From IMG/VR virus record IMGVR_UViG_2695420343_000002: a DNA stretch of 46,924 bases; one strand, written 5' to 3'. Made by a program: the position numbers and the translations under genes. The notes under the pieces were generated by a model that had not been told where the DNA came from, searched no databases, and was given only the letters and a program-made list of their open reading frames with translations. How positions within the stretch are numbered: the stretch's first letter is position 1; every line of letters begins with the position of its first letter. Below, in pieces: positions 1 to 46,924 of the stretch. Source of the DNA: a virus (taxonomy: Duplodnaviria; Heunggongvirae; Uroviricota; Caudoviricetes).

Positions 1-431
1 TGTTCTCTTCGATTTGCTCACGCTCAGCTTGGTCAATAACTCCATCAGCAGTGCCTTGCGTAAGTACTGGGAATGCTTGCCAATCCATTCTATTGACTCC
101 ATCAGCCGCTGATAATGTCCCATTGTCAATGTCATCAATGACCACCAGCGGCACAAACACCCATTACTACGACGCTATTGCATCTGTTACATGCCTGTAC
201 CACTGGCATCCTGTAAAACCATGGCCCACTCAAGTGGAAAAATTTGATCCCCACCGCTACGCAGTCTGTTATGCAATTGATCTTTTGCTGGGGTGATATC
301 ATCAGATTTATACAAACCAAGAATTTCTGCTGCTTCCTCATAGCCATGAGGTAAATCAGCAATCGTTCTTCGTATTGCTGCCACCAGCCATGCTGTTGTT
401 TATCAACTTTCCATTCAGGTTCTTTACCCAC
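1..431 (-). pseudogene. CII-like/YdaT-family early regulator, truncated at window start and frame-broken copy of 39568-40152
   Basis: Same DNA as 39715-40152 with several single-base length differences; track ORF 135-431 keeps only the first 12 residues ([12 protein letters not shown]) in the same frame. Confidence 0.45.
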
Positions 432-458
432 GGTTAATTCCTCATTTCTGTGGTGTTT

Positions 459-654
459 TTATGCCGCAGCACTGTTAGTCTTTTGATATAAAGACACGTC
501 AACTTTCAGTTTCCCGTTAGTAATTTTTCTAACTGGTACGCTCGGCCTTCAGGAATAATCTCAGGCCACTCTGAAACAGACGGATGCTTAATACCTAGGC
601 TTCGGCGGTTTTACAAACTCCGCCGAAATAATTAATCACGTCGGATTTCCGCAT
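459..654 (-). pseudogene. Cro-like (YdaS-family HTH) gene, frame-broken copy of 40180-40377
   Basis: No intact ORF here; two 1-bp length differences versus copy B (taatttttct vs taattttttct, cctaggc vs cctagggc). Confidence 0.4.
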
Positions 655-687
655 TTCTGTCTCCCGTTAAATTACGTTAAGCAGAAA

Positions 688-703
688 TGTAGGATATCCA
701 ACA
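688..703. promoter_or_regulatory. Operator-like 16-bp site TGTAGGATATCCAACA (copy of 40411-40426)
   Basis: Near-palindromic site between divergent cro-like and cI genes; same motif recurs downstream of cI. Confidence 0.45.
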
Positions 704-749
704 TACCAATGTCAAGAATCCTACATGGGCATGTGGTAGGATTGCCTAC

Positions 750-1400
750 ATGATGAACATGAGTGATCGTATTCGCCAAAGGCGAAAAGAACTGAACCTG
801 ACACAACAAGCACTGGCTGATTTGACTGGTGTGAACCGTGTCACGGTTACTGGATGGGAAAAGGACGACTACCAACCAAATGGAGCCAACCTTCAAGCCC
901 TAGCCAACGCACTTAAATGCGATCCTCTGTGGCTTGTTAGCGGAAAAGCTCGCCTGAACCAAAGATAAATCTAAAACCTGAAATATTCGCAGTTAAAAAA
1001 GTCCCCCTCATCTCGTGGTTCAGGCGGTTCATGGACAATGACGGAGCCTGGTGTCAGGAAAGAAGATGCTGAAGAGTGGGTTTATACTACCGCCCTTGTA
1101 TCAGAAATGGCATTTGCACTACGGGTCCGTGGTGATTCAATGACCAATCCCCTCGGCTCACCATCGATACCAGAAGGTTCTATCGTTATCGTAGAGCCAG
1201 ATATTATTGATACAGAGTGTATTAACGGAAAAATCGTTGTTGCCCATATCAATGGTGGGCAAGAAGCGACACTCAAAAAATTTGTTGAGGACTGGCCGAA
1301 CAGGTATCTCGTCCCACTAAATCCTAACTATAAAACTATTGAATGCGGTGAGAACTGCAGAATAGTTGGTCTTGTCAAACAAGTAATAATGGATTTTTGA
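750..1400 (+). pseudogene. CI-type prophage repressor (HTH + S24 peptidase), frame-broken copy of 40473-41126
   Basis: Track splits it into 750-968 and 1038-1400; copy B is one 217-aa ORF with the same residues. Confidence 0.55.
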
Positions 1401-1424
1401 CACATCTTCCTCACTATCGCAAAA

Positions 1425-1446
1425 CCGGGGTATCCCCGGTTTTTTT
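1425..1446 (+). terminator. Rho-independent terminator after cI (copy of 41151-41172)
   Basis: Hairpin CCGGGGTATCCCCGG followed by T7 run, 25 bp after the cI stop. Confidence 0.7.
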
Positions 1447-1463
1447 ATGAGCCTATCTTTTTA

Positions 1464-1514
1464 TGTAGGATAACCAACATAAACTCTTGACACTCACATG
1501 TTGGATATCCTACA
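1464..1514. promoter_or_regulatory. Inverted pair of operator-like sites flanking a TTGACA hexamer (copy of 41190-41240)
   Basis: TGTAGGATAACCAACA and TGTTGGATATCCTACA in inverted orientation, 18 bp apart. Confidence 0.45.
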
Positions 1515-1633
1515 TTTGTTTTTAGAGTTGTGGTGAATGCGCAGGCTGATGCGCGAAAGACATTGCAGCTATTGCGGAAAAGAGCTGTTCGGCGGGGCCA
1601 TTAAACGCCCGTATCTGGAGGTTAAAGAACAAA

Positions 1634-1909
1634 ATGAAAGTCCAGATTTTAAACAATAGTGGTGAAGTCGTTTGGTCATACGACATAGCCGCTCCTGTAG
1701 ATCAGAGCGGCGATAGCTGGACCAATGGGAAACATCAGATTATGGCTGGAGTTGTATTCTCTTTACGCCGTGCTTTGGAACAGGCTGAAGTATTTCCATC
1801 AGACCCTGAATGGAAATGGCCTTTTTCTATTTGTCCAAATTCGGAGAGCACATTTCAGAAAATTGGTCAGAAAGTCGCACTCGAAGAGCATCAGCCAACT
1901 GTTTCCTGA
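1634..1909 (+). CDS. Hypothetical protein downstream of cI (copy of 41360-41635)
   Basis: GGAGG 8 nt upstream of ATG; 91-aa ORF; no recognisable motif. Confidence 0.5.
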   Translation: MKVQILNNSGEVVWSYDIAAPVDQSGDSWTNGKHQIMAGVVFSLRRALEQAEVFPSDPEWKWPFSICPNSESTFQKIGQKVALEEHQPTVS

Positions 1910-2072
1910 TTTTTTCAGGTAACTCGTCGGCATCGCAGAAACAACAACGCTCGATCATGTTGAAAGCCGATTCGTAGAACTGTTTCTGCTGAGTGTCGCT
2001 GAGACAGGAAAAGAGCGACGTTACGATGATTTTATTAATTGCATTATCAAGTTCTTTTTCATCAAAAGTCAT
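1827..2072 (-). CDS. Hypothetical protein, convergent with and overlapping the previous ORF (copy of 41553-41798)
   Basis: AAGGA 7 nt upstream of ATG; 81-aa ORF; 83-nt 3' overlap with 1634-1909 leaves one of the two in doubt. Confidence 0.45.
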   Translation of the reverse strand: MTFDEKELDNAINKIIVTSLFSCLSDTQQKQFYESAFNMIERCCFCDADELPEKIRKQLADALRVRLSDQFSEMCSPNLDK

Positions 2073-2506
2073 TTGATTTTCCTTTTATGTATACGGGCTT
2101 AAAAGGATACCACCGAGCCTGAAGTGGTGAAAAGACAGGCACATAACAGCTAAGTATTTTCAACCAGAGAGAATCCTTAGCGTTGTGGTGAATGCGGCTC
2201 AGCGCACGCGGTTAAGGTTGAGGCTGACAGTCGACCTTCTGTGGATACCCACCCGCCTGGTGTGCAACCTTCGCCAGGCACCGGAGGCACCCGGCACCAC
2301 AACTTTATGCTGTGTGTAGTCCTCGCGGTACCAGTTTGTACACTTGCTTCCGGCTGGTACCGCTCTTTTACAAAACAGAGAAGAGCATCACCGGACGACG
2401 GGCTCATAACCCAATCCATCCGGGCGGCTGCCACCGCAGGTGTTCTTCTCTGTTTTGTGGAGAAACCAACCGACCTTGCAGGGTCGATATGATGAGGAGC
2501 AGCAAA

Positions 2507-2868
2507 ATGGCTAGCGAACGCAGTACTGATGTGCAGGCATTTATCGGGAGCTGGACGGCGGCGTATTTGAAACCAAAATCGGCGCAGTTCTCAGTGAAGT
2601 CGCTTCCGGTGTGATGAACACGAAAACCAAAGGGAAGGTCTCACTCAACCTGGAAATCGAACCATTTGATGAGAACCGTGTGAAAATCAAACACAAACTC
2701 TCATATATTCGCCCGACTAACCGCGGGAAAATTTCCGAAGAAGACACCACCGAAACGCCGATGTATGTCAATCGCGGTGGTCGCCTGACTATTCTGCAGG
2801 AAGACCAGGGACAATTACTGACTCTTGCCGGTGAACCTGACGGAAAACTCCGCGCAGCAGGTCATTAA
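2507..2868 (+). pseudogene. YfdP-like early protein, frame-broken copy of 42236-42598
   Basis: Track gives 2312-2614 and 2611-2868 in different frames; copy B has one ORF; difference is atcgggag vs atcggggag. Confidence 0.45.
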
Positions 2869-2933
2869 TATCGTTTTTAATAAACTGATTATTTATCTCA
2901 TCACTGAATATTTTTATATAGTGAGGACTTATT

Positions 2934-3758
2934 ATGTCTCAGAACTTAGACGCAACCGCAATTAATCAAATCCATGCCCTTATTTCTGCTCAGGGTGTTA
3001 ATGAAATTATCAGTAAGATTGGTGCCGATGCTGTGGCATTGCCTGAGAATTTCCGCATTCATGATCTGGAAAAATTTAATTTAAATCGCTTCCGTTTCCG
3101 TGGTGCGCTTTCCACTGCCAGCATCGATGACTTTACCCGTTATTCTAAAGATCTTGCAGATGAAGGCACCCGCTGCTTTATCGATGCTGATAATATGCGT
3201 GCCGTCAGTGTGCTTAACCTGGGTACTATTGATGAACCAGGTCACGCAGATAACACCGCCACACTCAAACTGAAAAAGACAGCACCGTTCTCTGCTCTGT
3301 TGTCTGTTAACGGCGAGCGTAACTCCCAGAAATCACTGGCAGAATGGATTGAAGACTGGGCCGACTACCTTGTGGGCTTTGATGCTAATGGTGACGCCAT
3401 TCAGGCAACAAAAGCGGCTGCGGCAATCCGTAAAATCACGATTGAAGCAAACCAGACCGCTGATTTTGAAGATAATGACTTCAGCGGCAAACGCTCCCTG
3501 ATGGAATCTGTCGAAGCGAAGACCAAAGACATTATGCCAGTGGCATTTGAATTTAAATGCGTTCCGTTTGAAGGTCTGAAAGAACGTCCGTTTAAATTAC
3601 GCCTCAGCATTATCACTGGCGATCGTCCTGTACTGGTTCTGCGCATTATTCAGCTGGAAGCAGTGCAGGAAGATATGGCTAACGAATTTCGTGATCTGCT
3701 TGTTGAGAAATTCAAAGACAGCAAAGTAGAAACCTTTATTGGTACTTTCACCGCCTGA
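2934..3758 (+). CDS. YfdQ-like phage early protein (274 aa)
   Basis: Intact 274-aa ORF; length and position after a YfdP-like gene match the KplE1 yfdPQRS block as I recall it. Confidence 0.75.
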
Positions 3759-3885
3759 TTTCATTACTGCAAATGCCCCTGCGGGGGCATTTATGGAAAC
3801 GTAATTAACTCAATAATCACCGGATGGTGAGGGCTTCCTTTTACCCAAACTCAGCGCGGTGCAGCGCATATACGTGGAGAACAAA

Positions 3886-4422
3886 ATGTCATTTATTAAA
3901 ACTTTTTCCGGGAAGCATTTTTATTATGACAGGATAAATAAAGACGACATCGATATTAACGATATCGCGGTTTCTCTTTCAAATATCTGTCGCTTTGCCG
4001 GTCATCTTTCGCACTTCTACAGCGTCGCCCAACATGCGGTTCTTTGCAGCCAGCTGGTGCCGCAGGAATTTGCTTTTGAAGCGTTAATGCATGATGCAAC
4101 AGAAGCGTATTGCCAGGACATTCCCGCACCACTGAAACGCCTTCTTCCTGACTATAAACAAATGGAAGAAAAAATAGACTCCGTAATCCGTGAGAAATAC
4201 GGATTACCCCCAGTTATGAGTACGCCCGTGAAATATGCCGATCTCATCATGCTGGCAACCGAACGCCGCGATCTCGGGCTTGATGATGGCTCTTTCTGGC
4301 CTGTACTGGAAGGTATCCCGGCAACAGAGATGTTCAACGTGATTCCACTGGCACCGGGCCATGCCTACGGGATGTTTATGGAACGCTTTAACGAGTTATC
4401 GGAGTTACGCAAATGCGCATGA
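3886..4422 (+). CDS. HD-domain phosphohydrolase (YfdR-like)
   Basis: H..H and HD motifs (SVAQHAV, ALMHDATEAY); ATG at 3886 has GGAGA 6 nt upstream; track start 3859 is a GTG. Confidence 0.75.
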   Translation: MSFIKTFSGKHFYYDRINKDDIDINDIAVSLSNICRFAGHLSHFYSVAQHAVLCSQLVPQEFAFEALMHDATEAYCQDIPAPLKRLLPDYKQMEEKIDSVIREKYGLPPVMSTPVKYADLIMLATERRDLGLDDGSFWPVLEGIPATEMFNVIPLAPGHAYGMFMERFNELSELRKCA

Positions 4423-4775
4423 ATGTTTTCGAAATGGAAGGGTTTCTTCGTGGGAGATGTGTACCGCGAGATCTGAAAGTAAATGAAACAGATGCTGAAT
4501 ACCTGGTGCGTAAATTCGATGCGCTTGAAGCTAAATGTGCAGCACAGGAAAACAAAGTAATACCAGTGTCAACTGAACTGCCACCAGCAAATGAAAGTGT
4601 TTTGTTATTCGATGCTAACGGAGAAGGCTGGCTAATTGGCTGGCGTTCTCTCTGGTACACCTGGGGACAAAAAGAAACCGGAGAATGGCAGTGGACATTT
4701 CAGGTCGGGGACCTTGAAAACGTCAATATCACTCACTGGGCAGTAATGCCAAAAGCACCGGAGGCTGGAGCATAA
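4413..4775 (+). CDS. DUF551-like protein (YfdS-like)
   Basis: 120 aa; C-terminal W-rich region ending NITHWAVMPKAPE resembles the DUF551 signature. Confidence 0.65.
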   Translation: MRMNVFEMEGFLRGRCVPRDLKVNETDAEYLVRKFDALEAKCAAQENKVIPVSTELPPANESVLLFDANGEGWLIGWRSLWYTWGQKETGEWQWTFQVGDLENVNITHWAVMPKAPEAGA

Positions 4776-5353
4776 TGACCACTTTTACTGACAAAGAACT
4801 GATTAAAGAAATTAAAGAGCGTATCAGCAGCCTTGACGTGCGAGACGATATTGAGCGCCGTGCTTATGAAATTGCACTGGCATCACTGGGAGCAGAACCT
4901 GTAAGCCAAACTTACAACTTGCCAGAATTAATCGAAGGCATGGAGGTTTCCATTGATGTAAGCACTTGTGATGCGGATTTAGGTAATCGCTATTTCGGTA
5001 CCGTCACCGAGGCGTTAGAACTTGATACTGCCAAGAATGGTTACATCCTCCTGGTTCAGGACGCAGAGCCAAACTTCGATATAAATGGCAACTCTCCGGT
5101 AACTCCGGATGGTTGGGTCATGGTGCCGAAGAAACTAACCGCTGAGAACGGCGCTAAGGGTGTGCTATCCGGTGAATTTTCAGAAACTACGTTTATAAGC
5201 TGCCCGGAATGCTTTGGCGATGATGATTGCGATACCTGCGACGGGAGCGGACGTATTGAAATTAAAGTGCCAGTCACGTGGTCGACCATAAAATCTATCT
5301 GGGATAAAGGTATCGAGTATTTTGCAGCAAAACCATCACAAGAGGTGAAGTGA
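4775..5353 (+). CDS. Hypothetical protein with C-terminal zinc-finger (CPEC...CDTCDGSG)
   Basis: 192-aa ORF; start overlaps previous stop (ATGA); CxxC plus CxxCxGxG motif. Confidence 0.65.
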   Translation: MTTFTDKELIKEIKERISSLDVRDDIERRAYEIALASLGAEPVSQTYNLPELIEGMEVSIDVSTCDADLGNRYFGTVTEALELDTAKNGYILLVQDAEPNFDINGNSPVTPDGWVMVPKKLTAENGAKGVLSGEFSETTFISCPECFGDDDCDTCDGSGRIEIKVPVTWSTIKSIWDKGIEYFAAKPSQEVK

Positions 5354-5925
5354 TGAACAACTTAATGATCGACCTTGAGACGATGGGGAAAAATAAGGAT
5401 GCACCGATCGTTTCCATTGGCGCGGTGTTCTTTACCCCAGAAACCGGTGACATCGGACAAGAATTCTATGCGGTTGTCAGCCTGGACAGTGCTATGAAGC
5501 AAGGAGCTACACCTGACGGCGATACCATCCTGTGGTGGTTGAAACAGAGCCCTGAAGCACGAGCTGCAATCTGTATTGATGATACTTTATCGATCAGCGA
5601 TGCACTCTCTGAATTGAGTCATTTCATTAATCAGCATGCAGACAATATAAAATATTTAAAAGTCTGGGGTAACGGGGCCACCTTCGACAACGTAATTTTA
5701 CGTGGAGCTTACGAGCGAGCAGGACAAATCTGCCCGTGGGCGTACTGGAATGACCACGATGTACGCACGATCGTTACGCTTGGGCGTTCCATCGGATTCG
5801 ACCCCAAAATGGACATGCCTTTCGATGGCGAACGGCACAACGCCCTGGCTGATGCCCGTCATCAGGCAAAATATGTTTCCGCTATCTGGCAGAAATTAAT
5901 TCCTGCCACCAGCACAGAATTATGA
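5350..5925 (+). CDS. DEDDh-type 3'-5' exonuclease
   Basis: MIDLETMG (D-x-E) near the N-terminus and H-x4-D near the C-terminus (HNALADARHQ). Confidence 0.7.
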   Translation: MMNNLMIDLETMGKNKDAPIVSIGAVFFTPETGDIGQEFYAVVSLDSAMKQGATPDGDTILWWLKQSPEARAAICIDDTLSISDALSELSHFINQHADNIKYLKVWGNGATFDNVILRGAYERAGQICPWAYWNDHDVRTIVTLGRSIGFDPKMDMPFDGERHNALADARHQAKYVSAIWQKLIPATSTEL

Positions 5926-5961
5926 TTTTCCCGGGTGCAGCCGGTTTTGATGGAGAAAATT

Positions 5962-6243
5962 ATGAACACCTTGTTTTTACTGATGGCTGAATTCAATACC
6001 CCAAACATTGAACTCTCAGCAGTTAGCCAAAAGTACTTTGGTATGAGTCCAGCCACGGCAGAAGCAAAAGCAAACGCTTGTAAGTTGCCCGTTCCAACAT
6101 ATCGCATCGGCACATCACAAAAAGCAAAACGTTGCATCAATATTCAAGATCTTGCGGAATACATAGACAAAAGGCGAGAAGAAGGACGTATCGAGTGGGA
6201 ACAGGTCAGAACAGTCAAACAGAAGGACAAAGAACATCACTAA
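5962..6243 (+). CDS. Excisionase-like DNA-binding protein (TorI/PrtN-like)
   Basis: Small protein starting MNTLFLLMAEF; last gene before the int junction; GGAGA 7 nt upstream of ATG at 5962. Confidence 0.5.
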   Translation: MNTLFLLMAEFNTPNIELSAVSQKYFGMSPATAEAKANACKLPVPTYRIGTSQKAKRCINIQDLAEYIDKRREEGRIEWEQVRTVKQKDKEHH

Positions 6244-6273
6244 AGAAAAAACCCGCCTGAAGGCGGGTTTTCA
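6243..6273. terminator. Bidirectional rho-independent terminator
   Basis: ACCCGCC-TGAA-GGCGGGT hairpin flanked by an A-run and a T-run, between convergent genes. Confidence 0.7.
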
Positions 6274-6290
6274 AAAAGCACCAGCTATGA

Positions 6291-6464
6291 TCATGCTGCT
6301 TTGCGACGACGAAGCTTACCCTGCTGCTCTTTACCAGAGACAGTAGCGTGAGTGAACGCATTAGGAGCAGCCTTCATCAGAACTTCAACAGCAGCACCCA
6401 TACCTGCGAATGCTTTCATTGTGTCGAACTTAACCTGTGGCTTGGTTGCTTTTTGATCTTTCAT
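6291..6464 (-). CDS. Small basic protein, 57 aa, hypothetical (below track cutoff)
   Basis: Translated by hand: MKDQKATKPQVKFDTMKAFAGMGAAVEVLMKAAPNAFTHATVSGKEQQGKLRRRKAA; GGGAG 8 nt upstream of ATG. Confidence 0.5.
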   Translation of the reverse strand: MKDQKATKPQVKFDTMKAFAGMGAAVEVLMKAAPNAFTHATVSGKEQQGKLRRRKAA

Positions 6465-6535
6465 AGAAAACTCCCGAGACAGTAAAGGCGTCTCTAACCC
6501 TTTCTTTAAAGCTAGCTTGTTTCGCTAACTTATGC

Positions 6536-6556
6536 CAATCGATCATGTCGATTGGT
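6536..6556. promoter_or_regulatory. Palindrome CCAATCGA-N5-TCGATTGG upstream of the small ORF
   Basis: Perfect 8-bp inverted arms, 5-bp spacer, about 70 bp upstream of the 6464 start codon. Confidence 0.4.
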
Positions 6557-6660
6557 GACATCGTTTCTTAGTAGTTTAAGCACAAAACGACTGCCATAGA
6601 TGTACCTTTAAGGTAATCTGGACGGGTATCCTACAATTTGTAGACCCTTCTCGTCTATAC

Positions 6661-7197
6661 CTACTGAGCAAATTTAAGAAAGATATCCTGCAGCTCATCA
6701 ATGACTGCCGACATCACATAACCGCACTGTTCCATGCGGAAACCAAAAGACTCGTAATACTGCACCAGTTCTGGTACTGGCTCTACAATGTGGACAACTT
6801 TACATTCAACAGCTTTACAAAATATAAAAGCACTCATAAGAGTGAGTAAAACCATGCGCCCTTTCAATGGGTGAGATTCATCTTCTCTAGAAAACCTTTC
6901 GATCATATGGATACGAAAGATGTTTTCTTCAACCCCATAAACACAAATTGCTGCTCCTGATGGTATTCCCTGAACCCGACCTTGCTGAACAAGTTTTATG
7001 CAGAACTCATACTTTTCTCTGGAGTTGCCATAGGTACTTAACGCATAGTCCCATTCAAGCTCACCATAGCCACCACACAGAATCTTGTAATCATCATCAC
7101 TGAGCGGACCAACAGCAAGAGGTAAGCCGACATGATCAATAATCAACTGGATATTGTTACGTACTGATTGACCTATCTCGTCCAGGGTAAGCATCAT
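6661..7197 (-). CDS. Putative GNAT-fold N-acetyltransferase (accessory gene)
   Basis: 178-aa ORF; C-terminal YYESFGF resembles the GNAT motif; looks AT-rich by eye; no search run. Confidence 0.5.
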   Translation of the reverse strand: MMLTLDEIGQSVRNNIQLIIDHVGLPLAVGPLSDDDYKILCGGYGELEWDYALSTYGNSREKYEFCIKLVQQGRVQGIPSGAAICVYGVEENIFRIHMIERFSREDESHPLKGRMVLLTLMSAFIFCKAVECKVVHIVEPVPELVQYYESFGFRMEQCGYVMSAVIDELQDIFLKFAQ

Positions 7198-7533
7198 GGC
7201 CTCTCAAGCGGAACACTAAAAGTCGCATTATATCTCATTCTTAAGCCGCGTATGGATTACACCTTGAAATGAAAACGCCGGGTTCCCAATAGGCTCCCAC
7301 AGAGTGTATAACTGCTTGTTTTTCAACAACGGTACATCCTATCAAGCATAGGAGCAATGCTAAACCGAGAATTCCAGTAAACACCAGTTTTTTCAGGCAT
7401 CACGCTGGTTTGATTAATTTTTTGTGTTTCATGATTATCGTGCATTTTTGAACATTTCAGGCTATTTTTCTCGCGTTAGGTTCCCGCACAGGTTCCCACG
7501 TTTTATGGGAACCCGAAATAACGAGGTCGTGTA
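7198..7533. other. Noncoding region upstream of int with GGTTCCC repeats; candidate attP or integrase arm-site region
   Basis: GGTTCCC appears three times in direct orientation plus once inverted (GGGAACC) within 60 bp of the int start. Confidence 0.3.
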
Positions 7534-8631
7534 ATGGCGTACTATAACATAGAGAAACGACTAAAATCCGATGGCACACCACGCTATCGCTGTAATGTGA
7601 TTATCAAAGAAAAAGGTGTTATCACTTACAGGGAAAGCAAAACATTCCCTAAACATGCTCATGCCAAAACATGGGGCACACAGAAAGTGATGGAATTAGA
7701 TCTATATGGCATTCCATCATCAAATGCAGTTGACGGACTTACAGTCCGTGACTTACTACACAAATATTTAAATGACCCAAATGCCGGAGGTAAAGCAGGC
7801 CGTACTAAAAGATATGTGCTGGAACTGCTTATGGATAGTGACATCTCCGCGATCAAACTATCTGAACTGACAGAAAATGACGTAATTGAACATTGCAGGC
7901 TAAGAAACAACGCTGGTGCAGGTCCTGCAACAGTCAGCCACGATGTTAGTTATCTTGGCAGTGTTCTGGATGCGGCCAAACCTGTATACGGAATTAATTA
8001 CACATCAAACCCGGCGAAAAGCGCTCGCCCATATCTACTTAAACTTGGTTTGATTGGTAAATCAAACCGTCGTAATCGTAGACCAGCATCTGATGAACTG
8101 GACATGCTCATTGCAGGCCTTCAACAACGATCTACTCATAAATGCTCAAAAATTCCGTTCGTTGATATCCTCAAATTTTCTGTATGGTCCTGTATGCGAA
8201 TCGGAGAAGTATGCCGGTTACGATGGGAAGATCTCGACCAGGAACAAAAATCTATACTCGTAAGAGACAGGAAAGATCCACGCAAAAAGGAAGGTAACCA
8301 CATGAAAGTAGCCTTGCTTGGGGAAGCCTGGGATATCGTCCAACGACAGCCCCAAAAATCGGAATTCATTTTTCCATATAACAGCACTTCTGTTACTGCG
8401 GGATTTCAGAGAGTAAGAAGCAAATTAGGTATTAAGGATCTGCGATACCATGATTTGCGTAGAGAAGGGGCAAGTCGCTTATTTGAGGCTGGTTTTAGTA
8501 TTGAGGAAGTCGCCCAAGTTACAGGGCATCGTTCATTAAACGTGCTATGGCAGGTATATACCGAACTGTATCCGAAATCTTTACATAATCGTTTTGAAGA
8601 GCTCCAAAGGAGCAGAAATAAGACCTCTTGA
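7534..8631 (+). CDS. int: Tyrosine-type phage integrase
   Basis: 365 aa; RYHDLRREGAS box and GHRS...VLWQVYTELY tyrosine region; ACGAGG upstream of ATG. Confidence 0.9.
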   Translation: MAYYNIEKRLKSDGTPRYRCNVIIKEKGVITYRESKTFPKHAHAKTWGTQKVMELDLYGIPSSNAVDGLTVRDLLHKYLNDPNAGGKAGRTKRYVLELLMDSDISAIKLSELTENDVIEHCRLRNNAGAGPATVSHDVSYLGSVLDAAKPVYGINYTSNPAKSARPYLLKLGLIGKSNRRNRRPASDELDMLIAGLQQRSTHKCSKIPFVDILKFSVWSCMRIGEVCRLRWEDLDQEQKSILVRDRKDPRKKEGNHMKVALLGEAWDIVQRQPQKSEFIFPYNSTSVTAGFQRVRSKLGIKDLRYHDLRREGASRLFEAGFSIEEVAQVTGHRSLNVLWQVYTELYPKSLHNRFEELQRSRNKTS

Positions 8632-8660
8632 CACTGTTTATCCATACAGTTAAAAATAAT

Positions 8661-8679
8661 GCTGTATACAAACACAGTA
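8661..8679. promoter_or_regulatory. LexA (SOS) box
   Basis: gCTGTatacaaacACAGta matches the CTGT-N8-ACAG consensus, 14 bp upstream of the dinI-like start. Confidence 0.7.
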
Positions 8680-8692
8680 TGGAGGGACTTTT

Positions 8693-8941
8693 ATGCGTAT
8701 TGAAATCTGCATAGCCAAAGAAAAAATGACTAAAATGCCAACCGGTGCTGTGGATGCGTTAAAGGAAGAATTAACCCGACGCATCAGTAAGCGTTATGAC
8801 GATGTTGAGGTGTTAGTAAAAGCCACCAGCAATGATGGCCTTTCTGTTACACGCACCGCAGATAAGGATTCTGCAAAAACTTTTGTTCAGGAGACTCTGA
8901 AAGATACCTGGGAATCTGCTGACGAGTGGTTTGTTCACTAA
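8693..8941 (+). CDS. dinI: DinI-family protein
   Basis: 82 aa; [11 protein letters not shown]...[11 protein letters not shown] aligns by eye with E. coli DinI along its length; GGAGGG RBS. Confidence 0.85.
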
Positions 8942-9194
8942 TAAACACGTAAAATCTGTAACGGCTGGAAATCATTCAATACTCGCACTATCGAAAGTTC
9001 ACCAGCCAACCGCAGCGCGTTCTTGCATACGACGTGGCTGCGGTCTCAACTCCGTCCCCCACCAATCATGATTGGGCAGTACCAGTACAGCACTAGTAAA
9101 AACTGGAAATAAGCAGTCTCAGCAAAATACCGGCCAGACGGTGAGAAGACAAAAAAGATACGCAAAGTAGCCGCGGCCCTTAGTGACATGAAAT

Positions 9195-9214
9195 CCCGCT
9201 ATACGGGCTTTTTT
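9195..9214 (+). terminator. Weak terminator-like hairpin plus T-run
   Basis: CCCG-CTATA-CGGG then C TTTTTT; only a 4-bp stem. Confidence 0.3.
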
Positions 9215-9289
9215 GTATCTGCACACGATTGATTATTAGGTCCGTATAGCTAATAGTGGTCTTAACCTACATATAGAATCAGAGACTTT

Positions 9290-9985
9290 ATGAAAAAGGA
9301 AATACTCAAGGCTCTTTGCCCTACATGCGGTGGGTTACGTAACTGCACTGTGCATGGGAAGCTAACCACTAGCTGGGAGGATTCCCAATATCCAGTTTAT
9401 GGGTACCATTACCATCACCTACTCCAATGCAATGGCTGTGATACTGTCTTCTATCACCACAACGAACACTTCAGTGAGCATACTACCCACGAATATCGTG
9501 ATGGTGAATTTGTAGAAACGCCTATAGATATGATCACTACCTATCCTGCCGCTGAAACATTTCAAGCTCCGATATGGTTATCCAAGCTTGAATCAGTTGA
9601 TCGTCAGCTCTTTCAAATATTTAATGAAATGTATTCTTCATATACTTCTGACCATTTCATTCTTTCGTCCATCGGTTTACGGACGATTTTTGATCGAACT
9701 GCTGAACTGTTACAAATTCACCCCGGTTTGCCGCTTGGTGAAAAAGTTGAAAAATTAAAACAAGATGGAGTCATAGGCGACACTGAGGCATGCGTTATAT
9801 CTTCAGTAATTGATGCAGGAAACGCCGCCGCACATCGCAGTTGGAGCCCGAATAAAAGTGAGTTCGAACAAATGCTAGAAGCTATAGAAAGTTTTGTCCA
9901 AAGAACTATCTTGGGCAAAAAATCACTTGAACATATAACCAAACAACTCCCACCTCGGGTTACAAGACCTAAAAATAGTGCATAA
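9290..9985 (+). CDS. Zinc-ribbon plus DUF4145-like domain protein (candidate accessory or defence gene)
   Basis: N-terminal CPTCGG...C..H...CNGC; C-terminal GLRTIFDRTAELL...LGEKVEKLKQDGVI...IDAGNAAAHRS fits my recollection of DUF4145; AT-rich by eye. Confidence 0.55.
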   Translation: MKKEILKALCPTCGGLRNCTVHGKLTTSWEDSQYPVYGYHYHHLLQCNGCDTVFYHHNEHFSEHTTHEYRDGEFVETPIDMITTYPAAETFQAPIWLSKLESVDRQLFQIFNEMYSSYTSDHFILSSIGLRTIFDRTAELLQIHPGLPLGEKVEKLKQDGVIGDTEACVISSVIDAGNAAAHRSWSPNKSEFEQMLEAIESFVQRTILGKKSLEHITKQLPPRVTRPKNSA

Positions 9986-10011
9986 TCCGCGATCATCAAT
10001 GTGGCGTAAGG

Positions 10012-10604
10012 CTATGGTTTACTTGCTACAGGGAATTTTTTATACACCGTTGAAATACCCAGATCATAAATCAGTGCGACTTGCTGCTGATATATTCCCG
10101 ATTCAATCAACCTGCCAGCCTGCCCCCATTGTTCTACTGTCAGCTTTGGCTTTCGCCCACCGTTCCTCCCTTCTTGTCGTGCTGCGGCAAAGCCGCCCTA
10201 GTACGTTCGACAATAAACTCTCGCTCCATTTCAGCCAGGGCACCCATCACATGAAAGAAAAAGCGCCCCATTGGTGTGCTGGTATCAATAGCATCCGTCA
10301 GGCTGCGAAAATTAACGCCACGTTCGCGCAACTCTTCCACCAGCACGACAAGATGCCGCATACTGCGCCCCAGTCGGTCCAGTTTCCAGACCACCAGCGT
10401 GTCACCTGCCGATAATGTCCTGAGCAGCTTTTTCAGTCCTGGTCTGTCGGACTTTGTACCGCTTATCTTGTCTTCAAAAATCAGCTCACATCCTGCACAG
10501 TTCAACGCATTACGTTGTAGATCGGTGTTCTGGTCATTTGTTGATACGCGAACATAGCCAATAAGCATGATTGCTCCTCCTGACAAAAACAGGAACGATG
10601 CCAT
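10012..10604 (-). CDS. Pin/Gin/Hin-family DNA invertase, frame-broken
   Basis: N-terminal MLIGYVRVSTNDQNTDLQRNAL catalytic domain (track 10140-10604); the HTH tail GRNGGRKPKLTVEQW...STVYKKFP is in another frame down to 10012; shift lies in a G-run near 10186-10199. Confidence 0.7.
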
Positions 10605-10627
10605 TTGCTCGTTATTTCTGCATTTTC

Positions 10628-10647
10628 ATAAACCTTGGTTTGGGAGA
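10628..10647. repeat. Invertase crossover site (gix/hix-like), left
   Basis: ATAAACCTTGGTTTGGGAGAG; an 18-bp core AAACCTTGGTTTGGGAGA is repeated inverted at 12447-12466. Confidence 0.7.
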
Positions 10648-10993
10648 GGCGGCGAAAAGGGATGTGGGCACAGGAGATAATCAGATACCGGATATGGGAG
10701 CATTCGCTTCTGGTTCGGGATGGTTCAGGCTACCAGGTGGATATATTGTTCAGTTTGGCACTTTTGCAGGAAACACGACCCGCTTTATCAGTGGACACTT
10801 CCCTATACCATTCCCTAATCAGCCGATGGTTTCAGTCAGTGTTATGTCTGATGCCGTTCAGTCAGACCCGTCGATTCCTGCCCCGCAGGTTTTGTCTGTA
10901 AATTTTGAACATATCAGTAATTCAGCGTGGCGTGTGGCAACCAGTGATATCTCATATCAATACAGATTCAGTTATATTTCGATAGGACGGTAG
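10631..10993 (+). CDS. Alternative tail-fibre C-terminal variable segment (promoterless, expressed after inversion)
   Basis: Frame shares the NLGLGE residues encoded by the crossover site with the tail fibre at 12001-12747; track ORF 10571 starts with TTG. Confidence 0.55.
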   Translation, partial: NLGLGEAAKRDVGTGDNQIPDMGAFASGSGWFRLPGGYIVQFGTFAGNTTRFISGHFPIPFPNQPMVSVSVMSDAVQSDPSIPAPQVLSVNFEHISNSAWRVATSDISYQYRFSYISIGR

Positions 10994-10995
10994 AA

Positions 10996-11436
10996 ATGCA
11001 GAAATATATTTTCAGTGCCGATAAAAATGCGTTTTTCCCTGTGGAGCTTAAAATCGCTTATCAGGAATCCGGCGAATGGCCCGGTGATGGAATCGAAATT
11101 GACGACACTGTTGCCGCCGAATTTATGAAGGAAGCACCAGAAGGAAAATACAGAGGCGTCATCGACGGAATGCCTGCATGGATTGATATTCCACCGCCAA
11201 CTCATGAGGAACAAATTGCCGCAGCCGAACTGGAAAAGCAGCAATTGATTAATCAGGTCAACGAATACATAAACAGTAAGCAATGGCCTGGTAAAGCGGC
11301 GATTGGTCGCCTGAAAGGTGAGGAACTGGCGCAATATAATTTGTGGCTGGATTATCTGGACACACTGGAACTGGTCGATACTTCCGGTGCGCCAGATATT
11401 GAATGGCCTACGCCTCCGGCAGTTCAGGCCAGATGA
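10996..11436 (+). CDS. Tail fibre assembly protein (alternative copy)
   Basis: 146 aa; C-terminal TSGAPDIEWPTPP typical of tail-fibre assembly chaperones. Confidence 0.7.
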   Translation: MQKYIFSADKNAFFPVELKIAYQESGEWPGDGIEIDDTVAAEFMKEAPEGKYRGVIDGMPAWIDIPPPTHEEQIAAAELEKQQLINQVNEYINSKQWPGKAAIGRLKGEELAQYNLWLDYLDTLELVDTSGAPDIEWPTPPAVQAR

Positions 11437-12001
11437 CATCCGGCGCGGTGCTGGTATCTGTTACCGTCATCGCGTCAATGTAATCCAGCACGGCGTTAAG
11501 TCGGGTTGTTTCTGCCTGCGTCAGCTTCCGTCCGGCCTGTAATTTCAGTTGAATCAGACTGATGGAAGCCATTGCAGCATCAATCAGCGACTGGCGCTGT
11601 GCTTCTGCTGCGTCTACTGCGGCACTATGCTGTGCCTCAGTATCTGTCACCCATTTCTCACCATCCCATTTATCGTATGGCGTTAACGGTGAAAGCGTGA
11701 CATAACCGTCTTTGATGGCACCGATATAATCCACTGTAACAGCTGCGCCATTTTCGATTGAGTAAACAGTCTCATTGCGGTGGTCTTCTTCATGGCTCCA
11801 TCCCTTACCCGTAAATACTGCCACTTTCCCCGGAATGTATTCGCCCGGGTCAATACCAGTGGAACAGGCGGGCATACTTACGCCAGTATTAATATATTCA
11901 TCAGACCAGCCCGTATACTCAGATGTTTCAGCATCATAATAAAAACAACGCATATCGCCCGGCACTGTAGCCAGCCCATTTTCATCAAAAACAGGTTTCA
12001 T
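11408..12001 (-). CDS. Tail fibre assembly protein (currently expressed orientation)
   Basis: 197 aa; C-terminal TSTAPDVIWPELPEA; immediately downstream of the tail fibre gene. Confidence 0.7.
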   Translation of the reverse strand: MKPVFDENGLATVPGDMRCFYYDAETSEYTGWSDEYINTGVSMPACSTGIDPGEYIPGKVAVFTGKGWSHEEDHRNETVYSIENGAAVTVDYIGAIKDGYVTLSPLTPYDKWDGEKWVTDTEAQHSAAVDAAEAQRQSLIDAAMASISLIQLKLQAGRKLTQAETTRLNAVLDYIDAMTVTDTSTAPDVIWPELPEA

Positions 12002-12747
12002 TATTTAGCCCTCACCAGAAAGTTAAATGCAATATTTCGCGGTCTGACAGCAACAAAATTCACACCATCACCCACAGAGTTACTGGTGAAATTAAATCGT
12101 GAAAATCCTGGCTGATTTCCGGCGATGCCATCATGAAAGTTAATTGCGTGTCCCGCACCTCCGCCTATATTCCCGGCAAACTGAGAAAAGTTTGTAGCTT
12201 CCTGCCAGCTTAATAATTCGCGACCGCCATCGGCACCTCGCCCGTCATCCCAGATACGAATGAAATCACCGCGGGCTTCAGGTAATACCAGTGAAGGAAA
12301 CACTTTCGCCAGCACAGGGTAATCAGAGGCAGAAAATTTCGCCCCGTTGAACTTCAAAAACACCATACTGGACCAGCTGTCGATTACAGTATTTGGCATT
12401 GCAGCGGACGGCCAGAAGAACGGAACGCCAATAGCTGGAGCACCTTCTCCCAAACCAAGGTTTTCGAGAGCCGTTTTCACCGTGCCATCCGATTTGATAT
12501 CACCAAACGGATTCTTGCGGCTTAACAGCAGAGCACGAAGCGCGGTAAGCAACTGGTCGTGCCGCGCCTTCTCCAGACTGGCACCGGAGGCTTCCACCAC
12601 GCTGCAAAGCTCCTCCTGCAACATGTCAAAGTAGTCATCATCCAGATCGGTGGCAGGCGTGCCGGTCTGGGGGTTACCACGGGTAAAACCGTTCTTACCC
12701 GCGCCGAACTTATCCTTCTGCGCGGTTTTCGTGTCTATACGATGCAT
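12001..12747 (-). CDS. Tail fibre protein (constant N-terminus outside, variable C-terminus inside the invertible segment)
   Basis: 248 aa; crossover site lies in-frame at codons for ALENLGLGE. Confidence 0.7.
12447..12466. repeat. Invertase crossover site (gix/hix-like), right
   Basis: CTCCCAAACCAAGGTTTTCG is the inverted partner of 10628-10647. Confidence 0.7.
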
Positions 12748-12750
12748 GGA

Positions 12751-13335
12751 TTACTCCGGATATTTAAAAATTACGTAGGTATGCGACGGGCAGAGTTTGT
12801 TAAGCACACACTCGACAACGGTGTCACCCCAGATACGCAGTGCGGAATCACAGGGATCGCCACATGTCATCCAGGTGGTGTTGGTGGCTGCTGGCATGTT
12901 GACCTGCCAGTAATACCGCCATTCCGGCGCATTCACCGCGTCAGTACAGGCCGATGAGCAGGTGAACGTGCTTTTGTCGTATCGCGTGATGGTGGCATCT
13001 GGTCTGCCCAGGGCAGCAAGCTGTGCAAGATAAAAATCCTCGTTGATGCCGCCCGCCAGGTTAACCTTCGCATCCAGCCGTTGCTGACGCTGGCGAAGGG
13101 TCTGTGTCCCTGCGGGAATACATTCATCCGGCAGACCGCACAGACGCTCCCAGCGGTTTATCAGTTCAGTGGTGGTGCGCGGATCCAGCTCCCGCATCAG
13201 GGCATCCGCACGCTGATGAACGCGGGTTAATGACGGTGCCGCACCGGCAATCGACGGATCGCTGGCTGACCACGCCGGACCGGGGGGCAACAGTGCCGAC
13301 AACAGACGGATGTAATCATCGTTTGTCACGTCCAT
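12751..13335 (-). CDS. Mu gp48 / YmfQ-like tail protein (DUF2313-like)
   Basis: 194 aa, same length and position as e14 YmfQ upstream of the tail fibre. Confidence 0.6.
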
Positions 13336-14384
13336 GAAATCGTCCCCAGTACCGCCAGTTCATTTTTTGCAATGGAGATATTGTCTGCCGGTGCAAGCAA
13401 CTGATGGCTGTATTCCCCGTTCGCACCGGAAATCGCCTCACTGATACGCGATACCTTCAGTTCTCCCTGCGGATAACCATCACGCAGCAGGAACGAACGC
13501 AACTCCGCGGTGATGGCAGCCCGTATTTCCGGTGTGTCCGGCGTCACACGGATATGAAAATCCACCGTATGCGCCACCGGCCTGAATACATACAAATCAG
13601 AGCCTGCCACCGGGGCCAGTGGCTCAATGTGTTGTCTTGCCGCCGTTTCCGTTGATTCTTCCGGAATGGGGTTAATCAGGTCACTGCCGGCAATCATCAC
13701 ACCGACAGTCCCCGTTCCCATCCAGTGGCGGTATGTCCATGCGCGGGTAATGCCGGGAACTTCTTTAGCCCAGACGACATAGTCCCCGTCAGCCCCGCCC
13801 TGAGGCGTCCAGTAATACCGCTCAATGACGCGGGCGCGCCACGTTTCCAGCTCTTCAGTATCAAATCCACCTGTCAGTGTATCTGCCACGCCGGAAGACG
13901 GCAGACCATTCACCGGCGTGACCAGGATTAATGACGTACCGTCGTCAGCGTTACCGACCGCGCCTGCACTTGAGCAGGCGATCGGCACGCGCAGGACACC
14001 ACCGGAGCTGGTTGCATCGGCAGTTGCCGTGTACTGCACCAGGTCATCGCGCTGAATAACACTCCCGGCGGTCACCTTCAGGCCATCGCTGACACCTTCC
14101 CAGCGCATATACCCGCTGGCAGCCGTGGCCCCCTTGCGCGGACACCGTTTCATCGCAGCATGTCGCGCCAGCCAGGACTCATCGCACAGGTCAGGCAGCA
14201 TATTCATTGCCAGATAATCGATGTACCCGTAAACCGTATGCAGCGCCGCCGCATACACCTTTGCCCGCACGTCTTCATCCATGCGCCGGAGCGTGTCGCT
14301 GACGTCCAGCCTGGCGAATAAATCGTTACGGAGCATACTGATATTTTCTGCCAGCGTCGGGCGCTGAAATTCACTGTCCGCCAT
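13326..14384 (-). CDS. Baseplate J-like protein (Mu gp47-like)
   Basis: 352 aa; position between gp46-like and gp48-like genes. Confidence 0.65.
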
Positions 14385-14799
14385 GCGTTATCGCACTCCA
14401 CAGATCATCAAAAGAAATCATTACCGGTCCGTCACGACGCCAGAGAGTGATACTGTTACCCAGCTCATTAATCCCGGTGCGGCGGATATCCAGATCAATA
14501 CGGGACACCACGCCGTCATCAATCATCCATTGCAGGCATTCGCGGATATACCCCCTTACCGTCTGCACCAGCTGATTGGTCAGTTTGCTGCGCTGAAGCA
14601 GCCACAGTCGGGAGCCGTAACGGTCATTCTGTACCGCAGGCCAGGTATCCCCCCACCATCCCATCGGGACGTCGGCGTTGTCATCAGGCTCCGCCCGCCG
14701 CCAGGTGAACAGGGAAATCACCACGGCGCGGGTCAGCGGATCCAGCGGTGCGCTGGCGCAGGTGCGTTTACCGTTCACCGTCAGCCACAGTTCCATCAT
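14371..14799 (-). CDS. Mu gp46-like baseplate protein
   Basis: 142 aa; position and size. Confidence 0.6.
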   Translation of the reverse strand: MMELWLTVNGKRTCASAPLDPLTRAVVISLFTWRRAEPDDNADVPMGWWGDTWPAVQNDRYGSRLWLLQRSKLTNQLVQTVRGYIRECLQWMIDDGVVSRIDLDIRRTGINELGNSITLWRRDGPVMISFDDLWSAITHGGQ

Positions 14800-15344
14800 G
14801 CCTCCATCGCTTTATCAGGTTTGTCGGTGTTACTTCCCTGACCGTTCTCTCTGTGACGATGCCCGTTATAGGCAAGCCGCATCGCTGACATGGTGGTGCC
14901 GCCGGAGTCGCACAGGTCTTTCACCTGTCCGGTCACTTCCAGGTCCATTTCAAAACGTGCTCTGGGCGCATTGCGAAACGTGATCGTTTTACCTGCACCG
15001 TCCACCACGATCCCCTCCCGGGTCAGCGTCACGGACTGCCCCTGATCGTCATAGACAGCCACCTCCCCCGTTTGCAGCCCTTTCAGGCGGTAGCGACGGT
15101 CCGACACCGTAACAACCACCGCATGAGAACGGTCGCCATCCGGAAACAACACCACCGCTTCCGCACCGCTGTTTGCCCTTGCGGTAAAACCGTAGGGTTC
15201 AAGATGTTCAACCCCGGCTTTGGGTTCACCGGCAATCAGGGACACATCCACGGTCTGACATTTCGTGGCGGCACTGATGCTTTTCACCACGGCCCGCCCA
15301 ATCAGGCCGAGGAGTTGTCGCTGCATGGCTTCAATCGTCCTCAT
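14796..15344 (-). CDS. Baseplate spike/assembly protein V-like (Mu gp45-like)
   Basis: 182 aa; position after the P-like gene. Confidence 0.55.
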   Translation of the reverse strand: MRTIEAMQRQLLGLIGRAVVKSISAATKCQTVDVSLIAGEPKAGVEHLEPYGFTARANSGAEAVVLFPDGDRSHAVVVTVSDRRYRLKGLQTGEVAVYDDQGQSVTLTREGIVVDGAGKTITFRNAPRARFEMDLEVTGQVKDLCDSGGTTMSAMRLAYNGHRHRENGQGSNTDKPDKAMEA

Positions 15345-16423
15345 CAGAACGGGTCCTCCTGTACTCTGGCTTTTTTCTTTTTCCGCGCGCCGGGGGCTTC
15401 GGGTTCAGGCAGATAAGCATCAGGTGGGCCGACACGGATTTCCGTCAGGGTGCCGTTCTGGTCCTGAGTAAACGTGACTTCCGAAACAAGCAGTTCGGTA
15501 TTGTCGAAACCACAGACCGGATCAAAGACAATCACCCGCTGGTTGGGCTGCCACAGCGTACCGTTACCCTGTCGCCAGCCCTGCACCACATAGGTGGTTT
15601 CATCCGTCCGCGCCGCCCGTTGTCGGGCTTCAAAGTCCGCACGGGCAATACAGCCTGCCCCCGTAGCCTGCCCTGTCTGCCTGATATACATCGGACGGTA
15701 ACGGGCAATAAATGCGTCCTCTGTGCGGGCCCGCAGCGCGGTGGTGGTGGCCTCACCGAAATCATCGTCGTTTCCGGCACGCTGCCCCGCCACCTGGTAA
15801 ACAGAAAACCGCTCCCGGATACTCTTCTCCGTATCGCAGGAAAGGATGTTTTCCCCGAGTACCAGCGCAGTATGTGCCCGCGTTGAGCCAATACCGCCAA
15901 TCACCAGCCTGCCGTGCGGGTCGTCGTAAGCCAGTGCCTGCTGCTGACCGAGTATTTTGTTGATTACCTCAATCACCGTTTCACCGTGATCAGGCTGGAC
16001 ATCAGGAATAACACCCGACGGCGCACCGTTGTTCACCACCTCAATGCCGAAAGGCGCAGCAAGCGCCTGCGCAATCTGTACCAGCGATCGTCCGTTAAAC
16101 TGTGTCGGTTCGGCTGCACAGTCAATCAGGTCAGCCGTCAGACTACGTCCGGCAATACCGGTGCTGACCGAACGGGCATCGTAACGAACGGGGGTCGCCT
16201 CCACCCAGCCGGTGATCACCAGCTCATCACCAATCAGCACTTCCACTTTTGAACCATTTTTAATGCGCGGCTGAAGCGTGGTGATACCCTCATCTCCCGG
16301 CCACTGGCGGGTGATCTCCACGCTGAAATCCCGCGCCAGCCGTTCAATACCGGCACCGATGCGCACCGATGTCCAGCCATTCCACTCCCGGCCATTTACC
16401 CGTAGCGTGACGTTATCGTTCAT
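15344..16423 (-). CDS. Mu gpP-like baseplate/tail protein
   Basis: 359 aa; follows the DNA-circulation gene as in Mu. Confidence 0.6.
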   Translation of the reverse strand: MNDNVTLRVNGREWNGWTSVRIGAGIERLARDFSVEITRQWPGDEGITTLQPRIKNGSKVEVLIGDELVITGWVEATPVRYDARSVSTGIAGRSLTADLIDCAAEPTQFNGRSLVQIAQALAAPFGIEVVNNGAPSGVIPDVQPDHGETVIEVINKILGQQQALAYDDPHGRLVIGGIGSTRAHTALVLGENILSCDTEKSIRERFSVYQVAGQRAGNDDDFGEATTTALRARTEDAFIARYRPMYIRQTGQATGAGCIARADFEARQRAARTDETTYVVQGWRQGNGTLWQPNQRVIVFDPVCGFDNTELLVSEVTFTQDQNGTLTEIRVGPPDAYLPEPEAPGARKKKKARVQEDPF

Positions 16424-17880
16424 TGCACTGGCACCTTCAGAGGGATCACCGGCACAAAGCCGGGATGCGTAATGGCATTACGCCGGATAATGTCCGCGTC
16501 ACGCGCCGCGTTATCAAACCAGGTCGCCGCCAGCACCAGCGCGGGTAAGACCTCATCCGGCGTGCGCTGAATGATCCGAGCAGACTGTTCAAGGCGCGTG
16601 TTGATATCCGCATTCAGATCTGCTTTCACCCGGCGCAGCGCCAGAAACAGCGCATCACTGGTTGTACGGGACAACTCCTTATCAATTGCCGTATTCAGTG
16701 TGTCGCGAATGTCAGTCAGTTCTTCCCACGTTGGCAGGTCAACCGTGTTTTTCACCGCCGGTGCATTGTTCAGTGCCGGATGCGTGACGGAAGGCCAGCC
16801 GGTGCTCTGCGCGGAAGTTGTTGACTGCCCCACTGCGGCATTCTGCATCACCGCGGAAGTTGTTGACTGCCCCACTGCGGCATTCTGCATCACCGCGGAA
16901 GTTGTTGACTGCCCCACTGCGGCATTCTGCATCACCGCGGAAGTTGTTGGCGCAGGCAATCGGGTGACGGCATACGCCGCTTCGCTGATTGCGGTCGCAC
17001 GAAGGGTGCTGGCAACCACGTTACGCTGCTGCGTCGCCGTGGCGGTGGTTTTACTGTCCGTTTTCCAGACGCCGCGCGGTTGCAGATCGCTGCCGAGGCT
17101 GACACCGGAAAGCGTTTTGATCATGGTGACCAGGTCGCTGGCGTTACCATAAAGGCGTTTCCCGGTACGCCACATTTTCTGCACCTGCTCAACGAAATTT
17201 TTGCCTGACGATGGCGGCGGCAGAAGTACCGAGATATCCCCCTGCAACAGCCTGGCGGCATCCGATACGGCAGAATCCACCACTTTCATCGCATCAGAAA
17301 CATACCCCAGCATTATGCTGGCATTACCGATAACGTCGTTCTGCACGAAATCCGCCACACCATCGATACTGAAACCGCTGAAGCTGTCACTGATGCAGTC
17401 ATCCAGTGCAGAACAGGATGACATCAGCGTCTGCGCCGTCGCCGCACCTGATGTGGGGTAAGAGAGTTCTCCCGCTTCGACAAACTTCAGGTCAAAGCGG
17501 ACAATACGCCCTTCACTTTTCGATGTGCTGACCCGAACCTCTCCGTCAACACAGACTTTCAGCTCACCGTAAGTCGGGTGGACAAGCGTGCCGGGACCGG
17601 GTTTATTCAGCGCGTCAATCAGGCGATCGCGCTGGTCAAAGCAGTCATCGCCCACCACATAAGCCGTGATGGACGGGCGGAAAGTGACTTTTCCCAGATC
17701 TTCGGTATAGGGTTTGTCGCGGTTCGGATATTCGTGTGTTTCCACACGGCGACCTGTTCCCGCACTTTCTTCTTCAACCTTAAACGGCACACCGCGAAAT
17801 GACGCGTCCTGAAGCCTGTCTTTCCACGTCATATAAACTCCGGATATAAAAAAGCCCACCGAAGTGGGCATGAAAGACAT
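16420..17880 (-). CDS. DNA circulation protein (Mu gpN-like)
   Basis: 486 aa directly downstream of the tape-measure region; contains three in-frame repeats AVMQNAAVGQSTTS. Confidence 0.65.
   Translation of the reverse strand: MSFMPTSVGFFISGVYMTWKDRLQDASFRGVPFKVEEESAGTGRRVETHEYPNRDKPYTEDLGKVTFRPSITAYVVGDDCFDQRDRLIDALNKPGPGTLVHPTYGELKVCVDGEVRVSTSKSEGRIVRFDLKFVEAGELSYPTSGAATAQTLMSSCSALDDCISDSFSGFSIDGVADFVQNDVIGNASIMLGYVSDAMKVVDSAVSDAARLLQGDISVLLPPPSSGKNFVEQVQKMWRTGKRLYGNASDLVTMIKTLSGVSLGSDLQPRGVWKTDSKTTATATQQRNVVASTLRATAISEAAYAVTRLPAPTTSAVMQNAAVGQSTTSAVMQNAAVGQSTTSAVMQNAAVGQSTTSAQSTGWPSVTHPALNNAPAVKNTVDLPTWEELTDIRDTLNTAIDKELSRTTSDALFLALRRVKADLNADINTRLEQSARIIQRTPDEVLPALVLAATWFDNAARDADIIRRNAITHPGFVPVIPLKVPVQ
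16811..16950. repeat. 42-bp tandem repeat, about 3.3 units, in-frame within the gpN-like gene
   Basis: GAAGTTGTTGAC recurs at 16814, 16856, 16898 and 16940. Confidence 0.85.
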
Positions 17881-17895
17881 AAATTAATGTAAGGT

Positions 17896-18273
17896 TTACC
17901 CTGCTATTTTTTGAGCCAGATGAGCCTGCAATTTATAAATGTTTGCTCCTTTACTGAACTGTTTTTTTATCGGTTCTGCAATACCAGAAATCCATATCTT
18001 CATTTCAGCATCAAGATCAAGATGCCCGGCGGTTTCAATAGAAAAGTTTGTCACAGATTTATAAGGAATCGAACGATACTCTACTTTTTTCCCTGTGACA
18101 CCCTGCTTATCAATAAAAATTAACCTTCTGTTAGTCAGAATAATTTGGTCACGAATGAGTTTATAGGCAAGTTCGACATTTTCTCCCTCACCTAAAACAG
18201 CCCCTAATTCCTGTTGTGCATCTGATGCATTAATTTCACCGGCATTACCTATAATGGCATGTAACAGACCCAT
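17896..18273 (-). CDS. PH-like domain protein (bacterial PH-domain-like), moron inside the tail module
   Basis: ILTNRRLIFIDKQG...VEYRSIPYKSVTNFSIE...LDLDAEMKIWISG pattern; AT-rich by eye; likely start MGLLHAII with GAAGGGA RBS (track ORF extends to 18354). Confidence 0.55.
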   Translation of the reverse strand: MGLLHAIIGNAGEINASDAQQELGAVLGEGENVELAYKLIRDQIILTNRRLIFIDKQGVTGKKVEYRSIPYKSVTNFSIETAGHLDLDAEMKIWISGIAEPIKKQFSKGANIYKLQAHLAQKIAG

Positions 18274-18325
18274 AGATTTCCCTTCAGTTGATAACAAACT
18301 TAAAGACAAATTATATCTGGTTCCG

Positions 18326-20161
18326 TCATCTGCCAATATGCGTATAGCCAACATCGTGATTTATATCAAAACCGCTGGATCGCGTTTCCATAACCCGCAT
18401 ACCCGGAGGCGAATTCACAAAAGAGACCTTGATCTCACCGTCAACTTTTGGCGCAGAAGCTTTGTTAATCATGAAGGGATTCGGGCCTGTAGCATCGGAG
18501 GCGTTGTTTGACTGAGCCGGATCTACCGCCGGATAAGGTGTGTATCCCCGTGGCGGTATTCCCGTCCCATAAGCATCATAAGCACCCGCGCCCCACTGCG
18601 CCGAGTTAATGGCATCGACCGTGTCACCGGAACTGTCGGTAAACCACTCAATAATTGGCTTCAGCTTGTCCCACATATCCTGAAACCACTTAACAACCGG
18701 TCCCCAGTTATTGATTACCATCCCCAGCGGCGACCAGGCAAAAACCTTCTTCAGAAGTTCCCAGCCAGCCTCAAAATAAGGACCAATGGTTTCCCAGAGC
18801 TTCTTGAAATAAGGTCCAACAACATCCCAGTTAGTGATAATTAATCCCGCAGCCAAGGCAATCGCCGTCGCAATCATGCCAATCGGCGTCATCGACATGA
18901 TCCTGCTGACGATACTGATGGCACTGCCCACGCCCATCAATCCCAGTTTCAGAATCGCAAGACCGGCAGCAAGCCCGACGACGCCGCGAATAACCCGGGG
19001 ATTTTCATCCGCAAACTTCGTGAATTTTTCCCCCAACTCCCCCAGCCATTGCGTGATATTTTTGGCGTCACCAGAAAATGCGCCGCCAATAGCCGCAAGG
19101 CCGTTAGTTGCGGTCCCCGTCATTGCCTCCCACAGGTTGGACAGCGTACCAAGCTGTGCCTGAACACGTTTATTCAGGCTGGCCTGTTTATTCATCTTCT
19201 GCTGGATCTGATCGTAGCCATCCTTTCCTTTATCGATTAGTGCATTGACCACCTGAAGGGTTTCGGCATCATCACCAAATATTGCCTTAAGTACACCTGT
19301 TCGCTTAACGTCGGTCAGTTTTCGCAGCTTTGCCAGTTGCCTGAACATGTTATCAAGACCGCCAAAACTTCCTTTGCCGTCAGTAAAATCGAGCTGTACC
19401 CCGAGTCTCTGGCGGGCCATGACTTTATTGACGTCCCTGATTTTCTTAACGCTTAATCCGGACTGGATAACTTTTCGCAGGGCATTACCTGCCGACTCCC
19501 CGTTCATCCCCATCTGATCCATCATGACGCTGATGGGGGCAAGGCTCTGTGCAGCCTGAAGACCGTCCTTGTTCACCATCTTCAGAACAGAACTGGTTTT
19601 AGTGAAGAAGGACAACATGTTGGTATCGTCAACGCCCAGATAAAACGCCTTCTGGATAGTGTCGAACAGCCCCATCATGTCTTCTGACGCCGTTCCGGTA
19701 GCATCCTGCATCTTTGCAGCAAACTCAGCAGCCGCTTCCGGTGTTTTTTTCAGTTGTACCGCAAGATAAGCTGTCGCTTTACCCACACCACCAAGAATGT
19801 TTTCTGCCGGGATCCCCTGACGCACCAGCATCTGCATCATGTTCTGGAAATCAGCCGTTGTACCGGGTAGCTGGTTACCCAGGCCAATAGCCAGTTTATT
19901 GATGTCCTGAAAGCTCTTTCCAACCTCGCCGTTCGCATCCATCATGGCGACTTTCAGCCCGGTGGCGGCGTTTTCCTGATCGGCATAAGATTTCAGGGAA
20001 AGCGTCAGACCCGCTGCCAGTCCGCCACCAAGCGCCAGCCCACCCTGTGACGCTTCTTCCGCCTGGCGTTTAAATCCCCGGATTTTCTTTTGCATTTTCG
20101 ACAGCGCGGGAGAAAGCCTGTCGACACCGGTGATCAACGCCTTAAGCTCAAATTCAGCCAT
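18326..20161 (-). CDS. Tail tape measure protein
   Basis: 611 aa, helical and Gly/Ala-rich, preceded by a frameshifted chaperone pair. Confidence 0.85.
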   Translation of the reverse strand: MAEFELKALITGVDRLSPALSKMQKKIRGFKRQAEEASQGGLALGGGLAAGLTLSLKSYADQENAATGLKVAMMDANGEVGKSFQDINKLAIGLGNQLPGTTADFQNMMQMLVRQGIPAENILGGVGKATAYLAVQLKKTPEAAAEFAAKMQDATGTASEDMMGLFDTIQKAFYLGVDDTNMLSFFTKTSSVLKMVNKDGLQAAQSLAPISVMMDQMGMNGESAGNALRKVIQSGLSVKKIRDVNKVMARQRLGVQLDFTDGKGSFGGLDNMFRQLAKLRKLTDVKRTGVLKAIFGDDAETLQVVNALIDKGKDGYDQIQQKMNKQASLNKRVQAQLGTLSNLWEAMTGTATNGLAAIGGAFSGDAKNITQWLGELGEKFTKFADENPRVIRGVVGLAAGLAILKLGLMGVGSAISIVSRIMSMTPIGMIATAIALAAGLIITNWDVVGPYFKKLWETIGPYFEAGWELLKKVFAWSPLGMVINNWGPVVKWFQDMWDKLKPIIEWFTDSSGDTVDAINSAQWGAGAYDAYGTGIPPRGYTPYPAVDPAQSNNASDATGPNPFMINKASAPKVDGEIKVSFVNSPPGMRVMETRSSGFDINHDVGYTHIGR

Positions 20162-20336
20162 GTGTGCGTTTCTCCTGCTCTATCCTGTTTGCCTGACTGA
20201 CCAGCAAGGGAATTTCACTGATCGGCATATTCAGCAATTCGAAGGGATTAATGCGCCAGTAACTGGCGCAGTCAAAGAAGCGATCAGTGAGGTATTCAGC
20301 CGTCAGGCCTGGAGGAAAAAACCGGCCACAAGCCAC
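20154..20336 (-). CDS. Tail assembly chaperone frameshift extension
   Basis: Overlaps the 3' end of 20303-20572 in another frame and ends 8 nt into the tape-measure gene. Confidence 0.5.
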   Translation of the reverse strand: MACGRFFPPGLTAEYLTDRFFDCASYWRINPFELLNMPISEIPLLVSQANRIEQEKRTHG

Positions 20337-20572
20337 GCCGCTGCATTCAGGTCTGCCGGAGACATCTGGTCGACAGAGCTTTGCGGCACTTTCGCCAGCC
20401 GCACGATGTATTTCGATACCACATGCGCCAGAAGTCTGACGGACTCATCCTGATTCATCTGGTAGGGATATCCCAGCTCGCGGACATCTTTCCCGGTGGG
20501 CTCATCAAACTCCAGTACGGAGAGTGTCTCGCCATGAGCGGTAATCGGTTTCTTTAACTCAAGCTCTTTCAT
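20303..20572 (-). CDS. Tail assembly chaperone
   Basis: 89 aa between tube and tape-measure genes. Confidence 0.65.
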   Translation of the reverse strand: MKELELKKPITAHGETLSVLEFDEPTGKDVRELGYPYQMNQDESVRLLAHVVSKYIVRLAKVPQSSVDQMSPADLNAAAWLVAGFFLQA

Positions 20573-20928
20573 TACTGGTAATCCCCTTCTTCACCGTGGA
20601 ACTCAAGATCGACCGTGCCTTCTTCGGCATTATGGTTCGCTTCGCCGTGCAGCCAGGCAGACGACAGTACATAGACCTGACCGTTCGCCAGCTCGGCAGT
20701 GATGGTCATCTCATCAGACGAGGTGATTTTGCTCACCGGAAAATTCTTCGGCACCTTGAAGGTCCCTTTGACATAAGGTGCACGGTGAGTTTCCTTGCGG
20801 TCCACTGAACCGTCCAGGCCGATGATGTCATCGTTAACCGTTTTGTTCATGGGCACCTCAATGCCGCCGGTCAGCGATAGCTGCTGACCGTCAATTTTGA
20901 AATAACAGGTTCCCCCGATACGGGCCAT
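20572..20928 (-). CDS. Tail tube protein (Mu-like)
   Basis: 118 aa immediately after the sheath gene. Confidence 0.7.
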   Translation of the reverse strand: MARIGGTCYFKIDGQQLSLTGGIEVPMNKTVNDDIIGLDGSVDRKETHRAPYVKGTFKVPKNFPVSKITSSDEMTITAELANGQVYVLSSAWLHGEANHNAEEGTVDLEFHGEEGDYQ

Positions 20929-22424
20929 TATGCAGACTCCTCTGAATACTGAAGACGGAACTGGTTAACCACGGCAAAGACACGCAACTGGTTAACATAG
21001 TCAGGCGGGAACAGCGTGTTCAGGCGGTTCGGATCGCTGGCATCACGCTCCACAACCAGGTACTGCTTAAACAGTTCGTAGTTTTCCACGATCCCCGCAC
21101 GCTCGAGCTGACGGTAGGTTGCCAGCAGTTCCCCTTTGATCACCGCCGGGGTGACAATCGCCTGACCGGGACCAAAGCGGGTACCGTCACTGGCAAGCTT
21201 GTGACGCCCGTACTTACTGGTAATGACGGATTTCAGTTTGCGCAGTACATACGCGCTGGTATGCAGCGTCTCACTGTCGAGGTAGCTGTTATCCGCAACC
21301 CCGTAAGCGTTTTTCCTGTACGTGGTGACATCACGCTGAATGCGCAGTACCCCACTTTCGACATACGCCGTTGCCACGCCATGAGACAGCAGGGTCTGTT
21401 GCTCGGTCATCGTGAACCGTTTCCCCTTCGGCGCAGGCAGCATACCCACCAGCTCACCGGTCTGCGTGGGACGTGCCGGATCGTTGCGAATAAACACCGC
21501 TGCGCGGGCGGTACGGCTTGCCGCCAGCTCGTCGGCTGGCGTCTGAGTGTCTTTTTCGTATCCCGCCAGGGTAATGTGCTGCTGGTTAAACTGGTCACCT
21601 GCGGTCACCAGTTCTGACAGCGTGCCGATCTTTGCCGTATACACATGACCATACAGCTGACGCGCATAGCTCCAGCGACCGCTGGTATCGTTCATCTCGG
21701 TCACCAGCGTGTTAACGGAGGCCGTGTCGTTGAACGGCAGGCCGATATAATCAAACGGCTCATCCGCCATTGCAGCCACCGCGCCGGTGAGAACCGGAGC
21801 GCCCGTTCCGGCGGTACCCGTCGCCACGGCAATCTGTACGCCCGCTGGCAGCACTTCGCCCCCACCAAACCCGTAGTAATTGAGGCTGACAGGAATTTCA
21901 TTCCCGCAAAGCCCCTTATGACGCGCGGTCAGTGTGACCACGCCTGCCGAAGATGAAGCCGTAAACGGCAGGGCCGGAACGGCATTGATGGCATCTTTGA
22001 TACTGCCGGCAATCGTCGCAACGTTATCGCCGTTGGTCACCGGTGCCTGTACGCGGGTACGTCCCACATAAACATTAACCGTGCCGGTTTCGGTTGCCGC
22101 CCCGGTCACCGTCAGCGTAACCGTTGCCGCCGCGCCCGTGGATTCAGGAACGGCAATCACATACAGCTCACCAAACGGGTCGGTCTGGCGATAAGCCTCG
22201 ACCATACGCGCCAGCTGACTTCCCGCACCACAAATCTGGCGTGCATAGTCTGCCGACGGCATCAGCACCAGACTGTTGGCAACAATCTCTGCACCGTTAT
22301 TGGCATGACCAATCAGCAGCGATGCTCCGCTGTCCTGTGCAGTATTCGCCGCCTGGTTATCCATTTCCGCATAAAACAGCGGAACCAGCGTATTCGACGG
22401 AATGGTGTTAAAGCTTATCGTCAT
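20928..22424 (-). CDS. Contractile tail sheath protein
   Basis: 498 aa; size, composition and position upstream of the tube gene. Confidence 0.8.
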   Translation of the reverse strand: MTISFNTIPSNTLVPLFYAEMDNQAANTAQDSGASLLIGHANNGAEIVANSLVLMPSADYARQICGAGSQLARMVEAYRQTDPFGELYVIAVPESTGAAATVTLTVTGAATETGTVNVYVGRTRVQAPVTNGDNVATIAGSIKDAINAVPALPFTASSSAGVVTLTARHKGLCGNEIPVSLNYYGFGGGEVLPAGVQIAVATGTAGTGAPVLTGAVAAMADEPFDYIGLPFNDTASVNTLVTEMNDTSGRWSYARQLYGHVYTAKIGTLSELVTAGDQFNQQHITLAGYEKDTQTPADELAASRTARAAVFIRNDPARPTQTGELVGMLPAPKGKRFTMTEQQTLLSHGVATAYVESGVLRIQRDVTTYRKNAYGVADNSYLDSETLHTSAYVLRKLKSVITSKYGRHKLASDGTRFGPGQAIVTPAVIKGELLATYRQLERAGIVENYELFKQYLVVERDASDPNRLNTLFPPDYVNQLRVFAVVNQFRLQYSEESA

Positions 22425-22578
22425 CGGTGTTCACCTTTTTATTCACGCGCCGGATATCACCCGCTGCTTCACGGCGCAGCCAGTAGTTGTTCTCATCAAC
22501 ATTTCGCCCTTCGGTGGGCAAAAGGTCACCGCGGGCAGGGTCAGGCACTGACCGCCCTTTAACAGGTTTCACAAACAT
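22408..22578 (-). CDS. Small tail-module protein, DUF2635-like (below track cutoff)
   Basis: Hand translation: MFVKPVKGRSVPDPARGDLLPTEGRNVDENNYWLRREAAGDIRRVNKKVNTDDDKL; starts 8 nt after the upstream stop. Confidence 0.5.
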   Translation of the reverse strand: MFVKPVKGRSVPDPARGDLLPTEGRNVDENNYWLRREAAGDIRRVNKKVNTDDDKL

Positions 22579-22586
22579 GAAGATTC

Positions 22587-23147
22587 TCAGGAAGGAAGGG
22601 TTATTTCGGTGTGATGTTCGATATCGCCGTCAGGCCCGTTACCGGGATCGAGATAATCAACATCAATCGCCAGCGTTCGCAGTTCATCCAGACTGTTCAG
22701 GTCATCCTGCTGGCGGGTATCGTCTTCGGTCAGCTCGCTGATGACCGAAAAATCGAACTGATAAATCAGCTCATGACGATTCAGATCCAGCAGCGTGCCG
22801 CCGTCATAGGTAATCGGGTTACCGCACGCTTCCGGGTTCCAGCCCAGCAGGGCCTTAAAGAGCATCTGCCGGACATCGTCCACCACATCATACGAAGCAA
22901 ACTGACCGCGCTCATCACGCCCGTTACTCAGTATGACAACCACGGAGAAGCCCTCTTTCAGCTCCTGCCAGTAGTCGGTCTGGCTTTTGTTTTCTCCCGG
23001 AGAGTCATCACCCGGTACCACATACGCCGCCGGGAGTCTCAGCTTTCCGACCTCCGGCAGATTTTTGAACTGTGCCGCGCCTGCCACCCGGTTTTCAAAA
23101 TACGGGCAGCGGGCACGCAGCGCAGCAATAACAGGCGTCAGTTTCAT
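22587..23147 (-). CDS. Tail completion/terminator-like protein (Mu gp37-like)
   Basis: 186 aa between head-tail genes and sheath; call is by position only. Confidence 0.45.
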   Translation of the reverse strand: MKLTPVIAALRARCPYFENRVAGAAQFKNLPEVGKLRLPAAYVVPGDDSPGENKSQTDYWQELKEGFSVVVILSNGRDERGQFASYDVVDDVRQMLFKALLGWNPEACGNPITYDGGTLLDLNRHELIYQFDFSVISELTEDDTRQQDDLNSLDELRTLAIDVDYLDPGNGPDGDIEHHTEITLPS

Positions 23148-23650
23148 CTGTGTCGTCGCTCCGGCTTCAGTGATTTACGCAATTCCCGCGCCAGAAAATA
23201 GCGTGTCCAGCTGCGGTTCTTTTCAAGAGTTTCCACCATGAAGTTATTACGTGGAGCCAGTCGCCAGCCGCTGCCACCGGATGCACCACGATGATGACTA
23301 CGACGACGTTTTGCTCCTCCCCGGACACCAAAAAACAGAAACGCCGGATAGAAGTCACCAGAGATCATCCGGTTCCCCTTCCCGTTGCGCTGGTTAGGGG
23401 CAATGCGTGTCATAAAACCGGCTCGCTTTTTACTGGCTCTCGGCACCATATAACCAATCGAACGAGCCAGGCGTCCGGTCTGATAACCGGGGTTTTCACC
23501 CGGTGCCGACCGCGCACGGCGCATCACCAGCCGACGGGCATCACGCATATGACGCTGCCCAATCGTGACAAACGCCCGCCGGACACGGGCGCGGTTAAAG
23601 CGCATCTCGGCGGGCTGCTGAACATCAACGTGAAAAAAGGGAGTCACCAT
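23144..23650 (-). CDS. HK97 gp10-like head-tail protein
   Basis: 168 aa, basic, follows the head-tail joining gene. Confidence 0.5.
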   Translation of the reverse strand: MVTPFFHVDVQQPAEMRFNRARVRRAFVTIGQRHMRDARRLVMRRARSAPGENPGYQTGRLARSIGYMVPRASKKRAGFMTRIAPNQRNGKGNRMISGDFYPAFLFFGVRGGAKRRRSHHRGASGGSGWRLAPRNNFMVETLEKNRSWTRYFLARELRKSLKPERRHR

Positions 23651-24035
23651 TGCTGCCTCCGTGACTCTGCCTACATTCGCCCAGCTCCGTACACTCCAGC
23701 AGCAGAAAGCGCCGCGCCCCGTTCAGATCACGCTGACGTTTCACCCGGTACACACTGTCATCACAGACCACCTCATAATCAGCAGTGATCCCCCGGCGGT
23801 AACGAATGGTGATGTAATGGGTGATGGCGTCCCCGGTCTGCGCGGTTTCCTGCCAGGTGGTGGCACTGGTCTGGATAACCTTCGCCCATGTCCGGAACGT
23901 AACCGGGTATTGAGGCTCCACGCCAAAGTTATCCGCGGGCATATCCACCCGCTGGCGGATCAGGACGCGTTTATTCAGTTCACCGGGGTCCGGCAGAATG
24001 TAGGTTGCGCTGGTCTGCGCCTGACGAATTTTCAT
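23625..24035 (-). CDS. Head-tail joining (head closure) protein
   Basis: 136 aa after the gp6-like connector. Confidence 0.55.
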   Translation of the reverse strand: MKIRQAQTSATYILPDPGELNKRVLIRQRVDMPADNFGVEPQYPVTFRTWAKVIQTSATTWQETAQTGDAITHYITIRYRRGITADYEVVCDDSVYRVKRQRDLNGARRFLLLECTELGECRQSHGGSNGDSLFSR

Positions 24036-24355
24036 TGCGGAAAGTACCTGTACGGGCCGACAAGCCAGCCAAAACTCTGCGGCATGTCGAGTTTCTCCAC
24101 TTCCGTAACCGACGAGCGGTTTTCGTAAAAATGGCTGATAAGCATCAGCATCCCCAGACGAATATCATCCGGCAGGTGCAGCCCGTCCGGATCGCTGTCC
24201 GGAATGGTTTCATCCGGAGCATAGAGCTTCCGGTTCAGATACGTTTCCGTCCGCTTTTGCGCCGCACAGGCCAGCAGTTGCAGATGGCGGTCATCAGCAT
24301 CGAAATCCTCATCCAGCCTGAGTTGGGCTTTAATCTCTTCCATTGTCAGAAGCAT
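24032..24355 (-). CDS. Head-tail connector (gp6-like)
   Basis: 107 aa, acidic, downstream of the capsid gene. Confidence 0.55.
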   Translation of the reverse strand: MLLTMEEIKAQLRLDEDFDADDRHLQLLACAAQKRTETYLNRKLYAPDETIPDSDPDGLHLPDDIRLGMLMLISHFYENRSSVTEVEKLDMPQSFGWLVGPYRYFPQ

Positions 24356-24367
24356 ACTCAGCCCTCT

Positions 24368-24559
24368 TTACTGGTCGTGGCTTTTTTTCTCTTTTGTCGC
24401 TTTACTGCTTTTTGCACTGGTTCCGCGCTCTGCTAACCCGGCCTGAAGTGCAATCTCCTGCACCCGGGCAGGAAGCGCCCCGTCGTCATACTCACCGGCC
24501 CGAATGACCTCAACACGCATACCGTCCGGTGACCATTTCAGATCTTGTTTCAGGATCAT
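24368..24559 (-). CDS. Hypothetical small head-module protein
   Basis: 63-aa ORF between capsid and connector genes. Confidence 0.4.
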   Translation of the reverse strand: MILKQDLKWSPDGMRVEVIRAGEYDDGALPARVQEIALQAGLAERGTSAKSSKATKEKKSHDQ

Positions 24560-24608
24560 GATTCTTCACCCGTCAGAACAGGGGGCGCGGTTCCACGCCC
24601 CTGAGTGA

Positions 24609-25814
24609 TTACGCCGCTGCAATCTTCAGCAGTTTGATGGCCTGCGAATCGACCAGCATCCCGCCGGTGCGCTTGGTGGTATAAAAACCGACAAACGGTT
24701 TATTGGTGTACGGGTCACGCAGAATGCGGGTGCCGATACGGTCAACGATGGTGTAACCCCGTTTGAAGTTACCAAATGCAATGGCTTTCGCATCAGCGGC
24801 GATATCCGGCATCTGTTCGTTTTCAGCGATACCGTAACCCGCCAGAGAGGACGGCTGCCCCAGTTCCAGCCCCGGACGCCACAGATAGTTACCCTCGGTG
24901 TCTTTCAGCAGACGGATGGCAAACAGGCTGTTGTTGTTCATCATGAACTTCGCGCCAGTGCGGTGTGCCTTACGCAGCGTGTAAATCAGTTTGATAATGG
25001 CGTCTGCGGTCACCGCGGTCGCTTCGCCGGATACAATATGCTGAAGTTTGCCGAACGCCCGGACCTTGTCGTTTTCATCAGTGGATTCATACGCCAGGAA
25101 CCCTTTCGGCTTCTTGGTGCCATCGCCTGAGGTAAAGGCAATTTCTTCCTGTTCGGCAAATTCAGTTGCCAGCTCGCTGTTGATCCAGGCCTCCACGTTG
25201 AAGAAGGCATCGTCCAGCATTTTCTGGGTAGCCTGCGGGTTGCCGTAAATTTCCCCCATGAGAGGTTCAATCAGCTCCAGTCTGGAGGTGGCAGTCTGGG
25301 ATCGCGTATCCGTTTCCCCCACCCATCCGGAAGCCGTACCGCCCAGATTCACCAGTTTTTTGTAGTCGGAACCGCCAACAGTGATCACCGTAGCTTCCTG
25401 GCGCATCACCACTTCATCTTTCAGCAGGGTGAGAATGTTGCGATCCAGTGCTTCCGGCACGGCATAGCCACCGTCTTCATCGGTGCCCACCTGTAATGCC
25501 TTGCGCTCCAGATCGCGCAGACCGTCTTCACGGCCTTTACGCAGAAAGCCCACAAACGCTTCTTTATGCTCAGTGGCCAGTTTATTTTGCACACCACCTG
25601 CCGGACGTTTCAGCTCAAGCAGCTCTTTTTCAAGATCGCTTTTGAGATTTTCCAGCTCGCTGAGTTTCCCGTTCAGGGTTTCCACCTGCCCGGCAAGTTT
25701 GCCTTTTTCCTGCTCAATCGCATCCACGCGCTTGTCGTTCTTTGCCTTGAAGTCGTCAAACTTCTGCTGCAGCTCCTGCGCGACCTGTTCCACATCTTTA
25801 ATATCAACCGCCAT
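24609..25814 (-). CDS. Major capsid protein, HK97 family
   Basis: 401 aa with N-terminal coiled-coil delta domain, directly after the prohead protease. Confidence 0.85.
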   Translation of the reverse strand: MAVDIKDVEQVAQELQQKFDDFKAKNDKRVDAIEQEKGKLAGQVETLNGKLSELENLKSDLEKELLELKRPAGGVQNKLATEHKEAFVGFLRKGREDGLRDLERKALQVGTDEDGGYAVPEALDRNILTLLKDEVVMRQEATVITVGGSDYKKLVNLGGTASGWVGETDTRSQTATSRLELIEPLMGEIYGNPQATQKMLDDAFFNVEAWINSELATEFAEQEEIAFTSGDGTKKPKGFLAYESTDENDKVRAFGKLQHIVSGEATAVTADAIIKLIYTLRKAHRTGAKFMMNNNSLFAIRLLKDTEGNYLWRPGLELGQPSSLAGYGIAENEQMPDIAADAKAIAFGNFKRGYTIVDRIGTRILRDPYTNKPFVGFYTTKRTGGMLVDSQAIKLLKIAAA

Positions 25815-25828
25815 CGTATTTCTCCTGA

Positions 25829-26515
25829 TTAGAAGTTCAGATTTTTCAGTGCATTCAGTGCAGAGCCCACATCCTCAGCGTCGCGCAGGGACAGTGCGCC
25901 ATAGCCCCCGGCCATGAATGCTTTGGCCTGGGTACGGGAGAGTCCGACATCACGCAGGACTCTTTCGATTTTTTTCTGTTCAGGGATTTCCCCGCGGGCC
26001 AGCGCGTTCTTGACGTCGCTGATCCGCGCCTCGTCGTTAGACGGAAACGTCACCAGACTGACTTCCCAGAGGTCGATTTCTTTCAGCAAAAAGGCTTCTT
26101 TCGTCCGGTCGTATTCCCAGTCTTTCAGGACGTACCCAATAGAAAGGCCGGTTAACGAACCGGCCTTCATGTGTGCATGTGCGCGTTTTGCCAGGGGATC
26201 ATCATCAATGAGCAACCGCCCCCTGACGTAAAGCCCGACATCGTCTTCCTTCATTTCGGTGTAAACTCCGATGGGCTCATCCATGCGGTGCTGCCAGAGC
26301 AGCGCAGGTAACGCTTTTCTGTCACTCCACGCCCGCAGGGAAGCAGCAAATGCCCCGGACATCACCACATCATCGTGGCTGTCCTTTACACCAAAGACGG
26401 AGCCATACCCTTCAAACTCACCGGAGTCACTGACAGATTTCAGACTCAGCGGTACATCAAGACGTTGTTTCGTCTGCATTGGCGTTATCCTTCTGCTTAC
26501 CGGCTTTACTGCCAT
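25829..26515 (-). CDS. Prohead protease, HK97 family
   Basis: 228 aa between portal and capsid genes. Confidence 0.8.
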   Translation of the reverse strand: MAVKPVSRRITPMQTKQRLDVPLSLKSVSDSGEFEGYGSVFGVKDSHDDVVMSGAFAASLRAWSDRKALPALLWQHRMDEPIGVYTEMKEDDVGLYVRGRLLIDDDPLAKRAHAHMKAGSLTGLSIGYVLKDWEYDRTKEAFLLKEIDLWEVSLVTFPSNDEARISDVKNALARGEIPEQKKIERVLRDVGLSRTQAKAFMAGGYGALSLRDAEDVGSALNALKNLNF

Positions 26516-27698
26516 CGGAGGGTTTCGTGGTCATGTTCATCGGTGTGAGATAGACATCACCACCGGGACGCGGATTCATATCTTCCAGGTCGCGGCAGTC
26601 ATTGGGAGAGTAAATTCCCCAGTTGATCCCGGTGGCGTAGGCTTCAAAACGGGACTTCATATCCCCGCGCAGTAACGCCCCGGCGTTAAATTTGGCGTAA
26701 TAAACGCCCTGCTTACTTTTTCGTACCAGTCCGGTGTTGATCCGCTGTTCGATGCGGGTCAGATACGGCACCAGTGAATAGTTGATAAATCCCAGCCCCA
26801 GCTCTTCGATATTGTTGAAGGTGGCGCGATCGGTGTTCTGCACCATGTGCAACGGCACCCGGAACAGACGACAGATTTCTTCAAGCTGAAACTTGCGGGT
26901 TTCCAGGAACTGGCTGTCCTCGGCGTTCAGCGCCATCGACTTCCAGTCCAGCCCCATCTCAAGGATCATCGGGCGGTGAGCATTGCCAAGCCCGGTGTGA
27001 CGCTCCTCAAAATCTTTCTTCAGGCGCTCATAAGCCTGATCTGACAGCGTCTGCTCTGTACGCAACACACCCGACGTCACCGCGCCATTGCTGAACAGTC
27101 TGGCCCCGTGCTCTTCGGTCGCTGCCGCCAGCGATATTGCCTCGCGGGCATAGGCGACGGGATTCAGCCCCACCAGTCCGTCCAGCGTCAGCGTGCGCAC
27201 ATGCCAGATATCCTCCTGGCTCAGTACATCCGTGGAGCCATCCGGGAATGTGACCTGATAGACCGGCTCCCAGCTACTGTTAAGCTTCGGTACCACACAG
27301 CCGGGATCGACGGGCAGCAGTTCAGCCACTTCGCCAAATGCTTTCACTTTGTAGGCGTAAAAGTTTCCCCGCAGGCACAGACAGGTGACCACCAGCTCCC
27401 AGAACTCCTGCGGCGTCATATAGCCATTGGGATGCGTGGAGATCAGCTTATGCAGACGTTCGCCAGTGGCTCTCTGCTTCAGGCTGCCGTTCAGGTGATA
27501 CAGGTTGCAGGGCAACATCCCGACCGACTCCGCCAGCACCCTGACACAGGAAAAAACCGCCGTCAGTCGCATGGCCCGCTGGCTGCTGATCTGCTTTCCG
27601 GTATAGGTGTCGTAGGACAAACCGATAGCATCCGCCAGCTCTGCTGGCGTGGTCACCGGTGCGTCACTTTTTCGTTGAAATAATCCCGAAAAGAACAC
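26457..27698 (-). CDS. Portal protein, HK97 family
   Basis: 413 aa following the large terminase. Confidence 0.85.
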   Translation of the reverse strand: MFFSGLFQRKSDAPVTTPAELADAIGLSYDTYTGKQISSQRAMRLTAVFSCVRVLAESVGMLPCNLYHLNGSLKQRATGERLHKLISTHPNGYMTPQEFWELVVTCLCLRGNFYAYKVKAFGEVAELLPVDPGCVVPKLNSSWEPVYQVTFPDGSTDVLSQEDIWHVRTLTLDGLVGLNPVAYAREAISLAAATEEHGARLFSNGAVTSGVLRTEQTLSDQAYERLKKDFEERHTGLGNAHRPMILEMGLDWKSMALNAEDSQFLETRKFQLEEICRLFRVPLHMVQNTDRATFNNIEELGLGFINYSLVPYLTRIEQRINTGLVRKSKQGVYYAKFNAGALLRGDMKSRFEAYATGINWGIYSPNDCRDLEDMNPRPGGDVYLTPMNMTTKPSDGSKAGKQKDNANADETTS

Positions 27699-27880
27699 TA
27701 TTTACCTCCGCCGACAGACGACTGTGTACGGTCGAGATATCGCGCCACCAGCCACGACCAGAACAGGCACAACGCCCCGGCAACAACAAACCCCGCCGGG
27801 GGATAAATCAGCCAGGCACCATACGCCAGCAAAAGCGCACCCAGCACGCCCACCAGAGGCGCGAGAATCAGCATGATCAT
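27698..27880 (-). CDS. Small membrane protein, hypothetical
   Basis: 60 aa, two hydrophobic segments, between terminase and portal. Confidence 0.4.
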
Positions 27881-27891
27881 AATTACCTCAG

Positions 27892-29625
27892 TTAAAGCGA
27901 GCGGATCCCGTAGGACTCAATGTGGTCGGACAGCGTGTCTTCTTTCTCATACAGCATGGCTCTGCCAACCGCCATAATCAGCGCAACTGCACCATCGATT
28001 TTGTTTTCCGCCTGCTCTTTGACGGGCTTCACCACATCATCGTTACCCGGAATGGTTTTGCCGATCACGTTGCCGATACACCAGGTCATGATGGGATTGC
28101 CATCATGATGAAAGCGCCCCGATTCAATTGCCGCTTCCAGCTCTTTCATCGGGTCGGACATGTTGGTGTAGTTCTGAATGATGGTGATGGGATTCAGGTC
28201 TTCATCAGCAAGGTCATGTGACAGCCCGGTCGCCCCGAAGGGGTCGATGGGTGACTCGCTGACCGGGCTGATTTTGTTCGCCGCTTTGGCCTCTTCGAGG
28301 ATGTAGCGATAATCCACCTCTGCACCATCGGTAACGGTCAGGACGCCCATTTCCACCCATTTCTGAAAGCGTTCGGCTGTCCGGCGATCTTCATTTTTCT
28401 CGACGCTGTACACCGTGTCATACGGTACCCAGAAACGCGGGGCCACACTGTAGTAATGCGTTTTACCGTCAATCTCGCGGGTATAAAGTCGCGCCATGCT
28501 GTTCATATCCAGCTTACGCGCCAGGTCAAAGGCCAGAATGCACGGCTGCCCCTCGAACTGCTCAAGGGTCAGTGATTTATCCTCGCAGCTCTGCCAGCTC
28601 ACCAGGTTGAAATACGCCGAACGCGCCGACACCCAGATATTGAGGTGTTTTGTTTTAAAGACGTTTGCCAGACGGGCGTTATTTTTCGCACGCTGCTGCT
28701 GACTTAACAAAAATTCGCGATAAACCGACACGCCAATATTCGGGTTAGCTTTTTCCAGCACCTGCGGGTCGGTCCAGTCATCGCCTTCGTCAACGGTATA
28801 GATGATCCCGAACAGTTCATCGTTGGGTACCGACCCGTTGAGCATCTCGATAACTTCCCTTCGCTTGTCGTAGCACGGCCCCTCAATGTTGTACCCGGCA
28901 GTAGTAATGGCCCACATCAGTGGCTGACGTCGCGCCCCCATCCCGGTAAGCATCGTGGTGTAAAGCGCATCGGTGGCGTGCTCGTGATATTCATCCACCA
29001 CCGCACAGTGGGGTGATGAACCATCACCGGGGTTACCGATCAGCGGTTCAAACCGCGCGCCATCCTCCGGACGATTCATGTTTGAGGCGTTAACCTCAAT
29101 CCCGAACGCTTCCGTCAGCATGGGTGTGCGTTTACACATCAGTCGCGCCGGGCGAAAGACTTCCCACGCCTGTTTCTCTGTCGTGGCACCGGAATACACT
29201 TCCGCGCCAAACTCGTTATCACAGGCAAAACAATACAGGGCAACACCGGCAGAGATTGCCGATTTGCCGTTCTTACGGGGGATTTCGGTATACACCTCCC
29301 GGAAGCGGCGCAGCCGGGACCCTTTATTGACCCAGCCAAACGCACAGCAGACCACAAATAGCTGCCACGGCTCCAGCGTGATGGGCATCCTCTTGAATGC
29401 CCACTCACCCTTGGTGTGCGGCAACAGCTGAATAAATTTGGCGGCCCGTTCAGCCAGGTCCTTGTCGAAGCGGTAACGAAACGACTTACTTTTTTCCGCC
29501 ATCAGGTCATCAAGATGGCGCTGGCAGGCCTGAATCACAAACTGGCAGGCCACAATCTTTCCGCGCACAACATCACGGGCATACTGATTGGCAGCATTTA
29601 CGTTGGGGTAAGATTTCCGGCTCAT
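27892..29625 (-). CDS. Terminase large subunit
   Basis: 577 aa; [36 protein letters not shown] region typical of TerL ATPase/nuclease. Confidence 0.9.
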
Positions 29626-30125
29626 GACTCGATGATTTTCAGAAACGGGTTAGTGGCTTTCTTCTGCCCCGCCAGGCCAATCAGACGCTGGCGGCTGCTG
29701 GGGTCGAGTCCGAGCATTGCCCCCGTGCTGCTCATCTCGGACTCCTGTTCTTTTTTGGCGGTCAGCTCCGGATTTTTGACCCTGCCGCCCATTGCACCGG
29801 TGATGGTGTTGCCCTGTATGGCAATATTTTTCACGGCACGTCGCCAGAACTCATAGGCCACGCACCACCGCTCAAGCACCGCGAGGTCAGTCACGCACAA
29901 CAGGCCCTGACCGCAGAGTTCTTTGGTTGTCAGTTGCCACATGATCGTGGCGAGAGGGAGATCTTCTTCAGCGAACCACTCTGGTGGCTCAACACCTTTG
30001 ATGGGCGTAAAAACAGGTTCATCTTTGTTCAGGGCTCGCTTGCCGGGGTTTCCGGCCAGCGCCTTGCGCGCCGTTGGCTTGGGGCGACGCCCGGAACGCC
30101 CCGCCGTTCCAGCCATATGCGGCAC
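29622..30125 (-). CDS. Terminase small subunit (P27-family-like)
   Basis: 167 aa overlapping the TerL start, preceded by an HNH gene. Confidence 0.75.
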
Positions 30126-30166
30126 TCCTGGTTAAATTTCATTTTTCGCGGGTATAAAAAAACGAT

Positions 30167-30215
30167 GGGGCGGGCAGTCCGGAAGACGTCAGGCCGCAGG
30201 GATTTGACCCGCCCC
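30167..30215. other. Candidate cos / packaging-site region
   Basis: GC-rich inverted repeat GGGGCGGG ... CCCGCCCC between the HNH and TerS genes. Confidence 0.3.
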
Positions 30216-30241
30216 TCCCCTCAGGCAGTTGAGAATAATTA

Positions 30242-30592
30242 TCACTTCAACCGTTCACGGGCCGTCTTCGCCTTATGACACGGCCAGCACAGACTCTGCA
30301 GATTACAGTCGGCATCAGTGCCGCCATGCGCTTTAGGGATGATGTGGTCAACAGTTTTCGCCTCACGCACCACACCAGCACGTAGACATAGCTGACACAG
30401 GCCTTTGTCACGCTTCAGGACACGCACGCGGATAACATCCCACTTCGAACCATAACCGCGCTGATGACGAGATTGTCCTGGCTTGTATTGCTTCCAGCCT
30501 TCGCTTTTGTGGCTTTCGCAGTAGCCTGACGGGTCTGTGGTGGTATTACGGCAACCTCGAGCACGGCAGGCTTTCGGGATTCGTGGCGGCAT
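30242..30592 (-). CDS. HNH endonuclease (terminase-associated)
   Basis: 116 aa; CxxC...HIIPKAHGG...CxxCH layout. Confidence 0.85.
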   Translation of the reverse strand: MPPRIPKACRARGCRNTTTDPSGYCESHKSEGWKQYKPGQSRHQRGYGSKWDVIRVRVLKRDKGLCQLCLRAGVVREAKTVDHIIPKAHGGTDADCNLQSLCWPCHKAKTARERLK

Positions 30593-30878
30593 ATGTACTA
30601 ATCTCCGATTTATCCAAATTTAACTGCCATAATGCCGACATTCTCTGCCATTGTTGGCTCCGTTTATCCGTTAAAAGGGATATCAGTTAAGTTATCCCGT
30701 GCAGAGTATAAGCCATTGTCGAGACCACTCATTGAATGGCCTCTGCAATAACCGATGTCTTTCCATCAGTCCGCCACCACAAAGAATCTTTTTTGCCATA
30801 AGGCTGGAGGTTCATCTTTCAGTGGCTGCCAGTGTTATTTCCCCACTTACTGGCTTGGGTTGTTTCGCGGTGCTGCCG

Positions 30879-31421
30879 TTAATTGGTGAGTCCGGGGATT
30901 ACGGTTTGCCCGTGCTGTTCAAGGCGTTCAATTCTAGCCAGCAGCTGTGGCTTCTTAATTTTTCCCCAGCGATTTAGCAGGCGACCTGACATGCTGGCAA
31001 CATCCTTCTCTTTCATGTACTCCAGCATTACGGCATTTCGCTCTTCTTCAAATTGACGATTACCAACCTGAAGCATGGCGTACATCCAGTTGAATGCGTT
31101 GATGTAAGCAATTTTGATACGCATTGCTTCTTTTTTGGTGTAGGACATAACCAAAAGCATCAACCCATCCTTACGTAGCCGATAGAATTTTTGTGGCTTA
31201 CCATTCTGTAACTCATTGTTTTTATAGCAAACCTCAAAATTGAGTTTTGCATCAAACTCTTCAGGACAAGCAGCGATAGTTCTTTCTACATCACGCACAA
31301 CGTTGTCATGTCGCTTACGAAATGCTTTCGCCACCATAAATGAATCGGTGACAGGGTCATTGTTGGTAATAAAAACCAGTTCTTTGAAATCAATGCCGTC
31401 AACGATAGTTGGATAATTCAT
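30879..31421 (-). CDS. Rha-family phage regulatory protein
   Basis: 180 aa; N-terminal FRKRHDNVVRDVERTI resembles the Rha domain motif. Confidence 0.65.
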   Translation of the reverse strand: MNYPTIVDGIDFKELVFITNNDPVTDSFMVAKAFRKRHDNVVRDVERTIAACPEEFDAKLNFEVCYKNNELQNGKPQKFYRLRKDGLMLLVMSYTKKEAMRIKIAYINAFNWMYAMLQVGNRQFEEERNAVMLEYMKEKDVASMSGRLLNRWGKIKKPQLLARIERLEQHGQTVIPGLTN

Positions 31422-31568
31422 CGGTAATTACCTTTTAGTGATGAACCTTGTCACACAGGATTCCGGCCCACAGAAAGGCACCGATAACCAAACCGGCATC
31501 CTCAAGGGTCATCCTGAAAGGCTCTGTGTTCATAAGTCGCGCGTGTGAAGCGCATTTACTGAGGACAT

Positions 31569-31592
31569 AAAAAAGCCCCGCTTCTGCGAGGC
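31569..31592 (-). terminator. Rho-independent terminator after the lysis cassette
   Basis: On the minus strand GCCTCGCAGAAGCGGGGC followed by TTTTTT, about 45 bp after the Rz stop. Confidence 0.55.
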
Positions 31593-31634
31593 ATTTTCCT
31601 GAAAGTCACTTGTTAAATTTCAGTGAAGTTAAAA

Positions 31635-32096
31635 TTATTTTAAGCACTGAGTCCTAATATACTCCTGCAGGTAGTTAACCTGCGCGGTTATCCTGTCGAT
31701 TCCACTTCGGAGACGGTAATAATTGAGTTCAGCATCTGCTGTAAGTCCTGGGCTTTCTCCATCGCCCATGCCGCTGGCTCCGGTCGTTGACTTTGCACAG
31801 GTGGCGGCGACTTGCAGGCGCTTACGACCAGCAGAAACATCAGCACGGAGACTTTCGATAGTCGCGTTAGCATCAGCAAGCTCCTTTGTATATCTGGCAT
31901 CGAGTTCTGCTACGTCACGTTGACGCTTCTGCATATCAGAGATCGTCGCCATAGCCGAATCTAATGCCATAGCGTTTTCGTCGCGCTGTTTTTTGTATTC
32001 AATGGCTTTATTGTGGTAATGATTAGCTGACCAGACAAGACCACCAGCAATACAAGCAATAAACGTTAAAATGAGCGCCCAATAACTCGTCTTCAT
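31635..32096 (-). CDS. Rz-like i-spanin
   Basis: 153 aa with N-terminal TM segment and coiled coil; overlaps the endolysin stop. Confidence 0.8.
   Translation of the reverse strand: MKTSYWALILTFIACIAGGLVWSANHYHNKAIEYKKQRDENAMALDSAMATISDMQKRQRDVAELDARYTKELADANATIESLRADVSAGRKRLQVAATCAKSTTGASGMGDGESPGLTADAELNYYRLRSGIDRITAQVNYLQEYIRTQCLK
31688..31900 (-). CDS. Rz1-like o-spanin lipoprotein, embedded in Rz in another frame
   Basis: Lipobox LLVVSAC followed by Pro-rich KSPPPVQSQRPEPAAWAM; true start may be the internal Met at 31873. Confidence 0.75.
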   Translation of the reverse strand: MPDIQRSLLMLTRLSKVSVLMFLLVVSACKSPPPVQSQRPEPAAWAMEKAQDLQQMLNSIITVSEVESTG

Positions 32097-32707
32097 ACCA
32101 GCAGCGCCGCCCGCGCCTTGTTGTATCGAATCTTACGATCCTCAATACCGTTCAGACCGCCGTTAATGATGCGCGTAACACGATTAATATCGGCACCGTA
32201 GACCATGCAGCCTTTAGATGTGTAGAACCATGCAGCTGAGCGCGCGGCCTGTAGATCCTGCTCCAGTTGTTCAGGTGAAGTCACCAGATCTAACTTCAGC
32301 GCCGCGCCACAGATGCGATAATTATGGAGGCCAGTGATTTGAATTAATCCTCTACCGCGATATTTCCAGCCATCACCTGGTGCTTTGTTACCCAGTCGGT
32401 TGCTATACACAAGATTGGCAATAGCATCCTGACGAGCTGCATGTCCGGATGTTCTGCCAAGGGCATCAGCCTGCTGCTGTGTGATCCTCTTTCCGAACGT
32501 CGCCACAAGCGCAGATGGTGTGTAGTTAAAATTTTCAACTACGGCGCTAAACCCCATCGACTCATGGCCTACCTGAGCGATAAACATTGCCTGATCCGCT
32601 GGTGCTGTAATGCCGAATTCCTTCATCGCCGCATCAATGTGCGGAAACCAGCGCGCAGCCAGCCCGGCGCTAATACCAGCCGCCTTTTGAAATAATTGTT
32701 GGTTCAT
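32093..32707 (-). CDS. Endolysin, glycoside hydrolase family 19-like
   Basis: 204 aa; FIAQVGHES...YRGRGLIQITG resembles chitinase-class-I/GH19 lysozyme motifs. Confidence 0.75.
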   Translation of the reverse strand: MNQQLFQKAAGISAGLAARWFPHIDAAMKEFGITAPADQAMFIAQVGHESMGFSAVVENFNYTPSALVATFGKRITQQQADALGRTSGHAARQDAIANLVYSNRLGNKAPGDGWKYRGRGLIQITGLHNYRICGAALKLDLVTSPEQLEQDLQAARSAAWFYTSKGCMVYGADINRVTRIINGGLNGIEDRKIRYNKARAALLV

Positions 32708-32988
32708 TAGTGCCTCAGATGATCAACCAGACGTGCAACGTTGCCTCTGACGGCCACCAGCACGGAAAGAAAAATAGTGTTCGCCACGATAATGGGCCAT
32801 GAGGAATGAGGATAAATCCCACAGAGATAGGCCAACGGAACAGCACTGTATGTAACAGTAATCAGCCAGGCTAAACGTGAAACCCAAGGACGATGCCGCG
32901 AATCACCACGACGATAAAACATCAGAGTAATAACAACACAAGCACATAACAGCGCATTTATAGTTGCTGTCGGGTCATTTAGCTCCAC
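32707..32988 (-). CDS. Holin/antiholin-like membrane protein
   Basis: 93 aa, three hydrophobic segments, directly upstream of the endolysin. Confidence 0.55.
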   Translation of the reverse strand: MELNDPTATINALLCACVVITLMFYRRGDSRHRPWVSRLAWLITVTYSAVPLAYLCGIYPHSSWPIIVANTIFLSVLVAVRGNVARLVDHLRH

Positions 32989-33361
32989 CTGAACCTCCCC
33001 GGCGCGTTATGAGCGCCACCAGCGAGCCGATATCCTGATTATTCAGGAACGTCAGGATTTTAACGGCTAAAGCAGAGACGATTACGGCACCAATAGCATC
33101 CAGAGGTTTATCACTGTATCCGGTCAAGTTCGCCAGCTTGGAGCCAACCAACCCAGAGCAAAGAATCCCGGCAATATATGACACGATAAAATATGCCAGT
33201 CGGCGCGATGCACTCAGATCTGCTGCTGTTGCTATGTAGAATACAGCCCCTGCAAATGCGCCAAATACAACGCCGTAATCAGTTCCGGTCAGCAGTCCAT
33301 AAACACTGGCACCCGTCAGGACACCACCAGCCAGCCCAGTACCGGAAATCGGATCGGACAT
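32975..33361 (-). CDS. Holin-like membrane protein
   Basis: 128 aa, Gly/Ala-rich hydrophobic segments, first gene of the lysis cassette. Confidence 0.55.
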   Translation of the reverse strand: MSDPISGTGLAGGVLTGASVYGLLTGTDYGVVFGAFAGAVFYIATAADLSASRRLAYFIVSYIAGILCSGLVGSKLANLTGYSDKPLDAIGAVIVSALAVKILTFLNNQDIGSLVALITRRGGSGGAK

Positions 33362-33440
33362 TTAGCCCCCTCTTAATTGCTGTTGGTCCTCTCAGATATG
33401 AGGGGAAGGGATCTTAATGACAGTCTGTTTATTATTTCAG

Positions 33441-33698
33441 TCAAATACTACCCTGTTGATGATTTCTCAGAAGCGAACTTGACTCCCAGGGGAAACTCAA
33501 CTTTCCGTTAAAACCACCAGCAGACATTCGTTCAATTTCCACAGAAATATCACTGAGCCGTTCTTCAAGCTCTGCTTTTTCTTTTACCAGACGGTTATAG
33601 CGGCTTAGATGAAGCTTTTGCTGCTCCAGCCAGTCTTCAAGCTGTTCAACAGTCATACCAGGGTTAAAAAAATATGGCTGCTGCTTTTCGCCCTGCAT
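33441..33698 (-). CDS. Hypothetical coiled-coil protein (85 aa)
   Basis: Start MQGEKQQ has GGAGG 7 nt upstream; the longer track ORF to 33767 would read through the terminator hairpin. Confidence 0.45.
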   Translation of the reverse strand: MQGEKQQPYFFNPGMTVEQLEDWLEQQKLHLSRYNRLVKEKAELEERLSDISVEIERMSAGGFNGKLSFPWESSSLLRNHQQGSI

Positions 33699-33710
33699 TA
33701 TTGACCTCCA

Positions 33711-33738
33711 GAAAAGCAAAAACCCCGCCGAAGCGAGG
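33711..33738 (-). terminator. tR'-like terminator downstream of the Q-like gene
   Basis: On the minus strand CCTCGC-TTCG-GCGGGG followed by TTTTT. Confidence 0.55.
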
Positions 33739-33788
33739 TTTGTTATGATTTCGTTAACGGCAGACATACAAAGCCCATCGTTAGGAGA

Positions 33789-33817
33789 ATCCTAACCAGA
33801 TTTTTTGAAAAATGCAA
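33789..33817 (-). promoter_or_regulatory. Candidate late promoter (pR'-like)
   Basis: Minus strand TTGCAT-N17-TAGGAT between the Q-like gene and the terminator. Confidence 0.3.
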
Positions 33818-33848
33818 GCATCATGTCGCCATCTTCGGCGAAAATCAT

Positions 33849-34643
33849 TTATCTTGTCACTTTTCTCAATTGTGTCTCTGCATATGCTTCTTCCTGCCAG
33901 CACTTTGTAACCAGTTTATCAATGACATCTGCATATCCTTTGTACCACTGATAATCCGTCAGGTCCGGTACCAGTTTCTGGACATGATGCCGCGCCAGTG
34001 TGGTTGGTAAACGGCTAAACCGGTTTCCATTGCAACGCCCACAAATCTTATAAACAGGCGTGCCATGAAGCCGGGTCCTTTTTTCATCTAGGACAATACC
34101 TTTACCCTTACACCCTCTGCACGCTGTGCTGACTTCTCCCTTACCATGACAATGCTGACATAGTTCCTTCACCCACTCTTCCTTGATAACAGATTCCCCG
34201 CTTCTGGAGTGTTTCACCACTTCGCGCAATACATTATGAAATCCAGTACCAGCACAATGCTCACAGCGAGCCTTACTTGCCGCAGACCTGGAATAATCAG
34301 CAAAGGCAAAATTCACAAGGTAAGGGATGAGCTGTAACCGGGTTTCTTCACTCAATTTATTCAATGTCGGATTATCCAGTGCCATCGCGTAATTGAGCAG
34401 ACCTTCAATCGCAAATTGAGGATCCTGAACACCAACTTTTGCCAGGAATAAGGCAAACCCAAGCGGTGCTTTCGACTGCACCATCCCCTGCGCAGCCATC
34501 ACATCCGTAATCGTTAAACCACCTGAGCCTGTCGCCGGTGCGTCATCGCTCAATTTTGGAGATTTTGGGGAGTAATATTTTGGTAAGGCTTCAAGGTTCA
34601 TGCTCGTTCTCCACTTACGCCAATACGCCAATTGCCAGCGCAC
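33849..34643 (-). CDS. Late-gene antiterminator Q-like protein with CxxCxGxG zinc-finger repeats
   Basis: Three repeats CEHCAGTG, CQHCHGKG, CRGCKGKG; immediately upstream of the promoter/terminator unit and lysis genes; start may be the internal Met at 34601. Confidence 0.55.
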   Translation of the reverse strand: MRWQLAYWRKWRTSMNLEALPKYYSPKSPKLSDDAPATGSGGLTITDVMAAQGMVQSKAPLGFALFLAKVGVQDPQFAIEGLLNYAMALDNPTLNKLSEETRLQLIPYLVNFAFADYSRSAASKARCEHCAGTGFHNVLREVVKHSRSGESVIKEEWVKELCQHCHGKGEVSTACRGCKGKGIVLDEKRTRLHGTPVYKICGRCNGNRFSRLPTTLARHHVQKLVPDLTDYQWYKGYADVIDKLVTKCWQEEAYAETQLRKVTR

Positions 34644-35610
34644 GATCGATAAAACGAAATATCAGCTCCAGCTGAGAGCCATACTTCTCTTCAAATGCCA
34701 CGGTATCCGCATGCAGCTCGTCGTGATGCTTTCTGCACAAAGGCAACACAAAGAGGTCATGCGCTTTTGTACCCATTCCACCCTGACCGTGGCCTATCAG
34801 GTGGTGGGGATCATCAGCAGGCTTTCCACAACATGCACACGGCTGTGTCTTAACCCAGCGCGTGTACTTTTCATTAACCCAGCGGCGGCGTTTTGGGCGT
34901 AACATAAAAGACTCCGGCGACTCCGGATCCACTTTCAGCGCCAGCACCTTTTTCGCCTTATCCTGGATGATGCTGGTGGCAGGAACCGAAGGCACAAGGT
35001 CACTTTCCCGGGTGACAGACGGCACAACAGGCTTCGGTAATCTCAGTGCCTTACGGGCTGCACTTTCCGGTAAGGCATCCGCCAGGTCATTACGAATCAG
35101 CCACCAGCACAGTTCCGGCATTGTCACGGCATGGTTATCATCAAAACCGAGATCCAGACGGACTACAGACAACACCCAGCGGGCACAGTTATCCGTTGCC
35201 ATTGATTCCAGCCGTTCCGTGAACTGATCGCGCAGCTGGTTATCGCAGTGCCAGCACAGACGGATCGCGCCCGGCGCGTGTCGCATTGTGGTCATGTTCT
35301 CGCTGTGCCAGTCGGAATGAGGCCACTGGCAGCCTTTTTCACGAAGTAACCAGCTTTCAAGACATTCCACGCCACCAGCACGACGGATCACTGCCTCATT
35401 GCGGAACACGGCCCTAACGGCAGGATCATCCGCCAGCGGTTGTGATGCCGCCGGAACGGCACCACTGGCGAAAGATGAATAACGTTCCGGCTCAGGCTCC
35501 AGCAGGACACGCCCCTGCATAAACAGGGGCATCAGCTCTGAACCTGGTCTGAACAATACAATCCCCATACGCGGGGCTATTTCAGGGGTCAGTAGTGCTC
35601 TCACGGTCAC
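34615..35610 (-). CDS. DUF968-like protein (YdfU-like)
   Basis: 331 aa; C-terminal CACCGKP...HHLIGHG...LPLCRKHHDELH. Confidence 0.55.
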   Translation of the reverse strand: MTVRALLTPEIAPRMGIVLFRPGSELMPLFMQGRVLLEPEPERYSSFASGAVPAASQPLADDPAVRAVFRNEAVIRRAGGVECLESWLLREKGCQWPHSDWHSENMTTMRHAPGAIRLCWHCDNQLRDQFTERLESMATDNCARWVLSVVRLDLGFDDNHAVTMPELCWWLIRNDLADALPESAARKALRLPKPVVPSVTRESDLVPSVPATSIIQDKAKKVLALKVDPESPESFMLRPKRRRWVNEKYTRWVKTQPCACCGKPADDPHHLIGHGQGGMGTKAHDLFVLPLCRKHHDELHADTVAFEEKYGSQLELIFRFIDRALAIGVLA

Positions 35611-35611
35611 C

Positions 35612-36409
35612 TCAATGAACGGTATCGAGCAGCTTTAACAGCTCAGGGAATCGGGATTCGAAGAAATGCGGCTGCGTCTCGCGCGGATTTGCGGGACTGG
35701 TGATGTTCTTGCCGAACATGCAGCCTTTCGCTGTCAGCGACCAGAATTTTTTGATGTTGTTAATCGCGGTACGGCTGTATCGTTCGCGCTGCTCGACGAT
35801 CCCCAGCTTCACCATCTGGTGATATGCCTGATTAGCTGTCAGGCGGATACCATACTGCTTCAGCAGTGCACTCAGTGACAGCGTGGGACGGCTTGAGCCA
35901 TCAGGCGCGTCAGCAGGAGCATCAATGGCATAGCGCGGTGCCAGATTCGGTAAGCCAACAGCCTCCTGGAGTTTCTGACAGGCACCAAGCACTGAAGAGT
36001 TAGACAGGTTTAACTCCCGGCGCATAAAGTCCAGCAGAATCACGCCAGCCTGCATCTTGTCAGCAGCCTGCCCGGATAATTTTTCCGATGCGCTGGTTAC
36101 CATATCGAAAGTACGGATCACCTTCAGATGGAATGACGGGCTGATCCACATTGCATAGGCATACACCAGTTCTTTGCAGACATACGTCCCCTGGTTATTT
36201 CCGCCACGAATAACGTTAACTGGTTCTATATTGACCGAGTTGCAAATCTGCAACTCGCTTATTAAACGTTCAGTTTGCTCATTGCGGAGCCAGAATGCAG
36301 GCTTATGCTTATCCAGAGAACCAGCAGCCCTGTGCAGATCGTTCAGGCTGTAACGCCCATAAGCATCACGACGAACTTCAATACCATCAATAACCATCAG
36401 ATTATTCAT
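35612..36409 (-). CDS. KilA-N domain protein
   Basis: N-terminal region ...GTYVCKELVYAYAMWISPSFHLKVIRTFD resembles the KilA-N pattern. Confidence 0.6.
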   Translation of the reverse strand: MNNLMVIDGIEVRRDAYGRYSLNDLHRAAGSLDKHKPAFWLRNEQTERLISELQICNSVNIEPVNVIRGGNNQGTYVCKELVYAYAMWISPSFHLKVIRTFDMVTSASEKLSGQAADKMQAGVILLDFMRRELNLSNSSVLGACQKLQEAVGLPNLAPRYAIDAPADAPDGSSRPTLSLSALLKQYGIRLTANQAYHQMVKLGIVEQRERYSRTAINNIKKFWSLTAKGCMFGKNITSPANPRETQPHFFESRFPELLKLLDTVH

Positions 36410-36428
36410 ACTTCGTTTCTCCTCTTAA

Positions 36429-36818
36429 TCAGGCGGCTGCACCCGCCGGTTTCTCGTACTTACTGATAGTGATCTCGACCTTCCCTTCCGGGATAACCGG
36501 TCCCCACTCCACCAGCATTCTTTTCACCTGACTGTCGTCTTCCCACACACCCGCGTGGGTCAGGGCGTCAAACAGCGCCTTGTTATAGTTGTCCAGATCG
36601 CGGATCCGGTTATCCGGAGGAAACAACACGATCTCCACTGAAGCAGGTGCCGACGTTGGTTTTGGCAGACGACGTAACTGCTCAACTATTGCTGCACACG
36701 CCGCGCTCTGGAATTTGCGCCCCGCCGCGCTTATCAGGCTCTTACCAGCAAACGCCCCTTTGTTGGGGTGTCGCCAGTACGTGTTCACGCTGGGCGGGAA
36801 AGGCAGGATCAGCTTCAT
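36429..36818 (-). CDS. rusA: Holliday-junction resolvase RusA
   Basis: 129 aa; RDLDNYNKALFDALTHAGVWEDDSQV matches the RusA catalytic core of E. coli RusA. Confidence 0.8.
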   Translation of the reverse strand: MKLILPFPPSVNTYWRHPNKGAFAGKSLISAAGRKFQSAACAAIVEQLRRLPKPTSAPASVEIVLFPPDNRIRDLDNYNKALFDALTHAGVWEDDSQVKRMLVEWGPVIPEGKVEITISKYEKPAGAAA

Positions 36819-37141
36819 ACTTTCAGGCCTCTCTCATGTAACCAGTGAGTTGCACGCAGCCTTGCGTTTTCCTCACCGGCAAGCAGTGAGCGGATAATTC
36901 CGACCACCTCGCTGTCGTCGTCCTTCATCGCGGTATGAATCTTTATCCCCCGGGCCACGCCACGCTTTATCGTGATGACGCCTTTTTTCTCCAGTGCGCG
37001 AAGATGTTCTACCGCAGCATTCACTGAACGGTATCCCAGCATGGTTGCCACCTCCTGATTGGTTGGCGGGAAGCCACGTTCTTTCTGGTAAGAAATCAGC
37101 ATATCCAGCACCTGCTGCTGGCATTGAGTTAATGTCGTCAT
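36815..37141 (-). CDS. LexA DNA-binding-domain-only protein (no S24 peptidase domain)
   Basis: 108 aa aligning to LexA residues about 1-75 (LTQCQQQVLDML...GFPPTNQEVATMLGYRSVNAAVEHLRALEKKGVI...ARGI); no Ala-Gly cleavage site or Ser/Lys protease domain. Confidence 0.7.
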   Translation of the reverse strand: MTTLTQCQQQVLDMLISYQKERGFPPTNQEVATMLGYRSVNAAVEHLRALEKKGVITIKRGVARGIKIHTAMKDDDSEVVGIIRSLLAGEENARLRATHWLHERGLKV

Positions 37142-37791
37142 GCCGCCATCTCCCTGACCAGTTTTTCTGCCTGCTGGCGAACCTGCGCCAGAAAGGCCTC
37201 ACCACATGCCTCAAGTTCATCGCGCCCGATGTAGCTGATTGCCGGTCCCTTCCAGGTCTTGTCGAAAACAGCAATAGCACCAGCGAAGAAAGCGCCTGTC
37301 GGCACCTGCTTCTCATCCTTCGGGATAAACCAGGCAGGCAGTTCAAAACCAATACGCCCGCGAATAAAAGCAATATGATCTGCATCTTCCGGCCACCACA
37401 CTTCGCTGGTGGCAGCTTTGATCAGGAAAACATAGCGCCCGCCTTTATCACGCATGGCACTGGCATGCTTCATGATGTAACGCATGCCGGTGATGTATTG
37501 CCCCTCATGCTGACTGGCGCGGCTGTATGGGGGATTACCAAAGGCAGCACCTTTAAGCTCCGCAAGGCGTTCTGACCAGTCATGCGCCAGCGCGTTGTCT
37601 TCCGCCGTGTAATACGCAGCACATTTGGCGTTATCACCGTCAGTGAACAGATCCAGAACAAACGGGCCAAACAGGGTGTTAATTCCCCAGAAAATGTTGT
37701 CCGGCGTGCGCCACTGATCGCCCACTTCCTTCAGTTCATGGGCTGGTTTGTTCCGCAGTTCCGCCAGCGCCTGGCAATATTTATTACTCAT
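37138..37791 (-). CDS. DNA N6-adenine methyltransferase (phage Dam-like)
   Basis: FGNPPYS catalytic motif; likely start MSNKYCQ at 37791 overlapping the upstream stop (track ORF extends to 37824). Confidence 0.75.
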   Translation of the reverse strand: MSNKYCQALAELRNKPAHELKEVGDQWRTPDNIFWGINTLFGPFVLDLFTDGDNAKCAAYYTAEDNALAHDWSERLAELKGAAFGNPPYSRASQHEGQYITGMRYIMKHASAMRDKGGRYVFLIKAATSEVWWPEDADHIAFIRGRIGFELPAWFIPKDEKQVPTGAFFAGAIAVFDKTWKGPAISYIGRDELEACGEAFLAQVRQQAEKLVREMAA

Positions 37792-38285
37792 TAAGCCCCC
37801 ACGTAATTCCCTGAGAGATACCACTCTTCACCTGATGCAGCCCGCTTACTGCTTTTCCGTAAACACCGTTCACGACGCGCCAGAAAATTGTTTCGTTCTG
37901 GCTGGGAGTGGCTTTCACGGAATGCCGCCATCCACACCGTTGCAGCACGACGGTATAAGCCCCTCGACTCCAGTTCTTCAGCCTGGCGGGTCAGGCACAA
38001 AATCACCCGGGGGTCGTTAGTGCCGACATAGAACTTGCGCACAGGTCTGGTTTCACGAACTGGTTGTGGTTCCGGCTCCTGCGCTCTCTCAGTCAGGCGC
38101 GAGAAATGTCTGCGTGTATCTCCTTCACAACGGTGAGCCACACGCCCACTCTGACGTAACTTGCTTGCTGACTGCAGAACGCGCTGCCGTGAGTAACCTG
38201 CAAAAGCATCCGCAATGTCTCCGGAAGTACACCCCGGATGGGCTTCAATGAATTTCTGAACTTCATTCAAAAGACTCATGATCAC
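37791..38285 (-). CDS. Hypothetical protein, possibly PerC/YfdN-like
   Basis: 164 aa; LYRRAATVWMAAF region; position between the initiator and Dam as in KplE1. Confidence 0.4.
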   Translation of the reverse strand: MIMSLLNEVQKFIEAHPGCTSGDIADAFAGYSRQRVLQSASKLRQSGRVAHRCEGDTRRHFSRLTERAQEPEPQPVRETRPVRKFYVGTNDPRVILCLTRQAEELESRGLYRRAATVWMAAFRESHSQPERNNFLARRERCLRKSSKRAASGEEWYLSGNYVGA

Positions 38286-39223
38286 CCCCTGAATCCTGCC
38301 GGGATCTGGCTGTAGTCCACGTTGTCGTAACTGGATTTGAAGTACGGATCTTCACGTTTTTCTGTGTATGTGCTGACGGACGGCGATAAGCGCAGGGAAA
38401 GCTCATCCCATTTTTCCCGCAGCTTCGACGGGCTGAGCACGTTACGGCACCAGAACGGATCGCGGCTGACGCGGCTGTACATCTCGCAGATTTGTTTGTG
38501 AGTACGACCATCCTGCACACACATCAGGCGAATTTCGTTTGCCCAGGCTGTCCAGTTCGGTTCTTTGGGACGAACCACCTCGCCGTCACATTCGGCAGCC
38601 TGCTCGTACAGGGCGATGATTTTTTTCCAGAGCCACTGTGCGCAGGTCAAATCATCCTGCGTCCCCCACTGGCGTTTTTTAGGGCTGAATACAACCGCAT
38701 CAGGATGGCGAGTTAAAAAATCCTGTTCAGCCGTCTGCGTGTCCGGTTGCGAAGCGTCCGGACGAGAAGGTTTTTTATCTGACGGATCATGTTTTGATTT
38801 TACTGACGGATCCCCGCCAGATTCTGACGGGTGAAAACCCGCTTTTTTGCCAGATTTCGACGCATCAAATTTTGACGGGTCAGATTTTGATGCGTCAGAT
38901 TTTGACGGGTCAGAATCTGACAGTTGAGAAAATGCCGCTGCCTGAAGCTTCGCAACGTTAAGCTGATAAACATTCGACGCATTGCGGTTACCCTGGCGAC
39001 GCGCCTTACGCGTTAACCAGCCTTCTGCTTCCAGCCGTGCGATAGCCGTTCTGACGGTACTCATCCCCGCGCCAATCTGGCGGGCAATGGTTTCAATTGA
39101 TGGCCAGCACACACCTTCGTCATTACTGAAATCAGCCAGGCGGGCCATAATTGCCACGCTGGATAATTTCATGCCTGACGCTGCGCAACCATCCCATACA
39201 TAGCCGGTTAATTTAGTGCTCAT
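38282..39223 (-). CDS. Replication initiator O-like protein (N-terminal HTH) with internal iteron repeats
   Basis: N-terminal [17 protein letters not shown]...TIARQIGAGMSTVRTAIARLEAEGWL; central low-complexity DSDPSKSDASKSDPSKFDASKS encoded by tandem DNA repeats. Confidence 0.65.
   Translation of the reverse strand: MSTKLTGYVWDGCAASGMKLSSVAIMARLADFSNDEGVCWPSIETIARQIGAGMSTVRTAIARLEAEGWLTRKARRQGNRNASNVYQLNVAKLQAAAFSQLSDSDPSKSDASKSDPSKFDASKSGKKAGFHPSESGGDPSVKSKHDPSDKKPSRPDASQPDTQTAEQDFLTRHPDAVVFSPKKRQWGTQDDLTCAQWLWKKIIALYEQAAECDGEVVRPKEPNWTAWANEIRLMCVQDGRTHKQICEMYSRVSRDPFWCRNVLSPSKLREKWDELSLRLSPSVSTYTEKREDPYFKSSYDNVDYSQIPAGFRG
38777..38922. repeat. Iteron-like direct repeats (candidate origin inside the initiator gene)
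   Basis: About 8 copies of (A)TTTTGACGGGTCAG-like 15-bp units; three consecutive units at 38868, 38883 and 38898. Confidence 0.6.
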
Positions 39224-39571
39224 GACCGACCTCTATTTCCCTGAATTTACGACGAAACTGTTCGAGCGGACTGAAGCACTCATGCTCATAGCCTTCGCGG
39301 AGGTAGATAACCCGTTGTGTTTCCGGTTCCCAACGAATGACTCTGACGGGCACTCCGTAGTGATCTTTGAACCAGCGGTTAACTTGTCGCAAAGGACTGT
39401 CTCCTTCTGCCGGTTGAAATCCCCCACAGCCCACTCTGCAAAGCTGTGGGTTACAATTTCCCTGTCACCTGGTACATTCACTGCATAGCAATACTCCACC
39501 TTCGCTTTTCCACCCGGTACAGGAAGCGCAATCAGTTGCGAGCGACGGTAGTGTGTTGTTAAACTGTTCAT
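39213..39571 (-). CDS. Hypothetical early protein, apparently frame-broken
   Basis: N-terminal half in track ORF 39233-39571, C-terminal half in 39213-39434 (GTG start in track); frames meet at a C5/G5 run at 39421-39425. Confidence 0.45.
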
Positions 39572-40152
39572 GCGTTAGTTTCTCCACAACCAGAAGCAAT
39601 CGACGCCACGACGCCCGGAGCTGCACACTCGCGGGCGTTACTCTTTTCCGGCGCACAAAAAACACGAAATAACAGTGTTAAATGCTCCTGCCACTTCGCC
39701 ATTACTTGGTAGCTGTTCTCTTCGATTTGCTCACGCTCAGCTTGGTCAATAACTCCATCAGCAGTTGCCTTGCGTAAGTACTGGGAATGCTTGCCAATCC
39801 ATTCTATTGACTCCATCAGCCGCTGATTAATGTCACCATTGTCAATGTCATCAATGACCACCAGCGGCACAAACACCCCATTACTACGACGGGCTATTGC
39901 ATCTGTTACATGCCTGGTACCACTGGCATCCTGTAAAACCATGGCCCACTCAAGTGGAAAAATTTGATCCCCACCGCTACGCAGTCTGTTATGCAATTGA
40001 TCTTTTGCTGGGGTGATATCATCAGATTTATACAAACCAAGAATTTCTGCTGCTTCCTCATAGCCATGAGGTAAATCAGCAATCGTTCTTCGTATTGCTG
40101 CCACCAGCCATGCTGGTTGTTTATCAACTTTCCATTCAGGTTCTTTACCCAC
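39568..40152 (-). CDS. CII-like / YdaT-family early regulatory protein (putative)
   Basis: 194 aa directly downstream of the cro-like gene in the rightward early operon; call is by position and family recollection. Confidence 0.45.
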
Positions 40153-40179
40153 GGTTAATTCCTCATTTCTGTGGTGTTT

Positions 40180-40377
40180 TTATGCCGCAGCACTGTTAGT
40201 CTTTTGATATAAAGACACGTCAACTTTCAGTTTCCCGTTAGTAATTTTTTCTAACTGGTACGCTCGGCCTTCAGGAATAATCTCAGGCCACTCTGAAACA
40301 GACGGATGCTTAATACCTAGGGCTTCGGCGGTTTTACAAACTCCGCCGAAATAATTAATCACGTCGGATTTCCGCAT
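40180..40377 (-). CDS. Cro-like HTH protein (YdaS family)
   Basis: 65 aa; GGVCKTAEALGIKHPSVSEW pattern; divergent from cI across an operator-rich spacer. Confidence 0.75.
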   Translation of the reverse strand: MRKSDVINYFGGVCKTAEALGIKHPSVSEWPEIIPEGRAYQLEKITNGKLKVDVSLYQKTNSAAA

Positions 40378-40404
40378 TTCTGTCTCCCGTTAAATTACGT
40401 TAAG

Positions 40405-40475
40405 CAGAAATGTAGGATATCCAACATACCAATGTCAAGAATCCTACATGGGCATGTGGTAGGATTGCCTACATG
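40405..40475. promoter_or_regulatory. Operator cluster between the cro-like gene and cI
   Basis: TGTAGGATATCCAACA at 40411-40426; inverted AATCCTACA/TGTGGTAGGATT at 40439-40465; GTAGGATTGCCTACA abutting the cI start. Confidence 0.5.
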
Positions 40476-41126
40476 ATGAACATGAGTGATCGTATTCGCC
40501 AAAGGCGAAAAGAACTGAACCTGACACAACAAGCACTGGCTGATTTGACTGGTGTGAACCGTGTCACGGTTACTGGATGGGAAAAGGACGACTACCAACC
40601 AAATGGAGCCAACCTTCAAGCCCTAGCCAACGCACTTAAATGCGATCCTCTGTGGCTTGTTAGCGGAAAAGGCTCGCCTGAACCAAAGATAAATCTAAAA
40701 CCTGAAATATTCGCAGTTAAAAAAGTCCCCCTCATCTCGTGGGTTCAGGCGGGTTCATGGACAATGACGGAGCCTGGTGTCAGGAAAGAAGATGCTGAAG
40801 AGTGGGTTTATACTACCGCCCTTGTATCAGAAATGGCATTTGCACTACGGGTCCGTGGTGATTCAATGACCAATCCCCTCGGCTCACCATCGATACCAGA
40901 AGGTTCTATCGTTATCGTAGAGCCAGATATTATTGATACAGAGTGTATTAACGGAAAAATCGTTGTTGCCCATATCAATGGTGGGCAAGAAGCGACACTC
41001 AAAAAATTTGTTGAGGACTGGCCGAACAGGTATCTCGTCCCACTAAATCCTAACTATAAAACTATTGAATGCGGTGAGAACTGCAGAATAGTTGGTCTTG
41101 TCAAACAAGTAATAATGGATTTTTGA
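40473..41126 (+). CDS. cI: CI-type prophage repressor (HTH_XRE + S24 LexA-like peptidase)
   Basis: 217 aa; LTQQALADLTGVNRVTVTGWE HTH; VRGDSMTNPLG Ser motif and K in LKKF for autocleavage. Confidence 0.9.
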   Translation: MMNMSDRIRQRRKELNLTQQALADLTGVNRVTVTGWEKDDYQPNGANLQALANALKCDPLWLVSGKGSPEPKINLKPEIFAVKKVPLISWVQAGSWTMTEPGVRKEDAEEWVYTTALVSEMAFALRVRGDSMTNPLGSPSIPEGSIVIVEPDIIDTECINGKIVVAHINGGQEATLKKFVEDWPNRYLVPLNPNYKTIECGENCRIVGLVKQVIMDF

Positions 41127-41150
41127 CACATCTTCCTCACTATCGCAAAA

Positions 41151-41172
41151 CCGGGGTATCCCCGGTTTTTTT
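41151..41172 (+). terminator. Rho-independent terminator after cI
   Basis: CCGGGGTATCCCCGG hairpin followed by T7. Confidence 0.75.
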
Positions 41173-41189
41173 ATGAGCCTATCTTTTTA

Positions 41190-41240
41190 TGTAGGATAAC
41201 CAACATAAACTCTTGACACTCACATGTTGGATATCCTACA
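41190..41240. promoter_or_regulatory. Second operator pair downstream of cI, flanking a TTGACA hexamer
   Basis: TGTAGGATAACCAACA at 41190-41205 and TGTTGGATATCCTACA at 41225-41240, inverted relative to each other. Confidence 0.5.
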
Positions 41241-41359
41241 TTTGTTTTTAGAGTTGTGGTGAATGCGCAGGCTGATGCGCGAAAGACATTGCAGCTATTG
41301 CGGAAAAGAGCTGTTCGGCGGGGCCATTAAACGCCCGTATCTGGAGGTTAAAGAACAAA

Positions 41360-41635
41360 ATGAAAGTCCAGATTTTAAACAATAGTGGTGAAGTCGTTTG
41401 GTCATACGACATAGCCGCTCCTGTAGATCAGAGCGGCGATAGCTGGACCAATGGGAAACATCAGATTATGGCTGGAGTTGTATTCTCTTTACGCCGTGCT
41501 TTGGAACAGGCTGAAGTATTTCCATCAGACCCTGAATGGAAATGGCCTTTTTCTATTTGTCCAAATTCGGAGAGCACATTTCAGAAAATTGGTCAGAAAG
41601 TCGCACTCGAAGAGCATCAGCCAACTGTTTCCTGA
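41360..41635 (+). CDS. Hypothetical protein downstream of cI (exclusion-gene position)
   Basis: GGAGG RBS; 91 aa; no motif recognised. Confidence 0.5.
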   Translation: MKVQILNNSGEVVWSYDIAAPVDQSGDSWTNGKHQIMAGVVFSLRRALEQAEVFPSDPEWKWPFSICPNSESTFQKIGQKVALEEHQPTVS

Positions 41636-41798
41636 TTTTTTCAGGTAACTCGTCGGCATCGCAGAAACAACAACGCTCGATCATGTTGAAAGCCGATTCG
41701 TAGAACTGTTTCTGCTGAGTGTCGCTGAGACAGGAAAAGAGCGACGTTACGATGATTTTATTAATTGCATTATCAAGTTCTTTTTCATCAAAAGTCAT
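41553..41798 (-). CDS. Hypothetical protein, convergent with and overlapping the previous ORF
   Basis: AAGGA RBS; 81 aa; overlaps the neighbour by 83 nt. Confidence 0.45.
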   Translation of the reverse strand: MTFDEKELDNAINKIIVTSLFSCLSDTQQKQFYESAFNMIERCCFCDADELPEKIRKQLADALRVRLSDQFSEMCSPNLDK

Positions 41799-42235
41799 TT
41801 GATTTTCCTTTTATGTATACGGGCTTAAAAGGATACCACCGAGCCTGAAGTGGTGAAAAGACAGGCACATAACAGCTAAGTATTTTCAACCAGAGAGAAT
41901 CCTTAGCGTTGTGGTGAATGCGGCTCAGCGCACGCGGGTTAAGGTTGAGGCTGACAGTCGACCTTCTGTGGATACCCACCCGCCTGGTGTGCAACCTTCG
42001 CCAGGCACCGGGAGGCACCCGGCACCACAACTTTATGCTGTGTGTAGTCCTCGCGGTACCAGTTTGTACACTTGCTTCCGGCTGGTACCGCTCTTTTTAC
42101 AAAACAGAGAAGAGCATCACCGGACGACGGGCTCATAACCCAATCCATCCGGGCGGCTGCCACCGCAGGTGTTCTTCTCTGTTTTGTGGAGAAACCAACC
42201 GACCTTGCAGGGTCGATATGATGAGGAGCAGCAAA

Positions 42236-42598
42236 ATGGCTAGCGAACGCAGTACTGATGTGCAGGCATTTATCGGGGAGCTGGACGGCGGCGTATTTGA
42301 AACCAAAATCGGCGCAGTTCTCAGTGAAGTCGCTTCCGGTGTGATGAACACGAAAACCAAAGGGAAGGTCTCACTCAACCTGGAAATCGAACCATTTGAT
42401 GAGAACCGTGTGAAAATCAAACACAAACTCTCATATATTCGCCCGACTAACCGCGGGAAAATTTCCGAAGAAGACACCACCGAAACGCCGATGTATGTCA
42501 ATCGCGGTGGTCGCCTGACTATTCTGCAGGAAGACCAGGGACAATTACTGACTCTTGCCGGTGAACCTGACGGAAAACTCCGCGCAGCAGGTCATTAA
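42236..42598 (+). CDS. YfdP-like early protein (120 aa)
   Basis: GAGGAG 8 nt upstream of ATG at 42236; the longer track ORF from 41918 is a read-through of the leader. Confidence 0.6.
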   Translation: MASERSTDVQAFIGELDGGVFETKIGAVLSEVASGVMNTKTKGKVSLNLEIEPFDENRVKIKHKLSYIRPTNRGKISEEDTTETPMYVNRGGRLTILQEDQGQLLTLAGEPDGKLRAAGH

Positions 42599-42663
42599 TA
42601 TCGTTTTTAATAAACTGATTATTTATCTCATCACTGAATATTTTTATATAGTGAGGACTTATT

Positions 42664-43488
42664 ATGTCTCAGAACTTAGACGCAACCGCAATTAATCAAA
42701 TCCATGCCCTTATTTCTGCTCAGGGTGTTAATGAAATTATCAGTAAGATTGGTGCCGATGCTGTGGCATTGCCTGAGAATTTCCGCATTCATGATCTGGA
42801 AAAATTTAATTTAAATCGCTTCCGTTTCCGTGGTGCGCTTTCCACTGCCAGCATCGATGACTTTACCCGTTATTCTAAAGATCTTGCAGATGAAGGCACC
42901 CGCTGCTTTATCGATGCTGATAATATGCGTGCCGTCAGTGTGCTTAACCTGGGTACTATTGATGAACCAGGTCACGCAGATAACACCGCCACACTCAAAC
43001 TGAAAAAGACAGCACCGTTCTCTGCTCTGTTGTCTGTTAACGGCGAGCGTAACTCCCAGAAATCACTGGCAGAATGGATTGAAGACTGGGCCGACTACCT
43101 TGTGGGCTTTGATGCTAATGGTGACGCCATTCAGGCAACAAAAGCGGCTGCGGCAATCCGTAAAATCACGATTGAAGCAAACCAGACCGCTGATTTTGAA
43201 GATAATGACTTCAGCGGCAAACGCTCCCTGATGGAATCTGTCGAAGCGAAGACCAAAGACATTATGCCAGTGGCATTTGAATTTAAATGCGTTCCGTTTG
43301 AAGGTCTGAAAGAACGTCCGTTTAAATTACGCCTCAGCATTATCACTGGCGATCGTCCTGTACTGGTTCTGCGCATTATTCAGCTGGAAGCAGTGCAGGA
43401 AGATATGGCTAACGAATTTCGTGATCTGCTTGTTGAGAAATTCAAAGACAGCAAAGTAGAAACCTTTATTGGTACTTTCACCGCCTGA
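42664..43488 (+). CDS. YfdQ-like phage early protein (274 aa)
   Basis: Identical translation to 2934-3758. Confidence 0.75.
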
Positions 43489-43615
43489 TTTCATTACTGC
43501 AAATGCCCCTGCGGGGGCATTTATGGAAACGTAATTAACTCAATAATCACCGGATGGTGAGGGCTTCCTTTTACCCAAACTCAGCGCGGTGCAGCGCATA
43601 TACGTGGAGAACAAA

Positions 43616-44152
43616 ATGTCATTTATTAAAACTTTTTCCGGGAAGCATTTTTATTATGACAGGATAAATAAAGACGACATCGATATTAACGATATCGCGG
43701 TTTCTCTTTCAAATATCTGTCGCTTTGCCGGTCATCTTTCGCACTTCTACAGCGTCGCCCAACATGCGGTTCTTTGCAGCCAGCTGGTGCCGCAGGAATT
43801 TGCTTTTGAAGCGTTAATGCATGATGCAACAGAAGCGTATTGCCAGGACATTCCCGCACCACTGAAACGCCTTCTTCCTGACTATAAACAAATGGAAGAA
43901 AAAATAGACTCCGTAATCCGTGAGAAATACGGATTACCCCCAGTTATGAGTACGCCCGTGAAATATGCCGATCTCATCATGCTGGCAACCGAACGCCGCG
44001 ATCTCGGGCTTGATGATGGCTCTTTCTGGCCTGTACTGGAAGGTATCCCGGCAACAGAGATGTTCAACGTGATTCCACTGGCACCGGGCCATGCCTACGG
44101 GATGTTTATGGAACGCTTTAACGAGTTATCGGAGTTACGCAAATGCGCATGA
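43616..44152 (+). CDS. HD-domain phosphohydrolase (YfdR-like)
   Basis: Identical to 3886-4422; H..H and HD motifs. Confidence 0.75.
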   Translation: MSFIKTFSGKHFYYDRINKDDIDINDIAVSLSNICRFAGHLSHFYSVAQHAVLCSQLVPQEFAFEALMHDATEAYCQDIPAPLKRLLPDYKQMEEKIDSVIREKYGLPPVMSTPVKYADLIMLATERRDLGLDDGSFWPVLEGIPATEMFNVIPLAPGHAYGMFMERFNELSELRKCA

Positions 44153-44505
44153 ATGTTTTCGAAATGGAAGGGTTTCTTCGTGGGAGATGTGTACCGCGAG
44201 ATCTGAAAGTAAATGAAACAGATGCTGAATACCTGGTGCGTAAATTCGATGCGCTTGAAGCTAAATGTGCAGCACAGGAAAACAAAGTAATACCAGTGTC
44301 AACTGAACTGCCACCAGCAAATGAAAGTGTTTTGTTATTCGATGCTAACGGAGAAGGCTGGCTAATTGGCTGGCGTTCTCTCTGGTACACCTGGGGACAA
44401 AAAGAAACCGGAGAATGGCAGTGGACATTTCAGGTCGGGGACCTTGAAAACGTCAATATCACTCACTGGGCAGTAATGCCAAAAGCACCGGAGGCTGGAG
44501 CATAA
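44143..44505 (+). CDS. DUF551-like protein (YfdS-like)
   Basis: Identical to 4413-4775. Confidence 0.65.
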   Translation: MRMNVFEMEGFLRGRCVPRDLKVNETDAEYLVRKFDALEAKCAAQENKVIPVSTELPPANESVLLFDANGEGWLIGWRSLWYTWGQKETGEWQWTFQVGDLENVNITHWAVMPKAPEAGA

Positions 44506-45083
44506 TGACCACTTTTACTGACAAAGAACTGATTAAAGAAATTAAAGAGCGTATCAGCAGCCTTGACGTGCGAGACGATATTGAGCGCCGTGCTTATGAA
44601 ATTGCACTGGCATCACTGGGAGCAGAACCTGTAAGCCAAACTTACAACTTGCCAGAATTAATCGAAGGCATGGAGGTTTCCATTGATGTAAGCACTTGTG
44701 ATGCGGATTTAGGTAATCGCTATTTCGGTACCGTCACCGAGGCGTTAGAACTTGATACTGCCAAGAATGGTTACATCCTCCTGGTTCAGGACGCAGAGCC
44801 AAACTTCGATATAAATGGCAACTCTCCGGTAACTCCGGATGGTTGGGTCATGGTGCCGAAGAAACTAACCGCTGAGAACGGCGCTAAGGGTGTGCTATCC
44901 GGTGAATTTTCAGAAACTACGTTTATAAGCTGCCCGGAATGCTTTGGCGATGATGATTGCGATACCTGCGACGGGAGCGGACGTATTGAAATTAAAGTGC
45001 CAGTCACGTGGTCGACCATAAAATCTATCTGGGATAAAGGTATCGAGTATTTTGCAGCAAAACCATCACAAGAGGTGAAGTGA
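44505..45083 (+). CDS. Hypothetical protein with C-terminal zinc-finger (CPEC...CDTCDGSG)
   Basis: Identical to 4775-5353. Confidence 0.65.
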   Translation: MTTFTDKELIKEIKERISSLDVRDDIERRAYEIALASLGAEPVSQTYNLPELIEGMEVSIDVSTCDADLGNRYFGTVTEALELDTAKNGYILLVQDAEPNFDINGNSPVTPDGWVMVPKKLTAENGAKGVLSGEFSETTFISCPECFGDDDCDTCDGSGRIEIKVPVTWSTIKSIWDKGIEYFAAKPSQEVK

Positions 45084-45655
45084 TGAACAACTTAATGATC
45101 GACCTTGAGACGATGGGGAAAAATAAGGATGCACCGATCGTTTCCATTGGCGCGGTGTTCTTTACCCCAGAAACCGGTGACATCGGACAAGAATTCTATG
45201 CGGTTGTCAGCCTGGACAGTGCTATGAAGCAAGGAGCTACACCTGACGGCGATACCATCCTGTGGTGGTTGAAACAGAGCCCTGAAGCACGAGCTGCAAT
45301 CTGTATTGATGATACTTTATCGATCAGCGATGCACTCTCTGAATTGAGTCATTTCATTAATCAGCATGCAGACAATATAAAATATTTAAAAGTCTGGGGT
45401 AACGGGGCCACCTTCGACAACGTAATTTTACGTGGAGCTTACGAGCGAGCAGGACAAATCTGCCCGTGGGCGTACTGGAATGACCACGATGTACGCACGA
45501 TCGTTACGCTTGGGCGTTCCATCGGATTCGACCCCAAAATGGACATGCCTTTCGATGGCGAACGGCACAACGCCCTGGCTGATGCCCGTCATCAGGCAAA
45601 ATATGTTTCCGCTATCTGGCAGAAATTAATTCCTGCCACCAGCACAGAATTATGA
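45080..45655 (+). CDS. DEDDh-type 3'-5' exonuclease
   Basis: Identical to 5350-5925. Confidence 0.7.
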   Translation: MMNNLMIDLETMGKNKDAPIVSIGAVFFTPETGDIGQEFYAVVSLDSAMKQGATPDGDTILWWLKQSPEARAAICIDDTLSISDALSELSHFINQHADNIKYLKVWGNGATFDNVILRGAYERAGQICPWAYWNDHDVRTIVTLGRSIGFDPKMDMPFDGERHNALADARHQAKYVSAIWQKLIPATSTEL

Positions 45656-45691
45656 TTTTCCCGGGTGCAGCCGGTTTTGATGGAGAAAATT

Positions 45692-45973
45692 ATGAACACC
45701 TTGTTTTTACTGATGGCTGAATTCAATACCCCAAACATTGAACTCTCAGCAGTTAGCCAAAAGTACTTTGGTATGAGTCCAGCCACGGCAGAAGCAAAAG
45801 CAAACGCTTGTAAGTTGCCCGTTCCAACATATCGCATCGGCACATCACAAAAAGCAAAACGTTGCATCAATATTCAAGATCTTGCGGAATACATAGACAA
45901 AAGGCGAGAAGAAGGACGTATCGAGTGGGAACAGGTCAGAACAGTCAAACAGAAGGACAAAGAACATCACTAA
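45692..45973 (+). CDS. Excisionase-like DNA-binding protein (TorI/PrtN-like)
   Basis: Identical to 5962-6243. Confidence 0.5.
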   Translation: MNTLFLLMAEFNTPNIELSAVSQKYFGMSPATAEAKANACKLPVPTYRIGTSQKAKRCINIQDLAEYIDKRREEGRIEWEQVRTVKQKDKEHH

Positions 45974-46003
45974 AGAAAAAACCCGCCTGAAGGCGGGTTT
46001 TCA
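45973..46003. terminator. Bidirectional rho-independent terminator
   Basis: Same hairpin as 6243-6273. Confidence 0.7.
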
Positions 46004-46020
46004 AAAAGCACCAGCTATGA

Positions 46021-46194
46021 TCATGCTGCTTTGCGACGACGAAGCTTACCCTGCTGCTCTTTACCAGAGACAGTAGCGTGAGTGAACGCATTAGGAGCAG
46101 CCTTCATCAGAACTTCAACAGCAGCACCCATACCTGCGAATGCTTTCATTGTGTCGAACTTAACCTGTGGCTTGGTTGCTTTTTGATCTTTCAT
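46021..46194 (-). CDS. Small basic protein, 57 aa, hypothetical
   Basis: Copy of 6291-6464. Confidence 0.5.
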   Translation of the reverse strand: MKDQKATKPQVKFDTMKAFAGMGAAVEVLMKAAPNAFTHATVSGKEQQGKLRRRKAA

Positions 46195-46264
46195 AGAAAA
46201 CTCCCGAGACAGTAAAGGCGTCTCTAACCCTTTCTTTAAAGCTAGCTTGTTTCGCTAACTTATG

Positions 46265-46285
46265 CCAATCGATCATGTCGATTGG
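46265..46285. promoter_or_regulatory. Palindrome CCAATCGA-N5-TCGATTGG
   Basis: Copy of 6536-6556. Confidence 0.4.
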
Positions 46286-46390
46286 TGACATCGTTTCTTA
46301 GTAGTTTAAGCACAAAACGACTGCCATAGATGTACCTTTAAGGTAATCTGGACGGGTATCCTACAATTTGTAGACCCTTCTCGTCTATAC

Positions 46391-46924
46391 CTACTGAGCA
46401 AATTTAAGAAAGATATCCTGCAGCTCATCAATGACTGCCGACATCACATAACCGCACTGTTCCATGCGGAAACCAAAAGACTCGTAATACTGCACCAGTT
46501 CTGGTACTGGCTCTACAATGTGGACAACTTTACATTCAACAGCTTTACAAAATATAAAAGCACTCATAAGAGTGAGTAAAACCATGCGCCCTTTCAATGG
46601 GTGAGATTCATCTTCTCTAGAAAACCTTTCGATCATATGGATACGAAAGATGTTTTCTTCAACCCCATAAACACAAATTGCTGCTCCTGATGGTATTCCC
46701 TGAACCCGACCTTGCTGAACAAGTTTTATGCAGAACTCATACTTTTCTCTGGAGTTGCCATAGGTACTTAACGCATAGTCCCATTCAAGCTCACCATAGC
46801 CACCACACAGAATCTTGTAATCATCATCACTGAGCGGACCAACAGCAAGAGGTAAGCCGACATGATCAATAATCAACTGGATATTGTTACGTACTGATTG
46901 ACCTATCTCGTCCAGGGTAAGCAT
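46391..46924 (-). CDS. Putative GNAT-fold N-acetyltransferase, 5' end cut by the window edge
   Basis: Copy of 6661-7197 lacking only the first codon. Confidence 0.5.
   Translation of the reverse strand: MLTLDEIGQSVRNNIQLIIDHVGLPLAVGPLSDDDYKILCGGYGELEWDYALSTYGNSREKYEFCIKLVQQGRVQGIPSGAAICVYGVEENIFRIHMIERFSREDESHPLKGRMVLLTLMSAFIFCKAVECKVVHIVEPVPELVQYYESFGFRMEQCGYVMSAVIDELQDIFLKFAQ

Follow-up and report, generated by a model that had tools for sequence, protein, structure and literature searches.

Assembly origin of the 7.2-kb repeat around a dusA-integrating, SfV-like cos phage in Escherichia coli FDAARGOS_170

The 7.2-kb repeat found at both ends of the window (the whole 46,924-nucleotide stretch of DNA analysed here) arises from the layout that a long-read assembler gave to a prophage and from the excision of the window from its contig, and it reveals no new phage genome structure. 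The most likely source of the extra copy, with a probability of roughly 0.55, is an attP junction contributed by free phage DNA beside a single prophage in dusA. The window is best read as a single cos phage of 39,730 bp with 7.2 kb of redundant sequence, and not as a complete genome with a direct terminal repeat. Such a repeat is a poor signal of completeness for a provirus cut from a contig end. The finding is ordinary whether the second junction comes from free phage DNA or from a tandem array of prophages.

Geometry of the repeat and origin of its indels

In a BLAST alignment within the window, positions 1-7194 match 39714-46924 without a mismatch; the identity is 99.76%, and the 17 gap columns fall into 16 gap openings. 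The first segment (copy A, 1-7194) is a partial second copy of the att-proximal phage arm and runs from a YmfL/CII-like gene to the last ORF before attP, and the second (copy B, 39714-46924) is the same segment inside the full-length prophage with all of its genes intact. The phage unit itself spans 7195-46924, and the window contains 1.181 such units. A preliminary description of this DNA had placed the repeat at 1-7197 and 39715-46924 with a period of about 39.7 kb, and had counted at least 15 single-base indels, mostly in homopolymers, and no substitutions. The repeat, its preference for deletions in base runs and the lack of substitutions are borne out, its ends and the count of differences are corrected here, and the isolated indels placed near 6481 and 6600 do not exist: 2547-7194 and 42277-46924, the last 4,648 bases of the two copies, are identical letter for letter. 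The word 'terminal' that it applied to the repeat suits the extracted window, but no genome.

Exactly 17 differences separate the copies, each of them one base absent from copy A. They lie at copy A positions 52, 114, 120, 163, 174 (two bases), 197, 395, 524, 598, 948, 1019, 1026, 2210, 2283, 2366 and 2546. All but one of the 17 fall in runs of two to six identical bases, against a background of 48% of bases in that stretch; seven are found within the first 200 bases and none past 2546.

Phage 720R4 carries the copy B form at 17/17 sites and phage SKA5 at 16/17, the retrieved SKA5 stretch ending short of the 17th. In E. coli chromosomes 2717 bases correspond to a 2700-base query, and the independent short-read contig SRR2822473_170 is identical to window positions 34505-46924 (100.000% over 12,420 bases). 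Since the copy B form is shared by two phages, by several E. coli chromosomes and by a short-read contig, we conclude from sequence comparison that the 17 differences are sequencing errors and that copy B is correct, which upholds the earlier attribution of the indels to error-prone reads. The pattern is that of consensus errors at the end of a contig assembled from long reads: indels dominate, only the terminal copy is affected, the errors are denser towards the contig end, and independent sequence matches the internal copy.

Near-identical overlaps and low-quality contig ends have been described for long-read assemblies in the Circlator paper (PMC4699355). Similarly to the redundant ends of PacBio HGAP/Canu assemblies discussed there, the present case shows a near-identical duplicate with single-base indels at the termini only, both contig ends are affected and the internal copy is right. 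Unlike those overlaps, the contig ends here duplicate parts of an internal prophage and not one another, because the break sits in the repeat made by the attP junction. A redundant contig end of this kind would begin with a poor consensus, and the terminal copy would then miss polishing, as reads would fit the correct internal copy better and over their full length.

The deletions hit four genes of the phage immunity region. In copy A, the gaps at 948, 1019 and 1026 break the cI gene (750-1400, plus strand) into pieces of 72 aa (750-968) and 120 aa (1038-1400), Cro is left with 28 aa, and neither the YmfL/CII-like gene nor YfdP is called. The same region is intact in copy B (39568-42598), where it comprises YmfL, CII-like (39568-40152, minus), Cro (40180-40377, minus), the cI repressor with its HTH_3 and Peptidase_S24 domains (40473-41126, plus) and YfdP (42236-42598, plus). 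The claim that these genes are disrupted in copy A only is therefore right, and the frameshifts at 1-2546 are errors and no sign of a defective prophage. The preliminary description treated any frameshift in the window as a possible artefact; this caution holds for 1-2546 and goes too far beyond it, as errors are demonstrated only in that stretch. The only recorded contig with the 72-aa cI chimera of copy A is LORS02000001.1 (752-970). Searches of plasmids and complete genomes gave no identical match to copy A, and an exact search of viral_contigs for a 50-mer peculiar to copy A was likewise empty, which was read as the window being no IMG/VR record. The C-terminal cI piece of 120 aa matches unrelated genomes with other cI disruptions.

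Disruption of cI, cro, the CII-like gene and YfdP is also what a decayed, pseudogenised duplicate with 17 true deletions would display. Such a duplicate would hardly have gathered deletions only, 16 of 17 in base runs, with 0 substitutions in 7.2 kb and an identical final stretch of 4,648 bases. The density of the deletions drops away from the contig end, the opposite end of the contig behaves alike, and the short-read contig has the copy B form only, unbroken. Given this error pattern and the short-read contig, we reject truly differing copies as extremely unlikely.

Position of the prophage at the two contig ends

The window is an exact match, with an offset of 2, to bases 3-46926 of LORS02000001.1, the 5,236,233-bp chromosome contig of E. 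coli FDAARGOS_170 (strain identity in PMC6997174). The FDA-ARGOS protocol combines PacBio RS II and Illumina sequencing with assembly by Canu, HGAP, Celera or SPAdes and correction by Pilon (PMC6658474). Copy A lies at the extreme 5' end of the contig (window position 1 is contig position 3). Copy B is internal (contig 39716-46926 of 5,236,233), and host DNA follows immediately past window position 46924, with attR, zur, yjbJ, lexA, dgkA and plsB. From its 5' end the contig accordingly reads as the last 7.3 kb of the phage, attP, the whole 39.7-kb phage, attR and the host chromosome, and it closes at the 3' end with dusA, attL and the first 13.9 kb of the phage.

The 3' contig end, from the dusA-int junction to the sheath gene, aligns to window positions 7342-21249 with 34 errors, namely 32 missing bases, one extra base and one substitution. 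All 34 are located within the last 6.6 kb and 31 of them within the last 2.8 kb, where gene calls for the tape-measure protein, gpP and gp46 are missing; like the copy A frameshifts, the disrupted tail genes of this terminal 6.6-kb stretch are errors. Among the missing bases, G predominates at the 5' end (11/17) and C at the 3' end (15/32), a bias that may reflect too few reads in one orientation.

Each contig end reaches about one read length into phage sequence that is found in full further in. An end overlap as in a circular replicon was looked for, and the 3' end matches window positions 7342-21249, not 1-7194. Between the 3' and 5' ends about 18.5 kb of phage sequence (window-equivalent 21250-39713) is absent, and from this layout the break in the contig therefore falls inside the prophage. 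In the public reference assembly GCA_001471755.2 the ends at this prophage are thus untrimmed or unresolved; what the reads show should decide between removing about 21 kb and adding about 18.5 kb.

Within the window, the repeat reaches both ends and its period equals one genome length, as in a stand-alone circular or terminally redundant phage genome with overlapping contig ends or a virion direct terminal repeat, which the preliminary description had favoured. The chromosome contig overturns this proposal, which we regard as close to impossible. The window belongs to a contig of 5.24 Mb in which copy B is an internal segment bordered by host genes, and neither copy marks a physical end of the phage DNA. 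At its right end the window stops where a gene call stops, that of a 177-aa ORF read from its second ATG; this is a cut at a gene boundary and no genome end. The cos site, as in SfI (see below), speaks against it as well, and no headful/pac or DTR packaging was found.

The attP junction and integration in dusA

In the window the two phage arms meet at an 8-bp attP crossover core, TCAAGCAT (7342-7349, plus strand), which is common to attL and attR; identity with attL begins at 7342, identity with attR stops at 7349, and the flanks are imperfectly similar. A 40-aa ORF runs over the core (7323-7445, minus strand) and is the substitute 5' end that the phage carries for dusA, here joined to the opposite phage arm. 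Its exact product is recorded on two contigs only, the second of which is 44.3 kb long. At the 3' contig end the integrase directly adjoins dusA at attL, and a 345-aa Dus gene is called there. The attR sequence and the dusA-like stretch of the phage are about 91-92% identical, and in a relative from strain HH107 a partial dusA remains at attR.

Insertion into the 5' end of dusA by an integrase, with a new 5' end supplied by the element, places this prophage among the dusA-associated integrase elements of Farrugia et al. 2015 (PMC4482086). The elements described there likewise have their integrase beside the 5' end of dusA, leave the displaced 5' fragment of the gene at the opposite junction, and are bounded by attL and attR sequences that form imperfect direct repeats. 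With no notable difference from them, it is another such E. coli prophage.

The attP junction appears to be real DNA, judged from where an independent assembly breaks. SRR2822473_170 stops at 7349, the last base common to attP and attR, and because a contig is expected to end exactly where attP and attR diverge if the graph branches there, this break argues for a junction present in the DNA. The join could instead be a pure misassembly, for example a chimeric long read linking the phage arms, and chimeric joins do tend to survive at contig ends. We consider this very unlikely, as the join is exact at an 8-bp core common to attL and attR, and a short-read contig from a run with the same rare phage proteins stops at the very base of divergence; run SRR2822473 also contains the rare 197-aa tail protein of this phage, and appears to be the Illumina run of FDAARGOS_170 or another run from that strain. 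That the short-read contig breaks at the att core rather than running through into attR further suggests that attP is no trace species. How this break is read depends on the pruning of weak branches by the assembly.

Source of the additional copy

In the reading that we prefer, the strain would carry one dusA prophage, and the DNA preparation would also have held extrachromosomal phage DNA. Spontaneous induction could have supplied such DNA as circles, concatemers or cos-ended virion DNA. The assembler would then have attached reads spanning attP on the int side of the collapsed prophage, and the 7.3-kb spur at the 5' end would be the outcome.

Related replicons provide a precedent. In a survey of 5,426 complete E. 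coli genomes (20,395 RefSeq records), a contiguous attP of the same family was found in three 'plasmid' replicons of 37.7-43.7 kb and in 0 chromosomes, a base rate that is soft because the 'plasmid' phage contigs could themselves be collapsed tandem arrays. The three circular records (NZ_CP081704.1, NZ_CP081794.1 and NZ_CP081716.1) are alike in being phage-sized, in having a contiguous attP of the same att family and in sharing the same immunity region. Unlike in those replicons, the attP-bearing sequence here is attached to the chromosome contig and has no circular contig of its own. The assembly includes no separate phage contig, and for each rare phage protein just two accessions exist, both from the large contig, which weighs against the free-phage reading.

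The same layout would arise from a true tandem double lysogen, in which dusA, attL, phage, attP, phage and attR follow one another in the chromosome. Tandem polylysogeny has its classic case in phage lambda, and the order attL, attP, attR and the identical head-to-tail copies would be alike here. Identical copies of 39.7 kb exceed the reads and would have been collapsed, with the contig broken inside copy 1 and a gap of about 18.5 kb, and the 17 indels would remain contig-end errors. In favour of such an array, all three junctions (attL, attP and attR) occur together with host flanks: attP and attR share a contig that continues rightwards into host DNA, and attL adjoins host DNA at the opposite end. 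The assembly contains 7.3, 39.7 and 13.9 kb of phage sequence with no phage contig apart, and the short-read contig branches at the att core, which suggests that attP is not rare; a 1:1 array accounts for a non-trace attP without extra assumptions.

Nevertheless, the first copy is discontinuous, with nothing joining attL to attP in an unbroken run, although the assembler could not have resolved such an array. One prophage together with free phage DNA yields an identical layout, and the 5,426 complete genomes offer the three phage-sized circular replicons and no chromosome with a contiguous attP of this family. A tandem double lysogen had earlier been called the less likely explanation, with host sequence beside either copy taken as the mark of a real duplication. 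Host genes do follow copy B, which turns the tandem array into a serious rival, but such flanks are no proof of it by themselves. We regard a true array as possible but less likely, and hold the same tentative view of FDAARGOS_170 as a strain with two or more identical tandem copies of a dusA-integrating, SfV-like cos phage. If true, a natural tandem polylysogen would be hidden in a regulatory-grade reference genome, whose contig would be without about 18.5 kb of the first copy.

An attP:attL read ratio derived from the lengths of the ends (7.3 versus 13.9 kb) and the widths of the error zones was dropped; these widths reflect read length and not abundance, since at any depth the internal copy draws polishing reads away from redundant ends.

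Identity and packaging of the phage

The complete unit (7195-46924; 39,730 bp) is a myovirus similar to SfV, SfI, SfII and SfIV; its head is of the HK97 type, its contractile tail is Mu-like and its early region is lambdoid. Its tyrosine integrase (365 aa; 7534-8631, plus strand) matches the Pfam family Phage_integrase. The packaging module (27892-30592, minus strand) is composed of the large terminase (27892-29625), a P27-family small terminase matching Pfam Terminase_4 (29622-30125) and an HNH endonuclease (30242-30592), all on the minus strand. Between the HNH and small terminase genes lies a cos site, TGCCCGCCCC (30167-30176, minus strand), which occurs once and is identical to the experimentally determined 10-nt cohesive end of SfI.

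Because the cos site matches that of SfI, the virions lack terminal redundancy. Together, the cos site, the P27-type small terminase and the HNH gene indicate unit-length cohesive-end packaging. The cos site is the ground on which headful and DTR packaging were rejected.

The morphogenesis module is about 97% identical to those of SfV, SfI, SfII and SfIV over 58-75% of a 22.8-kb query, and the lambdoid early region is likewise shared with SfV-group phages. Unlike these four phages, which integrate at a site between proA and yaiC (PMC3636060), the present phage is integrated in dusA. It also differs from them in that no O-antigen modification genes are called between int and the tail fibres, an interval that holds DinI and DUF4145 genes.

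The last ORF of the unit (177/178 aa) has no Pfam match. Its assignment as a Panacea-domain gene proved wrong, as the Panacea gene of relatives is a different gene in the same position. The 177-aa form is indexed in 18,885 blocks of the sequence collection.

The source contig and its three phage junctions

Self-alignment of the window matches copy A (1-7194) to copy B (39714-46924), the second copy inside the full-length prophage, over 7,211 columns with 99.76% identity. No position is mismatched, and the 17 gap columns (16 openings) all mark bases missing from copy A: at 52, 114, 120, 163, 174 (two bases), 197, 395, 524, 598, 948, 1019, 1026, 2210, 2283, 2366 and 2546. Sixteen of them fall within runs of two to six identical bases, the background for the stretch being 48% of bases. 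From 2547 to 7194 the copies agree letter for letter, so the indels that the preliminary description placed near 6481 and 6600 are absent. With a phage unit of 39,730 bp (7195-46924), the window amounts to 1.181 units.

The deletion at 948 creates a chimeric 72-aa cI fragment in copy A, and a search of 153 billion gene positions found it recorded on exactly one contig, LORS02000001.1 (752-970; 5,236,233 bp) of assembly GCA_001471755.2. Window base 1 is contig base 3, and the left end of the window is therefore a true contig end; contig 34507-55085 is identical to the window at an offset of 2 where the two overlap. The assembly represents strain FDAARGOS_170, initially labelled E. fergusonii and then E. 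coli (PMC6997174). FDA-ARGOS bacterial genomes combine Illumina and PacBio RS II reads, assembled with SPAdes, Canu, HGAP or Celera together with Pilon (PMC6658474). The right end of the window coincides exactly with the end of a called 177-aa ORF starting at the second ATG of a CATCAT pair, which points to a provirus cut at a gene boundary. Immediately past 46924 follow the host genes zur, yjbJ, lexA, dgkA, plsB, ubiA, ubiC and malM.

For each of three rare tail proteins of the window, LORS02000001.1 has two GenBank accessions, about 4,760 numbers apart, and the second set lies within the last 19 kb of the contig. In forward order, this 3' end carries host MFS, FAD-binding, qorA, pspG and dusA genes, then int, DinI, DUF4145 and tail-fibre genes, and stops in the sheath gene. 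It aligns to window 7342-21249 and adds a third, partial phage segment from attL-int to the sheath gene (LORS02000001.1 5222357-5236233). The phage junction (attP), the dusA/int-side host junction (attL) and the zur-side host junction (attR) align at a common core, TCAAGCAT (7342-7349), with attP identical to attL right of the core and to attR left of it; the first difference between attP and attR is base 7350 (A in attP, C in attR). Because the three junctions share this core with identities on opposite sides, the contig reads 5'-[last 7.3 kb of phage]-attP-[whole phage]-attR-host (about 5.17 Mb)-dusA-attL-[first 13.9 kb of phage]-3'. A simple overlap of a circular contig is rejected, since the two copies do not sit at opposite ends of a contig.

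The closely related prophage of E. coli HH107 is a single copy inserted in the dusA 5' end that leaves a partial dusA at the far junction, an arrangement that agrees with the dusA-associated integrase elements described earlier (PMC4482086). The last ORF before attP (177/178 aa; 6661-7197 and 46391-46924, minus strand) matches no Pfam family and is extremely common, with index entries in 18,885 blocks of the collection. Since SocA/Panacea-domain genes occupy the same position in relatives, the place adjoining att seems to be a variable cargo slot.

Packaging

In its morphogenesis genes the phage shares about 97% identity with SfII, SfI, SfIV and SfV. The cohesive end of SfI was determined experimentally as the 10-nt TGCCCGCCCC, and the same cos has been reported for the packaging of SfII, SfIV and SfV (PMC3636060, PMC3851460). 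This decamer occurs once in the window (30167-30176, minus strand), between an HNH endonuclease gene and a P27-family small terminase gene. Judged from this site, virion DNA should be unit-length with cohesive ends. The cos lies far from both window ends. A direct terminal repeat of the phage is accordingly rejected: the copies do not occupy the physical ends of a genome, and the packaging is not of the type required. The circular or terminally redundant phage genome first proposed thus gives way to a chromosome contig with host flank and a cos-packaged phage.

Errors at the contig ends

Which copy is correct can be read from independent sequences. Phage vB_EcoM-720R4 has the copy-B form at all 17 sites and phage SKA5 at 16 of 17, the remaining site lying outside the fetched stretch; in several complete E. 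coli chromosomes the equivalent of window 1-2700 spans 2,717 bases, again the B form. The earlier suspicion that the indels are artefactual is thereby confirmed. Copy B carries intact genes for the CII-like YmfL (Pfam Phage_CP76), Cro (P22_Cro), cI (HTH_3 and Peptidase_S24) and YfdP. The cI gene of copy A is broken into fragments of 72 aa and 120 aa, its Cro is shortened to 28 aa, and its YmfL and YfdP genes have no gene call. Annotation is also inconsistent between identical sequences: a 57-aa ORF is annotated at 6291-6464 (copy A) and absent at 46021-46194 (copy B).

The 3' terminal segment differs from the internal copy in 34 columns (32 missing bases, one extra base, one substitution), all confined to its final 6,569 bases, with 31 of the 34 in the final 2,825; its tape-measure, gpP and gp46 genes lose their calls. 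Both contig ends are degraded alike while the internal copy is clean, which makes the 17 and 34 errors a contig-end effect. For assemblies of this kind, overlaps that are nearly identical and contig ends of low quality have been described (PMC4699355). The errors may have persisted since reads would fit the correct internal copy better, and at full length, leaving the redundant ends short of polishing reads. Missing bases are G in 11 of 17 cases at the 5' end (window 1-2546) and C in 15 of 32 at the 3' end; this roughly mirrored strand bias may mean that each end had very few reads of one orientation. The finding can be used to mark false frameshifts and unresolved ends of this reference assembly.

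Origin of the attP junction

A chimeric join, with no real attP in the DNA, is unlikely in view of run SRR2822473. A short-read-type contig of 14,061 bp from this run matches window 34505-46924 with 100.000% identity, extends as far as the base equivalent to 7349, the final base of the core, and goes no further. A stop exactly at this branch point is what a de Bruijn graph would produce if the reads contained both the attP and the attR continuations. The phage's 192-aa early protein and its rare 197-aa protein for tail-fibre assembly are encoded in this run too, so the reads would appear to come from the same strain or, failing that, from the same phage.

Exactly the observed contig is predicted by either of two sources of attP: one prophage accompanied by free phage DNA, or a genuine tandem array in the chromosome. 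As identical 39.7-kb copies are longer than reads, the assembler would collapse the phage body either way and then attach one junction per side. We consider free phage DNA somewhat better than an even bet (roughly 0.55). Among 20,395 RefSeq complete E. coli records, the contiguous attP of the family (window 7190-7510, full coverage) occurs in three, all 'plasmid' replicons of 37.7-43.7 kb, and on no chromosome; an attP-specific 40-aa ORF is on record elsewhere only on one 44.3-kb contig. Both observations count for free phage. The tandem array, which we hold to be possible at about one chance in three, is favoured by the lack of a separate phage contig in the assembly and by an attP plentiful enough to break the short-read contig. 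Whether free or tandem, each element is matched by something known: the phage is of the SfV-like cos type, integrated in dusA at ordinary att sites, the artefact is a familiar redundant, error-rich contig end, and the attP junction has two familiar sources.

Five 37.7-43.7-kb records listed as plasmids of E. coli or Salmonella match the phage family (NZ_CP081704.1, NZ_CP081794.1, NZ_CP081716.1, CP085522.1, CP077666.1), and in the first three the family's attP is contiguous. Rather than plasmids, the five are probably genomes of phages, either free or from a collapsed tandem.

Further features of the window and its flank

Perfect 18-nt inverted repeats (10630-10647 and 12446-12463) flank the tail-fibre tip and assembly genes, next to an apparently truncated ORF of 154 aa (10140-10604, minus strand; no call in the record) whose sole domain is a resolvase N-terminal domain. 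Bases 10630-11689 have the opposite orientation in the prophage of HH107, and the region is split in the short-read assembly, yielding a 1.9-kb contig; 10140-12463 is a probable invertible host-range segment. The DNA-circulation (tail) gene (16420-17880, minus strand) contains, in frame, a perfect 42-bp tandem repeat of 3.3 copies (16810-16949). Inside the O-like replication gene (38282-39223, minus strand), four copies of the 15-bp iteron-like repeat CAGATTTTGACGGGT (38851-38914) probably mark the phage replication origin.

In the host DNA right of the window, dinF has no call. Relative to HH107, to which this region is only 96.7% identical, 11 bp are duplicated in tandem, giving GCCGCCAGATA twice (13705-13715 of the fetched contig stretch L024; contig about 48211-48221); the duplication does not resemble the errors of long reads and could be a genuine frameshift.

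Follow-up and report, generated by a model that had tools for sequence, protein, structure and literature searches.

The GNAT toxins of the type II systems TacAT, AtaRT, KacAT, ItaRT and GmvAT are encoded together with an RHH/DUF1778 antitoxin, whose gene lies upstream of the toxin gene and overlaps it. The opposite order is that of toxin-first operons such as higBA, hicAB and mqsRA. Accessory genes of phages are carried as morons or as cargo of prophage defence hotspots, among them att-proximal positions and the P2 gpA-gpQ locus with old/tin (PMC9122126, PMC13586616). A further group of mobile elements is defined by a dusA-specific integrase (Farrugia et al. 2015, PMC4482086).

The cassette described here lies between xis and int in the window, the whole 46,924-nt stretch of phage DNA that was analysed. 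It consists of a gene for a GNAT-fold enzyme, a structured spacer and a gene for a 57-aa basic protein. The layout is not that of the GNAT/RHH systems. The partner gene is downstream of the presumed toxin gene and, in the cassette and its relatives, follows it after a structured spacer of 78-197 nt. No ORF, and no RHH/DUF1778 antitoxin gene, is found upstream of the GNAT-like gene within the cassette. A genuine TacA1 and GNAT pair, in locus L241, shows the canonical layout. With the toxin-first operons the cassette shares a presumed toxin gene in first position and a downstream gene with promoter-like elements of its own; unlike operons of the higBA, hicAB and mqsRA type, it encodes a partner that lacks a DNA-binding domain, HTH or otherwise. 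Like morons and the cargo of defence hotspots, the cassette is autonomous, closed by a terminator of its own and preceded by a candidate promoter. Phages that are otherwise nearly identical may carry it, lack it or have other cargo in its place, and it is found at the att-proximal prophage end, in the Q-lysis slot and in the P2 gpA-gpQ hotspot. It differs from the known hotspot systems in having no PADLOC 2.0 match and no mention in PMC9122126 or PMC13586616. Taken as a whole, the cassette is very probably an uncharacterised, self-contained and dedicated two-gene mobile unit.

Organization of the cassette

The interval between the end of xis (6243) and the start of int (7534) is 1290 bp. The 178-aa ORF, the 196-bp spacer with a perfect 8-N5-8 palindrome and the 57-aa basic ORF are where the preliminary description had placed them, and a terminator is present as well. 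The GNAT-fold gene (6661..7197, minus strand) encodes 178 aa when read from its first ATG. The true start is likely the second ATG, at 7194, which would give 177 aa. This codon is 5 nt from the Shine-Dalgarno (SD) sequence GAGAGG, homologues start with MLTLDEIG, and 177 aa is the length called for the protein in most public records. The spacer or leader (6465..6660, minus strand, 196 nt) separates it from the partner gene (6291..6464, minus strand), whose product has a pI of 10.5 and a net charge of about +7.6 and belongs to PHROG 2741. The enzyme, by contrast, is acidic, with a pI of 4.8. A bidirectional intrinsic terminator (6247..6272, either strand), consisting of an 11-bp stem and a T-run, closes both the cassette and xis. 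An equivalent terminator is present 3' of the small ORF in most of the other contexts in which it occurs.

A TATAAT box read from the sequence (7227..7232, minus strand) is a candidate -10 element for a promoter of the cassette's own. It lies 29 nt upstream of the ATG at 7197 and 32 nt upstream of the preferred start at 7194, and most unrelated contexts have a TAnAAT-type box similarly far 5' of the GNAT-like start. The associated -35 element is weak, and the site is not listed by the consensus promoter scan, which returned no candidate cassette promoter above its threshold.

Integration in dusA

The source phage is an mEp460-like E. coli prophage that integrates in dusA. In lysogens, a truncated host dusA is annotated adjoining the cassette, and a full-length hybrid dusA adjoins the divergent int at the other prophage end. 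Lysogen junctions identify a surrogate dusA 5' end in the phage, a 40-codon ORF (7323..7445, minus strand) that contains the attP crossover and marks the boundary of the cassette with the attachment site. The crossover falls at approximately 7340-7346; in the junctions, host sequence gives way to that of the phage at GATAGGATGTACC. The phage thus resembles the elements with a dusA-specific integrase: its integration site is the 5' end of dusA, for which it carries a replacement, int abuts the attachment site, and cargo is found at the other end, by the displaced dusA fragment. This likeness concerns the vehicle and not the cassette.

Because attP lies between the cassette and int, xis and int come to lie at opposite prophage ends in the lysogen. 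The preliminary description had read the two genes as a contiguous recombination module interrupted by the cassette. This is not so, since attP and the surrogate dusA 5' end separate the cassette from int; xis and int look interrupted on the circular map as a consequence of the dusA-element architecture. The same description had predicted that the cassette would border the attachment site at one end of the prophage, and here the lysogen junctions agree with it, placing the cassette just inside the dusA-side end, where it shares the strand of dusA. Because this phage integrates in dusA, its cargo adjacent to xis comes to lie near the attachment site and points the same way as the host dusA promoter, which could also read the cassette in the lysogen.

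The GNAT-fold enzyme

The large ORF had been described as GNAT-like, and it does contain the mixed α/β GNAT core (β1-α1-α2-β2-4-α3-β5-α4-β6). The protein has no Pfam or NCBIfam match at E ≤ 1 and no PDB sequence match, and ten of its distant relatives have no match to a curated Pfam profile at E ≤ 0.1. A deep profile search of 1.84 billion protein representatives recovered only 92 relatives. A fold search of BFVD, where phage GNAT-fold proteins are common, returned only generic viral GNATs. Searches of Pfam, NCBIfam, PADLOC and PDB sequences likewise gave nothing for either cassette protein, and PADLOC (2.0) did not match the versions from the P2 hotspot. PHROGs assigns both proteins to families of unknown function only, both are annotated as hypothetical, and neither was found in the literature searched by protein accession or peptide string.

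The canonical motif A pyrophosphate-binding loop, Q/R-x-x-G-x-G/A between β4 and α3, is not present. The corresponding loop is H109-P-L-K-G-R-M115, in which H, P, L, G and M are invariant among 30 homologues. Because this invariant HPLxGxM replaces the canonical acetyl-CoA loop, a difference from the GNAT/RHH toxins, the acyl donor of the enzyme is uncertain. Y148, at the position of the catalytic tyrosine in α4, is invariant and aligns with the FY of a TacT-like protein. The presumed toxin also differs from the GNAT/RHH toxins in having no sequence similarity to them: hhalign of the family profile against the TacT-like protein gave a probability of 5.6%, and only the YxxxGF motif aligned.

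The small basic partner

The 57-aa ORF had been proposed as a genuine gene although it was missing from the list of predicted ORFs. Judged by the conservation of its homologues and a median dN/dS of 0.16, which indicates selection on its coding sequence, it is a real, conserved gene. AF2 models its product, at pLDDT 60, as one helix that spans residues 15-32 and is flanked by basic tails without order. Neither this model nor a Pfam search gives any sign of an HTH, RHH/DUF1778 or other DNA-binding or regulator fold. Homologues share a basic C-terminal tail with KAA-type residues at its end (RRRKAA, KKAVA, RQAA); this tail resembles the MuA-type ClpX C-motif-2 degron RRKKAI (PMC8138137, PMC12723719). 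In its disorder and its tail the protein is like the antitoxins that are labile to ClpXP or Lon, and a similar lability is predicted for it.

Distribution, pairing and one-sided loss

The two genes are obligate neighbours. Among the loci that leave room for another gene downstream, in which identity to the GNAT-like protein ranges from 100% down to 39%, a homologue of the small ORF lies 78-197 bp downstream on the same strand in 140/140, and in none does the GNAT-like gene occur without it. Phage contexts that contain the pair number at least five. In E. coli and Salmonella it sits at the att-proximal end of the prophage, in Enterobacter and Edwardsiella it is part of the Q/DUF968-holin region, Photorhabdus has it in the tail module and Shewanella at a prophage end, and a diverged form occupies the P2 gpA-gpQ defence hotspot. 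The diverged form is listed in 1731 assembly-index blocks. Relatives of the cassette occur across the Enterobacterales and in Shewanella. In 5426 complete E. coli genomes, the GNAT-like allele is present in 358, including many O157:H7 strains, and the small ORF in 562.

Loss of the GNAT-like gene has occurred independently on three occasions, each of which left the small ORF intact. In E. coli the GNAT-like gene is replaced by a Panacea-antitoxin and toxin pair, in Shewanella it is replaced by a HEPN-like pair, and at locus L026 it is a frameshifted pseudogene. Both replacement junctions fall just 5' of the SD of the small ORF and just 3' of the stem-loop that abuts this SD. The asymmetry is based on only these three events. 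A truncated GNAT-like gene suggested by the gene calls at locus L238 was rejected as a fourth, the DNA there encoding a full-length ORF. As the Panacea-type cargo occupies the same slot in near-identical prophages, both genes are variable, accessory cargo and not phage backbone, in keeping with the moron location first suggested for them. Diverged relatives of the Panacea pair have no small ORF. The small ORF is therefore assigned to the GNAT-like gene, and the ideas that it belongs with the Panacea pair or with the phage backbone were rejected. The orphan small ORF stays intact in approximately 200 E. coli genomes, and this maintenance could point to a function of its own.

The structured spacer

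The sense strand of the spacer folds at -58 kcal/mol (z = -3.5) and the antisense strand at -51 kcal/mol. Conserved blocks and hairpins are found in the spacers of the Enterobacteriaceae relatives. An Rfam search of the region found no family, the only matches being sub-threshold and driven by the terminator. The 196-nt spacer is not sRNA-17, a published 193-nt sRNA of an mEp460-like prophage of RS218 (PMC7719688), since the sequence of sRNA-17 maps to positions 2334-2363 of the window.

Directly 3' of the GNAT stop is a promoter-like pair, TAGACG-N18-TAGGAT (6628..6657, minus strand), which is below the threshold of the consensus scan and is proposed from its conservation. All of 16 diverged spacers retain TAGAC and TA.GAT, and equivalents occur in the Photorhabdus, Xenorhabdus and P2-type cassettes. 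For TTACCTT-AAAGGTA (6603..6616, minus strand) RNAalifold predicts a helix; in 16 relatives the TTAC/GGTA arms have been kept around a loop that varies. The palindrome CCAATCGA-TCATG-TCGATTGG (helix 1; 6535..6555, minus strand) is unique in the genome of approximately 39.7 kb, and its 3' arm overlaps a -35-like TTGGCA (6533..6538). The next hairpin, AAGTTAGC-N7-GCTAGCTT (helix 2; 6509..6531, minus strand), is identified by covariation and holds a -10-like TAGCTT (6509..6514) in its 3' arm. The last, GAGAC-N9-GTCTC (6471..6494, minus strand), abuts GGGAG, the SD of the small gene. Its stem is conserved in 16/16 Enterobacteriaceae spacers, with A-to-G wobble changes, and other stems take the same position in the Photorhabdus, Xenorhabdus and P2-type cassettes.

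Among shuffled spacers, 1.7% contain a perfect palindrome whose arms are 8 nt long and whose loop is 3-8 nt, and by itself the palindrome is only mildly unusual; it is its conservation in relatives that argues that it is real. In 16 relatives, 95% of the cells of helix 1 are paired, including 19 sense-strand G-U wobble cells, and 6 are unpaired. The loop varies in sequence and is constant in length. In helix 2, both sides have changed in 3/6 pairs. The structure as a whole is 92.4% paired compared with 86.6% in shuffles, 0/500 of which reach this value, and with 11-44% when the partners are slid.

The palindrome had been considered as a possible operator. A dimeric regulator, possibly the small protein itself, might bind CCAATCG-N7-CGATTGG and control a promoter of the small gene. 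The arms are conserved in sequence around a 7-nt centre that is variable at constant length in the closest clades. The invariant 3' arm TTGG.A precedes an invariant TA...T by 18 nt, so that the palindrome would overlap a -35 box, and the palindrome of the P2-type cassette, GCGCAG..CTGCGC, brackets an extended -10, TGcTACAAT. On the other hand, the left arm is CTGATTG in five relatives, three changes that break the symmetry of the DNA whereas G-U pairs keep the RNA paired. The excess of wobble cells over unpaired cells, the lower folding energy of the sense strand, the covariation of helix 2, unexpected for a promoter spacer, the lack of a recognisable DNA-binding fold in the modelled small protein and the absence of a second site in the genome also count against an operator, which is possible but doubtful. 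The mostly wobble-compatible sense-strand substitutions and the covarying neighbour hairpin favour an RNA stem-loop, an interpretation that appears to suit the palindrome no worse than a DNA operator does. The preliminary description had also connected the half-site to CCAATCATGATTGG at 9062..9075. The sequence is present there but is absent from 142/142 related loci, mEp460 included; nothing ties it to the cassette, and it was rejected as a second operator site.

Possible function of the cassette

A toxin-antidote or defence mechanism is the preferred reading, with a probability of about 0.4. According to this model, the cassette would consist in order of a weak promoter of its own, the gene for a GNAT-fold acyltransferase, the structured spacer, probably with a second promoter, the gene for the 57-aa single-helix protein and the terminator. 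The enzyme would modify a cellular target, plausibly a translation component, and the small protein, made separately and probably short-lived, would bind and neutralise it. The cassette might in this way stabilise the prophage, or abort or exclude competing phages. The promoter-like boxes 3' of the GNAT stop and the SD-abutting stem-loop are conserved in every clade, which fits separate and higher expression of a downstream antidote. The slot is shared with cargo of the toxin-antitoxin type, the Panacea pair in E. coli and the HEPN-like pair in Shewanella. The strict pairing, the coding selection on the small ORF, the movement between hotspots, the one-sided loss and the properties of the small protein also speak for this reading. 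Against it speak the lack of sequence similarity to TacT/AtaT toxins, the HPLxGxM loop, the downstream position of a partner that has no DNA-binding domain, the small number of loss events, the maintenance of the orphan small ORF, the candidate promoters that fall short in the consensus scan and the absence of PADLOC matches.

The enzyme might instead act in host takeover or anti-defence, acetylating a protein of the host or of a competitor, with the small protein as a cofactor, specificity subunit or regulator of expression. The anti-CRISPR protein AcrVA5 acetylates its target protein, and the enzyme can be likened to it. The GNAT fold, the location in phage accessory slots, the many phage GNAT-fold proteins in BFVD and the structured leader and palindrome upstream of the small gene are consistent with such a role. 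It leaves two things unexplained, however: that only the small gene survives the replacement of cargo, in two lineages far apart, and that the enzyme never occurs by itself. The small protein also has no regulator fold and the slot otherwise holds toxin-antitoxin-type cargo, and a takeover function is considered unlikely.

Another suggestion, for which the precedents would be acyltransferase and pro-toxin gene pairs or the tailoring enzymes of RiPPs, is that the small protein is the substrate: the enzyme would acylate or acetylate its N-terminus or a lysine, and the modified peptide would be the active product, working as an effector, on membranes or as a regulator. The loss of such a pair should be joint or symmetric, but only the enzyme is lost and the small gene remains intact. 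No lysine is invariant across the small-protein family, the GK motif being GR in Shewanella, and a promoter of its own seems to serve the small gene, which is kept behind unrelated toxin-antitoxin cargo. These observations make an enzyme-substrate pair quite improbable. That the two genes are unrelated neighbours, the small ORF belonging to the prophage backbone by xis and the GNAT-like gene being one of several interchangeable cargoes, would account for what is seen in Shewanella and in the dusA prophages of E. coli, where small ORF, terminator and xis are constant and the cargo upstream of them differs. It appears largely refuted and very improbable, as the pair travels together to contexts without xis (late region, tail module and P2 hotspot), stays together at all 140 loci with room, down to 39% identity, and has a small ORF that the diverged Panacea-pair relatives lack.

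Extending the toxin-antidote reading, the cassettes may tentatively be regarded as a new two-gene family, of toxin-antidote or anti-phage defence type, in which an HPLxGxM GNAT enzyme would be combined with a basic, single-helix, protease-labile antidote of approximately 57 aa that has its own promoter and structured leader, and which would hop between defence hotspots including P2 gpA-gpQ. Orphan antidotes, left where a cassette has been displaced, may then provide immunity against related cassettes.

The analysis corrects the map of the phage, which is a dusA integrator. The cassette is common, yet its proteins are annotated as hypothetical and have no Pfam, NCBIfam or PADLOC model. If the two genes are a toxin-antidote or defence pair, they would represent a new type of partner and a new gene order among the GNAT toxins, as well as a new candidate defence system. 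The replacements in E. coli and Shewanella would then be a natural swap of the toxin with the antidote kept, made in two distant lineages at the same junction.

Organization of the cassette

The genome in the window is circular, about 39.73 kb long, and written with a 7.19-kb terminal overlap (1..7194 repeated at 39731..46924), so the cassette region is present twice, its second copy being cut off (45974..46924). Across the cassette region, identity to Enterobacteria phage mEp460 is 98.7-99.2%. All elements listed in the preliminary description were found: the PrtN/excisionase-like gene xis (5935..6243, plus strand), a 57-aa ORF (6291..6464, minus strand), a 196-bp spacer (6465..6660) containing the perfect palindrome CCAATCGA-TCATG-TCGATTGG (6535..6555), a 178-aa GNAT-like ORF (6661..7197, minus strand), and int (7534..8631, plus strand). 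A bidirectional terminator lies at 6247..6272. The true start of the large ORF is most likely the second ATG, at 7194, giving 177 aa, because a GAGAGG Shine-Dalgarno sequence lies 5 nt away, homologues open MLTLDEIG, and public records are mostly 177 aa long. The predicted pI values are 10.5 for the small protein and 4.8 for the large one.

The two genes travel together

A total of 141 loci with a GNAT-like homologue were gathered from genomes, viral contigs and metagenomes. A homologue of the small ORF lies 78-197 bp downstream on the same strand in 140 of them, and at the remaining locus the contig edge is reached; none of the 141 has room for the small ORF yet lacks it. Neither a GNAT identity of 39-43% nor unrelated neighborhoods break the pairing, and the small ORF is an obligate neighbor of the GNAT-like gene. 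The pair occupies the dusA-proximal end in E. coli and Salmonella, the interval between DUF968/Q-like genes and the holin gene in Enterobacter and Edwardsiella lambdoid prophages, the inside of a myovirus tail module in Photorhabdus, and a prophage end in Shewanella. P2-like E. coli prophages have a counterpart of about 43% identity (about 3367..4180 in each of loci L236-L240); placed between gpA/DinI and the portal gene, it occupies the old/tin defense hotspot (PMC9122126, PMC13586616). We estimate a probability of about 0.9 that these genes form a dedicated two-gene mobile cassette.

The small protein of the P2-hotspot version is listed in 1731 blocks of the assembly index. In E. coli O157:H7 strain 2149 (L003 1..6514) the cassette, with both genes intact, lies within a degraded, mosaic prophage remnant whose tail-tip and DUF2303 genes are partial and whose methyltransferase is pseudogenized.

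The GNAT-like protein and its small neighbor

Searches of Pfam, NCBIfam, PADLOC and PDB sequences returned nothing for the large ORF, and PHROGs assigns it to phrog_4350, function unknown. Its Foldseek matches include AtaT and KacT, placing it in the GNAT fold, as had been proposed; the predicted fold does not single out a particular target. Among the invariant residues are H97 and E100 in β4 and Y148-x-x-x-G152-F153 in α4, the Y148 region aligning with the FY of a TacT-like protein. The α4 tyrosine is the usual general acid in GNAT enzymes. An invariant loop, H109-P-L-x-G-x-M115, stands where the canonical Q/RxxGxG/A acetyl-CoA loop is expected. The family is small (92 representatives at E ≤ 1e-3 among 1.84 billion proteins), and its distant members have no Pfam match either.

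Small-ORF homologues, whose identity ranges between 98% and about 31%, share a central AF..MG.A...L..AAP helix and have a basic tail that terminates in KAA, KAVA or QAA. Judged by its conservation, including a median pairwise dN/dS of 0.16, the small ORF is a real gene, in agreement with the preliminary description. The AF2 model has one helix (residues 15-32) and low-confidence basic tails (pLDDT 60), and no HTH or RHH domain was found. The conserved C-terminal tail, here LRRRKAA, resembles RRKKAI, the C-terminal ClpX degron (C-motif 2) of MuA (PMC8138137, PMC12723719).

The spacer

The spacer is predicted to fold at -58 kcal/mol on the sense strand (z = -3.5) and at -51 kcal/mol on the antisense strand. 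Five elements recur across 16 diverged Enterobacteriaceae spacers. The stop codon is directly followed by a -35/-10-like pair, TAGAC-N-TA.GAT (N18 here); the others are a TTACC..GGTAA hairpin, helix 1 (the palindrome), helix 2 (another hairpin, 6509..6531) and a GAGAC-loop-GTCTC stem abutting the Shine-Dalgarno sequence of the small gene. In the shared structure 92.4% of cells are paired versus 86.6% in shuffles, none of 500 shuffles reaching that value, and pairing is 11-44% after the partners are slid. In helix 2, three of the six pairs have changed on both sides. Pairing in helix 1 reaches 95%, 19 cells being G-U wobbles on the sense strand versus 6 unpaired, and in one clade its left arm reads CTGATTG, losing the DNA symmetry while retaining RNA pairing. 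These patterns favor RNA stem-loops, which would lie in the leader of the small gene or in a bicistronic transcript, over the operator originally envisaged for the palindrome. A DNA operator overlapping a -35 box nevertheless keeps some plausibility, since the 3' arm has an invariant TTGG.A and, 18 nt downstream of it, there is a likewise invariant TA...T.

No promoter candidate in the spacer passes a consensus promoter scan, and those named here are candidates supported by conservation. No Rfam family matches the region. The P2-type cassette has a different palindrome, around a TGcTACAAT extended -10 box, and its 79-nt spacer has a stem-loop before the Shine-Dalgarno sequence.

The CCAATC half-site had also been thought to recur at 9062..9075; that unique 14-bp palindrome is absent from all 142 related loci and is unrelated to the cassette. 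It lies between a DinI-like gene (8693..8941) and the gene for a DUF4145 protein (9290..9985; PHROG 1305, "DNA binding protein"), on the int side of the prophage, where a Hin-like invertase ORF is also found (10140..10604, minus strand). The interval 8693..10604 may be further accessory cargo.

Integration at dusA

The match to 356 complete E. coli genomes spans xis to position 7448 and is followed by a truncated tRNA-dihydrouridine synthase annotation; the phage has its own copy of the dusA 5' end, the minus-strand ORF 7445..7323. When attP was aligned with two lysogen junctions, host-specific differences extended up to GATAGGATGTACC, which places the crossover at about 7340-7346. At the opposite end of one prophage, int diverges from a full-length hybrid dusA, beyond which lie pspG and qorA; this is the architecture reported for dusA-specific integrase elements (PMC4482086). 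Such junctions put xis and int at opposite ends of the integrated prophage, so the earlier supposition that the cassette interrupts a recombination module was incorrect. The suggested att-proximal moron position was correct: in lysogens both minus-strand genes sit just inside the dusA-side end, downstream of the host dusA promoter and its 35-codon remnant and on the same strand, and a terminator scan predicted none between the remnant and the cassette genes.

The 88-bp dusA'-int divergent region holds a perfect inverted repeat (7491..7513) and repeated GGTTCCC motifs, which also occur near 7274 and 7478. Int or Xis may bind at these elements, or they may belong to the promoter of the hybrid dusA.

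Loss and replacement of the GNAT-like gene

Many E. coli dusA prophages encode a SocA/Panacea-domain protein and a 128-aa protein where the GNAT-like gene and spacer would otherwise lie. The 57-aa gene is intact in them, homology restarting exactly at its Shine-Dalgarno sequence. The newcomers in this slot (L004 4570..5558, L002 3605..4593, and L143-L145; second protein 128-139 aa) are likely a PanAT-type toxin-antitoxin pair. The small ORF was rejected as their partner: it is not found beside Panacea-pair relatives at 69-84% identity, and is thus what remains of the GNAT cassette. Shewanella baltica has, at the same prophage end, a 269-aa and HEPN-like pair instead of the GNAT-like gene, again with a junction just 5' of the Shine-Dalgarno sequence of the retained small ORF. 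A frameshift disrupts the GNAT-like gene of Photorhabdus temperata (L026), whose small ORF is intact. Among complete E. coli genomes, 562 have the small ORF and 358 the GNAT-like gene. Such one-sided loss, seen in only three independent events, is what one would expect of an enzyme that does harm when its partner is missing.

L145 has an additional CoiA-like nuclease gene between the small ORF and xis. In the S. baltica locus (L241 1610..4174) the HEPN-like protein is 129 aa, and a canonical TacA1 and GNAT toxin pair lies immediately upstream, so several TA-like modules are stacked there.

Possible function

The evidence best supports an autonomous accessory cassette that pairs a GNAT-fold enzyme with a small partner of its own. 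We tentatively suggest, at somewhat less than even odds, a toxin-antidote or defense mechanism, in which the enzyme would be a toxin and the small protein most likely a labile antidote, the cassette serving in prophage stabilization or phage exclusion. Its working would be similar to that of known GNAT toxin-antitoxin pairs, from which it differs in having no RHH/DUF1778 antitoxin, a reversed gene order and no sequence homology. Alternatively, the large protein could be a host-modifying or anti-defense enzyme with the small protein as cofactor or regulator, or the two could be enzyme and substrate.

No account of either gene was found in the literature on mEp460 or on GNAT toxins with small proteins. 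The nearest lead, sRNA-17, an ArcA-regulated sRNA of an mEp460-like prophage in E. coli K1 RS218 (PMC7719688), was set aside as it maps 4 kb from the cassette; an exact match to its 5' part lies at about 2334..2363 (minus strand) and also at 42062..42091. To a specialist, a cassette of this kind is not very surprising; it is widespread, unannotated and directly testable.

Follow-up and report, generated by a model that had tools for sequence, protein, structure and literature searches.

A prophage cargo gene behind a twin-LexA-box dinI cassette of Escherichia coli encodes a candidate RAZR-like HEPN protein

The locus studied here places a gene for a 231-aa protein directly behind a dinI-like gene with LexA boxes, at the integrase end of a phage, and raises the question of whether this gene belongs to an SOS-controlled unit or is an independent piece of cargo, and what its product could do. 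The window analysed, 46,924 nucleotides in total, is the circular form of an E. coli myovirus of ~39.7 kb that integrates at dusA and is KplE1/SfV-like, a phage type shown by the yfdQ/yfdR homologues and the Mu-like baseplate. It carries a phage-borne replacement for the 5' end of dusA (7342-7445, minus strand) with the attP crossover near 7342, and its positions 7342-7700, which include the first 104 nt of the dusA coding sequence next to int, are 99.4% identical to positions 10743-11101 of the corresponding locus of E. coli CFS3292 (L001). This phage-borne dusA end and the attP crossover indicate that the window represents the excised, circular phage. Moreover, the two ends of the window overlap over 7.2 kb and the copies differ by 16 indels, with 0 mismatches, which fits a circular long-read contig; tandem prophages as the source of the repeated ends were ruled out because indels alone distinguish the copies. 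The gene order begins with the tyrosine integrase (int, 7534-8631, plus strand; Pfam Phage_integrase, E 8.4e-21), which adjoins dusA in every dusA locus examined, and continues with the dinI-like gene (8693-8941) and the 231-aa ORF (9290-9985), both on the plus strand, up to a tail-fibre invertase, a Pin/Cin-like serine recombinase that forms the right border of the slot (10012-10604, minus strand; Pfam Resolvase, E 6.9e-49, for the ORF 10140-10604). The invertase is probably frameshifted in the window; it is annotated 'frameshifted' in CFS3292 and S56 and is intact in AVS0790 and SX12.

The 231-aa gene is variable prophage cargo, a moron, being present, absent or replaced in syntenic prophages and deviant in GC content. 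The cassette that carries it (9223-10012) was found in 34 of 5,426 complete E. coli genomes, with all copies at least 99.7% identical. The slot is empty in the SOI121 prophage (L004), which is otherwise 97-98% identical, and in the same phage type of strain IR53017 (L015) an acyltransferase fills it; L003 and L014 likewise hold different cargo at this place. In other prophages the cargo behind this dinI cassette, lying in either orientation, consists of T3SS effectors, a type XII retron with an RT-TIR protein (PADLOC, 2e-187) or SLATT with the RT_UG17 DRT (1e-158), and in strain S56 a HEC-08/DUF3644 gene (1e-173) stands after the cassette and directly upstream of the same 231-aa gene. The sequence-only reading had assigned the gene to a variable integrase-proximal cargo slot, not to the phage core, and had judged it more AT-rich than the structural genes, and on both points it was right: GC content is 41.5% for the 231-aa gene compared with 54.6% for the tail and baseplate genes and 51.2% for the whole genome, with int (42.6%) and dinI (43.0%) equally AT-rich. 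The gene order in KplE1/CPS-53 is int-gtr-tail fibre. Like the serotype-conversion slot of KplE1/CPS-53 and SfV (int-gtrABS-tail fibre), the slot described here has int on one side and the tail-fibre genes on the other, but its cargo is a HEPN protein instead of an O-antigen modification gene.

The dinI-like gene encodes 82 aa that match Pfam DinI (E 1.1e-19) and PHROG 189, 'RecA filament binding protein DinI' (E 1.4e-30), as had been proposed from the ORF. Upstream of it there is a promoter-like site (8628-8657, plus strand) consisting of a -35 element, TTGACA (8628-8633), that overlaps the int stop codon, an 18-nt spacer and a -10 element, AAAAAT (8652-8657), which together match the consensus at 10 of 12 positions in a consensus scan. 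Two putative LexA boxes, both perfect in the CTGT-N8-ACAG arms, bracket the -10 element: box 1, CTGTTTATCCATACAG (8634-8649), fills the promoter spacer, and box 2, CTGTATACAAACACAG (8662-8677), is flanked by the -10 element and the ribosome-binding site and covers the probable start site. Box 2 with its flanks, gCTGTatacaaacACAGta (8661-8679), is the LexA box that had already been noticed over the dinI promoter and is confirmed here, whereas box 1 had been missed; box 1 with flanks matches the 20-nt LexA consensus at 15 positions and box 2 at 16. These are the only two perfect CTGT-N8-ACAG sequences in the 46.9 kb, where 0.65 would be expected by chance, and neither is more than 44 bp upstream of dinI. 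Seven dinI cassettes at six other E. coli loci retain the two boxes; changes there affect the spacers, that of box 1 and, in one case, that of box 2, the CTGT and ACAG arms being unchanged. The gene shares with E. coli DinI and prophage DinI-like proteins of the LexA regulon the Pfam family, the length of 82 aa and a LexA operator at the promoter (predicted here), and differs from E. coli DinI in the two tandem boxes with perfect arms and in an NCBIfam DinI equivalog score of 72.8 bits, under the cut-off of 111. Chromosomal E. coli dinI has one LexA box.

Many unrelated prophages, located at dusA, prfC, ssrA and beside ybhB, have this dinI cassette at their ends, and the alignment of other prophages' cassettes starts at window positions 8625-8628, right at the -35 element. 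A match to part of the dinI region is present in around 58% of the complete E. coli genomes, and in ~3,100 genomes the cassette occurs with both LexA boxes and without the 231-aa gene. The dinI gene is a separate and widespread cassette that marks the slot and is, judging from its two putative operators, probably under LexA repression. In practical terms, it seems to offer a landmark for finding cargo at prophage ends, including defence, virulence and serotype-conversion genes.

The 231-aa ORF lies 348 nt downstream of dinI on the same strand. Most of this spacer is the conserved, non-coding 3' flank of the dinI cassette (8942-9222, plus strand), which includes a hairpin (9009-9043) and, on the minus strand, a relic with the annotation 'capsid protein' (8938-9024); homology to the empty-slot prophage stops at 9043, and homology to the prfC-site prophages H32 and H33 reaches 9157-9222. 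The last 67 bp (9223-9289, plus strand) are specific to the cassette of the 231-aa gene and contain TTGATT-N16-TAATAG (9229-9256) and TAGAAT (9274-9279); CTG-N10-CAG is absent from them. The first of these motifs had been read as the gene's own promoter, and the sequence is indeed there, but its -10 element matches at 3 of 6 positions, which is chance level, and it was not called by a promoter scan that found no convincing sigma-70 promoter in 9044-9289. A weak terminator had also been proposed ahead of the ORF, and this claim found little support, as the stem near 9195-9216 has 4 GC pairs and a folding z of -0.43 against shuffles and the scan called no plus-strand intrinsic terminator between the two genes. 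The 348-nt spacer was also considered as the site of a small RNA or riboswitch, which was rejected because Rfam gave no match at E <= 1 and the spacer folds no better than shuffles, and a conserved promoter ahead of the homologues was rejected because their upstream regions, 9223-9289 included, do not align.

As no strong terminator intervenes, transcription could read through from the dinI promoter, and the 231-aa protein might then be an effector with no promoter of its own, made after DNA damage or induction and serving the phage itself, through host shut-off or RNA turnover in the lytic switch. The common strand, the 348-nt distance, the shuffle-level hairpin and the lack of a convincing sigma-70 promoter would all agree with this, as would the homologues, which are often near SOS genes (S24/UmuD-like, DinI or Y-family polymerase genes). 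However, we consider it distinctly unlikely, since the cassette with both boxes lacks the gene in the ~3,100 genomes mentioned above and the cargo behind it can have either orientation. Furthermore, L009 and L010 contain a homologue but no dinI at all; in L005-L008 dinI is downstream of the homologue, with an opposite-strand S24 gene between them; and in all seven loci considered, L005-L010 and the window, the 300 bp preceding the 231-aa gene or its homologue are free of LexA boxes. In addition, RAZR (PD-T7-4, from E. coli UMB1727), an experimentally validated single-gene abortive-infection system (PMC9519451, PMC13017515), needs no damage to be expressed from its native promoter (PMC13017515). 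The adjacency of dinI and the 231-aa gene is positional, and the suggestion that the effector is coupled to the SOS response through dinI is not supported by these comparisons, the cassette occurring without the gene and homologues of the gene without dinI.

The product of the 231-aa gene is identical to WP_001514810.1, a protein annotated in loci with 100% DNA identity and whose exact sequence is on at least 1000 contigs. Its AF2 model has a mean pLDDT of 84. The C-terminal domain (residues 105-220; 9602-9949, plus strand) contains a Pfam DUF4145 match, as had been expected (E 8.8e-10, 39 bits with a cut-off of 23.1, residues 115-199), and forms a four-helix up-down bundle with a conserved His motif in the helix-3 to helix-4 region, features that place it in the HEPN superfamily (Pfam clan KNTase_C). 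The N-terminal domain (residues 1-88; 9290-9553, plus strand), presumably a sensor, is modelled with a mean pLDDT of 92 as strands only, with the four cysteines of two CxxC knuckles (C10/C13 and C47/C50) at two beta-hairpin turns. We had expected a C4 zinc ribbon in this part; the four cysteines are conserved, each being kept in 140-148 of 150 family representatives (at least 93%), but no Pfam zinc-ribbon model matches the protein. A Foldseek search of the N-domain against the PDB gave no significant fold (best E 0.1), and no RPB9-type zinc ribbon is among the 50 matches listed. The family comprises 2,708 clusters at 50% identity, and residue conservation was counted on the 150 representatives. 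Mean pairwise identity is 29% in the N-domain and 40% in the HEPN domain. H182 (codon 9833-9835), R131, K152 and W185 are invariant in 150/150 and R183 is present in 146.

The family is large, yet it is detected by no defence-finder model tested: PADLOC 2.0 models do not match the 231-aa protein, and the PADLOC PD-T7-4 HMM matches neither this protein at E <= 1 nor 150 relatives at E <= 0.01. One family member matches RT_UG29 in PADLOC. In ten longer members the N-terminus is extended, and Pfam gave no confident domain for these extensions, with two weak sub-threshold matches. Searching 50,697 INPHARED phage records by tblastn retrieved no homologues, although PHROG 1305 matches the 231-aa product (E 5.3e-43), and our literature search found no experiment on this protein or its family.

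The HEPN domain appears to depart from RAZR at one catalytic position. In RAZR, R146 and H154 (Arg-x7-His) are both needed for defence, which R146A abolishes (PMC13017515). By coordinate arithmetic, H154 of RAZR and H182 here both fall at about Pfam position 70, so that the residue eight positions before H182 would correspond to R146, an equivalence inferred from Pfam/HHpred coordinates and not from a direct alignment; all 150 representatives have another residue there (T in 55, V in 50, I in 36, A in 8 and S in 1). Arg is not among the commonest residues at any of the 12 positions preceding H182 in the representatives. As the Arg of the HEPN R-x-H motif is absent at this presumed position, the domain may rely on different residues or have no nuclease function. 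It could, for example, have lost its activity and have become a nucleic-acid- or protein-binding regulator or decoy, repressor-like or anti-defence. Such a loss would explain the family-wide absence of the canonical Arg and would have parallels, as ~20% of DUF4145 members have no HEPN motif (Anantharaman et al., PMC3710099); the label of PHROG 1305, 'DNA binding protein', points the same way, but we found no experimental basis for it. We regard this as unlikely, because H182 is invariant within a strictly conserved AG[SN]AAAHRGWxP motif and R131 and K152 are also invariant, R183 nearly so, which looks like a remodelled active site and not like decay, and because the homologues have defence-type neighbourhoods.

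These neighbourhoods include AbiTii (L020 and L021), Mrr together with a paralogue (L019), and a Gabija-like AAA_15 and UvrD pair with PRTase and RT genes (L018); one homologue, in Enterobacter (L010), adjoins gtrABC. Defence need not be directed against phages, and the protein could act on other mobile elements, such as conjugative plasmids, or could be a prophage-stabilising toxin, not an anti-phage abortive-infection protein. HEPN proteins with DUF4145 or DUF3644 ('Ishtar') have been reported to block RP4 conjugation (bioRxiv 10.64898/2026.07.06.735840), and in S56 the 231-aa gene adjoins the DUF3644/HEC-08 protein. Nevertheless, this seems to us very unlikely: in Ishtar the HEPN domain is at the N-terminus and is followed by a different C-terminal domain; a stabilising toxin would lack a partner antitoxin gene here, the flanks being the cassette-specific 67-bp leader on one side and, on the other, 26 bp up to the convergent invertase; and RAZR, with the same domain order, is anti-phage.

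By analogy, the single-gene abortive-infection reading made from the sequence appears to be the best fit, given the architecture shared with RAZR/PD-T7-4 and DS-38 and the defence-type neighbours of the homologues. We propose, with moderate confidence, that the 231-aa gene is a prophage moron whose product is a RAZR-like anti-phage ribonuclease acting in abortive infection or superinfection exclusion. What we infer of its trigger, oligomeric state, RNase activity and phenotype is that the protein would be made in the lysogen and held inactive, that its variable N-domain would bind a protein of an incoming phage, and that the HEPN domains, forming pairs like those of other HEPN RNases, would then cut RNA so that translation stops. 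A broader proposal, which is possible but which we hold only tentatively, is that the family, with its ~2,700 clusters at 50% identity, is a very large clade apart from RAZR, whose members are single-chain immune RNases and in which R131, K152, H182-R183 and W185 would replace the canonical Arg, the zinc-binding beta-sheet sensor, with no structural relative in the PDB, would read another class of phage trigger, and exchange in E. coli would take place via the twin-LexA-box dinI hotspot (dusA, prfC, ssrA and beside ybhB). If the protein is active, its missing canonical Arg would test how flexible HEPN catalysis is, and its novel sensor domain could point to a new phage trigger.

Among known systems, RAZR is one of the closest in architecture. 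It is an abortive-infection RNase with a Cys4 zinc ribbon (HHpred 9-59) and DUF4145 (87-175), and it is triggered by ring-shaped phage proteins (portal and Erf-like; PMC13017515). Both are single genes, of 219 aa in RAZR and 231 aa here, with a C-terminal DUF4145-type HEPN domain and its conserved His, and in both the N-domain is the more variable part, as the zinc-finger domain of RAZR has been reported to be (PMC13017515). The candidate zinc site here, with the CxxC pairs C10/C13 and C47/C50, may resemble that of RAZR, whose TFIIS_C-like ribbon spans residues 14-55. The differences are in the N-domain, which is ~25 residues longer here and has an extra beta hairpin and for which the RAZR zinc-finger chain is absent among the 50 Foldseek matches listed, and in the active site, where the presumed counterpart of R146 is T, V, I, A or S and the family has its own invariant set (R131, K152 and W185, with R183 in 146 of 150). 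Neither phmmer nor two family profiles found a RAZR match at E <= 10 in the PDB, which includes the RAZR-Gp77 entries 9Y6U and 9Y9C. The relationship rests on HHpred-table coordinates and these negative searches, by which the 231-aa protein appears to have the RAZR architecture but to belong to a separate large family that is not detectably homologous to RAZR and in which the catalytic Arg is missing.

Other DUF4145/HEPN defence proteins differ in domain order or partners. BxaP (PMC10799925) and Ishtar (bioRxiv 2026.07.06.735840) have an N-terminal HEPN domain, whereas it is C-terminal here; HepT toxins require the MNT antitoxin; and none of BxaP, Ishtar, AbiV, AbiA-HEPN and HepT has a Cys4 N-domain. 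DS-38 (WP_001313577.1, 366 aa), found with DefensePredictor, is a validated single-protein E. coli system that also combines a zinc finger with HEPN (PMC13092281); it is set apart from the 231-aa protein by length and accession, and on these grounds identity of the two was rejected. The zinc finger of DS-38 was described by its authors as distinct from that of RAZR (PMC13092281), so that more than one variant of the zinc finger plus HEPN design has a precedent. The protein described in this work, if active, would add a third solution, unrelated in sequence, to the same design of a zinc-binding sensor joined to a HEPN nuclease.

The finding of a dinI-like gene followed by a DUF4145 gene is real, and the carrier of the latter is a dinI-anchored prophage hotspot. 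The phage is a KplE1/SfV-like temperate myovirus of E. coli, with yfdQ/yfdR-type early genes, a LexA-family repressor, a Mu-like baseplate and a tail-fibre invertase. Window positions 1-7194 and 39714-46924 are the same 7.2 kb, with 16 indels and no substitutions between the two copies. Because these end copies match apart from indels, the window is a circular contig of ~39.7 kb with its start repeated at its end, probably a product of long-read assembly, and ORF calls elsewhere in it may be open to homopolymer errors. Complete E. coli genomes carry this element at dusA, with the integrase adjoining the dusA 5′ end, and since a replacement dusA 5′ end (7342-7445) is phage-borne, the window represents the excised phage (attP near 7342). 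The gene order is early genes, attP, int (7534-8631), the dinI-like gene (8693-8941), the 231-aa DUF4145 ORF (9290-9985), the tail-fibre invertase (10012-10604, minus strand) and tail fibres. The invertase ORF ends early in the window (10140-10604, 154 aa). CFS3292 and S56 carry annotations of a frameshifted invertase, whereas that of AVS0790 and SX12 is intact; the early stop may reflect an indel in the assembly or a genuine loss of the enzyme that fixes the tail fibres in one orientation. Across attP, at the other end of the prophage, an AT-rich 178-aa ORF (6661-7197, minus strand, ~41% GC) matches PHROG 4350 (unknown function, E 2e-103) and no Pfam or PADLOC model, and is a candidate second cargo gene. 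The hairpin at 6239-6311 (AAAACCCGCCTTCAGGCGGGTTTT), which is strong and resembles a bidirectional terminator, gave sub-threshold Rfam matches to the rnk leader, RNAI, P9 and sroH, and by itself accounts for all of them.

The dinI-like ORF belongs to the DinI family (Pfam E 1.1e-19), as the sequence-only reading had anticipated; it also matches PHROG 189, and its product scores under the NCBI cut-off for the chromosomal DinI equivalog. The LexA box described in that reading (8661-8679, core 8662-8677) was also borne out, and a second perfect CTGT-N8-ACAG, which it had overlooked, is present 28 bp upstream (centre to centre) at 8634-8649; these are the only 2 perfect occurrences in the whole window, against 0.65 expected by chance. 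A promoter scan placed the dinI promoter at TTGACA (8628-8633, overlapping the int stop codon) and AAAAAT (8652-8657) with an 18-nt spacer, which is occupied by the upstream predicted box (box 1), while box 2 falls after the -10 element and ahead of the ribosome-binding site. Flanks included, box 1 matches the 20-nt LexA consensus at 15 positions and box 2 at 16, which is the range of the recA, sulA and dinI boxes. Both are kept in 7 further dinI cassettes from 6 other loci, their arms being constant and their spacer bases variable. This constancy of the arms argues for functional boxes better than the chance statistic does and, because both boxes are kept in these other cassettes, the dinI promoter would be a twin-operator arrangement.

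The DUF4145 gene had been placed in a cargo slot between int and the tail-fibre genes, and our survey agreed, showing variable contents after the dinI cassette (promoter, boxes, gene and 3′ flank). Homology to the prophage of SOI121 (97.8% identity over 81% of window 1-9000) spans int and dinI and ends at 9043, and its slot is empty, the invertase following dinI after 144 bp with nothing between. With prfC-site prophages homology extends further, to 9157-9222. As homology with other prophages ends by 9222, the cassette-specific DNA is about 9223-10012, made up of 67 bp of leader, the gene and the 26 bp that separate it from the convergent invertase. Of 5,426 complete E. coli genomes, 34 contain this DNA, with identity never below 99.7%, whereas the 8600-10000 query gave partial matches, mostly to the dinI cassette, in 3,164 genomes. 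Among the sampled prophages carrying the dinI cassette, this is followed by nothing (L004, which is SOI121, L016 and L017), an acyltransferase (L015, of the same phage type), nleG7/espS, espM2/espW or espK/espN, ydfK, DUF4760 with a second dinI cassette and then SLATT and RT_UG17 (DRT; PADLOC 1e-158), ImmA/IrrE and HTH, an SDH-type protease, a retron type XII RT-TIR (2e-187) or unannotated proteins. In locus L002, beside ybhB, a diguanylate cyclase follows a remnant of the cassette 3′ flank without dinI.

Comparison of window 8625-9222 with loci L002-L004, L011, L012, L014-L017 and L022-L027 showed the dinI cassette, with ~100-280 bp of 3′ flank, repeatedly at the termini of unrelated prophages (dusA, prfC, ssrA and beside ybhB), and cargo exchange seems to be anchored by it. 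L011 has one cargo gene between two dinI cassettes and another after them. The ~113-bp piece just 3′ of dinI (8932-9044, including a hairpin at 9009-9043) is also present by itself, without annotation, in many E. coli genomes (~90% identity), and PGAP sometimes labels its minus strand as a 'capsid protein' fragment. The cassette of L030 (NZ_CP142787.1, 'plasmid pSX12-2', 55.6 kb), a record that contains dusA, pspG, qorA and a prophage end, is also on the chromosome of that strain, and the record probably represents chromosomal sequence that was mis-assembled or duplicated, not a plasmid.

Coupling of the DUF4145 gene to the SOS response through dinI, as previously suggested, found no support, as the 300 bp upstream of the gene contain no LexA box in any of 7 loci (including the window). 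Its transcription by read-through from dinI appears unlikely, although the gene is on the dinI strand, 348 nt downstream, with no convincing terminator in the gap and no convincing promoter of its own. The terminator proposed at 9195-9216 has a four-GC-pair stem, is uncalled on the plus strand and folds no better than shuffled sequences (z -0.43). The proposed promoter, TTGATT-N16-TAATAG, is present at 9229-9256 (plus strand), but only half of its -10 element (3 of 6 positions) matches, the final T being absent, and the scan called no promoter within 9044-9289. The dinI cassette and the DUF4145 gene are found independently of each other, and their adjacency is best explained as a product of the hotspot.

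Homologues at 67-70% identity (Citrobacter, Enterobacter and the host of P0008) lie terminally in prophages of three different types, with neighbours that include S24 peptidases (UmuD-like), DinI, Y-family polymerase, glycosyltransferases or gtrABC, and AbiTii. The Burkholderia homologue is found among a Gabija-like AAA_15 and UvrD pair, a PRTase and a reverse transcriptase, and the Rahnella one beside a paralogue and an Mrr nuclease. In S56 (L028) a DUF3644/HEC-08 protein (PADLOC 1e-173) is encoded directly upstream of the DUF4145 gene. Because of the slot contents and these neighbourhoods, it is well supported that the DUF4145 gene is variable cargo of a hotspot also bearing defence systems. 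The S56 protein (L028 1990-3090, 366 aa) is mis-annotated as 'hsdR'; its gene, a partial integrase and an HNH gene replace the int-dinI module, leaving two HEPN-type candidates side by side. The described AT-richness holds against the tail genes (41.5% vs 54.6% GC), but int and dinI are equally AT-rich.

Regarding the protein, the DUF4145 assignment was confirmed by profile search (Pfam, above threshold, E 8.8e-10, residues 115-199), and AlphaFold2, given 12 homologues, predicted two domains with good confidence (mean pLDDT 84). A separate model of residues 1-88 (pLDDT 92) consists of long antiparallel strands, and the two CxxC pairs fall where its hairpins turn; this topology would be the claimed zinc-ribbon arrangement plus an extra hairpin, but no Pfam zinc-ribbon model matched, and Foldseek found no significant neighbour of this domain in the PDB (best E 0.1, TM at most 0.42). 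Among 1.84 billion cluster representatives, a profile search recovered 2,708 relatives at E <= 1e-3 (289 at E <= 1e-30), and the best 150 are nearly all full-length matches of ~230 aa. R131, K152, H182 and W185 are invariant in these 150, and R183 (146/150), D135, E200, Y115 and the four cysteines nearly so. Mean pairwise identity is 29% in the N-domain and 40% in the HEPN domain, so that the former is the more variable. About 12 members have N-terminal extensions of 140-280 residues with no confident Pfam domain (such as P0023, P0066, P0078 and P0105), which may be fusions or metagenome gene-calling artefacts, and one member matches two DRT models of PADLOC, RT_UG29 and RTasDnaG-like.

DUF4145 was placed in the HEPN superfamily by Anantharaman et al., who listed zinc-ribbon fusions and an R-x-H motif kept in about 80% of its members (PMC3710099). 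PD-T7-4, a 'Zn finger-HEPN' single gene from the functional screen of Vassallo et al. (PMC9519451), was renamed RAZR by Zhang et al., who described an abortive-infection RNase that is not toxic alone, requires R146 and H154, and is activated when it assembles, via its variable zinc-finger domain, around phage proteins that form rings, either portals or an Erf-like recombinase (PMC13017515). A second zinc finger and HEPN protein, DS-38, was validated via DefensePredictor, its zinc finger being called distinct by the authors (PMC13092281). We rejected the 231-aa protein as DS-38, which has 366 aa; the S56 DUF3644/HEC-08 protein equals DS-38 in length, the only feature compared.

Membership of the RAZR family fails on the features tested. 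The PADLOC PD-T7-4 model matched neither the 231-aa protein nor any of the 150 relatives, and the protein and two family profiles recovered no RAZR chain at E <= 10 from a PDB copy in which RAZR-Gp77 entries are present (SECphi27 Gp77 matches 9Y6U/9Y9C at 1e-142). The HHpred ranges of RAZR are 9-59 for the zinc ribbon and 87-175 for DUF4145 (PMC13017515), the latter against 115-199 in our protein. By coordinate arithmetic from these HHpred and Pfam ranges, RAZR H154 and our H182 both fall near model position 70, whereas R146 corresponds to residue 174, where every one of the 150 representatives has T, V, I, A or S; moreover, arginine is not among the commonest residues at any of the 12 positions preceding H182. 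Either another basic residue (R183, R131 or K152) would substitute for the arginine, or the domain would be no nuclease. The strict conservation of AG[SN]AAAHRGWxP favours a remodelled active site.

A single-gene abortive-infection effector, as first proposed, would be the natural guess, reasonable but unproven. As RAZR and DS-38 precede it, the zinc-binding plus HEPN design is already known and validated, and the conceptual novelty of the proposal is pre-empted. What is left is a large unmodelled family that seems to follow the design logic of RAZR and DS-38, with a different presumed sensor domain and a HEPN active site that is apparently non-canonical.

Follow-up and report, generated by a model that had tools for sequence, protein, structure and literature searches.

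The DNA analysed here, a 46,924-nucleotide stretch of a tailed virus held in IMG/VR (the window), raises the question of whether an invertible tail-fibre segment still constitutes a switch when the invertase gene beside it is broken. The original prediction placed an invertible segment of the Mu G, P1 C or e14 P type at 10012-12747, and singled out the frame-broken state of the adjacent invertase as its remarkable aspect. We regard it as near certain that the region is an invertible fibre segment of the e14/Pin type and that the frameshift in its invertase is genuine. Our main reading, to which we assign a probability of roughly 0.7, is that of a P-type host-range switch in an SfV/e14-like temperate E. 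coli myophage that integrates at dusA, locked in cis and flippable in trans.

The sequence AAACCTTGGTTTGGGAGA is present in exactly two copies in the window, at 10630-10647 on the plus strand and at 12446-12463 on the minus strand, forming a perfect 18-nt inverted repeat with a spacing of 1,798 nt between the arms. The identical 18-bp inverted sites originally proposed are hence real, with coordinates (10628-10647 and 12447-12466) that were off by 1-3 nt. None of 100 dinucleotide shuffles of the sequence contained two matches to the repeat with three or fewer mismatches, and at up to three mismatches the whole window contains these two matches only and no third recombination site. A Min- or shufflon-like system with multiple inversions was rejected on this ground. 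The repeat is part of two longer sites, which together delimit the segment:

10623-10648, reading on the minus strand CTCTCCCAAACC AA GGTTTATGAAAA: invertase-proximal 26-bp site, crossover dinucleotide at 10635-10636 (TT on the plus strand)
12445-12470, reading TTCTCCCAAACC AA GGTTTTCGAGAG: distal 26-bp site, inside the fibre gene, crossover dinucleotide at 12457-12458 (AA)
10637-12456: invertible segment, 1,820 bp between the crossover dinucleotides

Both 26-bp sites are inverted relative to each other and consist of an AA core with a 12-bp half-site on either side. The inner half-sites (CTCTCCCAAACC versus TTCTCCCAAACC) have 11 of 12 positions in common, and the outer half-sites start with GGTTT. 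The anticipated distance of about 1.8 kb is recovered whether measured between arms or between crossovers. Comparison with published sites, suggested at the outset as a check, returned the pix sites of e14: the distal site is identical to the stfP-side site of K-12 e14, and the proximal one deviates from the pinE-side site (TTCTCCCAAACC AA CGTTTATGAAAA) at two positions, the first base and a core-adjacent base. The gix sites of Mu, TTCCTGTAAACC GA GGTTTTGGATAA, instead have a GA core, and their outer half-sites differ from those of the window.

The content of the segment and its immediate surroundings is consistent with a fibre switch:

12751-13335, minus strand: YmfQ / Mu gp48-type baseplate protein, directly upstream of the fibre gene (Phage_Mu_Gp48, E 1.3e-26)
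12457-12747, minus strand: constant tail-fibre N-terminus, codons 1-97, common to both fibre forms
12001-12456, minus strand: variable fibre C-terminus in the expressed position, StfE-like, residues 98-248
11408-12001, minus strand: tail-fibre assembly chaperone in the expressed position, TfaE-like, 197 aa (Caudo_TAP, E 2.6e-26)
10637-10993, plus strand: silent alternative fibre C-terminus, 118 codons (Gp53-like_C, E 5e-9)
10996-11436, plus strand: silent assembly chaperone, TfaP-like, 146 aa (Caudo_TAP, E 7.8e-34)

As foreseen, the segment contains two convergent cassettes, each comprising a fibre C-terminus and its own chaperone, and both chaperones match the same Pfam family; the 3' ends of the two chaperone genes overlap by 29 nt. 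Within the fibre gene, the crossover is located in codon L97, and the site is read in frame at A93-L-E-N-L-G-L-G-E101 of the 248-aa fibre, precisely the ALENLGLGE stretch pointed out before. The silent cassette also reads NLGLGE, in the same frame. With the crossover in codon L97, an in-frame fibre results in either orientation. Indeed, inverting the segment in silico yielded an uninterrupted fibre of 215 aa, compared to 248 aa in the present orientation, in agreement with the proposed swap of the receptor-binding end. Lacking its own start, the silent C-terminus depends on inversion for expression and then forms residues 98-215 of the 215-aa fibre. The layout is that of e14, where a constant N-terminus downstream of ymfQ fuses in frame with either C-terminus, each accompanied by its own Tfa. 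For the expressed fibre tip, a Pfam match to the phage tail Collar family scored 16.3 bits, below the cut-off of 24 bits, and was therefore left out of the evidence.

A close relative displays the flipped state. In E. coli T309.Ta3, the invertase of which is intact, the 1,820-bp segment is found again at 98.4% identity but points the other way, and its inner flanks are swapped exactly at the AA core, i.e. at the predicted crossover. Congruently, the window inverted in silico aligns with T309.Ta3 in one piece, over 100% of the length and at 97.7% identity, and the gene equivalent to the 215-aa form is the expressed fibre of T309.Ta3. Inversion thus occurs in this lineage, the segment being found in both orientations at the lineage level.

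Among characterized systems, the P segment of e14 in K-12 (ymfQ-stfP-tfaP-tfaE-stfE-pinE) has the same gene order as the window, including convergent chaperone genes with a 29-nt overlap, and nearly the same size, as 1,797 bp is reported for e14 (PMC12529663) versus the 1,798 nt between the arms here. YmfQ is 97.9% identical between the two, the TfaE-like chaperone 63% and the TfaP-like chaperone 55%, whereas the fibre tips are only 41-58% identical (41% to the StfE fragment, and 58% for the fused 215-aa form to full-length StfP). The StfE/TfaE-like cassette occupies the expressed position in the window, the reverse of the K-12 e14 reference. Furthermore, e14 has decayed to a non-inducible remnant at icd and has an intact pinE, while the window element is a complete 39.7-kb phage at dusA with a frameshifted invertase. 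The G segment of Mu is organized by the same Sc-Sv-U / U'-Sv' logic, its invertase gene lying directly beside the segment, and Gin is 76% identical to the window invertase; unlike in the window, however, the segment spans about 3 kb, the fibre is much longer and Gin is intact. The C segment of P1 shares with the window the Fis-dependent invertase family and the use of a fibre host-range switch, and the cin product of the P1-like phage RCS47 is about 79% identical to the window invertase, but the segment measures 4.2 kb and the phage backbone is unrelated. Aggregated, the e14 pix sites, the e14 P gene order and proteins, the Gin-like invertase and the flipped relative bear out the arrangement that was proposed.

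The backbone itself has other relatives. Escherichia phage vB_EcoM-689R6 and Shigella phages SfII, SfI, SfIV and SfV share the head and contractile-tail genes at about 97% over some 17 kb. For the Sf phages, the homology starts at 12444, that is at the distal site, and runs through the tail genes, with no invertase annotated under the match in their records. These phages integrate elsewhere and carry O-antigen modification genes. In vB_EcoM-689R6, a DNA invertase that is 87% identical is located at the genome end.

The machinery that would drive inversion is found immediately outside the segment:

10012-10568, minus strand: Pin-family serine DNA invertase pseudogene, 557 nt versus 558 nt in intact relatives
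10193-10194, minus strand: 1-nt deletion in codon G126, CC on the plus strand versus CCC in intact relatives
10484-10546, minus strand: candidate Fis-dependent recombinational enhancer (sis), from motif scan and alignment
10532-10546, minus strand: Fis-like 15-bp motif TATCAACAAATGACC
10484-10498, minus strand: Fis-like 15-bp motif GTGCAGGATGTGAGC

The invertase is broken as originally stated: three-frame translation and alignment with two intact relatives reveal one missing base, seen on the coding strand as GCGGGC to GCGGC when aligned at the DNA level with E. coli elppa4 and UTAK-14. The frame of the catalytic domain runs from 10568 down to a premature stop at 10140-10142 and yields a 142-aa product, of which residues 1-125 are in the original frame and the last 17 are out of frame. 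The helix-turn-helix domain is located in another frame, at 10015-10197, followed by a stop codon at 10012-10014. Accordingly, the Pfam matches are distributed over two frames (Resolvase, E 5.2e-49; HTH_7, E 2.2e-11), and with an intact E. coli invertase as tblastn query the gene is split in the same manner, which was the case for no other gene tested. Rather than one uninterrupted functional frame, the window thus contains a catalytic domain parted from its DNA-binding domain by a 1-nt deletion. As judged from the sequence, the deletion costs the protein the end of helix E together with the linker and the entire helix-turn-helix DNA-binding domain, and with this loss of domains the truncated invertase is probably inactive. 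With the invertase a pseudogene, the phage would be unable to flip the segment itself and would produce the 248-aa StfE-like fibre only. When repaired, the invertase shows 84.8% identity with PinE and 76.2% with Gin, and aligns end to end with Gin in PDB 3UJ3 (E 1e-90) as well as with 4M6F. The catalytic motif YVRVS (YVRVSTNDQ) is present, and the Q..RL residues, specific for invertases within the DNA-binding domain (PMC3798978), are still readable in the shifted frame.

The two Fis-like motifs, in the 5' part of the invertase gene, have their centres 48 bp apart, at distances of about 96 and 144 bp to the proximal crossover. A degenerate Fis motif alone is weak evidence, as approximately three matches are expected in 360 nt. 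The pair is nevertheless positioned at the same codons (+29 and +77 from the start) in Mu gin and K-12 pinE, and the motifs are identical to those of Mu gin at 15/15 and 14/15 positions. In the Hin and Gin enhancers, the two Fis sites have a spacing of 48 bp.

We propose the following mechanism. The constant 97-codon N-terminus of the fibre would be read into the segment across the 26-bp pix site. With the aid of Fis, bound to the enhancer that the invertase gene contains, a serine invertase of the Din family would carry out strand exchange at the central AA of the two inverted pix sites and flip the 1,820 bp, replacing the StfE/TfaE-like cassette with the StfP/TfaP-like one. In the window phage, the cis elements and both cassettes are intact with the cognate invertase being a pseudogene, and flipping would hence take place only with a related invertase supplied in trans, from another prophage or from a host plasmid. 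For the window segment, both the Fis dependence and the flipping in trans are what we infer.

How plausible is flipping in trans? Invertases of the Din family (Gin, Cin, Pin, Hin) act on one another's sites. Many E. coli have several pin-like genes per genome, with three to four such places in the frameshift carriers CFS3292, MEI148-20EC and 20KM0223N. Moreover, the e14 homologue of the segment is inverted in trans by PinQ, encoded in prophage Qin, and inversions were detected in 33% of 562 E. coli genomes (PMC12529663). A broken cognate invertase alone does therefore not mean a permanently locked switch, considering that the cis elements are intact and that experiments showed the e14 segment to be flipped by the invertase of another prophage (PMC12529663). 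The work of Kirigo et al. (NAR 2025, PMC12529663) describes the very event proposed here, a pix-flanked fibre segment flipped by another prophage's invertase (PinQ/PinR); it concerns K-12 e14 and an anti-T2 phenotype.

A competing view is that the switch is a fossil, with no flipping since the invertase broke, and that the orientation differs among carriers only through recombination with other prophages. Carriers of the frameshift do show both orientations (carrier L008 versus L014, L011 versus L014, and L015 versus L025 and L018), yet the flipped pairs are only 92-95% identical within the segment, despite a nearly invariant 3' part of the invertase (0-1 nt). The 5' part of the gene is mosaic, differing by up to 34 nt among carriers, which places recombination breakpoints inside the invertase gene. 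With segments that differ by 5-8% and a mosaic invertase, the orientations of carriers could represent recombinational imports rather than flips in trans; since comparison does not separate import from in situ inversion, we dropped the carriers as proof of flipping in trans. In several carriers the segment has also decayed, with fibre genes cut short or IS26 inserted, as would suit a fossil. In the window phage, however, the pair of pix sites is intact, as are the enhancer-like motifs and both cassettes, and the cross-action of Din-family invertases, the PinQ precedent and the many E. coli with several pin-like genes likewise argue against a fossil, which we consider unlikely, if worth keeping in mind. 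A search of IMG/VR for the flipped proximal junction retrieved three contigs from other prophages, with an invertase about 92% identical and neither of the two invertase allele strings present; the unflipped proximal junction was found in IMG/VR in a single contig (L007), which is the same phage.

Locked in cis and flippable in trans thus remains our favoured reading, and the genomic context bears on what the fibres are for. E. coli prophages directly adjoining dusA have the same integrase as the window (7534-8631, 100% identity), and window positions 7342-7448 match both prophage ends, including the 5' part of dusA. A DusA-associated integrase family is known from dusA-integrating prophages (PMC4482086), and the window has the corresponding arrangement, a tyrosine integrase adjoining an att site that replaces the dusA 5' end. 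The head, tail, baseplate, lysis and packaging genes form a complete and intact set, and the sequenced form of the element was an excised or concatemeric genome with attP. In e14, inversion of the segment generates a chimeric StfE2 that blocks adsorption of T2 (PMC12529663), and as the fibre forms of the window are homologous to StfP and StfE, the cassettes could analogously defend the lysogen by blocking adsorption instead of acting as functional tail fibres. We find this very unlikely: the phage gene set is complete and intact, unlike that of cryptic e14, the genome was recovered in excised or concatemeric form with attP, and the fibre gene directly follows the baseplate genes, as in SfII, SfV and vB_EcoM-689R6. 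A role of the fibres in the virion is the simplest reading, with defence as a possible side-effect.

It is hardly credible that some full-length invertase is still made, for example through rare -1 ribosomal slippage at AGG GCG GCU, rendering the switch self-sufficient but slow. If the ribosome slipped by -1 directly behind the GCG codon, the sequence ...RAGFAAAR... would be regained precisely, every carrier examined has the 61-codon DNA-binding frame further downstream in an open and conserved form, and the deletion allele is common; however, a canonical slippery heptamer is absent at the site, as is a long homopolymer for transcriptional slippage, and a recent origin of the deletion explains the open downstream frame equally well, the carriers differing by 0-1 nt there. 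Finally, an assembly or sequencing error in a truly intact and active invertase was considered owing to homopolymer deletions at the window ends (the first 7.2 kb recur at the opposite end, the two copies aligning with 0 mismatches but 16 gap openings, each a deletion located at 52-2546 in copy 1 and several being GGG to GG as in the invertase), and is essentially refuted, because the copies are identical from 2547 onward, the 40+ other genes compared with an E. coli relative are all single-frame, and the same deletion turns up again in 9 independent contigs of IMG/VR, in about 20 complete E. coli genomes of RefSeq and on 890 contigs.

The deletion is real and widespread. The 36-mer spanning it has an exact match in the 9 IMG/VR contigs, and of 35 complete E. 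coli genomes that contain this invertase lineage, about 20 have the allele (17 exact 61-mer matches and 3 same-length matches). The exact 142-aa product is present on the 890 contigs, including older GenBank records such as E. coli KTE233, and PGAP labels the allele 'frameshifted' in independent assemblies from several countries. Linked substitutions accompany the deletion in other carriers, and in about 40% of the complete E. coli genomes, megablast finds one or more matches to the invertase gene. The 36-mer had no match in a genome-contig set holding one genome per species, an outcome expected from that sampling and not evidence against the allele. Thus, the part of the original prediction that considered the broken invertase notable stands only in half: the gene is truly broken, but this is not special to the window, being a common allele already annotated in E. 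coli. As the switch type is known and the same broken allele is common in public E. coli genomes, the finding is an ordinary one.

The share of the allele, over half of the invertase lineage in complete E. coli genomes together with the 890 contigs, raises the idea that it is favoured and not merely tolerated, which we judge quite doubtful. Control of the host-range switch could pass to resident prophage invertases (PinE, PinQ, PinR), or the 142-aa protein, consisting of the catalytic domain only, could interfere with such invertases. If true, either route would tie the phage to the network of inversions between prophages that was described in 2025 for e14.

Beyond correct annotation, the importance of the locus is small. 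The broken invertase is a true allele and not an error to correct. To our knowledge, the role of the e14 P segment in a virion has never been testable, e14 being defective, and for this reason a clean and complete e14/Pin host-range switch in a viable-looking phage could be useful. For host-range prediction of the window phage, the 248-aa fibre is the form to use, and the second form may still arise in lysogens with another Pin-type invertase. Where public records name this fibre 'integrase', the name is wrong.

The 18-nt sequence AAACCTTGGTTTGGGAGA is present in exactly two copies in the 46.9-kb window, at 10630-10647 (plus strand) and 12446-12463 (minus strand), and no dinucleotide-preserving shuffle contained two matches to it with three mismatches allowed. 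We wrote the two crossover sites in the 26-bp format customary for invertase sites, as confirmed by PMC3798978; they enclose a segment of 1,820 bp (10637-12456 between the crossover dinucleotides) in the following setting.

Features of the invertible segment and its surroundings
13326-14384, minus strand: baseplate J gene
12751-13335, minus strand: YmfQ / Mu gp48 gene
12001-12747, minus strand: tail-fibre gene, 248 aa
12445-12470: distal site, TTCTCCCAAACC AA GGTTTTCGAGAG
11408-12001, minus strand: Caudo_TAP chaperone of the expressed cassette
10996-11436, plus strand: second Caudo_TAP chaperone (silent cassette), converging on the minus-strand genes
10637-10993, plus strand: fibre C-terminus with Gp53-like_C domain (silent cassette), converging on the minus-strand genes
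10648 to 10623, minus-strand reading: proximal site, CTCTCCCAAACC AA GGTTTATGAAAA
10012-10568, minus strand: serine recombinase (invertase) gene, beyond the proximal site

In the expressed gene and the silent cassette alike, positions 2-3 of the CTT (Leu) codon of N-L-G-L-G-E form the central dinucleotide of the site, and inversion of 10637-12456 in silico replaced fibre residues 98-248 by 118 others, yielding an open gene of 215 aa. The frame match, the open gene and the gene layout thus bear out the anatomy of the original prediction, namely convergent sets of fibre end plus chaperone, an in-frame site and a swapped fibre end; its two identical 18-nt arms likewise stand, although their coordinates were off by 1-3 nt. 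The proposed comparison with published pix sites returned a distal site identical to the stfP-side site of e14, the cryptic prophage of E. coli K-12, and a proximal site with two differences from the pinE-side one, in the first base and in the base adjoining the core. Gene order is also common to the e14 P region (ymfQ, fibre, tfa, tfa in convergent arrangement with a 29-nt overlap, fibre end, invertase), and identities to the e14 proteins are 97.9% for YmfQ, 63% for the expressed chaperone (TfaE), 55% for the silent chaperone (TfaP) and 58% over the full length for the inverted 215-aa fibre form (StfP). Sites, order and identities agree with the predicted Pin/Gin-type switch of the e14 P kind. 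This kind of inversion system has stood in textbooks since the 1980s, and the region is a correct, tidy annotation of a known kind, not a discovery.

Two minor observations concern the cassettes. A perfect 13-nt inverted repeat, AAATGCAGAAATA (10613-10625 and 10994-11006), places a copy of the silent chaperone gene start just beyond the proximal site, in the stretch separating that site from the invertase start; an earlier cassette boundary may have left it there as a relic, or it may be chance, with about 0.2 such repeats expected in 5.5 kb. Moreover, NCBI/PGAP applies the name 'integrase' to the 248-aa fibre and to close relatives of it (WP_170078263.1, WP_058589838.1, Salmonella and Klebsiella entries), a propagated misannotation, because the protein is devoid of an integrase domain and its gene is placed after the baseplate genes.

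The resolvase catalytic domain (E 5e-49) and HTH_7 domain (E 2e-11) of the invertase lie in different frames. Aligned with two intact 558-nt genes of E. coli prophages, the gene lacks one base (coding-strand GCGGGC to GCGGC; on the plus strand CC at 10193-10194, CCC in relatives), and the break at codon 126 leaves residues 1-125 followed by 17 out-of-frame residues and a stop. Restoring the base gives a protein that aligns from end to end with the sequences of the Gin crystal structures 3UJ3 and 4M6F (E about 1e-90) and is 84.8% identical to e14 PinE and 76.2% to Mu Gin. The Q..RL residues of the DNA-binding domain, specific to Fis-dependent invertases (PMC3798978), are still readable in the shifted frame.

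The authenticity of this deletion needed care, because window 1-7194 recurs at 39714-46924 with 16 gap openings but 0 mismatches. Each opening is a deletion in the first copy (52-2546); most are in short homopolymers, and several are GGG to GG, as in the invertase. The copies no longer differ from 2547 onward, and in tblastn with 49 proteins of a related E. coli prophage every other matched gene past 2547 occupied a single frame, only the invertase being split. A 36-mer spanning the deletion matched exactly in 9 IMG/VR contigs, several with substitutions relative to the window and no gaps across more than 3 kb. Among the 35 complete E. coli genomes carrying this invertase lineage, a 61-mer around the deletion was exact in 17 and of the same length in 3 more, the other 15 having the extra base. 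PGAP calls the invertase 'frameshifted' in strains from Switzerland, Czechia, France, Germany, China and the USA, and in the protein collection 890 contigs encode exactly the 142-aa truncated product, among them GenBank entries, for instance E. coli KTE233. Thus, with clean interior genes and the allele recurring in the 9 contigs, 20 of the 35 genomes and these 890 contigs, the deletion is genuine; an assembly error is all but ruled out by the same clean genes and independent assemblies. The frame-broken invertase of the original prediction is thereby substantiated, but its special status is not, the allele being common and already annotated.

Carriers of the allele share a haplotype in which the deletion is linked to an F118 codon and, in the DNA-binding part, to a change of E to G (EQWGQAGRL). 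The 3' part of their gene is nearly invariant and the 5' part differs by 0-34 nt (window 10012-10568 against loci L007-L018 and L023-L028), which shows recombination breakpoints within the gene. Several carriers are further decayed, with an IS26 insertion adjoining the invertase gene and a truncated stfP.

Inverted in silico, 9990-12760 aligned in one piece over 100% of its length with the dusA prophage of E. coli T309.Ta3 (97.7% identity). The 1,820-bp segment there is reversed (98.4% identity), the 8-nt inner flanks of both sites are swapped exactly as expected from strand exchange at the AA core, and the prophage has an intact 558-nt invertase and the 215-aa fibre in the expressed position. 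Reversal, swapped flanks and intact invertase therefore show that inversion has happened in this lineage. Both orientations of related segments also occur among carriers of the broken gene (L008 vs L014; L011 vs L014; L015 vs L025 and L018). We rejected these pairs as proof of flipping after the frameshift, since the opposite-orientation segments are 5-8% different and the invertase gene is mosaic; recombinational import explains them equally well.

The phage alone would be incapable of inverting the segment, and the StfE-like 248-aa fibre would be the sole one made. The recombinational enhancer of such systems is known to lie in the 5' part of the invertase gene, and 48 bp is the spacing rule for Fis sites in Hin/Gin systems. 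This part of the gene holds two Fis-consensus 15-mers (10532-10546 and 10484-10498), whose centres are 48 bp apart, at distances of 96 and 144 bp from the proximal crossover. Both motifs recur at matching codon positions in K-12 pinE and in Mu gin (15/15 and 14/15 bases identical in the latter). That such systems use a two-Fis-site enhancer is confirmed by PMC3798978. Since the two sites and both cassettes are intact, as is the enhancer-like element, the segment would still be a substrate for a related invertase in trans. Gin, Cin, Pin and Hin can replace one another. For the e14 P segment, inversion has been shown not only with PinE but also with PinQ, which a different prophage encodes (PMC12529663). 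About 40% of complete E. coli genomes have one or more close pin homologues, and several carriers have three or four. Interchangeability, the PinQ precedent and common homologues make flipping in trans plausible, and we assign a probability of roughly 70% to a switch locked in cis and flippable in trans. That the segment never flips any more sits poorly with the intact substrate and the common homologues; we regard it as unlikely. Residual self-activity of the broken invertase, the product of which stops short of the end of helix E and has neither the linker nor any of the DNA-binding domain, is highly improbable.

Judging from the mismatch-free repeat of the first 7.2 kb, the window is evidently a single phage genome, about 39.73 kb long, whose sequence runs on beyond its own start and has a poorly polished end. 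The first-copy deletions, of a type that long reads commonly produce near contig ends, have truncated yfdP there (2548-2865; intact at 42236-42595 in the second copy); gene calls in 1-2546 are not to be trusted. E. coli prophages beside dusA have an integrase 100% identical to the one here (7534-8631). Window 7342-7448 matches both prophage ends, and a dusA-like att core of about 107 bp links the right end to the left with host DNA absent; this interval is therefore attP, and the DNA is an excised circle, concatemer or tandem array. IMG/VR contig 2695420343_000006 is a second record of this phage, and its orientation agrees.

In the head and contractile-tail genes, identity to Shigella phages SfII, SfI, SfIV and SfV and Escherichia phage vB_EcoM-689R6 is about 97%. 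For the four serotype-converting Shigella phages this homology starts at 12444, exactly the inner edge of the distal site, and unlike the window they have no invertase under the match; the conserved ALENLGLGE box therefore also marks the edge of a module in the exchange of fibre tips between phages lacking one there. Between integrase and invertase lie two further genes.

Genes between integrase and invertase
8693-8941: DinI-like gene
9290-9985: DUF4145 protein, N-terminal Cys-rich part

In other carriers the same slot (8693-9985) is occupied by an hsdR-like gene, a Clp-type protease or an SDH-family proteinase, and it looks like a variable accessory slot, possibly one for defence.

What the first reader, a model, noticed from the sequence alone, without database searches (positions are those of the whole stretch)
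17896..18354. AT-rich PH-like-domain gene inserted inside the Mu-like tail module
Between the tape-measure gene (ends 18326) and the DNA-circulation gene (starts 17880) sits a roughly 125-aa ORF whose sequence follows a bacterial PH-domain-like pattern. In Mu-type tails these two genes are normally adjacent, so this is an insertion, and its visibly AT-rich composition contrasts with the GC-rich tail genes on both sides. A small soluble PH-like protein carried as a moron inside a structural operon, expressed either late with the tail or from its own promoter in the lysogen, is not something the phage backbone explains; superinfection exclusion or an anti-defence role are both plausible.
Basis: partly seen in the sequence, partly recalled or inferred. 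Interest (0 to 1): 0.7.

Follow-up and report, generated by a model that had tools for sequence, protein, structure and literature searches.

The report
Bacterial PH-domain moron in phage tail operon
A small, AT-rich gene for a ring-forming "bacterial PH domain" protein of unknown function has been added between two tail genes of an E. coli temperate phage, at a spot where related phages carry nothing or other accessory genes; it is a real but fairly ordinary accessory gene ("moron").

Summary
A 125-aa gene (17896-18273, minus strand) lies between the tape-measure gene and gene N (DNA-circulation/baseplate hub) of an SfV-like phage. Its GC is 37.8% (GC3 28.6%), against 52-58% (GC3 56-64%) in the neighbouring genes.

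The protein is a full-length member of Pfam bPH_1/PF08000 (E 3e-48). It is about 60% identical to the solved pentameric PHb1 structures 3DCX and 3HSA and keeps all eight residues of their acidic binding site.

It is an insertion. The junction is empty in SfII, SfV, SfI and most E. coli prophages. Only 28 of 5,426 complete genomes carry the gene. The same slot holds three other unrelated cargos, all envelope-targeted.

An 89%-identical copy sits at the same junction in Edwardsiella phages, with dN/dS of 0.02-0.03, so the protein is maintained by selection.

Elsewhere, phage bPH_1 genes usually sit in lysogeny modules next to repressor and integrase. Xu et al. noted this in 2010.

Its function is unknown for the whole family. 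The most likely role is a lysogen-benefit factor acting at the inner face of the envelope, through phage exclusion or envelope protection. That is inference. Its own promoter is unproven.

This is a new member of a known kind and of moderate interest.

The parts
17896..18273 (-). PH-domain (bPH_1/PHb1 group 1) gene: 125 aa, soluble, 13.7 kDa
   Evidence: PF08000 E 3.1e-48 over the full length. phrog_7115 E 6e-54. E 4e-39 to 3DCX/3HSA. The eight acidic-site residues are retained and there is no transmembrane segment. Model and Foldseek results.
18279..18285 (-). Ribosome-binding site GAAGGGA, 5 nt upstream of ATG 18273
   Evidence: Read directly from the sequence. The GAAGGG core is conserved in the Edwardsiella-phage copies.
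18310..18336 (-). Candidate sigma-70 promoter: TTGGCA (18336-18331, overlapping the last TMP codons), 15-nt spacer, TATAAT (18315-18310). Unproven.
   Evidence: Best-scoring site in a relaxed scan. Missed by the standard scan, which requires a 16-18 nt spacer. The -10 element is TATAAC in the Edwardsiella copies.
17848..17869 (-). Intrinsic-terminator-like hairpin GCCCAC-UUCG-GUGGGC followed by U6, lying between the PH stop codon and the gene N start
   Evidence: Terminator scan and fold. Identical in EPP-1 and L008. SfII has a homologous hairpin in which the outer G-C pair is changed to U-A on both sides; it is annotated there as a putative rho-independent terminator.
17848..18368 (-). Approximate extent of the foreign cassette: the last ~45 nt of TMP, a 52-nt spacer, the PH gene, a 26-nt spacer and the hairpin
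   Evidence: In alignment A2 the window follows the Edwardsiella-phage version here, not the SfII version. Outside this stretch it is about 97% identical to SfII.
18326..20161 (-). Tail tape-measure protein gene (upstream neighbour)
   Evidence: PF10145 E 1e-26. PHROG tape-measure families.
16420..17832 (-). Gene N homologue (DNA circularisation / baseplate hub; downstream neighbour). True start is 17832.
   Evidence: PF07157 E 3e-34. phrog_184 baseplate hub. Start confirmed by alignment with SfII and SKA5 and by the RefSeq CDS length.

Best explanation
The gene is a moron, a horizontally acquired accessory gene. It sits in a variable cargo slot between the tape-measure gene and gene N of an SfV-like temperate phage with a lambdoid early region and a Mu-type tail.

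It encodes a group-1 bacterial PH-domain protein (PHb1, PF08000) captured from a bacterial chromosome.

Shown:
- The family and the fold.
- Retention of all eight residues of the acidic binding site, which in the crystal structures forms between subunits.
- Absence from most sister phages.
- Foreign base composition.
- Strong purifying selection while the gene has been phage-borne.
- A terminator hairpin immediately downstream.

Inferred:
- The protein forms the same C5 dome-shaped pentamer as its ~60%-identical solved relatives.
- It uses the acidic site at the base of the ring to bind a basic segment of a partner protein at the cytoplasmic face of the inner membrane.
- It is not part of the virion.
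- It is made in the lysogen, from a weak promoter of its own that overlaps the end of the tape-measure gene, and also during late transcription, when Q antitermination reads through the hairpin.
- It benefits the lysogen, most likely by excluding other phages at or after genome entry. Protection against envelope stress is the close second.

Confidence splits as follows: about 0.9 that it is a functional, non-structural moron encoding a PHb1 ring protein; about 0.5 that it acts for the lysogen at the envelope; about 0.3-0.35 that this is specifically phage exclusion.
For: Family and fold.

Insertion:
- The junction is empty in SfII, SfV and SfI.
- The gene is in 28 of 5,426 E. coli genomes, against 1,097 genomes that carry the flanking tail genes.
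- GC 0.378 against 0.52-0.58 in the neighbours.

Cargo slot: the same junction holds three other cargos.
- A signal-peptide protein, in 85 genomes.
- A lipoprotein with an LLGGC lipobox, in 55 genomes.
- A membrane-anchored OB-fold protein on the opposite strand, in 72 genomes.

Selection:
- 89-90% identical copies occupy the same junction in Edwardsiella phage EPP-1 and in an Edwardsiella prophage.
- dN/dS is 0.016-0.03 with synonymous sites saturated.
- The nearest chromosomal homologue is only 72% identical.

Expression in the lysogen, by analogy:
- In 59 other distinct viral-contig contexts the gene's neighbours are mainly cI-type HTH repressors (20), S24 and M78 peptidases, tyrosine integrases (14) and serine recombinases.
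- Known exclusion or abortive-infection cargo (Ltp, Abi_2, SIR2) lies nearby in some of them.
- ul36 and a Vibrio 186-like phage show the same arrangement.
- Xu et al. 2010 noted this.

Membrane link for cellular homologues: YvbH is peripheral-membrane and YozO belongs to the sigma-W regulon (Xu et al. 2010).

Precedents: HK97 gp15, a tail-operon moron derived from a bacterial gene that acts as an exclusion protein, and Tab of JBD26.

Antitermination: a Q-type antitermination protein is annotated in the collinear prophage.
Against: - No canonical promoter was found. The candidate has a 15-nt spacer and is not fully conserved.
- The gene lies on the late-operon strand, upstream of a hairpin that is also present at empty sites. 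Late co-transcription alone could therefore explain its expression.
- There is no transmembrane segment or signal peptide, unlike classical exclusion proteins and unlike the other three cargos.
- No PADLOC model matches it.
- No PF08000 member has a demonstrated function.
- The only phage PH-type protein labelled 'sie' (bIL285 Orf2) is bPH_3+SHOCT, a distant relative. The text I could read does not report a resistance phenotype for it.
- I found no other PF08000 gene in E. coli at the DNA level, so any cellular partner is unidentified.
- Four of the 28 copies are disrupted by IS1.
Confidence: 0.45

Rival explanations
1. It serves the phage during lytic growth. On this reading it is transcribed only with the tail genes, as part of the Q-antiterminated late operon. 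It would counter a host defence that senses late proteins, or buffer the envelope until programmed lysis. It would have no role in the lysogen.
For: It is on the same strand as the tail genes, 52 nt after the tape-measure stop codon, with a strong ribosome-binding site. It lies upstream of the hairpin that also follows the tape-measure gene at empty sites. The standard scan finds no promoter. Purifying selection fits any function.
Against: About 97% of E. coli prophages with the same tail lack it and are presumably viable. Isolated phages SfII, SfV and SfI lack it. In most other phages the family sits in lysogeny modules, co-oriented with the repressor and integrase. One alternative cargo at this slot is antisense to the late operon and so must be expressed independently.
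Confidence: 0.2
2. It is a lysogenic-conversion factor unrelated to phages. It would give E. coli a cell-envelope stress protein that the species otherwise lacks, for example tolerance to membrane-active antimicrobials, bacteriocins or alkaline shock. This would mirror the sigma-W-controlled YozO of Bacillus.
For: YozO is induced by antibiotics, heat and alkaline shock under sigma-W, and PHb1 homologues are found in membrane or insoluble fractions (Xu et al. 2010). The protein is 60-66% identical to chromosomal copies across phyla and keeps the whole binding site, which suggests the ancestral molecular activity is retained. E. coli shows no other copy detectable by DNA search.
Against: No phenotype is known for any family member. 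The partner may be absent from E. coli. The other cargos in lysogeny-module slots (Ltp, Abi_2, SIR2) point to phage conflict rather than general stress.
Confidence: 0.2
3. It is a structural or assembly component of the Mu-type tail, for example a tape-measure or baseplate-hub accessory.
For: Its position between the tape-measure gene and gene N, and its conservation at that position in Edwardsiella phages.
Against: It is absent from SfII, SfV, SfI and most related prophages. The slot holds unrelated alternative cargos. C5 ring symmetry does not match 3- or 6-fold tail symmetry (Xu et al. 2010). The closest relatives outside phages are stand-alone chromosomal genes. The GC content is foreign.
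Confidence: 0.03
4. It is a neutral hitch-hiker with no current function in the phage.
For: It is rare (28 genomes). Four copies are interrupted by IS1 after nucleotide 89 of the coding sequence.
Against: dN/dS is 0.016-0.03 between E. coli and Edwardsiella phage alleles whose synonymous sites are saturated. The reading frame, ribosome-binding site and all conserved site residues are intact.
Confidence: 0.07

Closest known systems
PHb1, group 1 of Pfam PF08000 (bPH_1, formerly DUF1696): Shewanella proteins 3DCX and 3HSA; B. subtilis YjqA, YozO, YvbH (Xu et al. 2010, PMC2817789)
   Same: Single domain of about 125 aa and about 60% identical over the full length. Same predicted fold (TM 0.82-0.87). 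All eight residues of the inter-subunit acidic site are retained, as is Arg50 at the oligomer interface.
   Different: It is carried by a phage, inside a tail operon, in a host species (E. coli) where I found no chromosomal copy by DNA search. It is AT-rich relative to its surroundings. Oligomeric state was not tested here.
Phage-borne PHb1 genes in lysogeny modules: Lactococcus ul36 ORF124, Microbacterium Min1 ORF77, a Vibrio 186-like phage
   Same: Same Pfam family (E 1e-36 to 1e-39). Small stand-alone gene in a temperate phage. Function unknown.
   Different: These sit between the integrase and the repressor, or at the genome end, co-oriented with the lysogeny genes. The window gene sits between the tape-measure gene and gene N, on the late-operon strand. 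Identity is only 33-45%.
HK97 gp15 moron (Juhala 2000; Cumby 2012; review PMC3594210)
   Same: A small gene added within a tail operon next to the tape-measure gene. Deviant composition. Followed by a terminator. Derived from a bacterial chromosomal gene family. The host phage uses lambdoid late regulation.
   Different: gp15 is a YebO-like inner-membrane protein with proven prophage expression and proven exclusion activity. The window protein is soluble, belongs to a different fold family, and neither expression nor activity has been tested.
Lactococcal 'sie285' (bIL285 Orf2), described as a PHb-domain protein
   Same: A PH-like domain protein in a temperate-phage accessory slot, reported in the lysogen proteome (PMC6127208).
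   Different: It matches bPH_3 (PF14470) plus SHOCT, not bPH_1. It shares only 27% identity over 62 residues. The accessible text reports resistance for sie309 and sie312, not for sie285.
Accessory-gene and defence hot spots of temperate phages: P2 and P4 hot spots (Rousset 2022, cited in PMC10884400); Tab of JBD26
   Same: A fixed junction between conserved genes that carries alternative, unrelated cargo genes in otherwise near-identical phages.
   Different: No cargo at this junction matches a known defence model. Every cargo here is a single small gene. I found no published description of this particular junction.

Membership tests
Pfam PF08000 / PHb1 group 1 | Scores above the curated Pfam threshold over the whole model | tested here: met
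   163.2 bits against a cut-off of 27.7; model positions 2-121 of 122.
Pfam PF08000 / PHb1 group 1 | Single-domain protein of about 125 aa with no C-terminal helical arm (group 2) and no N-terminal extension (group 3) | tested here: met
   125 aa. It aligns end to end with 3HSA and with 45 homologues.
Pfam PF08000 / PHb1 group 1 | PH fold: seven-stranded beta-sandwich capped by a C-terminal helix | tested here: met
   AlphaFold2 model with pLDDT 83, seven main strands (33-106; an extra short strand at 12-14) and a C-terminal helix at 112-124. Foldseek best match 3DCX_A, TM 0.82/0.87, followed by eukaryotic PH domains.
Pfam PF08000 / PHb1 group 1 | Conserved acidic binding site formed by two protomers (D42, D55, Q57, K63, E80, D86, D88, E90 in PHb1(sl)) | tested here: met
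   All eight residues are identical. Of the perimeter residues, R41, V59, T60 and T81 are kept and F85 is Leu.
Pfam PF08000 / PHb1 group 1 | C5 dome-shaped pentameric ring | not testable with these tools
   Only monomer prediction was available. Inferred from about 60% identity to 3DCX and 3HSA.
Moron (Juhala/Hendrix definition, as given in PMC3594210) | Extra DNA at a junction where closely related phages have adjacent genes | tested here: met
   SfII, SfV and SfI span 1868 bp for the same flanks, against 2301 bp here. Most E. coli prophages with this tail are also empty at the junction.
Moron (Juhala/Hendrix definition, as given in PMC3594210) | Base composition differs from the surrounding genes | tested here: met
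   GC 0.378 and GC3 0.286, against 0.52-0.58 and 0.56-0.64 in the neighbours.
Moron (Juhala/Hendrix definition, as given in PMC3594210) | Own terminator | tested here: met
   A GC-rich hairpin with a UUCG loop followed by U6, 26 nt after the stop codon. Caveat: a homologous hairpin is also present at empty junctions, so it is a feature of the slot, not of this cargo.
Moron (Juhala/Hendrix definition, as given in PMC3594210) | Own promoter that allows expression from the repressed prophage | tested here: inconclusive
   The standard scan found none. The relaxed scan found TTGGCA-N15-TATAAT. The -10 element is TATAAC in the Edwardsiella copies. No expression data were available.
Superinfection-exclusion proteins (HK97 gp15, P22 SieA, Sie2009, Ltp) | Targeted to the envelope by a transmembrane helix, signal peptide or lipobox | tested here: not met
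   The maximum 19-residue Kyte-Doolittle mean is 0.58, and there is no N-terminal hydrophobic segment. The other three cargos at this slot do have such signals.
Superinfection-exclusion proteins (HK97 gp15, P22 SieA, Sie2009, Ltp) | Blocks genome entry of superinfecting phage when expressed from the prophage | not testable with these tools
   Needs phage challenge and DNA-entry assays.
Known anti-phage defence systems (PADLOC-DB v2) | Matches a model of a known or candidate defence protein | tested here: not met
   No family at E <= 1.
Mu-type tail structural or assembly proteins | Present at the syntenic position in related tails | tested here: not met
   Absent from SfII, SfV, SfI, SKA5 and most related prophages.

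The most novel reading that the evidence does not exclude
PHb1 rings may be a widespread, so far unrecognised class of prophage-encoded phage-exclusion or defence proteins. On this reading the soluble pentameric 'cap' docks at the cytoplasmic face of the inner membrane and interferes with tape-measure-mediated genome delivery, or with another late step, of incoming phages. That would give the first function to PF08000. It would also make the tape-measure/gene N junction of SfV-like phages a defence hot spot with at least four unrelated single-gene cargos, none of which is in current defence catalogues.
Probability: 0.2. Interest if true: 0.65.

Novelty: new member of a known kind. Interest (0 to 1): 0.35.

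Why it matters
PF08000 is a highly conserved small-protein family, 60-66% identical between Gammaproteobacteria and Firmicutes. It has had crystal structures since 2008-2009 and still has no known function.

Three things here make that function testable:
- A phage-borne copy under strong purifying selection.
- A genetically tractable E. coli prophage.
- A host that lacks a chromosomal paralogue detectable by DNA search.

Natural comparators also exist: empty junctions, alternative cargos and IS1-disrupted copies.

The tape-measure/gene N junction is occupied in roughly a quarter of SfV-like prophages, by four unrelated small genes. It is a compact place to look for new lysogenic-conversion or exclusion functions.

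If nothing comes of it, this is simply one more moron of unknown function.

Tried and rejected
- Single-sequence AlphaFold2 gave an unusable model (pLDDT 36). I replaced it with an alignment-based model.
- PADLOC gave no match for the PH protein or for the three alternative cargos.
- The standard promoter scan found nothing.
- Literature searches for PF08000, DUF1696 and YjqA returned only Xu et al. 2010 as relevant. Searches for 'PH domain-containing protein' with prophage and defense, and for WP_001514801, found nothing useful.
- Mahony et al. 2008, on lactococcal sie genes, is not held. I therefore could not check directly whether bIL285 Orf2 confers resistance.
- I considered using 'sie285' as a functional precedent and rejected it as a close analogue. 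It is bPH_3+SHOCT and only 27% identical over 62 residues.
- Tab and Tai, two tail-assembly-interference defences, were checked as possible relatives. Neither mentions a PH domain, and they are encoded elsewhere in their phages. They are precedents only.
- I considered a PH+SIR2 two-gene system, seen in one Vibrio phage. SIR2 was a neighbour in only one of 59 contexts, so I did not pursue it.
- The Rfam and tRNA scans found nothing in or near the locus.
Full report
**1. What is there**

On the minus strand the longest ORF runs 17896-18354 (152 aa). The supported gene is 17896-18273 (125 aa).
- The Pfam match begins at residue 3 of the 125-aa version.
- All homologues are about 125 aa and begin MG(L/I/F).
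- A GAAGGGA ribosome-binding site lies 5 nt upstream.
- RefSeq annotates a 378-nt CDS in identical copies.

The tape-measure (TMP) gene is 18326-20161 (PF10145).

The downstream gene is the Mu gene N homologue (PF07157 DNA_circ_N; phrog_184 baseplate hub). Its real start is ATG 17832 (MTWKD, GGAG ribosome-binding site), not 17880. The longer reading would run through a terminator hairpin. The 1413-nt length also matches the RefSeq CDS.

The window as a whole is an SfV/SfII/SfI-like temperate phage.
- It has lambdoid early, lysis and head genes, a Q-type antiterminator and a Mu-type contractile tail.
- Its gene order looks vegetative: the integrase gene at 7534-8631 lies between early genes and tail-fibre genes.

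**2. Composition**

The PH gene has GC 0.378 and GC3 0.286. TMP, P, tube and sheath have GC 0.52-0.58 and GC3 0.56-0.64. Gene N was scored out of frame in that call, but the 200-nt windows across it read 0.53-0.63. The 200-nt profile falls to 0.37-0.39 only across 17800-18300. The AT-richness is real and local.

**3. Identity of the protein**

- PF08000 (bPH_1): E 3.1e-48, full length.
- phrog_7115, function unknown: E 6e-54.
- E 4e-39 and about 60% identity to the solved Shewanella PHb1 proteins 3DCX and 3HSA.
- An AlphaFold2 model built with 45 homologues has pLDDT 83. It shows a beta-sandwich with a C-terminal helix.
- Its best PDB matches are 3DCX and 3HSA (TM 0.78-0.87), then PHb2 (3B77), then eukaryotic PH domains.

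Xu et al. (2010, PMC2817789) showed that PHb1 forms a C5 dome-shaped ring. A conserved, mostly acidic site at the base of the ring is built from two neighbouring protomers. All eight of its residues are present here (D42, D55, Q57, K63, E80, D86, D88, E90), as is R50 at the interface.

The protein has no transmembrane segment or signal peptide.

More precisely, this is an orthodox group-1 PHb1.

**4. It is an insertion in a cargo slot**

With 2.3 kb spanning the junction as the query, phages SfII, SfV and SfI match both flanks at 96-97% identity. They span 1868 bp instead of 2301 bp, so the PH gene is missing.

Among 5,426 complete E. coli genomes:
- 1,097 match the flanking tail genes.
- Only 28 carry the PH gene, all at least 99% identical, even with sensitive blastn.
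- In four of those 28 the gene is split by IS1 after nucleotide 89 of the CDS.

The same junction holds other cargos:
- A 170-aa protein with a signal peptide (phage SKA5; 85 genomes).
- A 225-aa lipoprotein with an LLGGC lipobox (55 genomes).
- A 128-148-aa OB-fold (PF12869) protein with an N-terminal membrane anchor, encoded on the opposite strand (72 genomes).

I checked the junction location of these three cargos only in the loci I fetched, so the genome counts may include copies elsewhere. In an evenly spaced sample of 60 hits, about two thirds of the junctions with both flanks were empty. None of the cargos matches a PADLOC model.

**5. Anatomy of the cassette**

Alignment with SfII and with the Edwardsiella-phage copies shows the following.
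- The last ~45 nt of the window's TMP gene, the 52-nt spacer, the PH gene and the 3' spacer follow the Edwardsiella-type sequence.
- Outside about 17848-18368 the window is SfII-like.
- Downstream of the PH stop codon lies GCCCAC-UUCG-GUGGGC followed by U6. It is identical in the Edwardsiella phages.
- SfII has the homologous hairpin directly after its TMP stop. Its outer G-C pair is replaced by U-A on both sides, and GenBank annotates it as a putative rho-independent terminator.
- The hairpin therefore belongs to the slot. Cargo sits between the TMP stop codon and the hairpin.

The standard scan finds no sigma-70 promoter. The best candidate is TTGGCA (overlapping the last TMP codons), a 15-nt spacer, then TATAAT. 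The -10 element is TATAAC in the Edwardsiella copies.

From established knowledge of lambdoid phages, Q-modified RNA polymerase reads through such terminators. The hairpin would therefore not block late expression of gene N onwards. It would terminate any promoter-initiated transcript in a lysogen. This step is inference.

**6. Origin and selection**

- The nearest relatives (88-90% aa identity) occupy the same TMP/N junction in Edwardsiella phage EPP-1 and in an Edwardsiella prophage. Their tail genes are only 69-76% identical in nucleotide sequence to the window's.
- The nearest non-phage relative, from Edaphovirga, is 72% identical. Copies from Photobacterium, Clostridium, Paenibacillus and Bacillus are about 60-66% identical. 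The two whose surroundings I examined (Edaphovirga and Photobacterium aphoticum) are stand-alone chromosomal genes.
- Between the E. coli and Edwardsiella phage alleles, synonymous sites are saturated (pS 0.71-0.75) while pN is 0.06-0.07. That gives dN/dS of 0.016-0.03.

The gene has therefore been kept as a working protein during a long period of residence in phages. It is not a fresh or decaying passenger.

**7. Where phages usually carry this family**

A scan of IMG/VR returned 80 loci.
- Thirteen are of the SfV or Edwardsiella type.
- The other 67 represent 59 distinct contexts. Many lie within 0-3 kb of a contig end.

Pfam scans of the two ORFs on each side gave these counts.
- Downstream (94 proteins): 14 tyrosine integrases, 2 serine recombinases, 2 Ltp lipoproteins, 2 Abi_2, 1 SIR2_2 and 1 GtrII.
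- Upstream (85 proteins): 20 HTH_3 repressors (7 with Peptidase_S24, 6 with Phage_CI_repr), 5 Peptidase_M78 and 3 Schlafen/AlbA_2.

Annotated examples agree.
- ul36 ORF124 lies between the integrase and the repressor block.
- A Vibrio 186-like phage has cI, then PH, then a SIR2-like gene, then int.
- Min1 gp77 lies at the genome end.

Xu et al. already noted PHb1 in the lysogeny modules of ul36 and Min1. The tail-operon location here is thus the unusual feature, not the presence of the family in a temperate phage.

**8. Mechanism**

Shown:
- Family, fold and an intact binding site.
- Non-structural status.
- A cargo-slot location.
- Purifying selection.

Inferred:
- Pentameric ring.
- Binding of a basic protein segment through the acidic base. 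Xu et al. predicted this and speculated that the dome caps a membrane-associated complex.
- Expression in the lysogen.

The balance of context points to a lysogen-benefit function at the envelope:
- Lysogeny-module placement in other phages.
- Envelope-targeted alternative cargos at this slot, one of them antisense to the late operon.
- Membrane-fraction and sigma-W links for the cellular homologues.
- The HK97 gp15 precedent of a tail-operon moron, derived from a bacterial gene, that excludes phages.

I rank phage exclusion first (about 0.3-0.35) and envelope-stress protection second (about 0.2). A purely late, phage-benefit role is a serious rival (about 0.2), because the gene lies on the late strand and no good promoter is visible. 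A structural role (about 0.03) and neutrality (about 0.07) are unlikely.

**9. Comparison with the known**

It is a member of PF08000 group 1, since every testable defining feature is met.

It fits the definition of a moron on three of four criteria, with the promoter unresolved.

It does not meet the envelope-targeting feature of classical exclusion proteins, and it matches no catalogued defence protein.

The lactococcal 'sie285', which the literature describes as a PHb protein, is bPH_3+SHOCT and only distantly related. The accessible text reports resistance only for sie309 and sie312. It is therefore not a functional precedent.

**10. Verdict**

Novelty: a new member of a known kind. RefSeq already labels the protein 'PH domain-containing protein'.

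The useful additions are:
- The TMP/N junction is a multi-cargo slot.
- The phage-borne copy is under strong purifying selection.
- This offers a tractable route to a first function for PF08000.

Interest 0.35.

Noticed in passing
window 16810-16949 (inside gene N): A perfect 42-bp tandem repeat, 3.3 copies, encoding repeated TSAVMQNAAVGQST. Gene N is 1413 nt here but 1329 nt in SKA5, a difference of exactly two repeat units. This looks like copy-number variation in the baseplate-hub/DNA-circulation protein.
   Followed up: partly
window about 18527-18631, compared with L014 21633-21647: The tape-measure gene is 1836 nt here but 1956 nt in the otherwise 99%-identical prophage of strain 730V1. 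The overlapping BLAST segments indicate a 120-nt duplication or deletion (40 aa). That would be expected to change tail length slightly.
   Followed up: partly
L010 1144-1590 (+), L013 1062-1448 (+), L011 1087-1764 (-), L002 3924-4436 (-): Three other unrelated cargo genes occupy the same tape-measure/gene N junction in E. coli prophages. They are a membrane-anchored OB-fold (PF12869) protein antisense to the tail operon, a 225-aa lipoprotein, and a 170-aa signal-peptide protein. They occur in 72, 55 and 85 complete genomes respectively, and none matches PADLOC.
   Followed up: partly
L005 3950-6237 (Vibrio phage 10N.286.45.B12_PE001): A bPH_1 gene sits 84 bp upstream of, and on the same strand as, a 612-aa SIR2-like protein, between cI and int. 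The SIR2-like protein matches PADLOC Argonaute-associated SIR2 and PDC-S65 models. SIR2 was a neighbour in only one of the 59 viral-contig contexts, so this may be chance adjacency.
   Followed up: partly
window 18184/18185 equivalent, in NZ_CP075062, NZ_CP117717, NZ_CM142896 and NZ_LR890651: In four genomes IS1 is inserted in the PH gene after nucleotide 89 of the CDS. These are natural knock-outs usable as comparators.
   Followed up: no
NZ_AP023208.1 (70,209-bp record typed as a plasmid), 64479-64856: One copy of the PH gene, with its flanking tail genes, lies on a 70-kb record classed as a plasmid. It could be a phage-plasmid, an excised phage or an assembly artefact.
   Followed up: no
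window 9290-10415 (+): Two ORFs lie between the integrase gene (7534-8631) and the tail-fibre genes: a 231-aa DUF4145 protein and a 145-aa protein with no Pfam match (GC about 0.40-0.51). From my own knowledge, SfV-family phages carry their serotype-conversion genes at this position. It is probably another accessory slot.
   Followed up: no
window 41878-42100 (+): Rfam match to the sRNA STnc100 (RF02076): 49.1 bits against a gathering score of 47. It lies in the early or immunity region.
   Followed up: no
window 1-8631 and 10972 onwards: The gene order is early genes, then int, then accessory ORFs, then tail fibres. This is the vegetative (attP-joined) order of a lambdoid genome, not that of an integrated prophage with int at one end. 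The window may therefore be a whole, circularly permuted phage genome of about 46.9 kb.
   Followed up: no

Follow-up and report, generated by a model that had tools for sequence, protein, structure and literature searches.

Whether prophages are induced and Shiga toxin is released is under the control of SOS induction, as are mutagenesis and the persistence of bacteria under antibiotics. Among the literature searched, the only characterised phage-encoded truncated LexA homologue is gp6 of the Bacillus thuringiensis tectivirus GIL01, a protein of 66 aa derived from a Gram-positive LexA, which is produced from a LexA-repressed promoter, binds the palindrome GaCACA-nn-TGTGaC at -43.5 and from this distinct site activates the late promoter. 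The recognition helix of gp6 is diverged, with K38 essential, its palindrome is not an SOS box, and GIL01 has neither a CI repressor nor Q. On the host side, the closest product is the N-terminal fragment of E. coli LexA (residues 1–84), which is generated by RecA*-stimulated autocleavage, is devoid of the S24/dimerisation domain, is short-lived and binds weakly on its own. The free N-terminal domain (NTD) keeps SOS-box binding and repression until ClpXP removes it, a step needed for induction to be completed (PMC10584840). ClpXP acts on the fragment via its new ...VAA end. The lexA(Ind-) alleles S119A and G85D (PDB 1jhh, 1jhf) give SOS-box repressors that RecA* cannot inactivate, and these are full-length dimers with point mutations. 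Finally, two kinds of small phage-borne protein blunt SOS signalling: DinI, a modulator of the RecA filament, and GIL01 gp7, which modulates the LexA protein.

A phage-encoded LexA DNA-binding domain without protease, hereafter mini-LexA, was analysed in a stretch of 46,924 nucleotides of Caudoviricetes DNA, the whole of which is referred to as the window. The window corresponds to about 1.18 copies of the genome of one temperate E. coli phage; its reading as two different tandem prophages, with a 4.65-kb exact repeat, was ruled out, since positions 1–7194 and 39714–46924 are equal except for 17 single-base deletions. The features of the window are listed in Table 1.

Table 1. Positions in the window of the mini-LexA gene, its parts, its neighbours and the SOS-related elements.
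Feature	Position	Strand	Basis and remarks
mini-LexA ORF, 108 aa (MTTLTQCQQQVLDML...HERGLKV)	36815..37141	-	ORF list, Pfam PF01726, PHROG 362, dN/dS
Winged helix-turn-helix of mini-LexA, residues 1–68	36938..37141	-	1lea alignment, AlphaFold, Foldseek
C-terminal two-helix tail of mini-LexA, residues 75–88 and 93–102	36836..36919	-	AlphaFold helices, conservation
RusA resolvase, 129 aa	36429..36818	-	Pfam RusA, residues 6–118, E = 6e-15; start overlaps mini-LexA stop
Phage Dam methyltransferase	37138..37824	-	Pfam Dam, E = 1e-45; stop overlaps mini-LexA start (ATGA)
PR-like promoter TTGACA-18-TACATT	40409..40438	-	Promoter scan
CI-type cleavable repressor, separate from mini-LexA	40473..41126	+	Pfam Peptidase_S24, E = 4e-25; HTH_3, E = 1e-15
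dinI promoter TTGACA-18-AAAAAT	8628–8657	+	Promoter scan; whole element with boxes 8628..8677
Perfect SOS box CTGTTTATCCATACAG	8634–8649	+	Pattern search; in dinI promoter spacer
Perfect SOS box CTGTATACAAACACAG	8662–8677	+	Pattern search; at dinI promoter start site
DinI-like gene, 82 aa	8693..8941	+	Pfam DinI, E = 1.1e-19; adjoins integrase
Weak SOS-like site CTGTTTATTATTTCAG	33425–33440		In the gap separating a small late ORF from the holin gene; overlaps promoter-like -10

The mini-LexA gene starts with an ATG codon. Residues 1–65 of its product matched the Pfam model LexA_DNA_bind (PF01726) over positions 1–65 of 65, with E = 2.8e-19 and 69.1 bits, which exceeds the gathering cut-off of 23.7 bits across the whole model. 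A phmmer search against the PDB gave the N-terminal domain of E. coli LexA (1lea) as the top match (E = 4e-16), with residues 2–70 aligned without gaps, and mini-LexA was 48% identical to E. coli LexA residues 2–70. The AlphaFold model (pLDDT 82) showed the helix-helix-helix-strand-strand order of the LexA winged helix-turn-helix (wHTH), with helices at residues 6–22, 28–35 and 40–52 and strands at 56–58 and 66–68, and Foldseek aligned it to DNA-bound LexA (3jso_B) with an rmsd of 1.0 Å over 68 columns of 48% identity. The preliminary description, made from the sequence alone, had claimed a LexA N-terminal winged-helix DNA-binding domain, and these results bear it out. Its second claim, a missing protease domain, was confirmed as well: a Pfam search of the protein, which ends at residue 108, gave no match to Peptidase_S24, the domain that holds the Ser119/Lys156 dyad of LexA, and only positions 1–91 of 203 of the NCBIfam lexA equivalog (TIGR00498) were covered, with 72.6 bits, below the curated cut-off of 110.95 bits. 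With no S24 domain and a TIGR00498 score below the cut-off, mini-LexA falls outside the LexA repressors proper.

The gene itself is already known, being widespread and annotated as a LexA-family regulator, and is less novel than the preliminary description implied. Of 5426 complete E. coli genomes, 2233 carried it, in as many as four copies per genome, and it was present in 54 phage records, including those of SfV, SfII, SfIV, cdtI, mEp460, Ayreon, Stx2a_1447 and the Stx2c and Stx2k phages. In an exhaustive HMMER search, further full-length relatives of 106–135 aa with 41–51% identity were recovered, together with many other short proteins that consist of a LexA NTD only. Residues 1–108 matched the profile of PHROG 362 over positions 1–106 of 106 (E = 2.2e-58), whose label, "transcriptional repressor", is an annotation rather than a demonstrated function. 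The records name the protein "LexA family transcriptional regulator", "LexA DNA binding domain protein" or "SOS-response repressor and protease LexA", the last of which is wrong because mini-LexA has no protease domain. In a survey of Stx phages it figures merely as a pham ("pham 237") with pfam01726 (PMC8136144). Full-text literature searches gave no functional study of the family, only GIL01 gp6 and mentions at the level of annotation. For a set of 45 distinct E. coli-type alleles, dN/dS was 0.06 for the whole protein; taken separately, the wHTH gave 0.02 and the tail 0.16. The overall value indicates strong purifying selection, and therefore a working gene.

According to the preliminary description the protein stops before the Ala-Gly cleavage site of LexA. 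This held in so far as no catalytic domain is present, but not for the end of the protein, as a conserved tail, predicted to be helical, follows the wing. The tail (residues ~70–108, about 40 aa) is conserved down to relatives of 41–49% overall identity and is specific to the mini-LexA family, being missing from LexA and from GIL01 gp6; its two helices were predicted with a block pLDDT of 87–89. In the fold search no solved structure covered the tail, and the weak full-length matches of the model, at an rmsd above 5 Å, were uninformative wHTH regulators of the BlaI, MarR and MntR type. The tail may supply dimerisation. HMMER placed L87-A88 (followed by G89) on LexA A83-A84 (followed by G85) with low posterior probability; the AG at this position is not kept in other subfamilies, and the region is predicted to be helical. 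The triplet may be a vestige of the LexA cleavage site. The C-terminus, ...GLKV, is unlike the ...VAA end exposed by LexA cleavage.

A possible hinge and Ala-Gly vestige at L87-A88-G89 would be in keeping with a decayed remnant of a LexA- or CI-type repressor, that is, a frameshifted pseudogene, and a chance ORF was considered together with it. Neither is tenable to any serious degree, and this explanation was refuted by the intact neighbours, with a complete RusA gene abutting the mini-LexA stop and a complete Dam gene abutting its start, by a length fixed at 104–108 aa in thousands of genomes, by the dN/dS of 0.06, by the conservation of the tail in distant relatives and by the intact S24 repressor that the phage encodes elsewhere. 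Because the complete RusA gene occupies the DNA directly downstream, a frameshifted peptidase remnant is excluded; with RusA and Dam abutting via ATGA overlaps and no S24 signal, a broken full-length repressor, the case that would have refuted the preliminary description, was ruled out, and mini-LexA is a stand-alone protein.

The base contacts of E. coli LexA with DNA are reported to be made by S39, N41, A42, E44 and E45 of helix 3 (PMC3091678). In the HMMER alignment to 1lea, the recognition helix of mini-LexA, 39-SVNAAVEHLRAL-50, is set against SPNAAEEHLKAL in LexA, and four of these five residues are kept (S39, N41, A42 and E45), position 44 being V; H46, L47 and the wing residues R64-G65-I66 are also retained. 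An alignment to LexA had been suggested with the preliminary description as a check on these residues, and it showed conservation in mini-LexA at all but position 44. All family members have S39 and nearly all have N41, A42 differs in a few, and in place of E44 every member has V, A, F, T or L. At position 45, E is mostly retained, with L in the commonest SOS-operon lineage. With E44 lost family-wide and E45 lost in one lineage, the DNA specificity may have shifted.

Such a shift would suit a phage-specific regulator that, like GIL01 gp6, acts at a non-SOS operator and switches phage genes on or off so as to time middle or late functions, host LexA setting only when mini-LexA is produced; this is the strongest rival of the reading preferred below, and is possible, if rather doubtful. 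The precedent of gp6 itself favours it. Against it, the recognition helix of mini-LexA appears much nearer to that of host LexA than the gp6 helix (VSHKTAHRYLMQL) is to that of a Gram-positive LexA, here represented by a B. subtilis sequence, from which gp6 differs at matching positions. The two proteins are also distant from each other, since gp6 has no tail, BLASTP gave no alignment between them at E ≤ 100, and their identity of 33% in a multiple alignment concerns the LexA fold region only.

On the minus strand of the window the gene order is cro, cII-like, O-like, PerC-like, Dam, mini-LexA, RusA, KilA-N, DUF968 and Q, followed by the lysis genes. The overlap of the Dam stop with the mini-LexA start implies translational coupling, and the RusA start and mini-LexA stop share an ATGA at 36815–36818. 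A promoter scan from the PR-like promoter down to the mini-LexA gene gave no further promoter-like site, and the PR-like promoter would be the likely source of the transcript; mini-LexA would then be silent in the lysogen and made only in lytic growth. The phage differs from GIL01 in having both a CI-type repressor and a Q antiterminator (Pfam Antiterm, E = 1.5e-53). That Q already serves the late genes of these phages speaks against a gp6-like regulator.

In the window just two sites match CTGT-N8-ACAG perfectly, where chance alone would give 0.65, and both lie ahead of the DinI-like gene, whose product is 98.8% identical to the DinI of mEp460. A dinI-like SOS gene in the same genome had been claimed in the preliminary description and was confirmed by the Pfam match. 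The description had given one SOS box, at 8661–8679; a perfect box is indeed located there, and the search for further sites added a second one within the promoter spacer. The two boxes are candidate in-genome targets of mini-LexA. No other site in the window was convincing, and no SOS box was found within 6 kb of the mini-LexA gene. The weak SOS-like site at 33425–33440 heads the lysis genes, as a gp6-like timing of late genes would have it, but CTG-N10-CAG occurs 25 times in the window, so that this site may be due to chance and its link to mini-LexA is speculative.

For the comparison of loci, viral contigs were gathered for three distant mini-LexA subfamilies by using single distant members as queries; a query made from the family alignment gave near-identical E. 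coli loci only. The neighbourhood broadly common to the subfamilies is methylase (Dam or C5), mini-LexA, RusA, sometimes KilA-N or Rha, DUF968 and Q. In the subfamily of Klebsiella-type phages (P0138), 28 of the 34 viral loci had mini-LexA in a same-strand string headed by an SOS box, in the order SOS box, RecA and/or DinI, small ORF, mini-LexA, 67-aa ORF and DUF968. The box is near-consensus (e.g., TACTGTTTATTTATACAGTA), overlaps a TTGAnC-type promoter and precedes the first start codon by 37 nt; by chance such a box would occur about 0.14 times per 10 kb. RecA was present in three of these loci (Pfam, E = 3e-130), the DinI of the string was recognised with E = 8e-25, and the small ORF of 82–85 aa matched no Pfam family. 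These loci belong to four lineages, with identities between lineages below 70%, and the string is carried, for instance, by Klebsiella phage Kp4865-4 (OK490419.1). As far as the literature searched shows, this operon of SOS box, DinI/RecA and mini-LexA is undescribed.

In E. coli-type loci, a good SOS box (TACTGTATTTATGAACAGTG) was found between rusA and the KilA-N gene in 14 of 80, two genes downstream of mini-LexA. Of the 54 phage records that contain mini-LexA, at least 29 have a DinI-like gene as well; such co-occurrence counts are inflated by near-identical phages and a common host range, and many of the loci compared are near-identical. Among relatives a late-region methylase, too, has a good box at its 5′ end, which would again agree with a timing role of the gp6 kind. 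In the mEp390-type subfamily (80 loci), no enrichment of SOS boxes was found within 6 kb of mini-LexA, the frequency of 0.15 per 10 kb being at the level of chance. When palindromes were enumerated in eight representative loci, ACTGT-N8-ACAGT ranked first, in five of the eight, and no recurrent non-SOS operator candidate emerged near the mini-LexA gene, which is weak negative evidence against a gp6-like operator.

These data bear on the readings in different ways. The operon of the Klebsiella-type phages, in which an SOS-box promoter is followed by mini-LexA, has the logic of the gp6 system, so that relatives of mini-LexA share with gp6 a predicted LexA-repressed promoter. Moreover, host LexA accounts in full for the boxes beside phage genes; they show SOS regulation in the relatives, not binding by mini-LexA. 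Further points against SOS-box binding are the replacement of E44 throughout the family and of E45 in the commonest operon lineage, the weak binding of the free LexA NTD, the different site and activating role of gp6, the mEp390-type loci without box enrichment and, in the window, a place in an early operon presumably silent in the lysogen, with no SOS box nearby. A protein that binds SOS boxes, is insensitive to RecA and is linked with DinI is nevertheless partly supported, the four contact residues retained, the repression by the free LexA NTD and the comparison of loci lending this idea real weight, and the occurrence of mini-LexA in putative LexA-controlled operons with SOS modulators suggests that phages interfere with the damage response of the host.

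The neighbourhood could also be taken to mean that mini-LexA is a DNA- or protein-binding accessory outside SOS and transcription, aiding for example Dam, RusA or replication, its LexA ancestry being a mere structural legacy. The conserved neighbours do belong to DNA metabolism across subfamilies (a Dam or C5 methylase precedes mini-LexA, and RusA and DUF968/HNH follow it), mini-LexA has a weak PHROG match to O-like replication initiators (E = 0.004), and the mEp390-type loci are not associated with SOS boxes. However, gene order in the nin region is mosaic in lambdoid phages and is no evidence of common function, recruitment into strings with an SOS box, DinI and RecA in four lineages points to SOS, and the strongest constraint falls on the base-contact residues of the NTD. 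An accessory of this kind is improbable.

The reading preferred here, to which a probability of about 0.45 is given, is that mini-LexA, being insensitive to RecA, binds SOS boxes and damps or resets the response. The protein would descend from a gammaproteobacterial LexA that lost the S24 protease/dimerisation domain and gained a short helical hairpin instead, the hairpin presumably providing dimerisation, and it would recognise CTGT-type half-sites, that is, SOS boxes. Because the RecA*-responsive domain is absent, DNA damage should be unable to inactivate it. Its source would be the early rightward (PR) operon, with its translation coupled to that of Dam and RusA, and expression from this operon implies that it would appear only after induction or infection, when host LexA is being or has been destroyed. 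Mini-LexA could then re-occupy SOS operators, among them the two-box dinI promoter of the phage itself, and the host SOS programme would be damped or reset during phage development. Both the repression by mini-LexA and its physiological benefit are putative parts of this model. Since the free LexA NTD represses, a stable phage NTD with a dimerisation element of its own would be expected to act as a RecA*-proof SOS repressor, and the co-expression of DinI in the same SOS-controlled string would fit a module for damping or resetting the response. In the P0138-type lineages, mini-LexA could in addition feed back on its own promoter.

By analogy, mini-LexA would act most like the N-terminal cleavage fragment of LexA or the product of a lexA(Ind-) allele, except that it has evolved as a protein in its own right and has a unique tail. 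With the cleavage fragment it has in common the fold, 48% identity, S39, N41, A42, E45 and the wing, as well as the absence of the S24/dimerisation domain; in contrast to the fragment it is encoded as such and selected, and it has a 40-aa tail, the E44V change and another C-terminus. The predicted outcome is that of lexA(Ind-), but in a protein without the catalytic domain dimerisation must come from elsewhere. Whereas DinI acts on RecA filaments and gp7 on the LexA protein, mini-LexA would act directly on DNA, and DinI is co-encoded with it, in relatives within the same string. It is conceivable, and proposed here as a tentative extension only, that a family of RecA-proof "surrogate LexA" proteins makes up an SOS-damping module together with the DinI, and in some cases the RecA, of the phage. 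In some lineages this module would regulate itself by means of the SOS box that it carries. Cleavage of host LexA would switch the module on and mini-LexA would re-close the operators, thereby shortening or capping SOS.

If this is true, an uncleavable LexA DNA-binding module in a widespread phage gene would represent an unrecognised layer of SOS control. Mini-LexA is found in medically important phages, namely Stx2a and Stx2c phages, cdtI, and SfII, SfIV and SfV, which convert the serotype of Shigella, and the SOS-damping family would be present in the prophages of about 40% of E. coli genomes and in Klebsiella phages, where it would affect the induction of the prophage that encodes it and of others in the same cell, as well as Shiga-toxin output, mutagenesis and antibiotic tolerance. 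If the specificity is instead new, thousands of genomes would still carry an uncharacterised regulator, one whose "LexA" label misleads. The comparative result provides a concrete hypothesis that is cheap to test, the sole characterised phage mini-LexA, GIL01 gp6, working differently from the SOS repressor that this family may encode.

The dinI-like gene of the window has tandem LexA operators, since a second perfect SOS box was located in its promoter. One further SOS-like site was found in the window, flanked on one side by a small late ORF and on the other by the holin gene, with a PR'-like promoter and terminator (33741-33720) lying upstream of it; this site may be a chance match. The coordinates of these sites, and of features found in related phages and prophages carrying the mini-LexA family (L-numbers), are collected in the table.

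SOS boxes and associated genes in the window and in related loci
Feature	Sequence	Location	Position or remarks
Second perfect SOS box	CTGTTTATCCATACAG	window 8634-8649	dinI promoter spacer, 28 bp upstream of the box of the preliminary description
SOS-like site	CTGTTTATTATTTCAG	window 33425-33440	overlaps promoter-like -10 (TCAACA-17-AATAAT with TG)
Good SOS box	TACTGTATTTATGAACAGTG	L004 6767-6782	within insert of ~100 nt, rusA to KilA-N gene
Near-perfect SOS box	TACTGTTTTTACATACAGTA	L008 1548-1563	inside coding region of gene for 230-aa CI-type repressor
SOS box	TACTGTAAAAATAAACAGTG	L004 10765-10780	codons 3-8 of ~350-aa DNA methyltransferase gene
Full-length phage-encoded RecA		L198 4598-5683	Pfam RecA, E=3e-130
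Two small conserved ORFs (82-85 aa; 67 aa)		L180 5697-5954 and 6384-6587; L173 5713-5961	flank mini-LexA in SOS-box operon

The phage-encoded RecA is likewise present in L189 and L197, and its gene is preceded by two SOS boxes and followed directly by a small ORF and then mini-LexA. The position of the 82-85-aa ORF is invariable, with DinI or RecA on one side and mini-LexA on the other; no Pfam family was found for this ORF or for the 67-aa ORF of the SOS-box operon. Two tandem LexA_DNA_bind stretches, without an S24 domain, were found in many database proteins (P0129, P0131, P0139, P0140, P0153 and others), and in these the LexA winged-helix domain may form a covalent "single-chain dimer".

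The phage genome, of ~39.73 kb, is present ~1.18 times in the window. The region 39714-46924 is repeated at 1-7194, and the sole differences are 17 single-base deletions, all inside 52-2546; the repeat looks like overlapping ends of an assembly that is circular or concatemeric and of low quality at its start. At 1038..1400, the S24 ORF of 120 aa is the error-broken copy of cI (40473..41126). The PerC-family ORF (164 aa, 37791-38285) overlaps by 34 nt the Dam ORF (37138-37824) at its annotated GTG start; because RefSeq relatives begin Dam 33 nt later (654 nt), translation of Dam probably starts at that downstream site.

The same mini-LexA module is carried by a prophage of E. coli SOI121 (L001, NZ_AP035757.1), which ends at a fragment of a tRNA-dihydrouridine synthase gene, with zur, yjbJ and dinF a few kb from this end. 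The lexA and dinF genes form one operon, and the closeness of the prophage to dinF is probably coincidental.

SOS boxes also occur at other genes of the relatives. In a total of 28 loci of related phages the box lies inside the coding region of the CI-type repressor, an unusual position for a LexA operator. The methyltransferase-gene box, 3.4-5 kb downstream of mini-LexA, also occurs in L174, L175, L176 and L201 and is recurrent across subfamilies. The insert with a good SOS box between rusA and the KilA-N gene was found in L004 and 13 other E. coli-type loci; the corresponding junction of the window (36410-36428) is just 19 nt long and has no SOS box. The location of this box suggests that in those loci LexA would control the gene of KilA-N or antirepressor-like type, which is the second gene downstream of mini-LexA.
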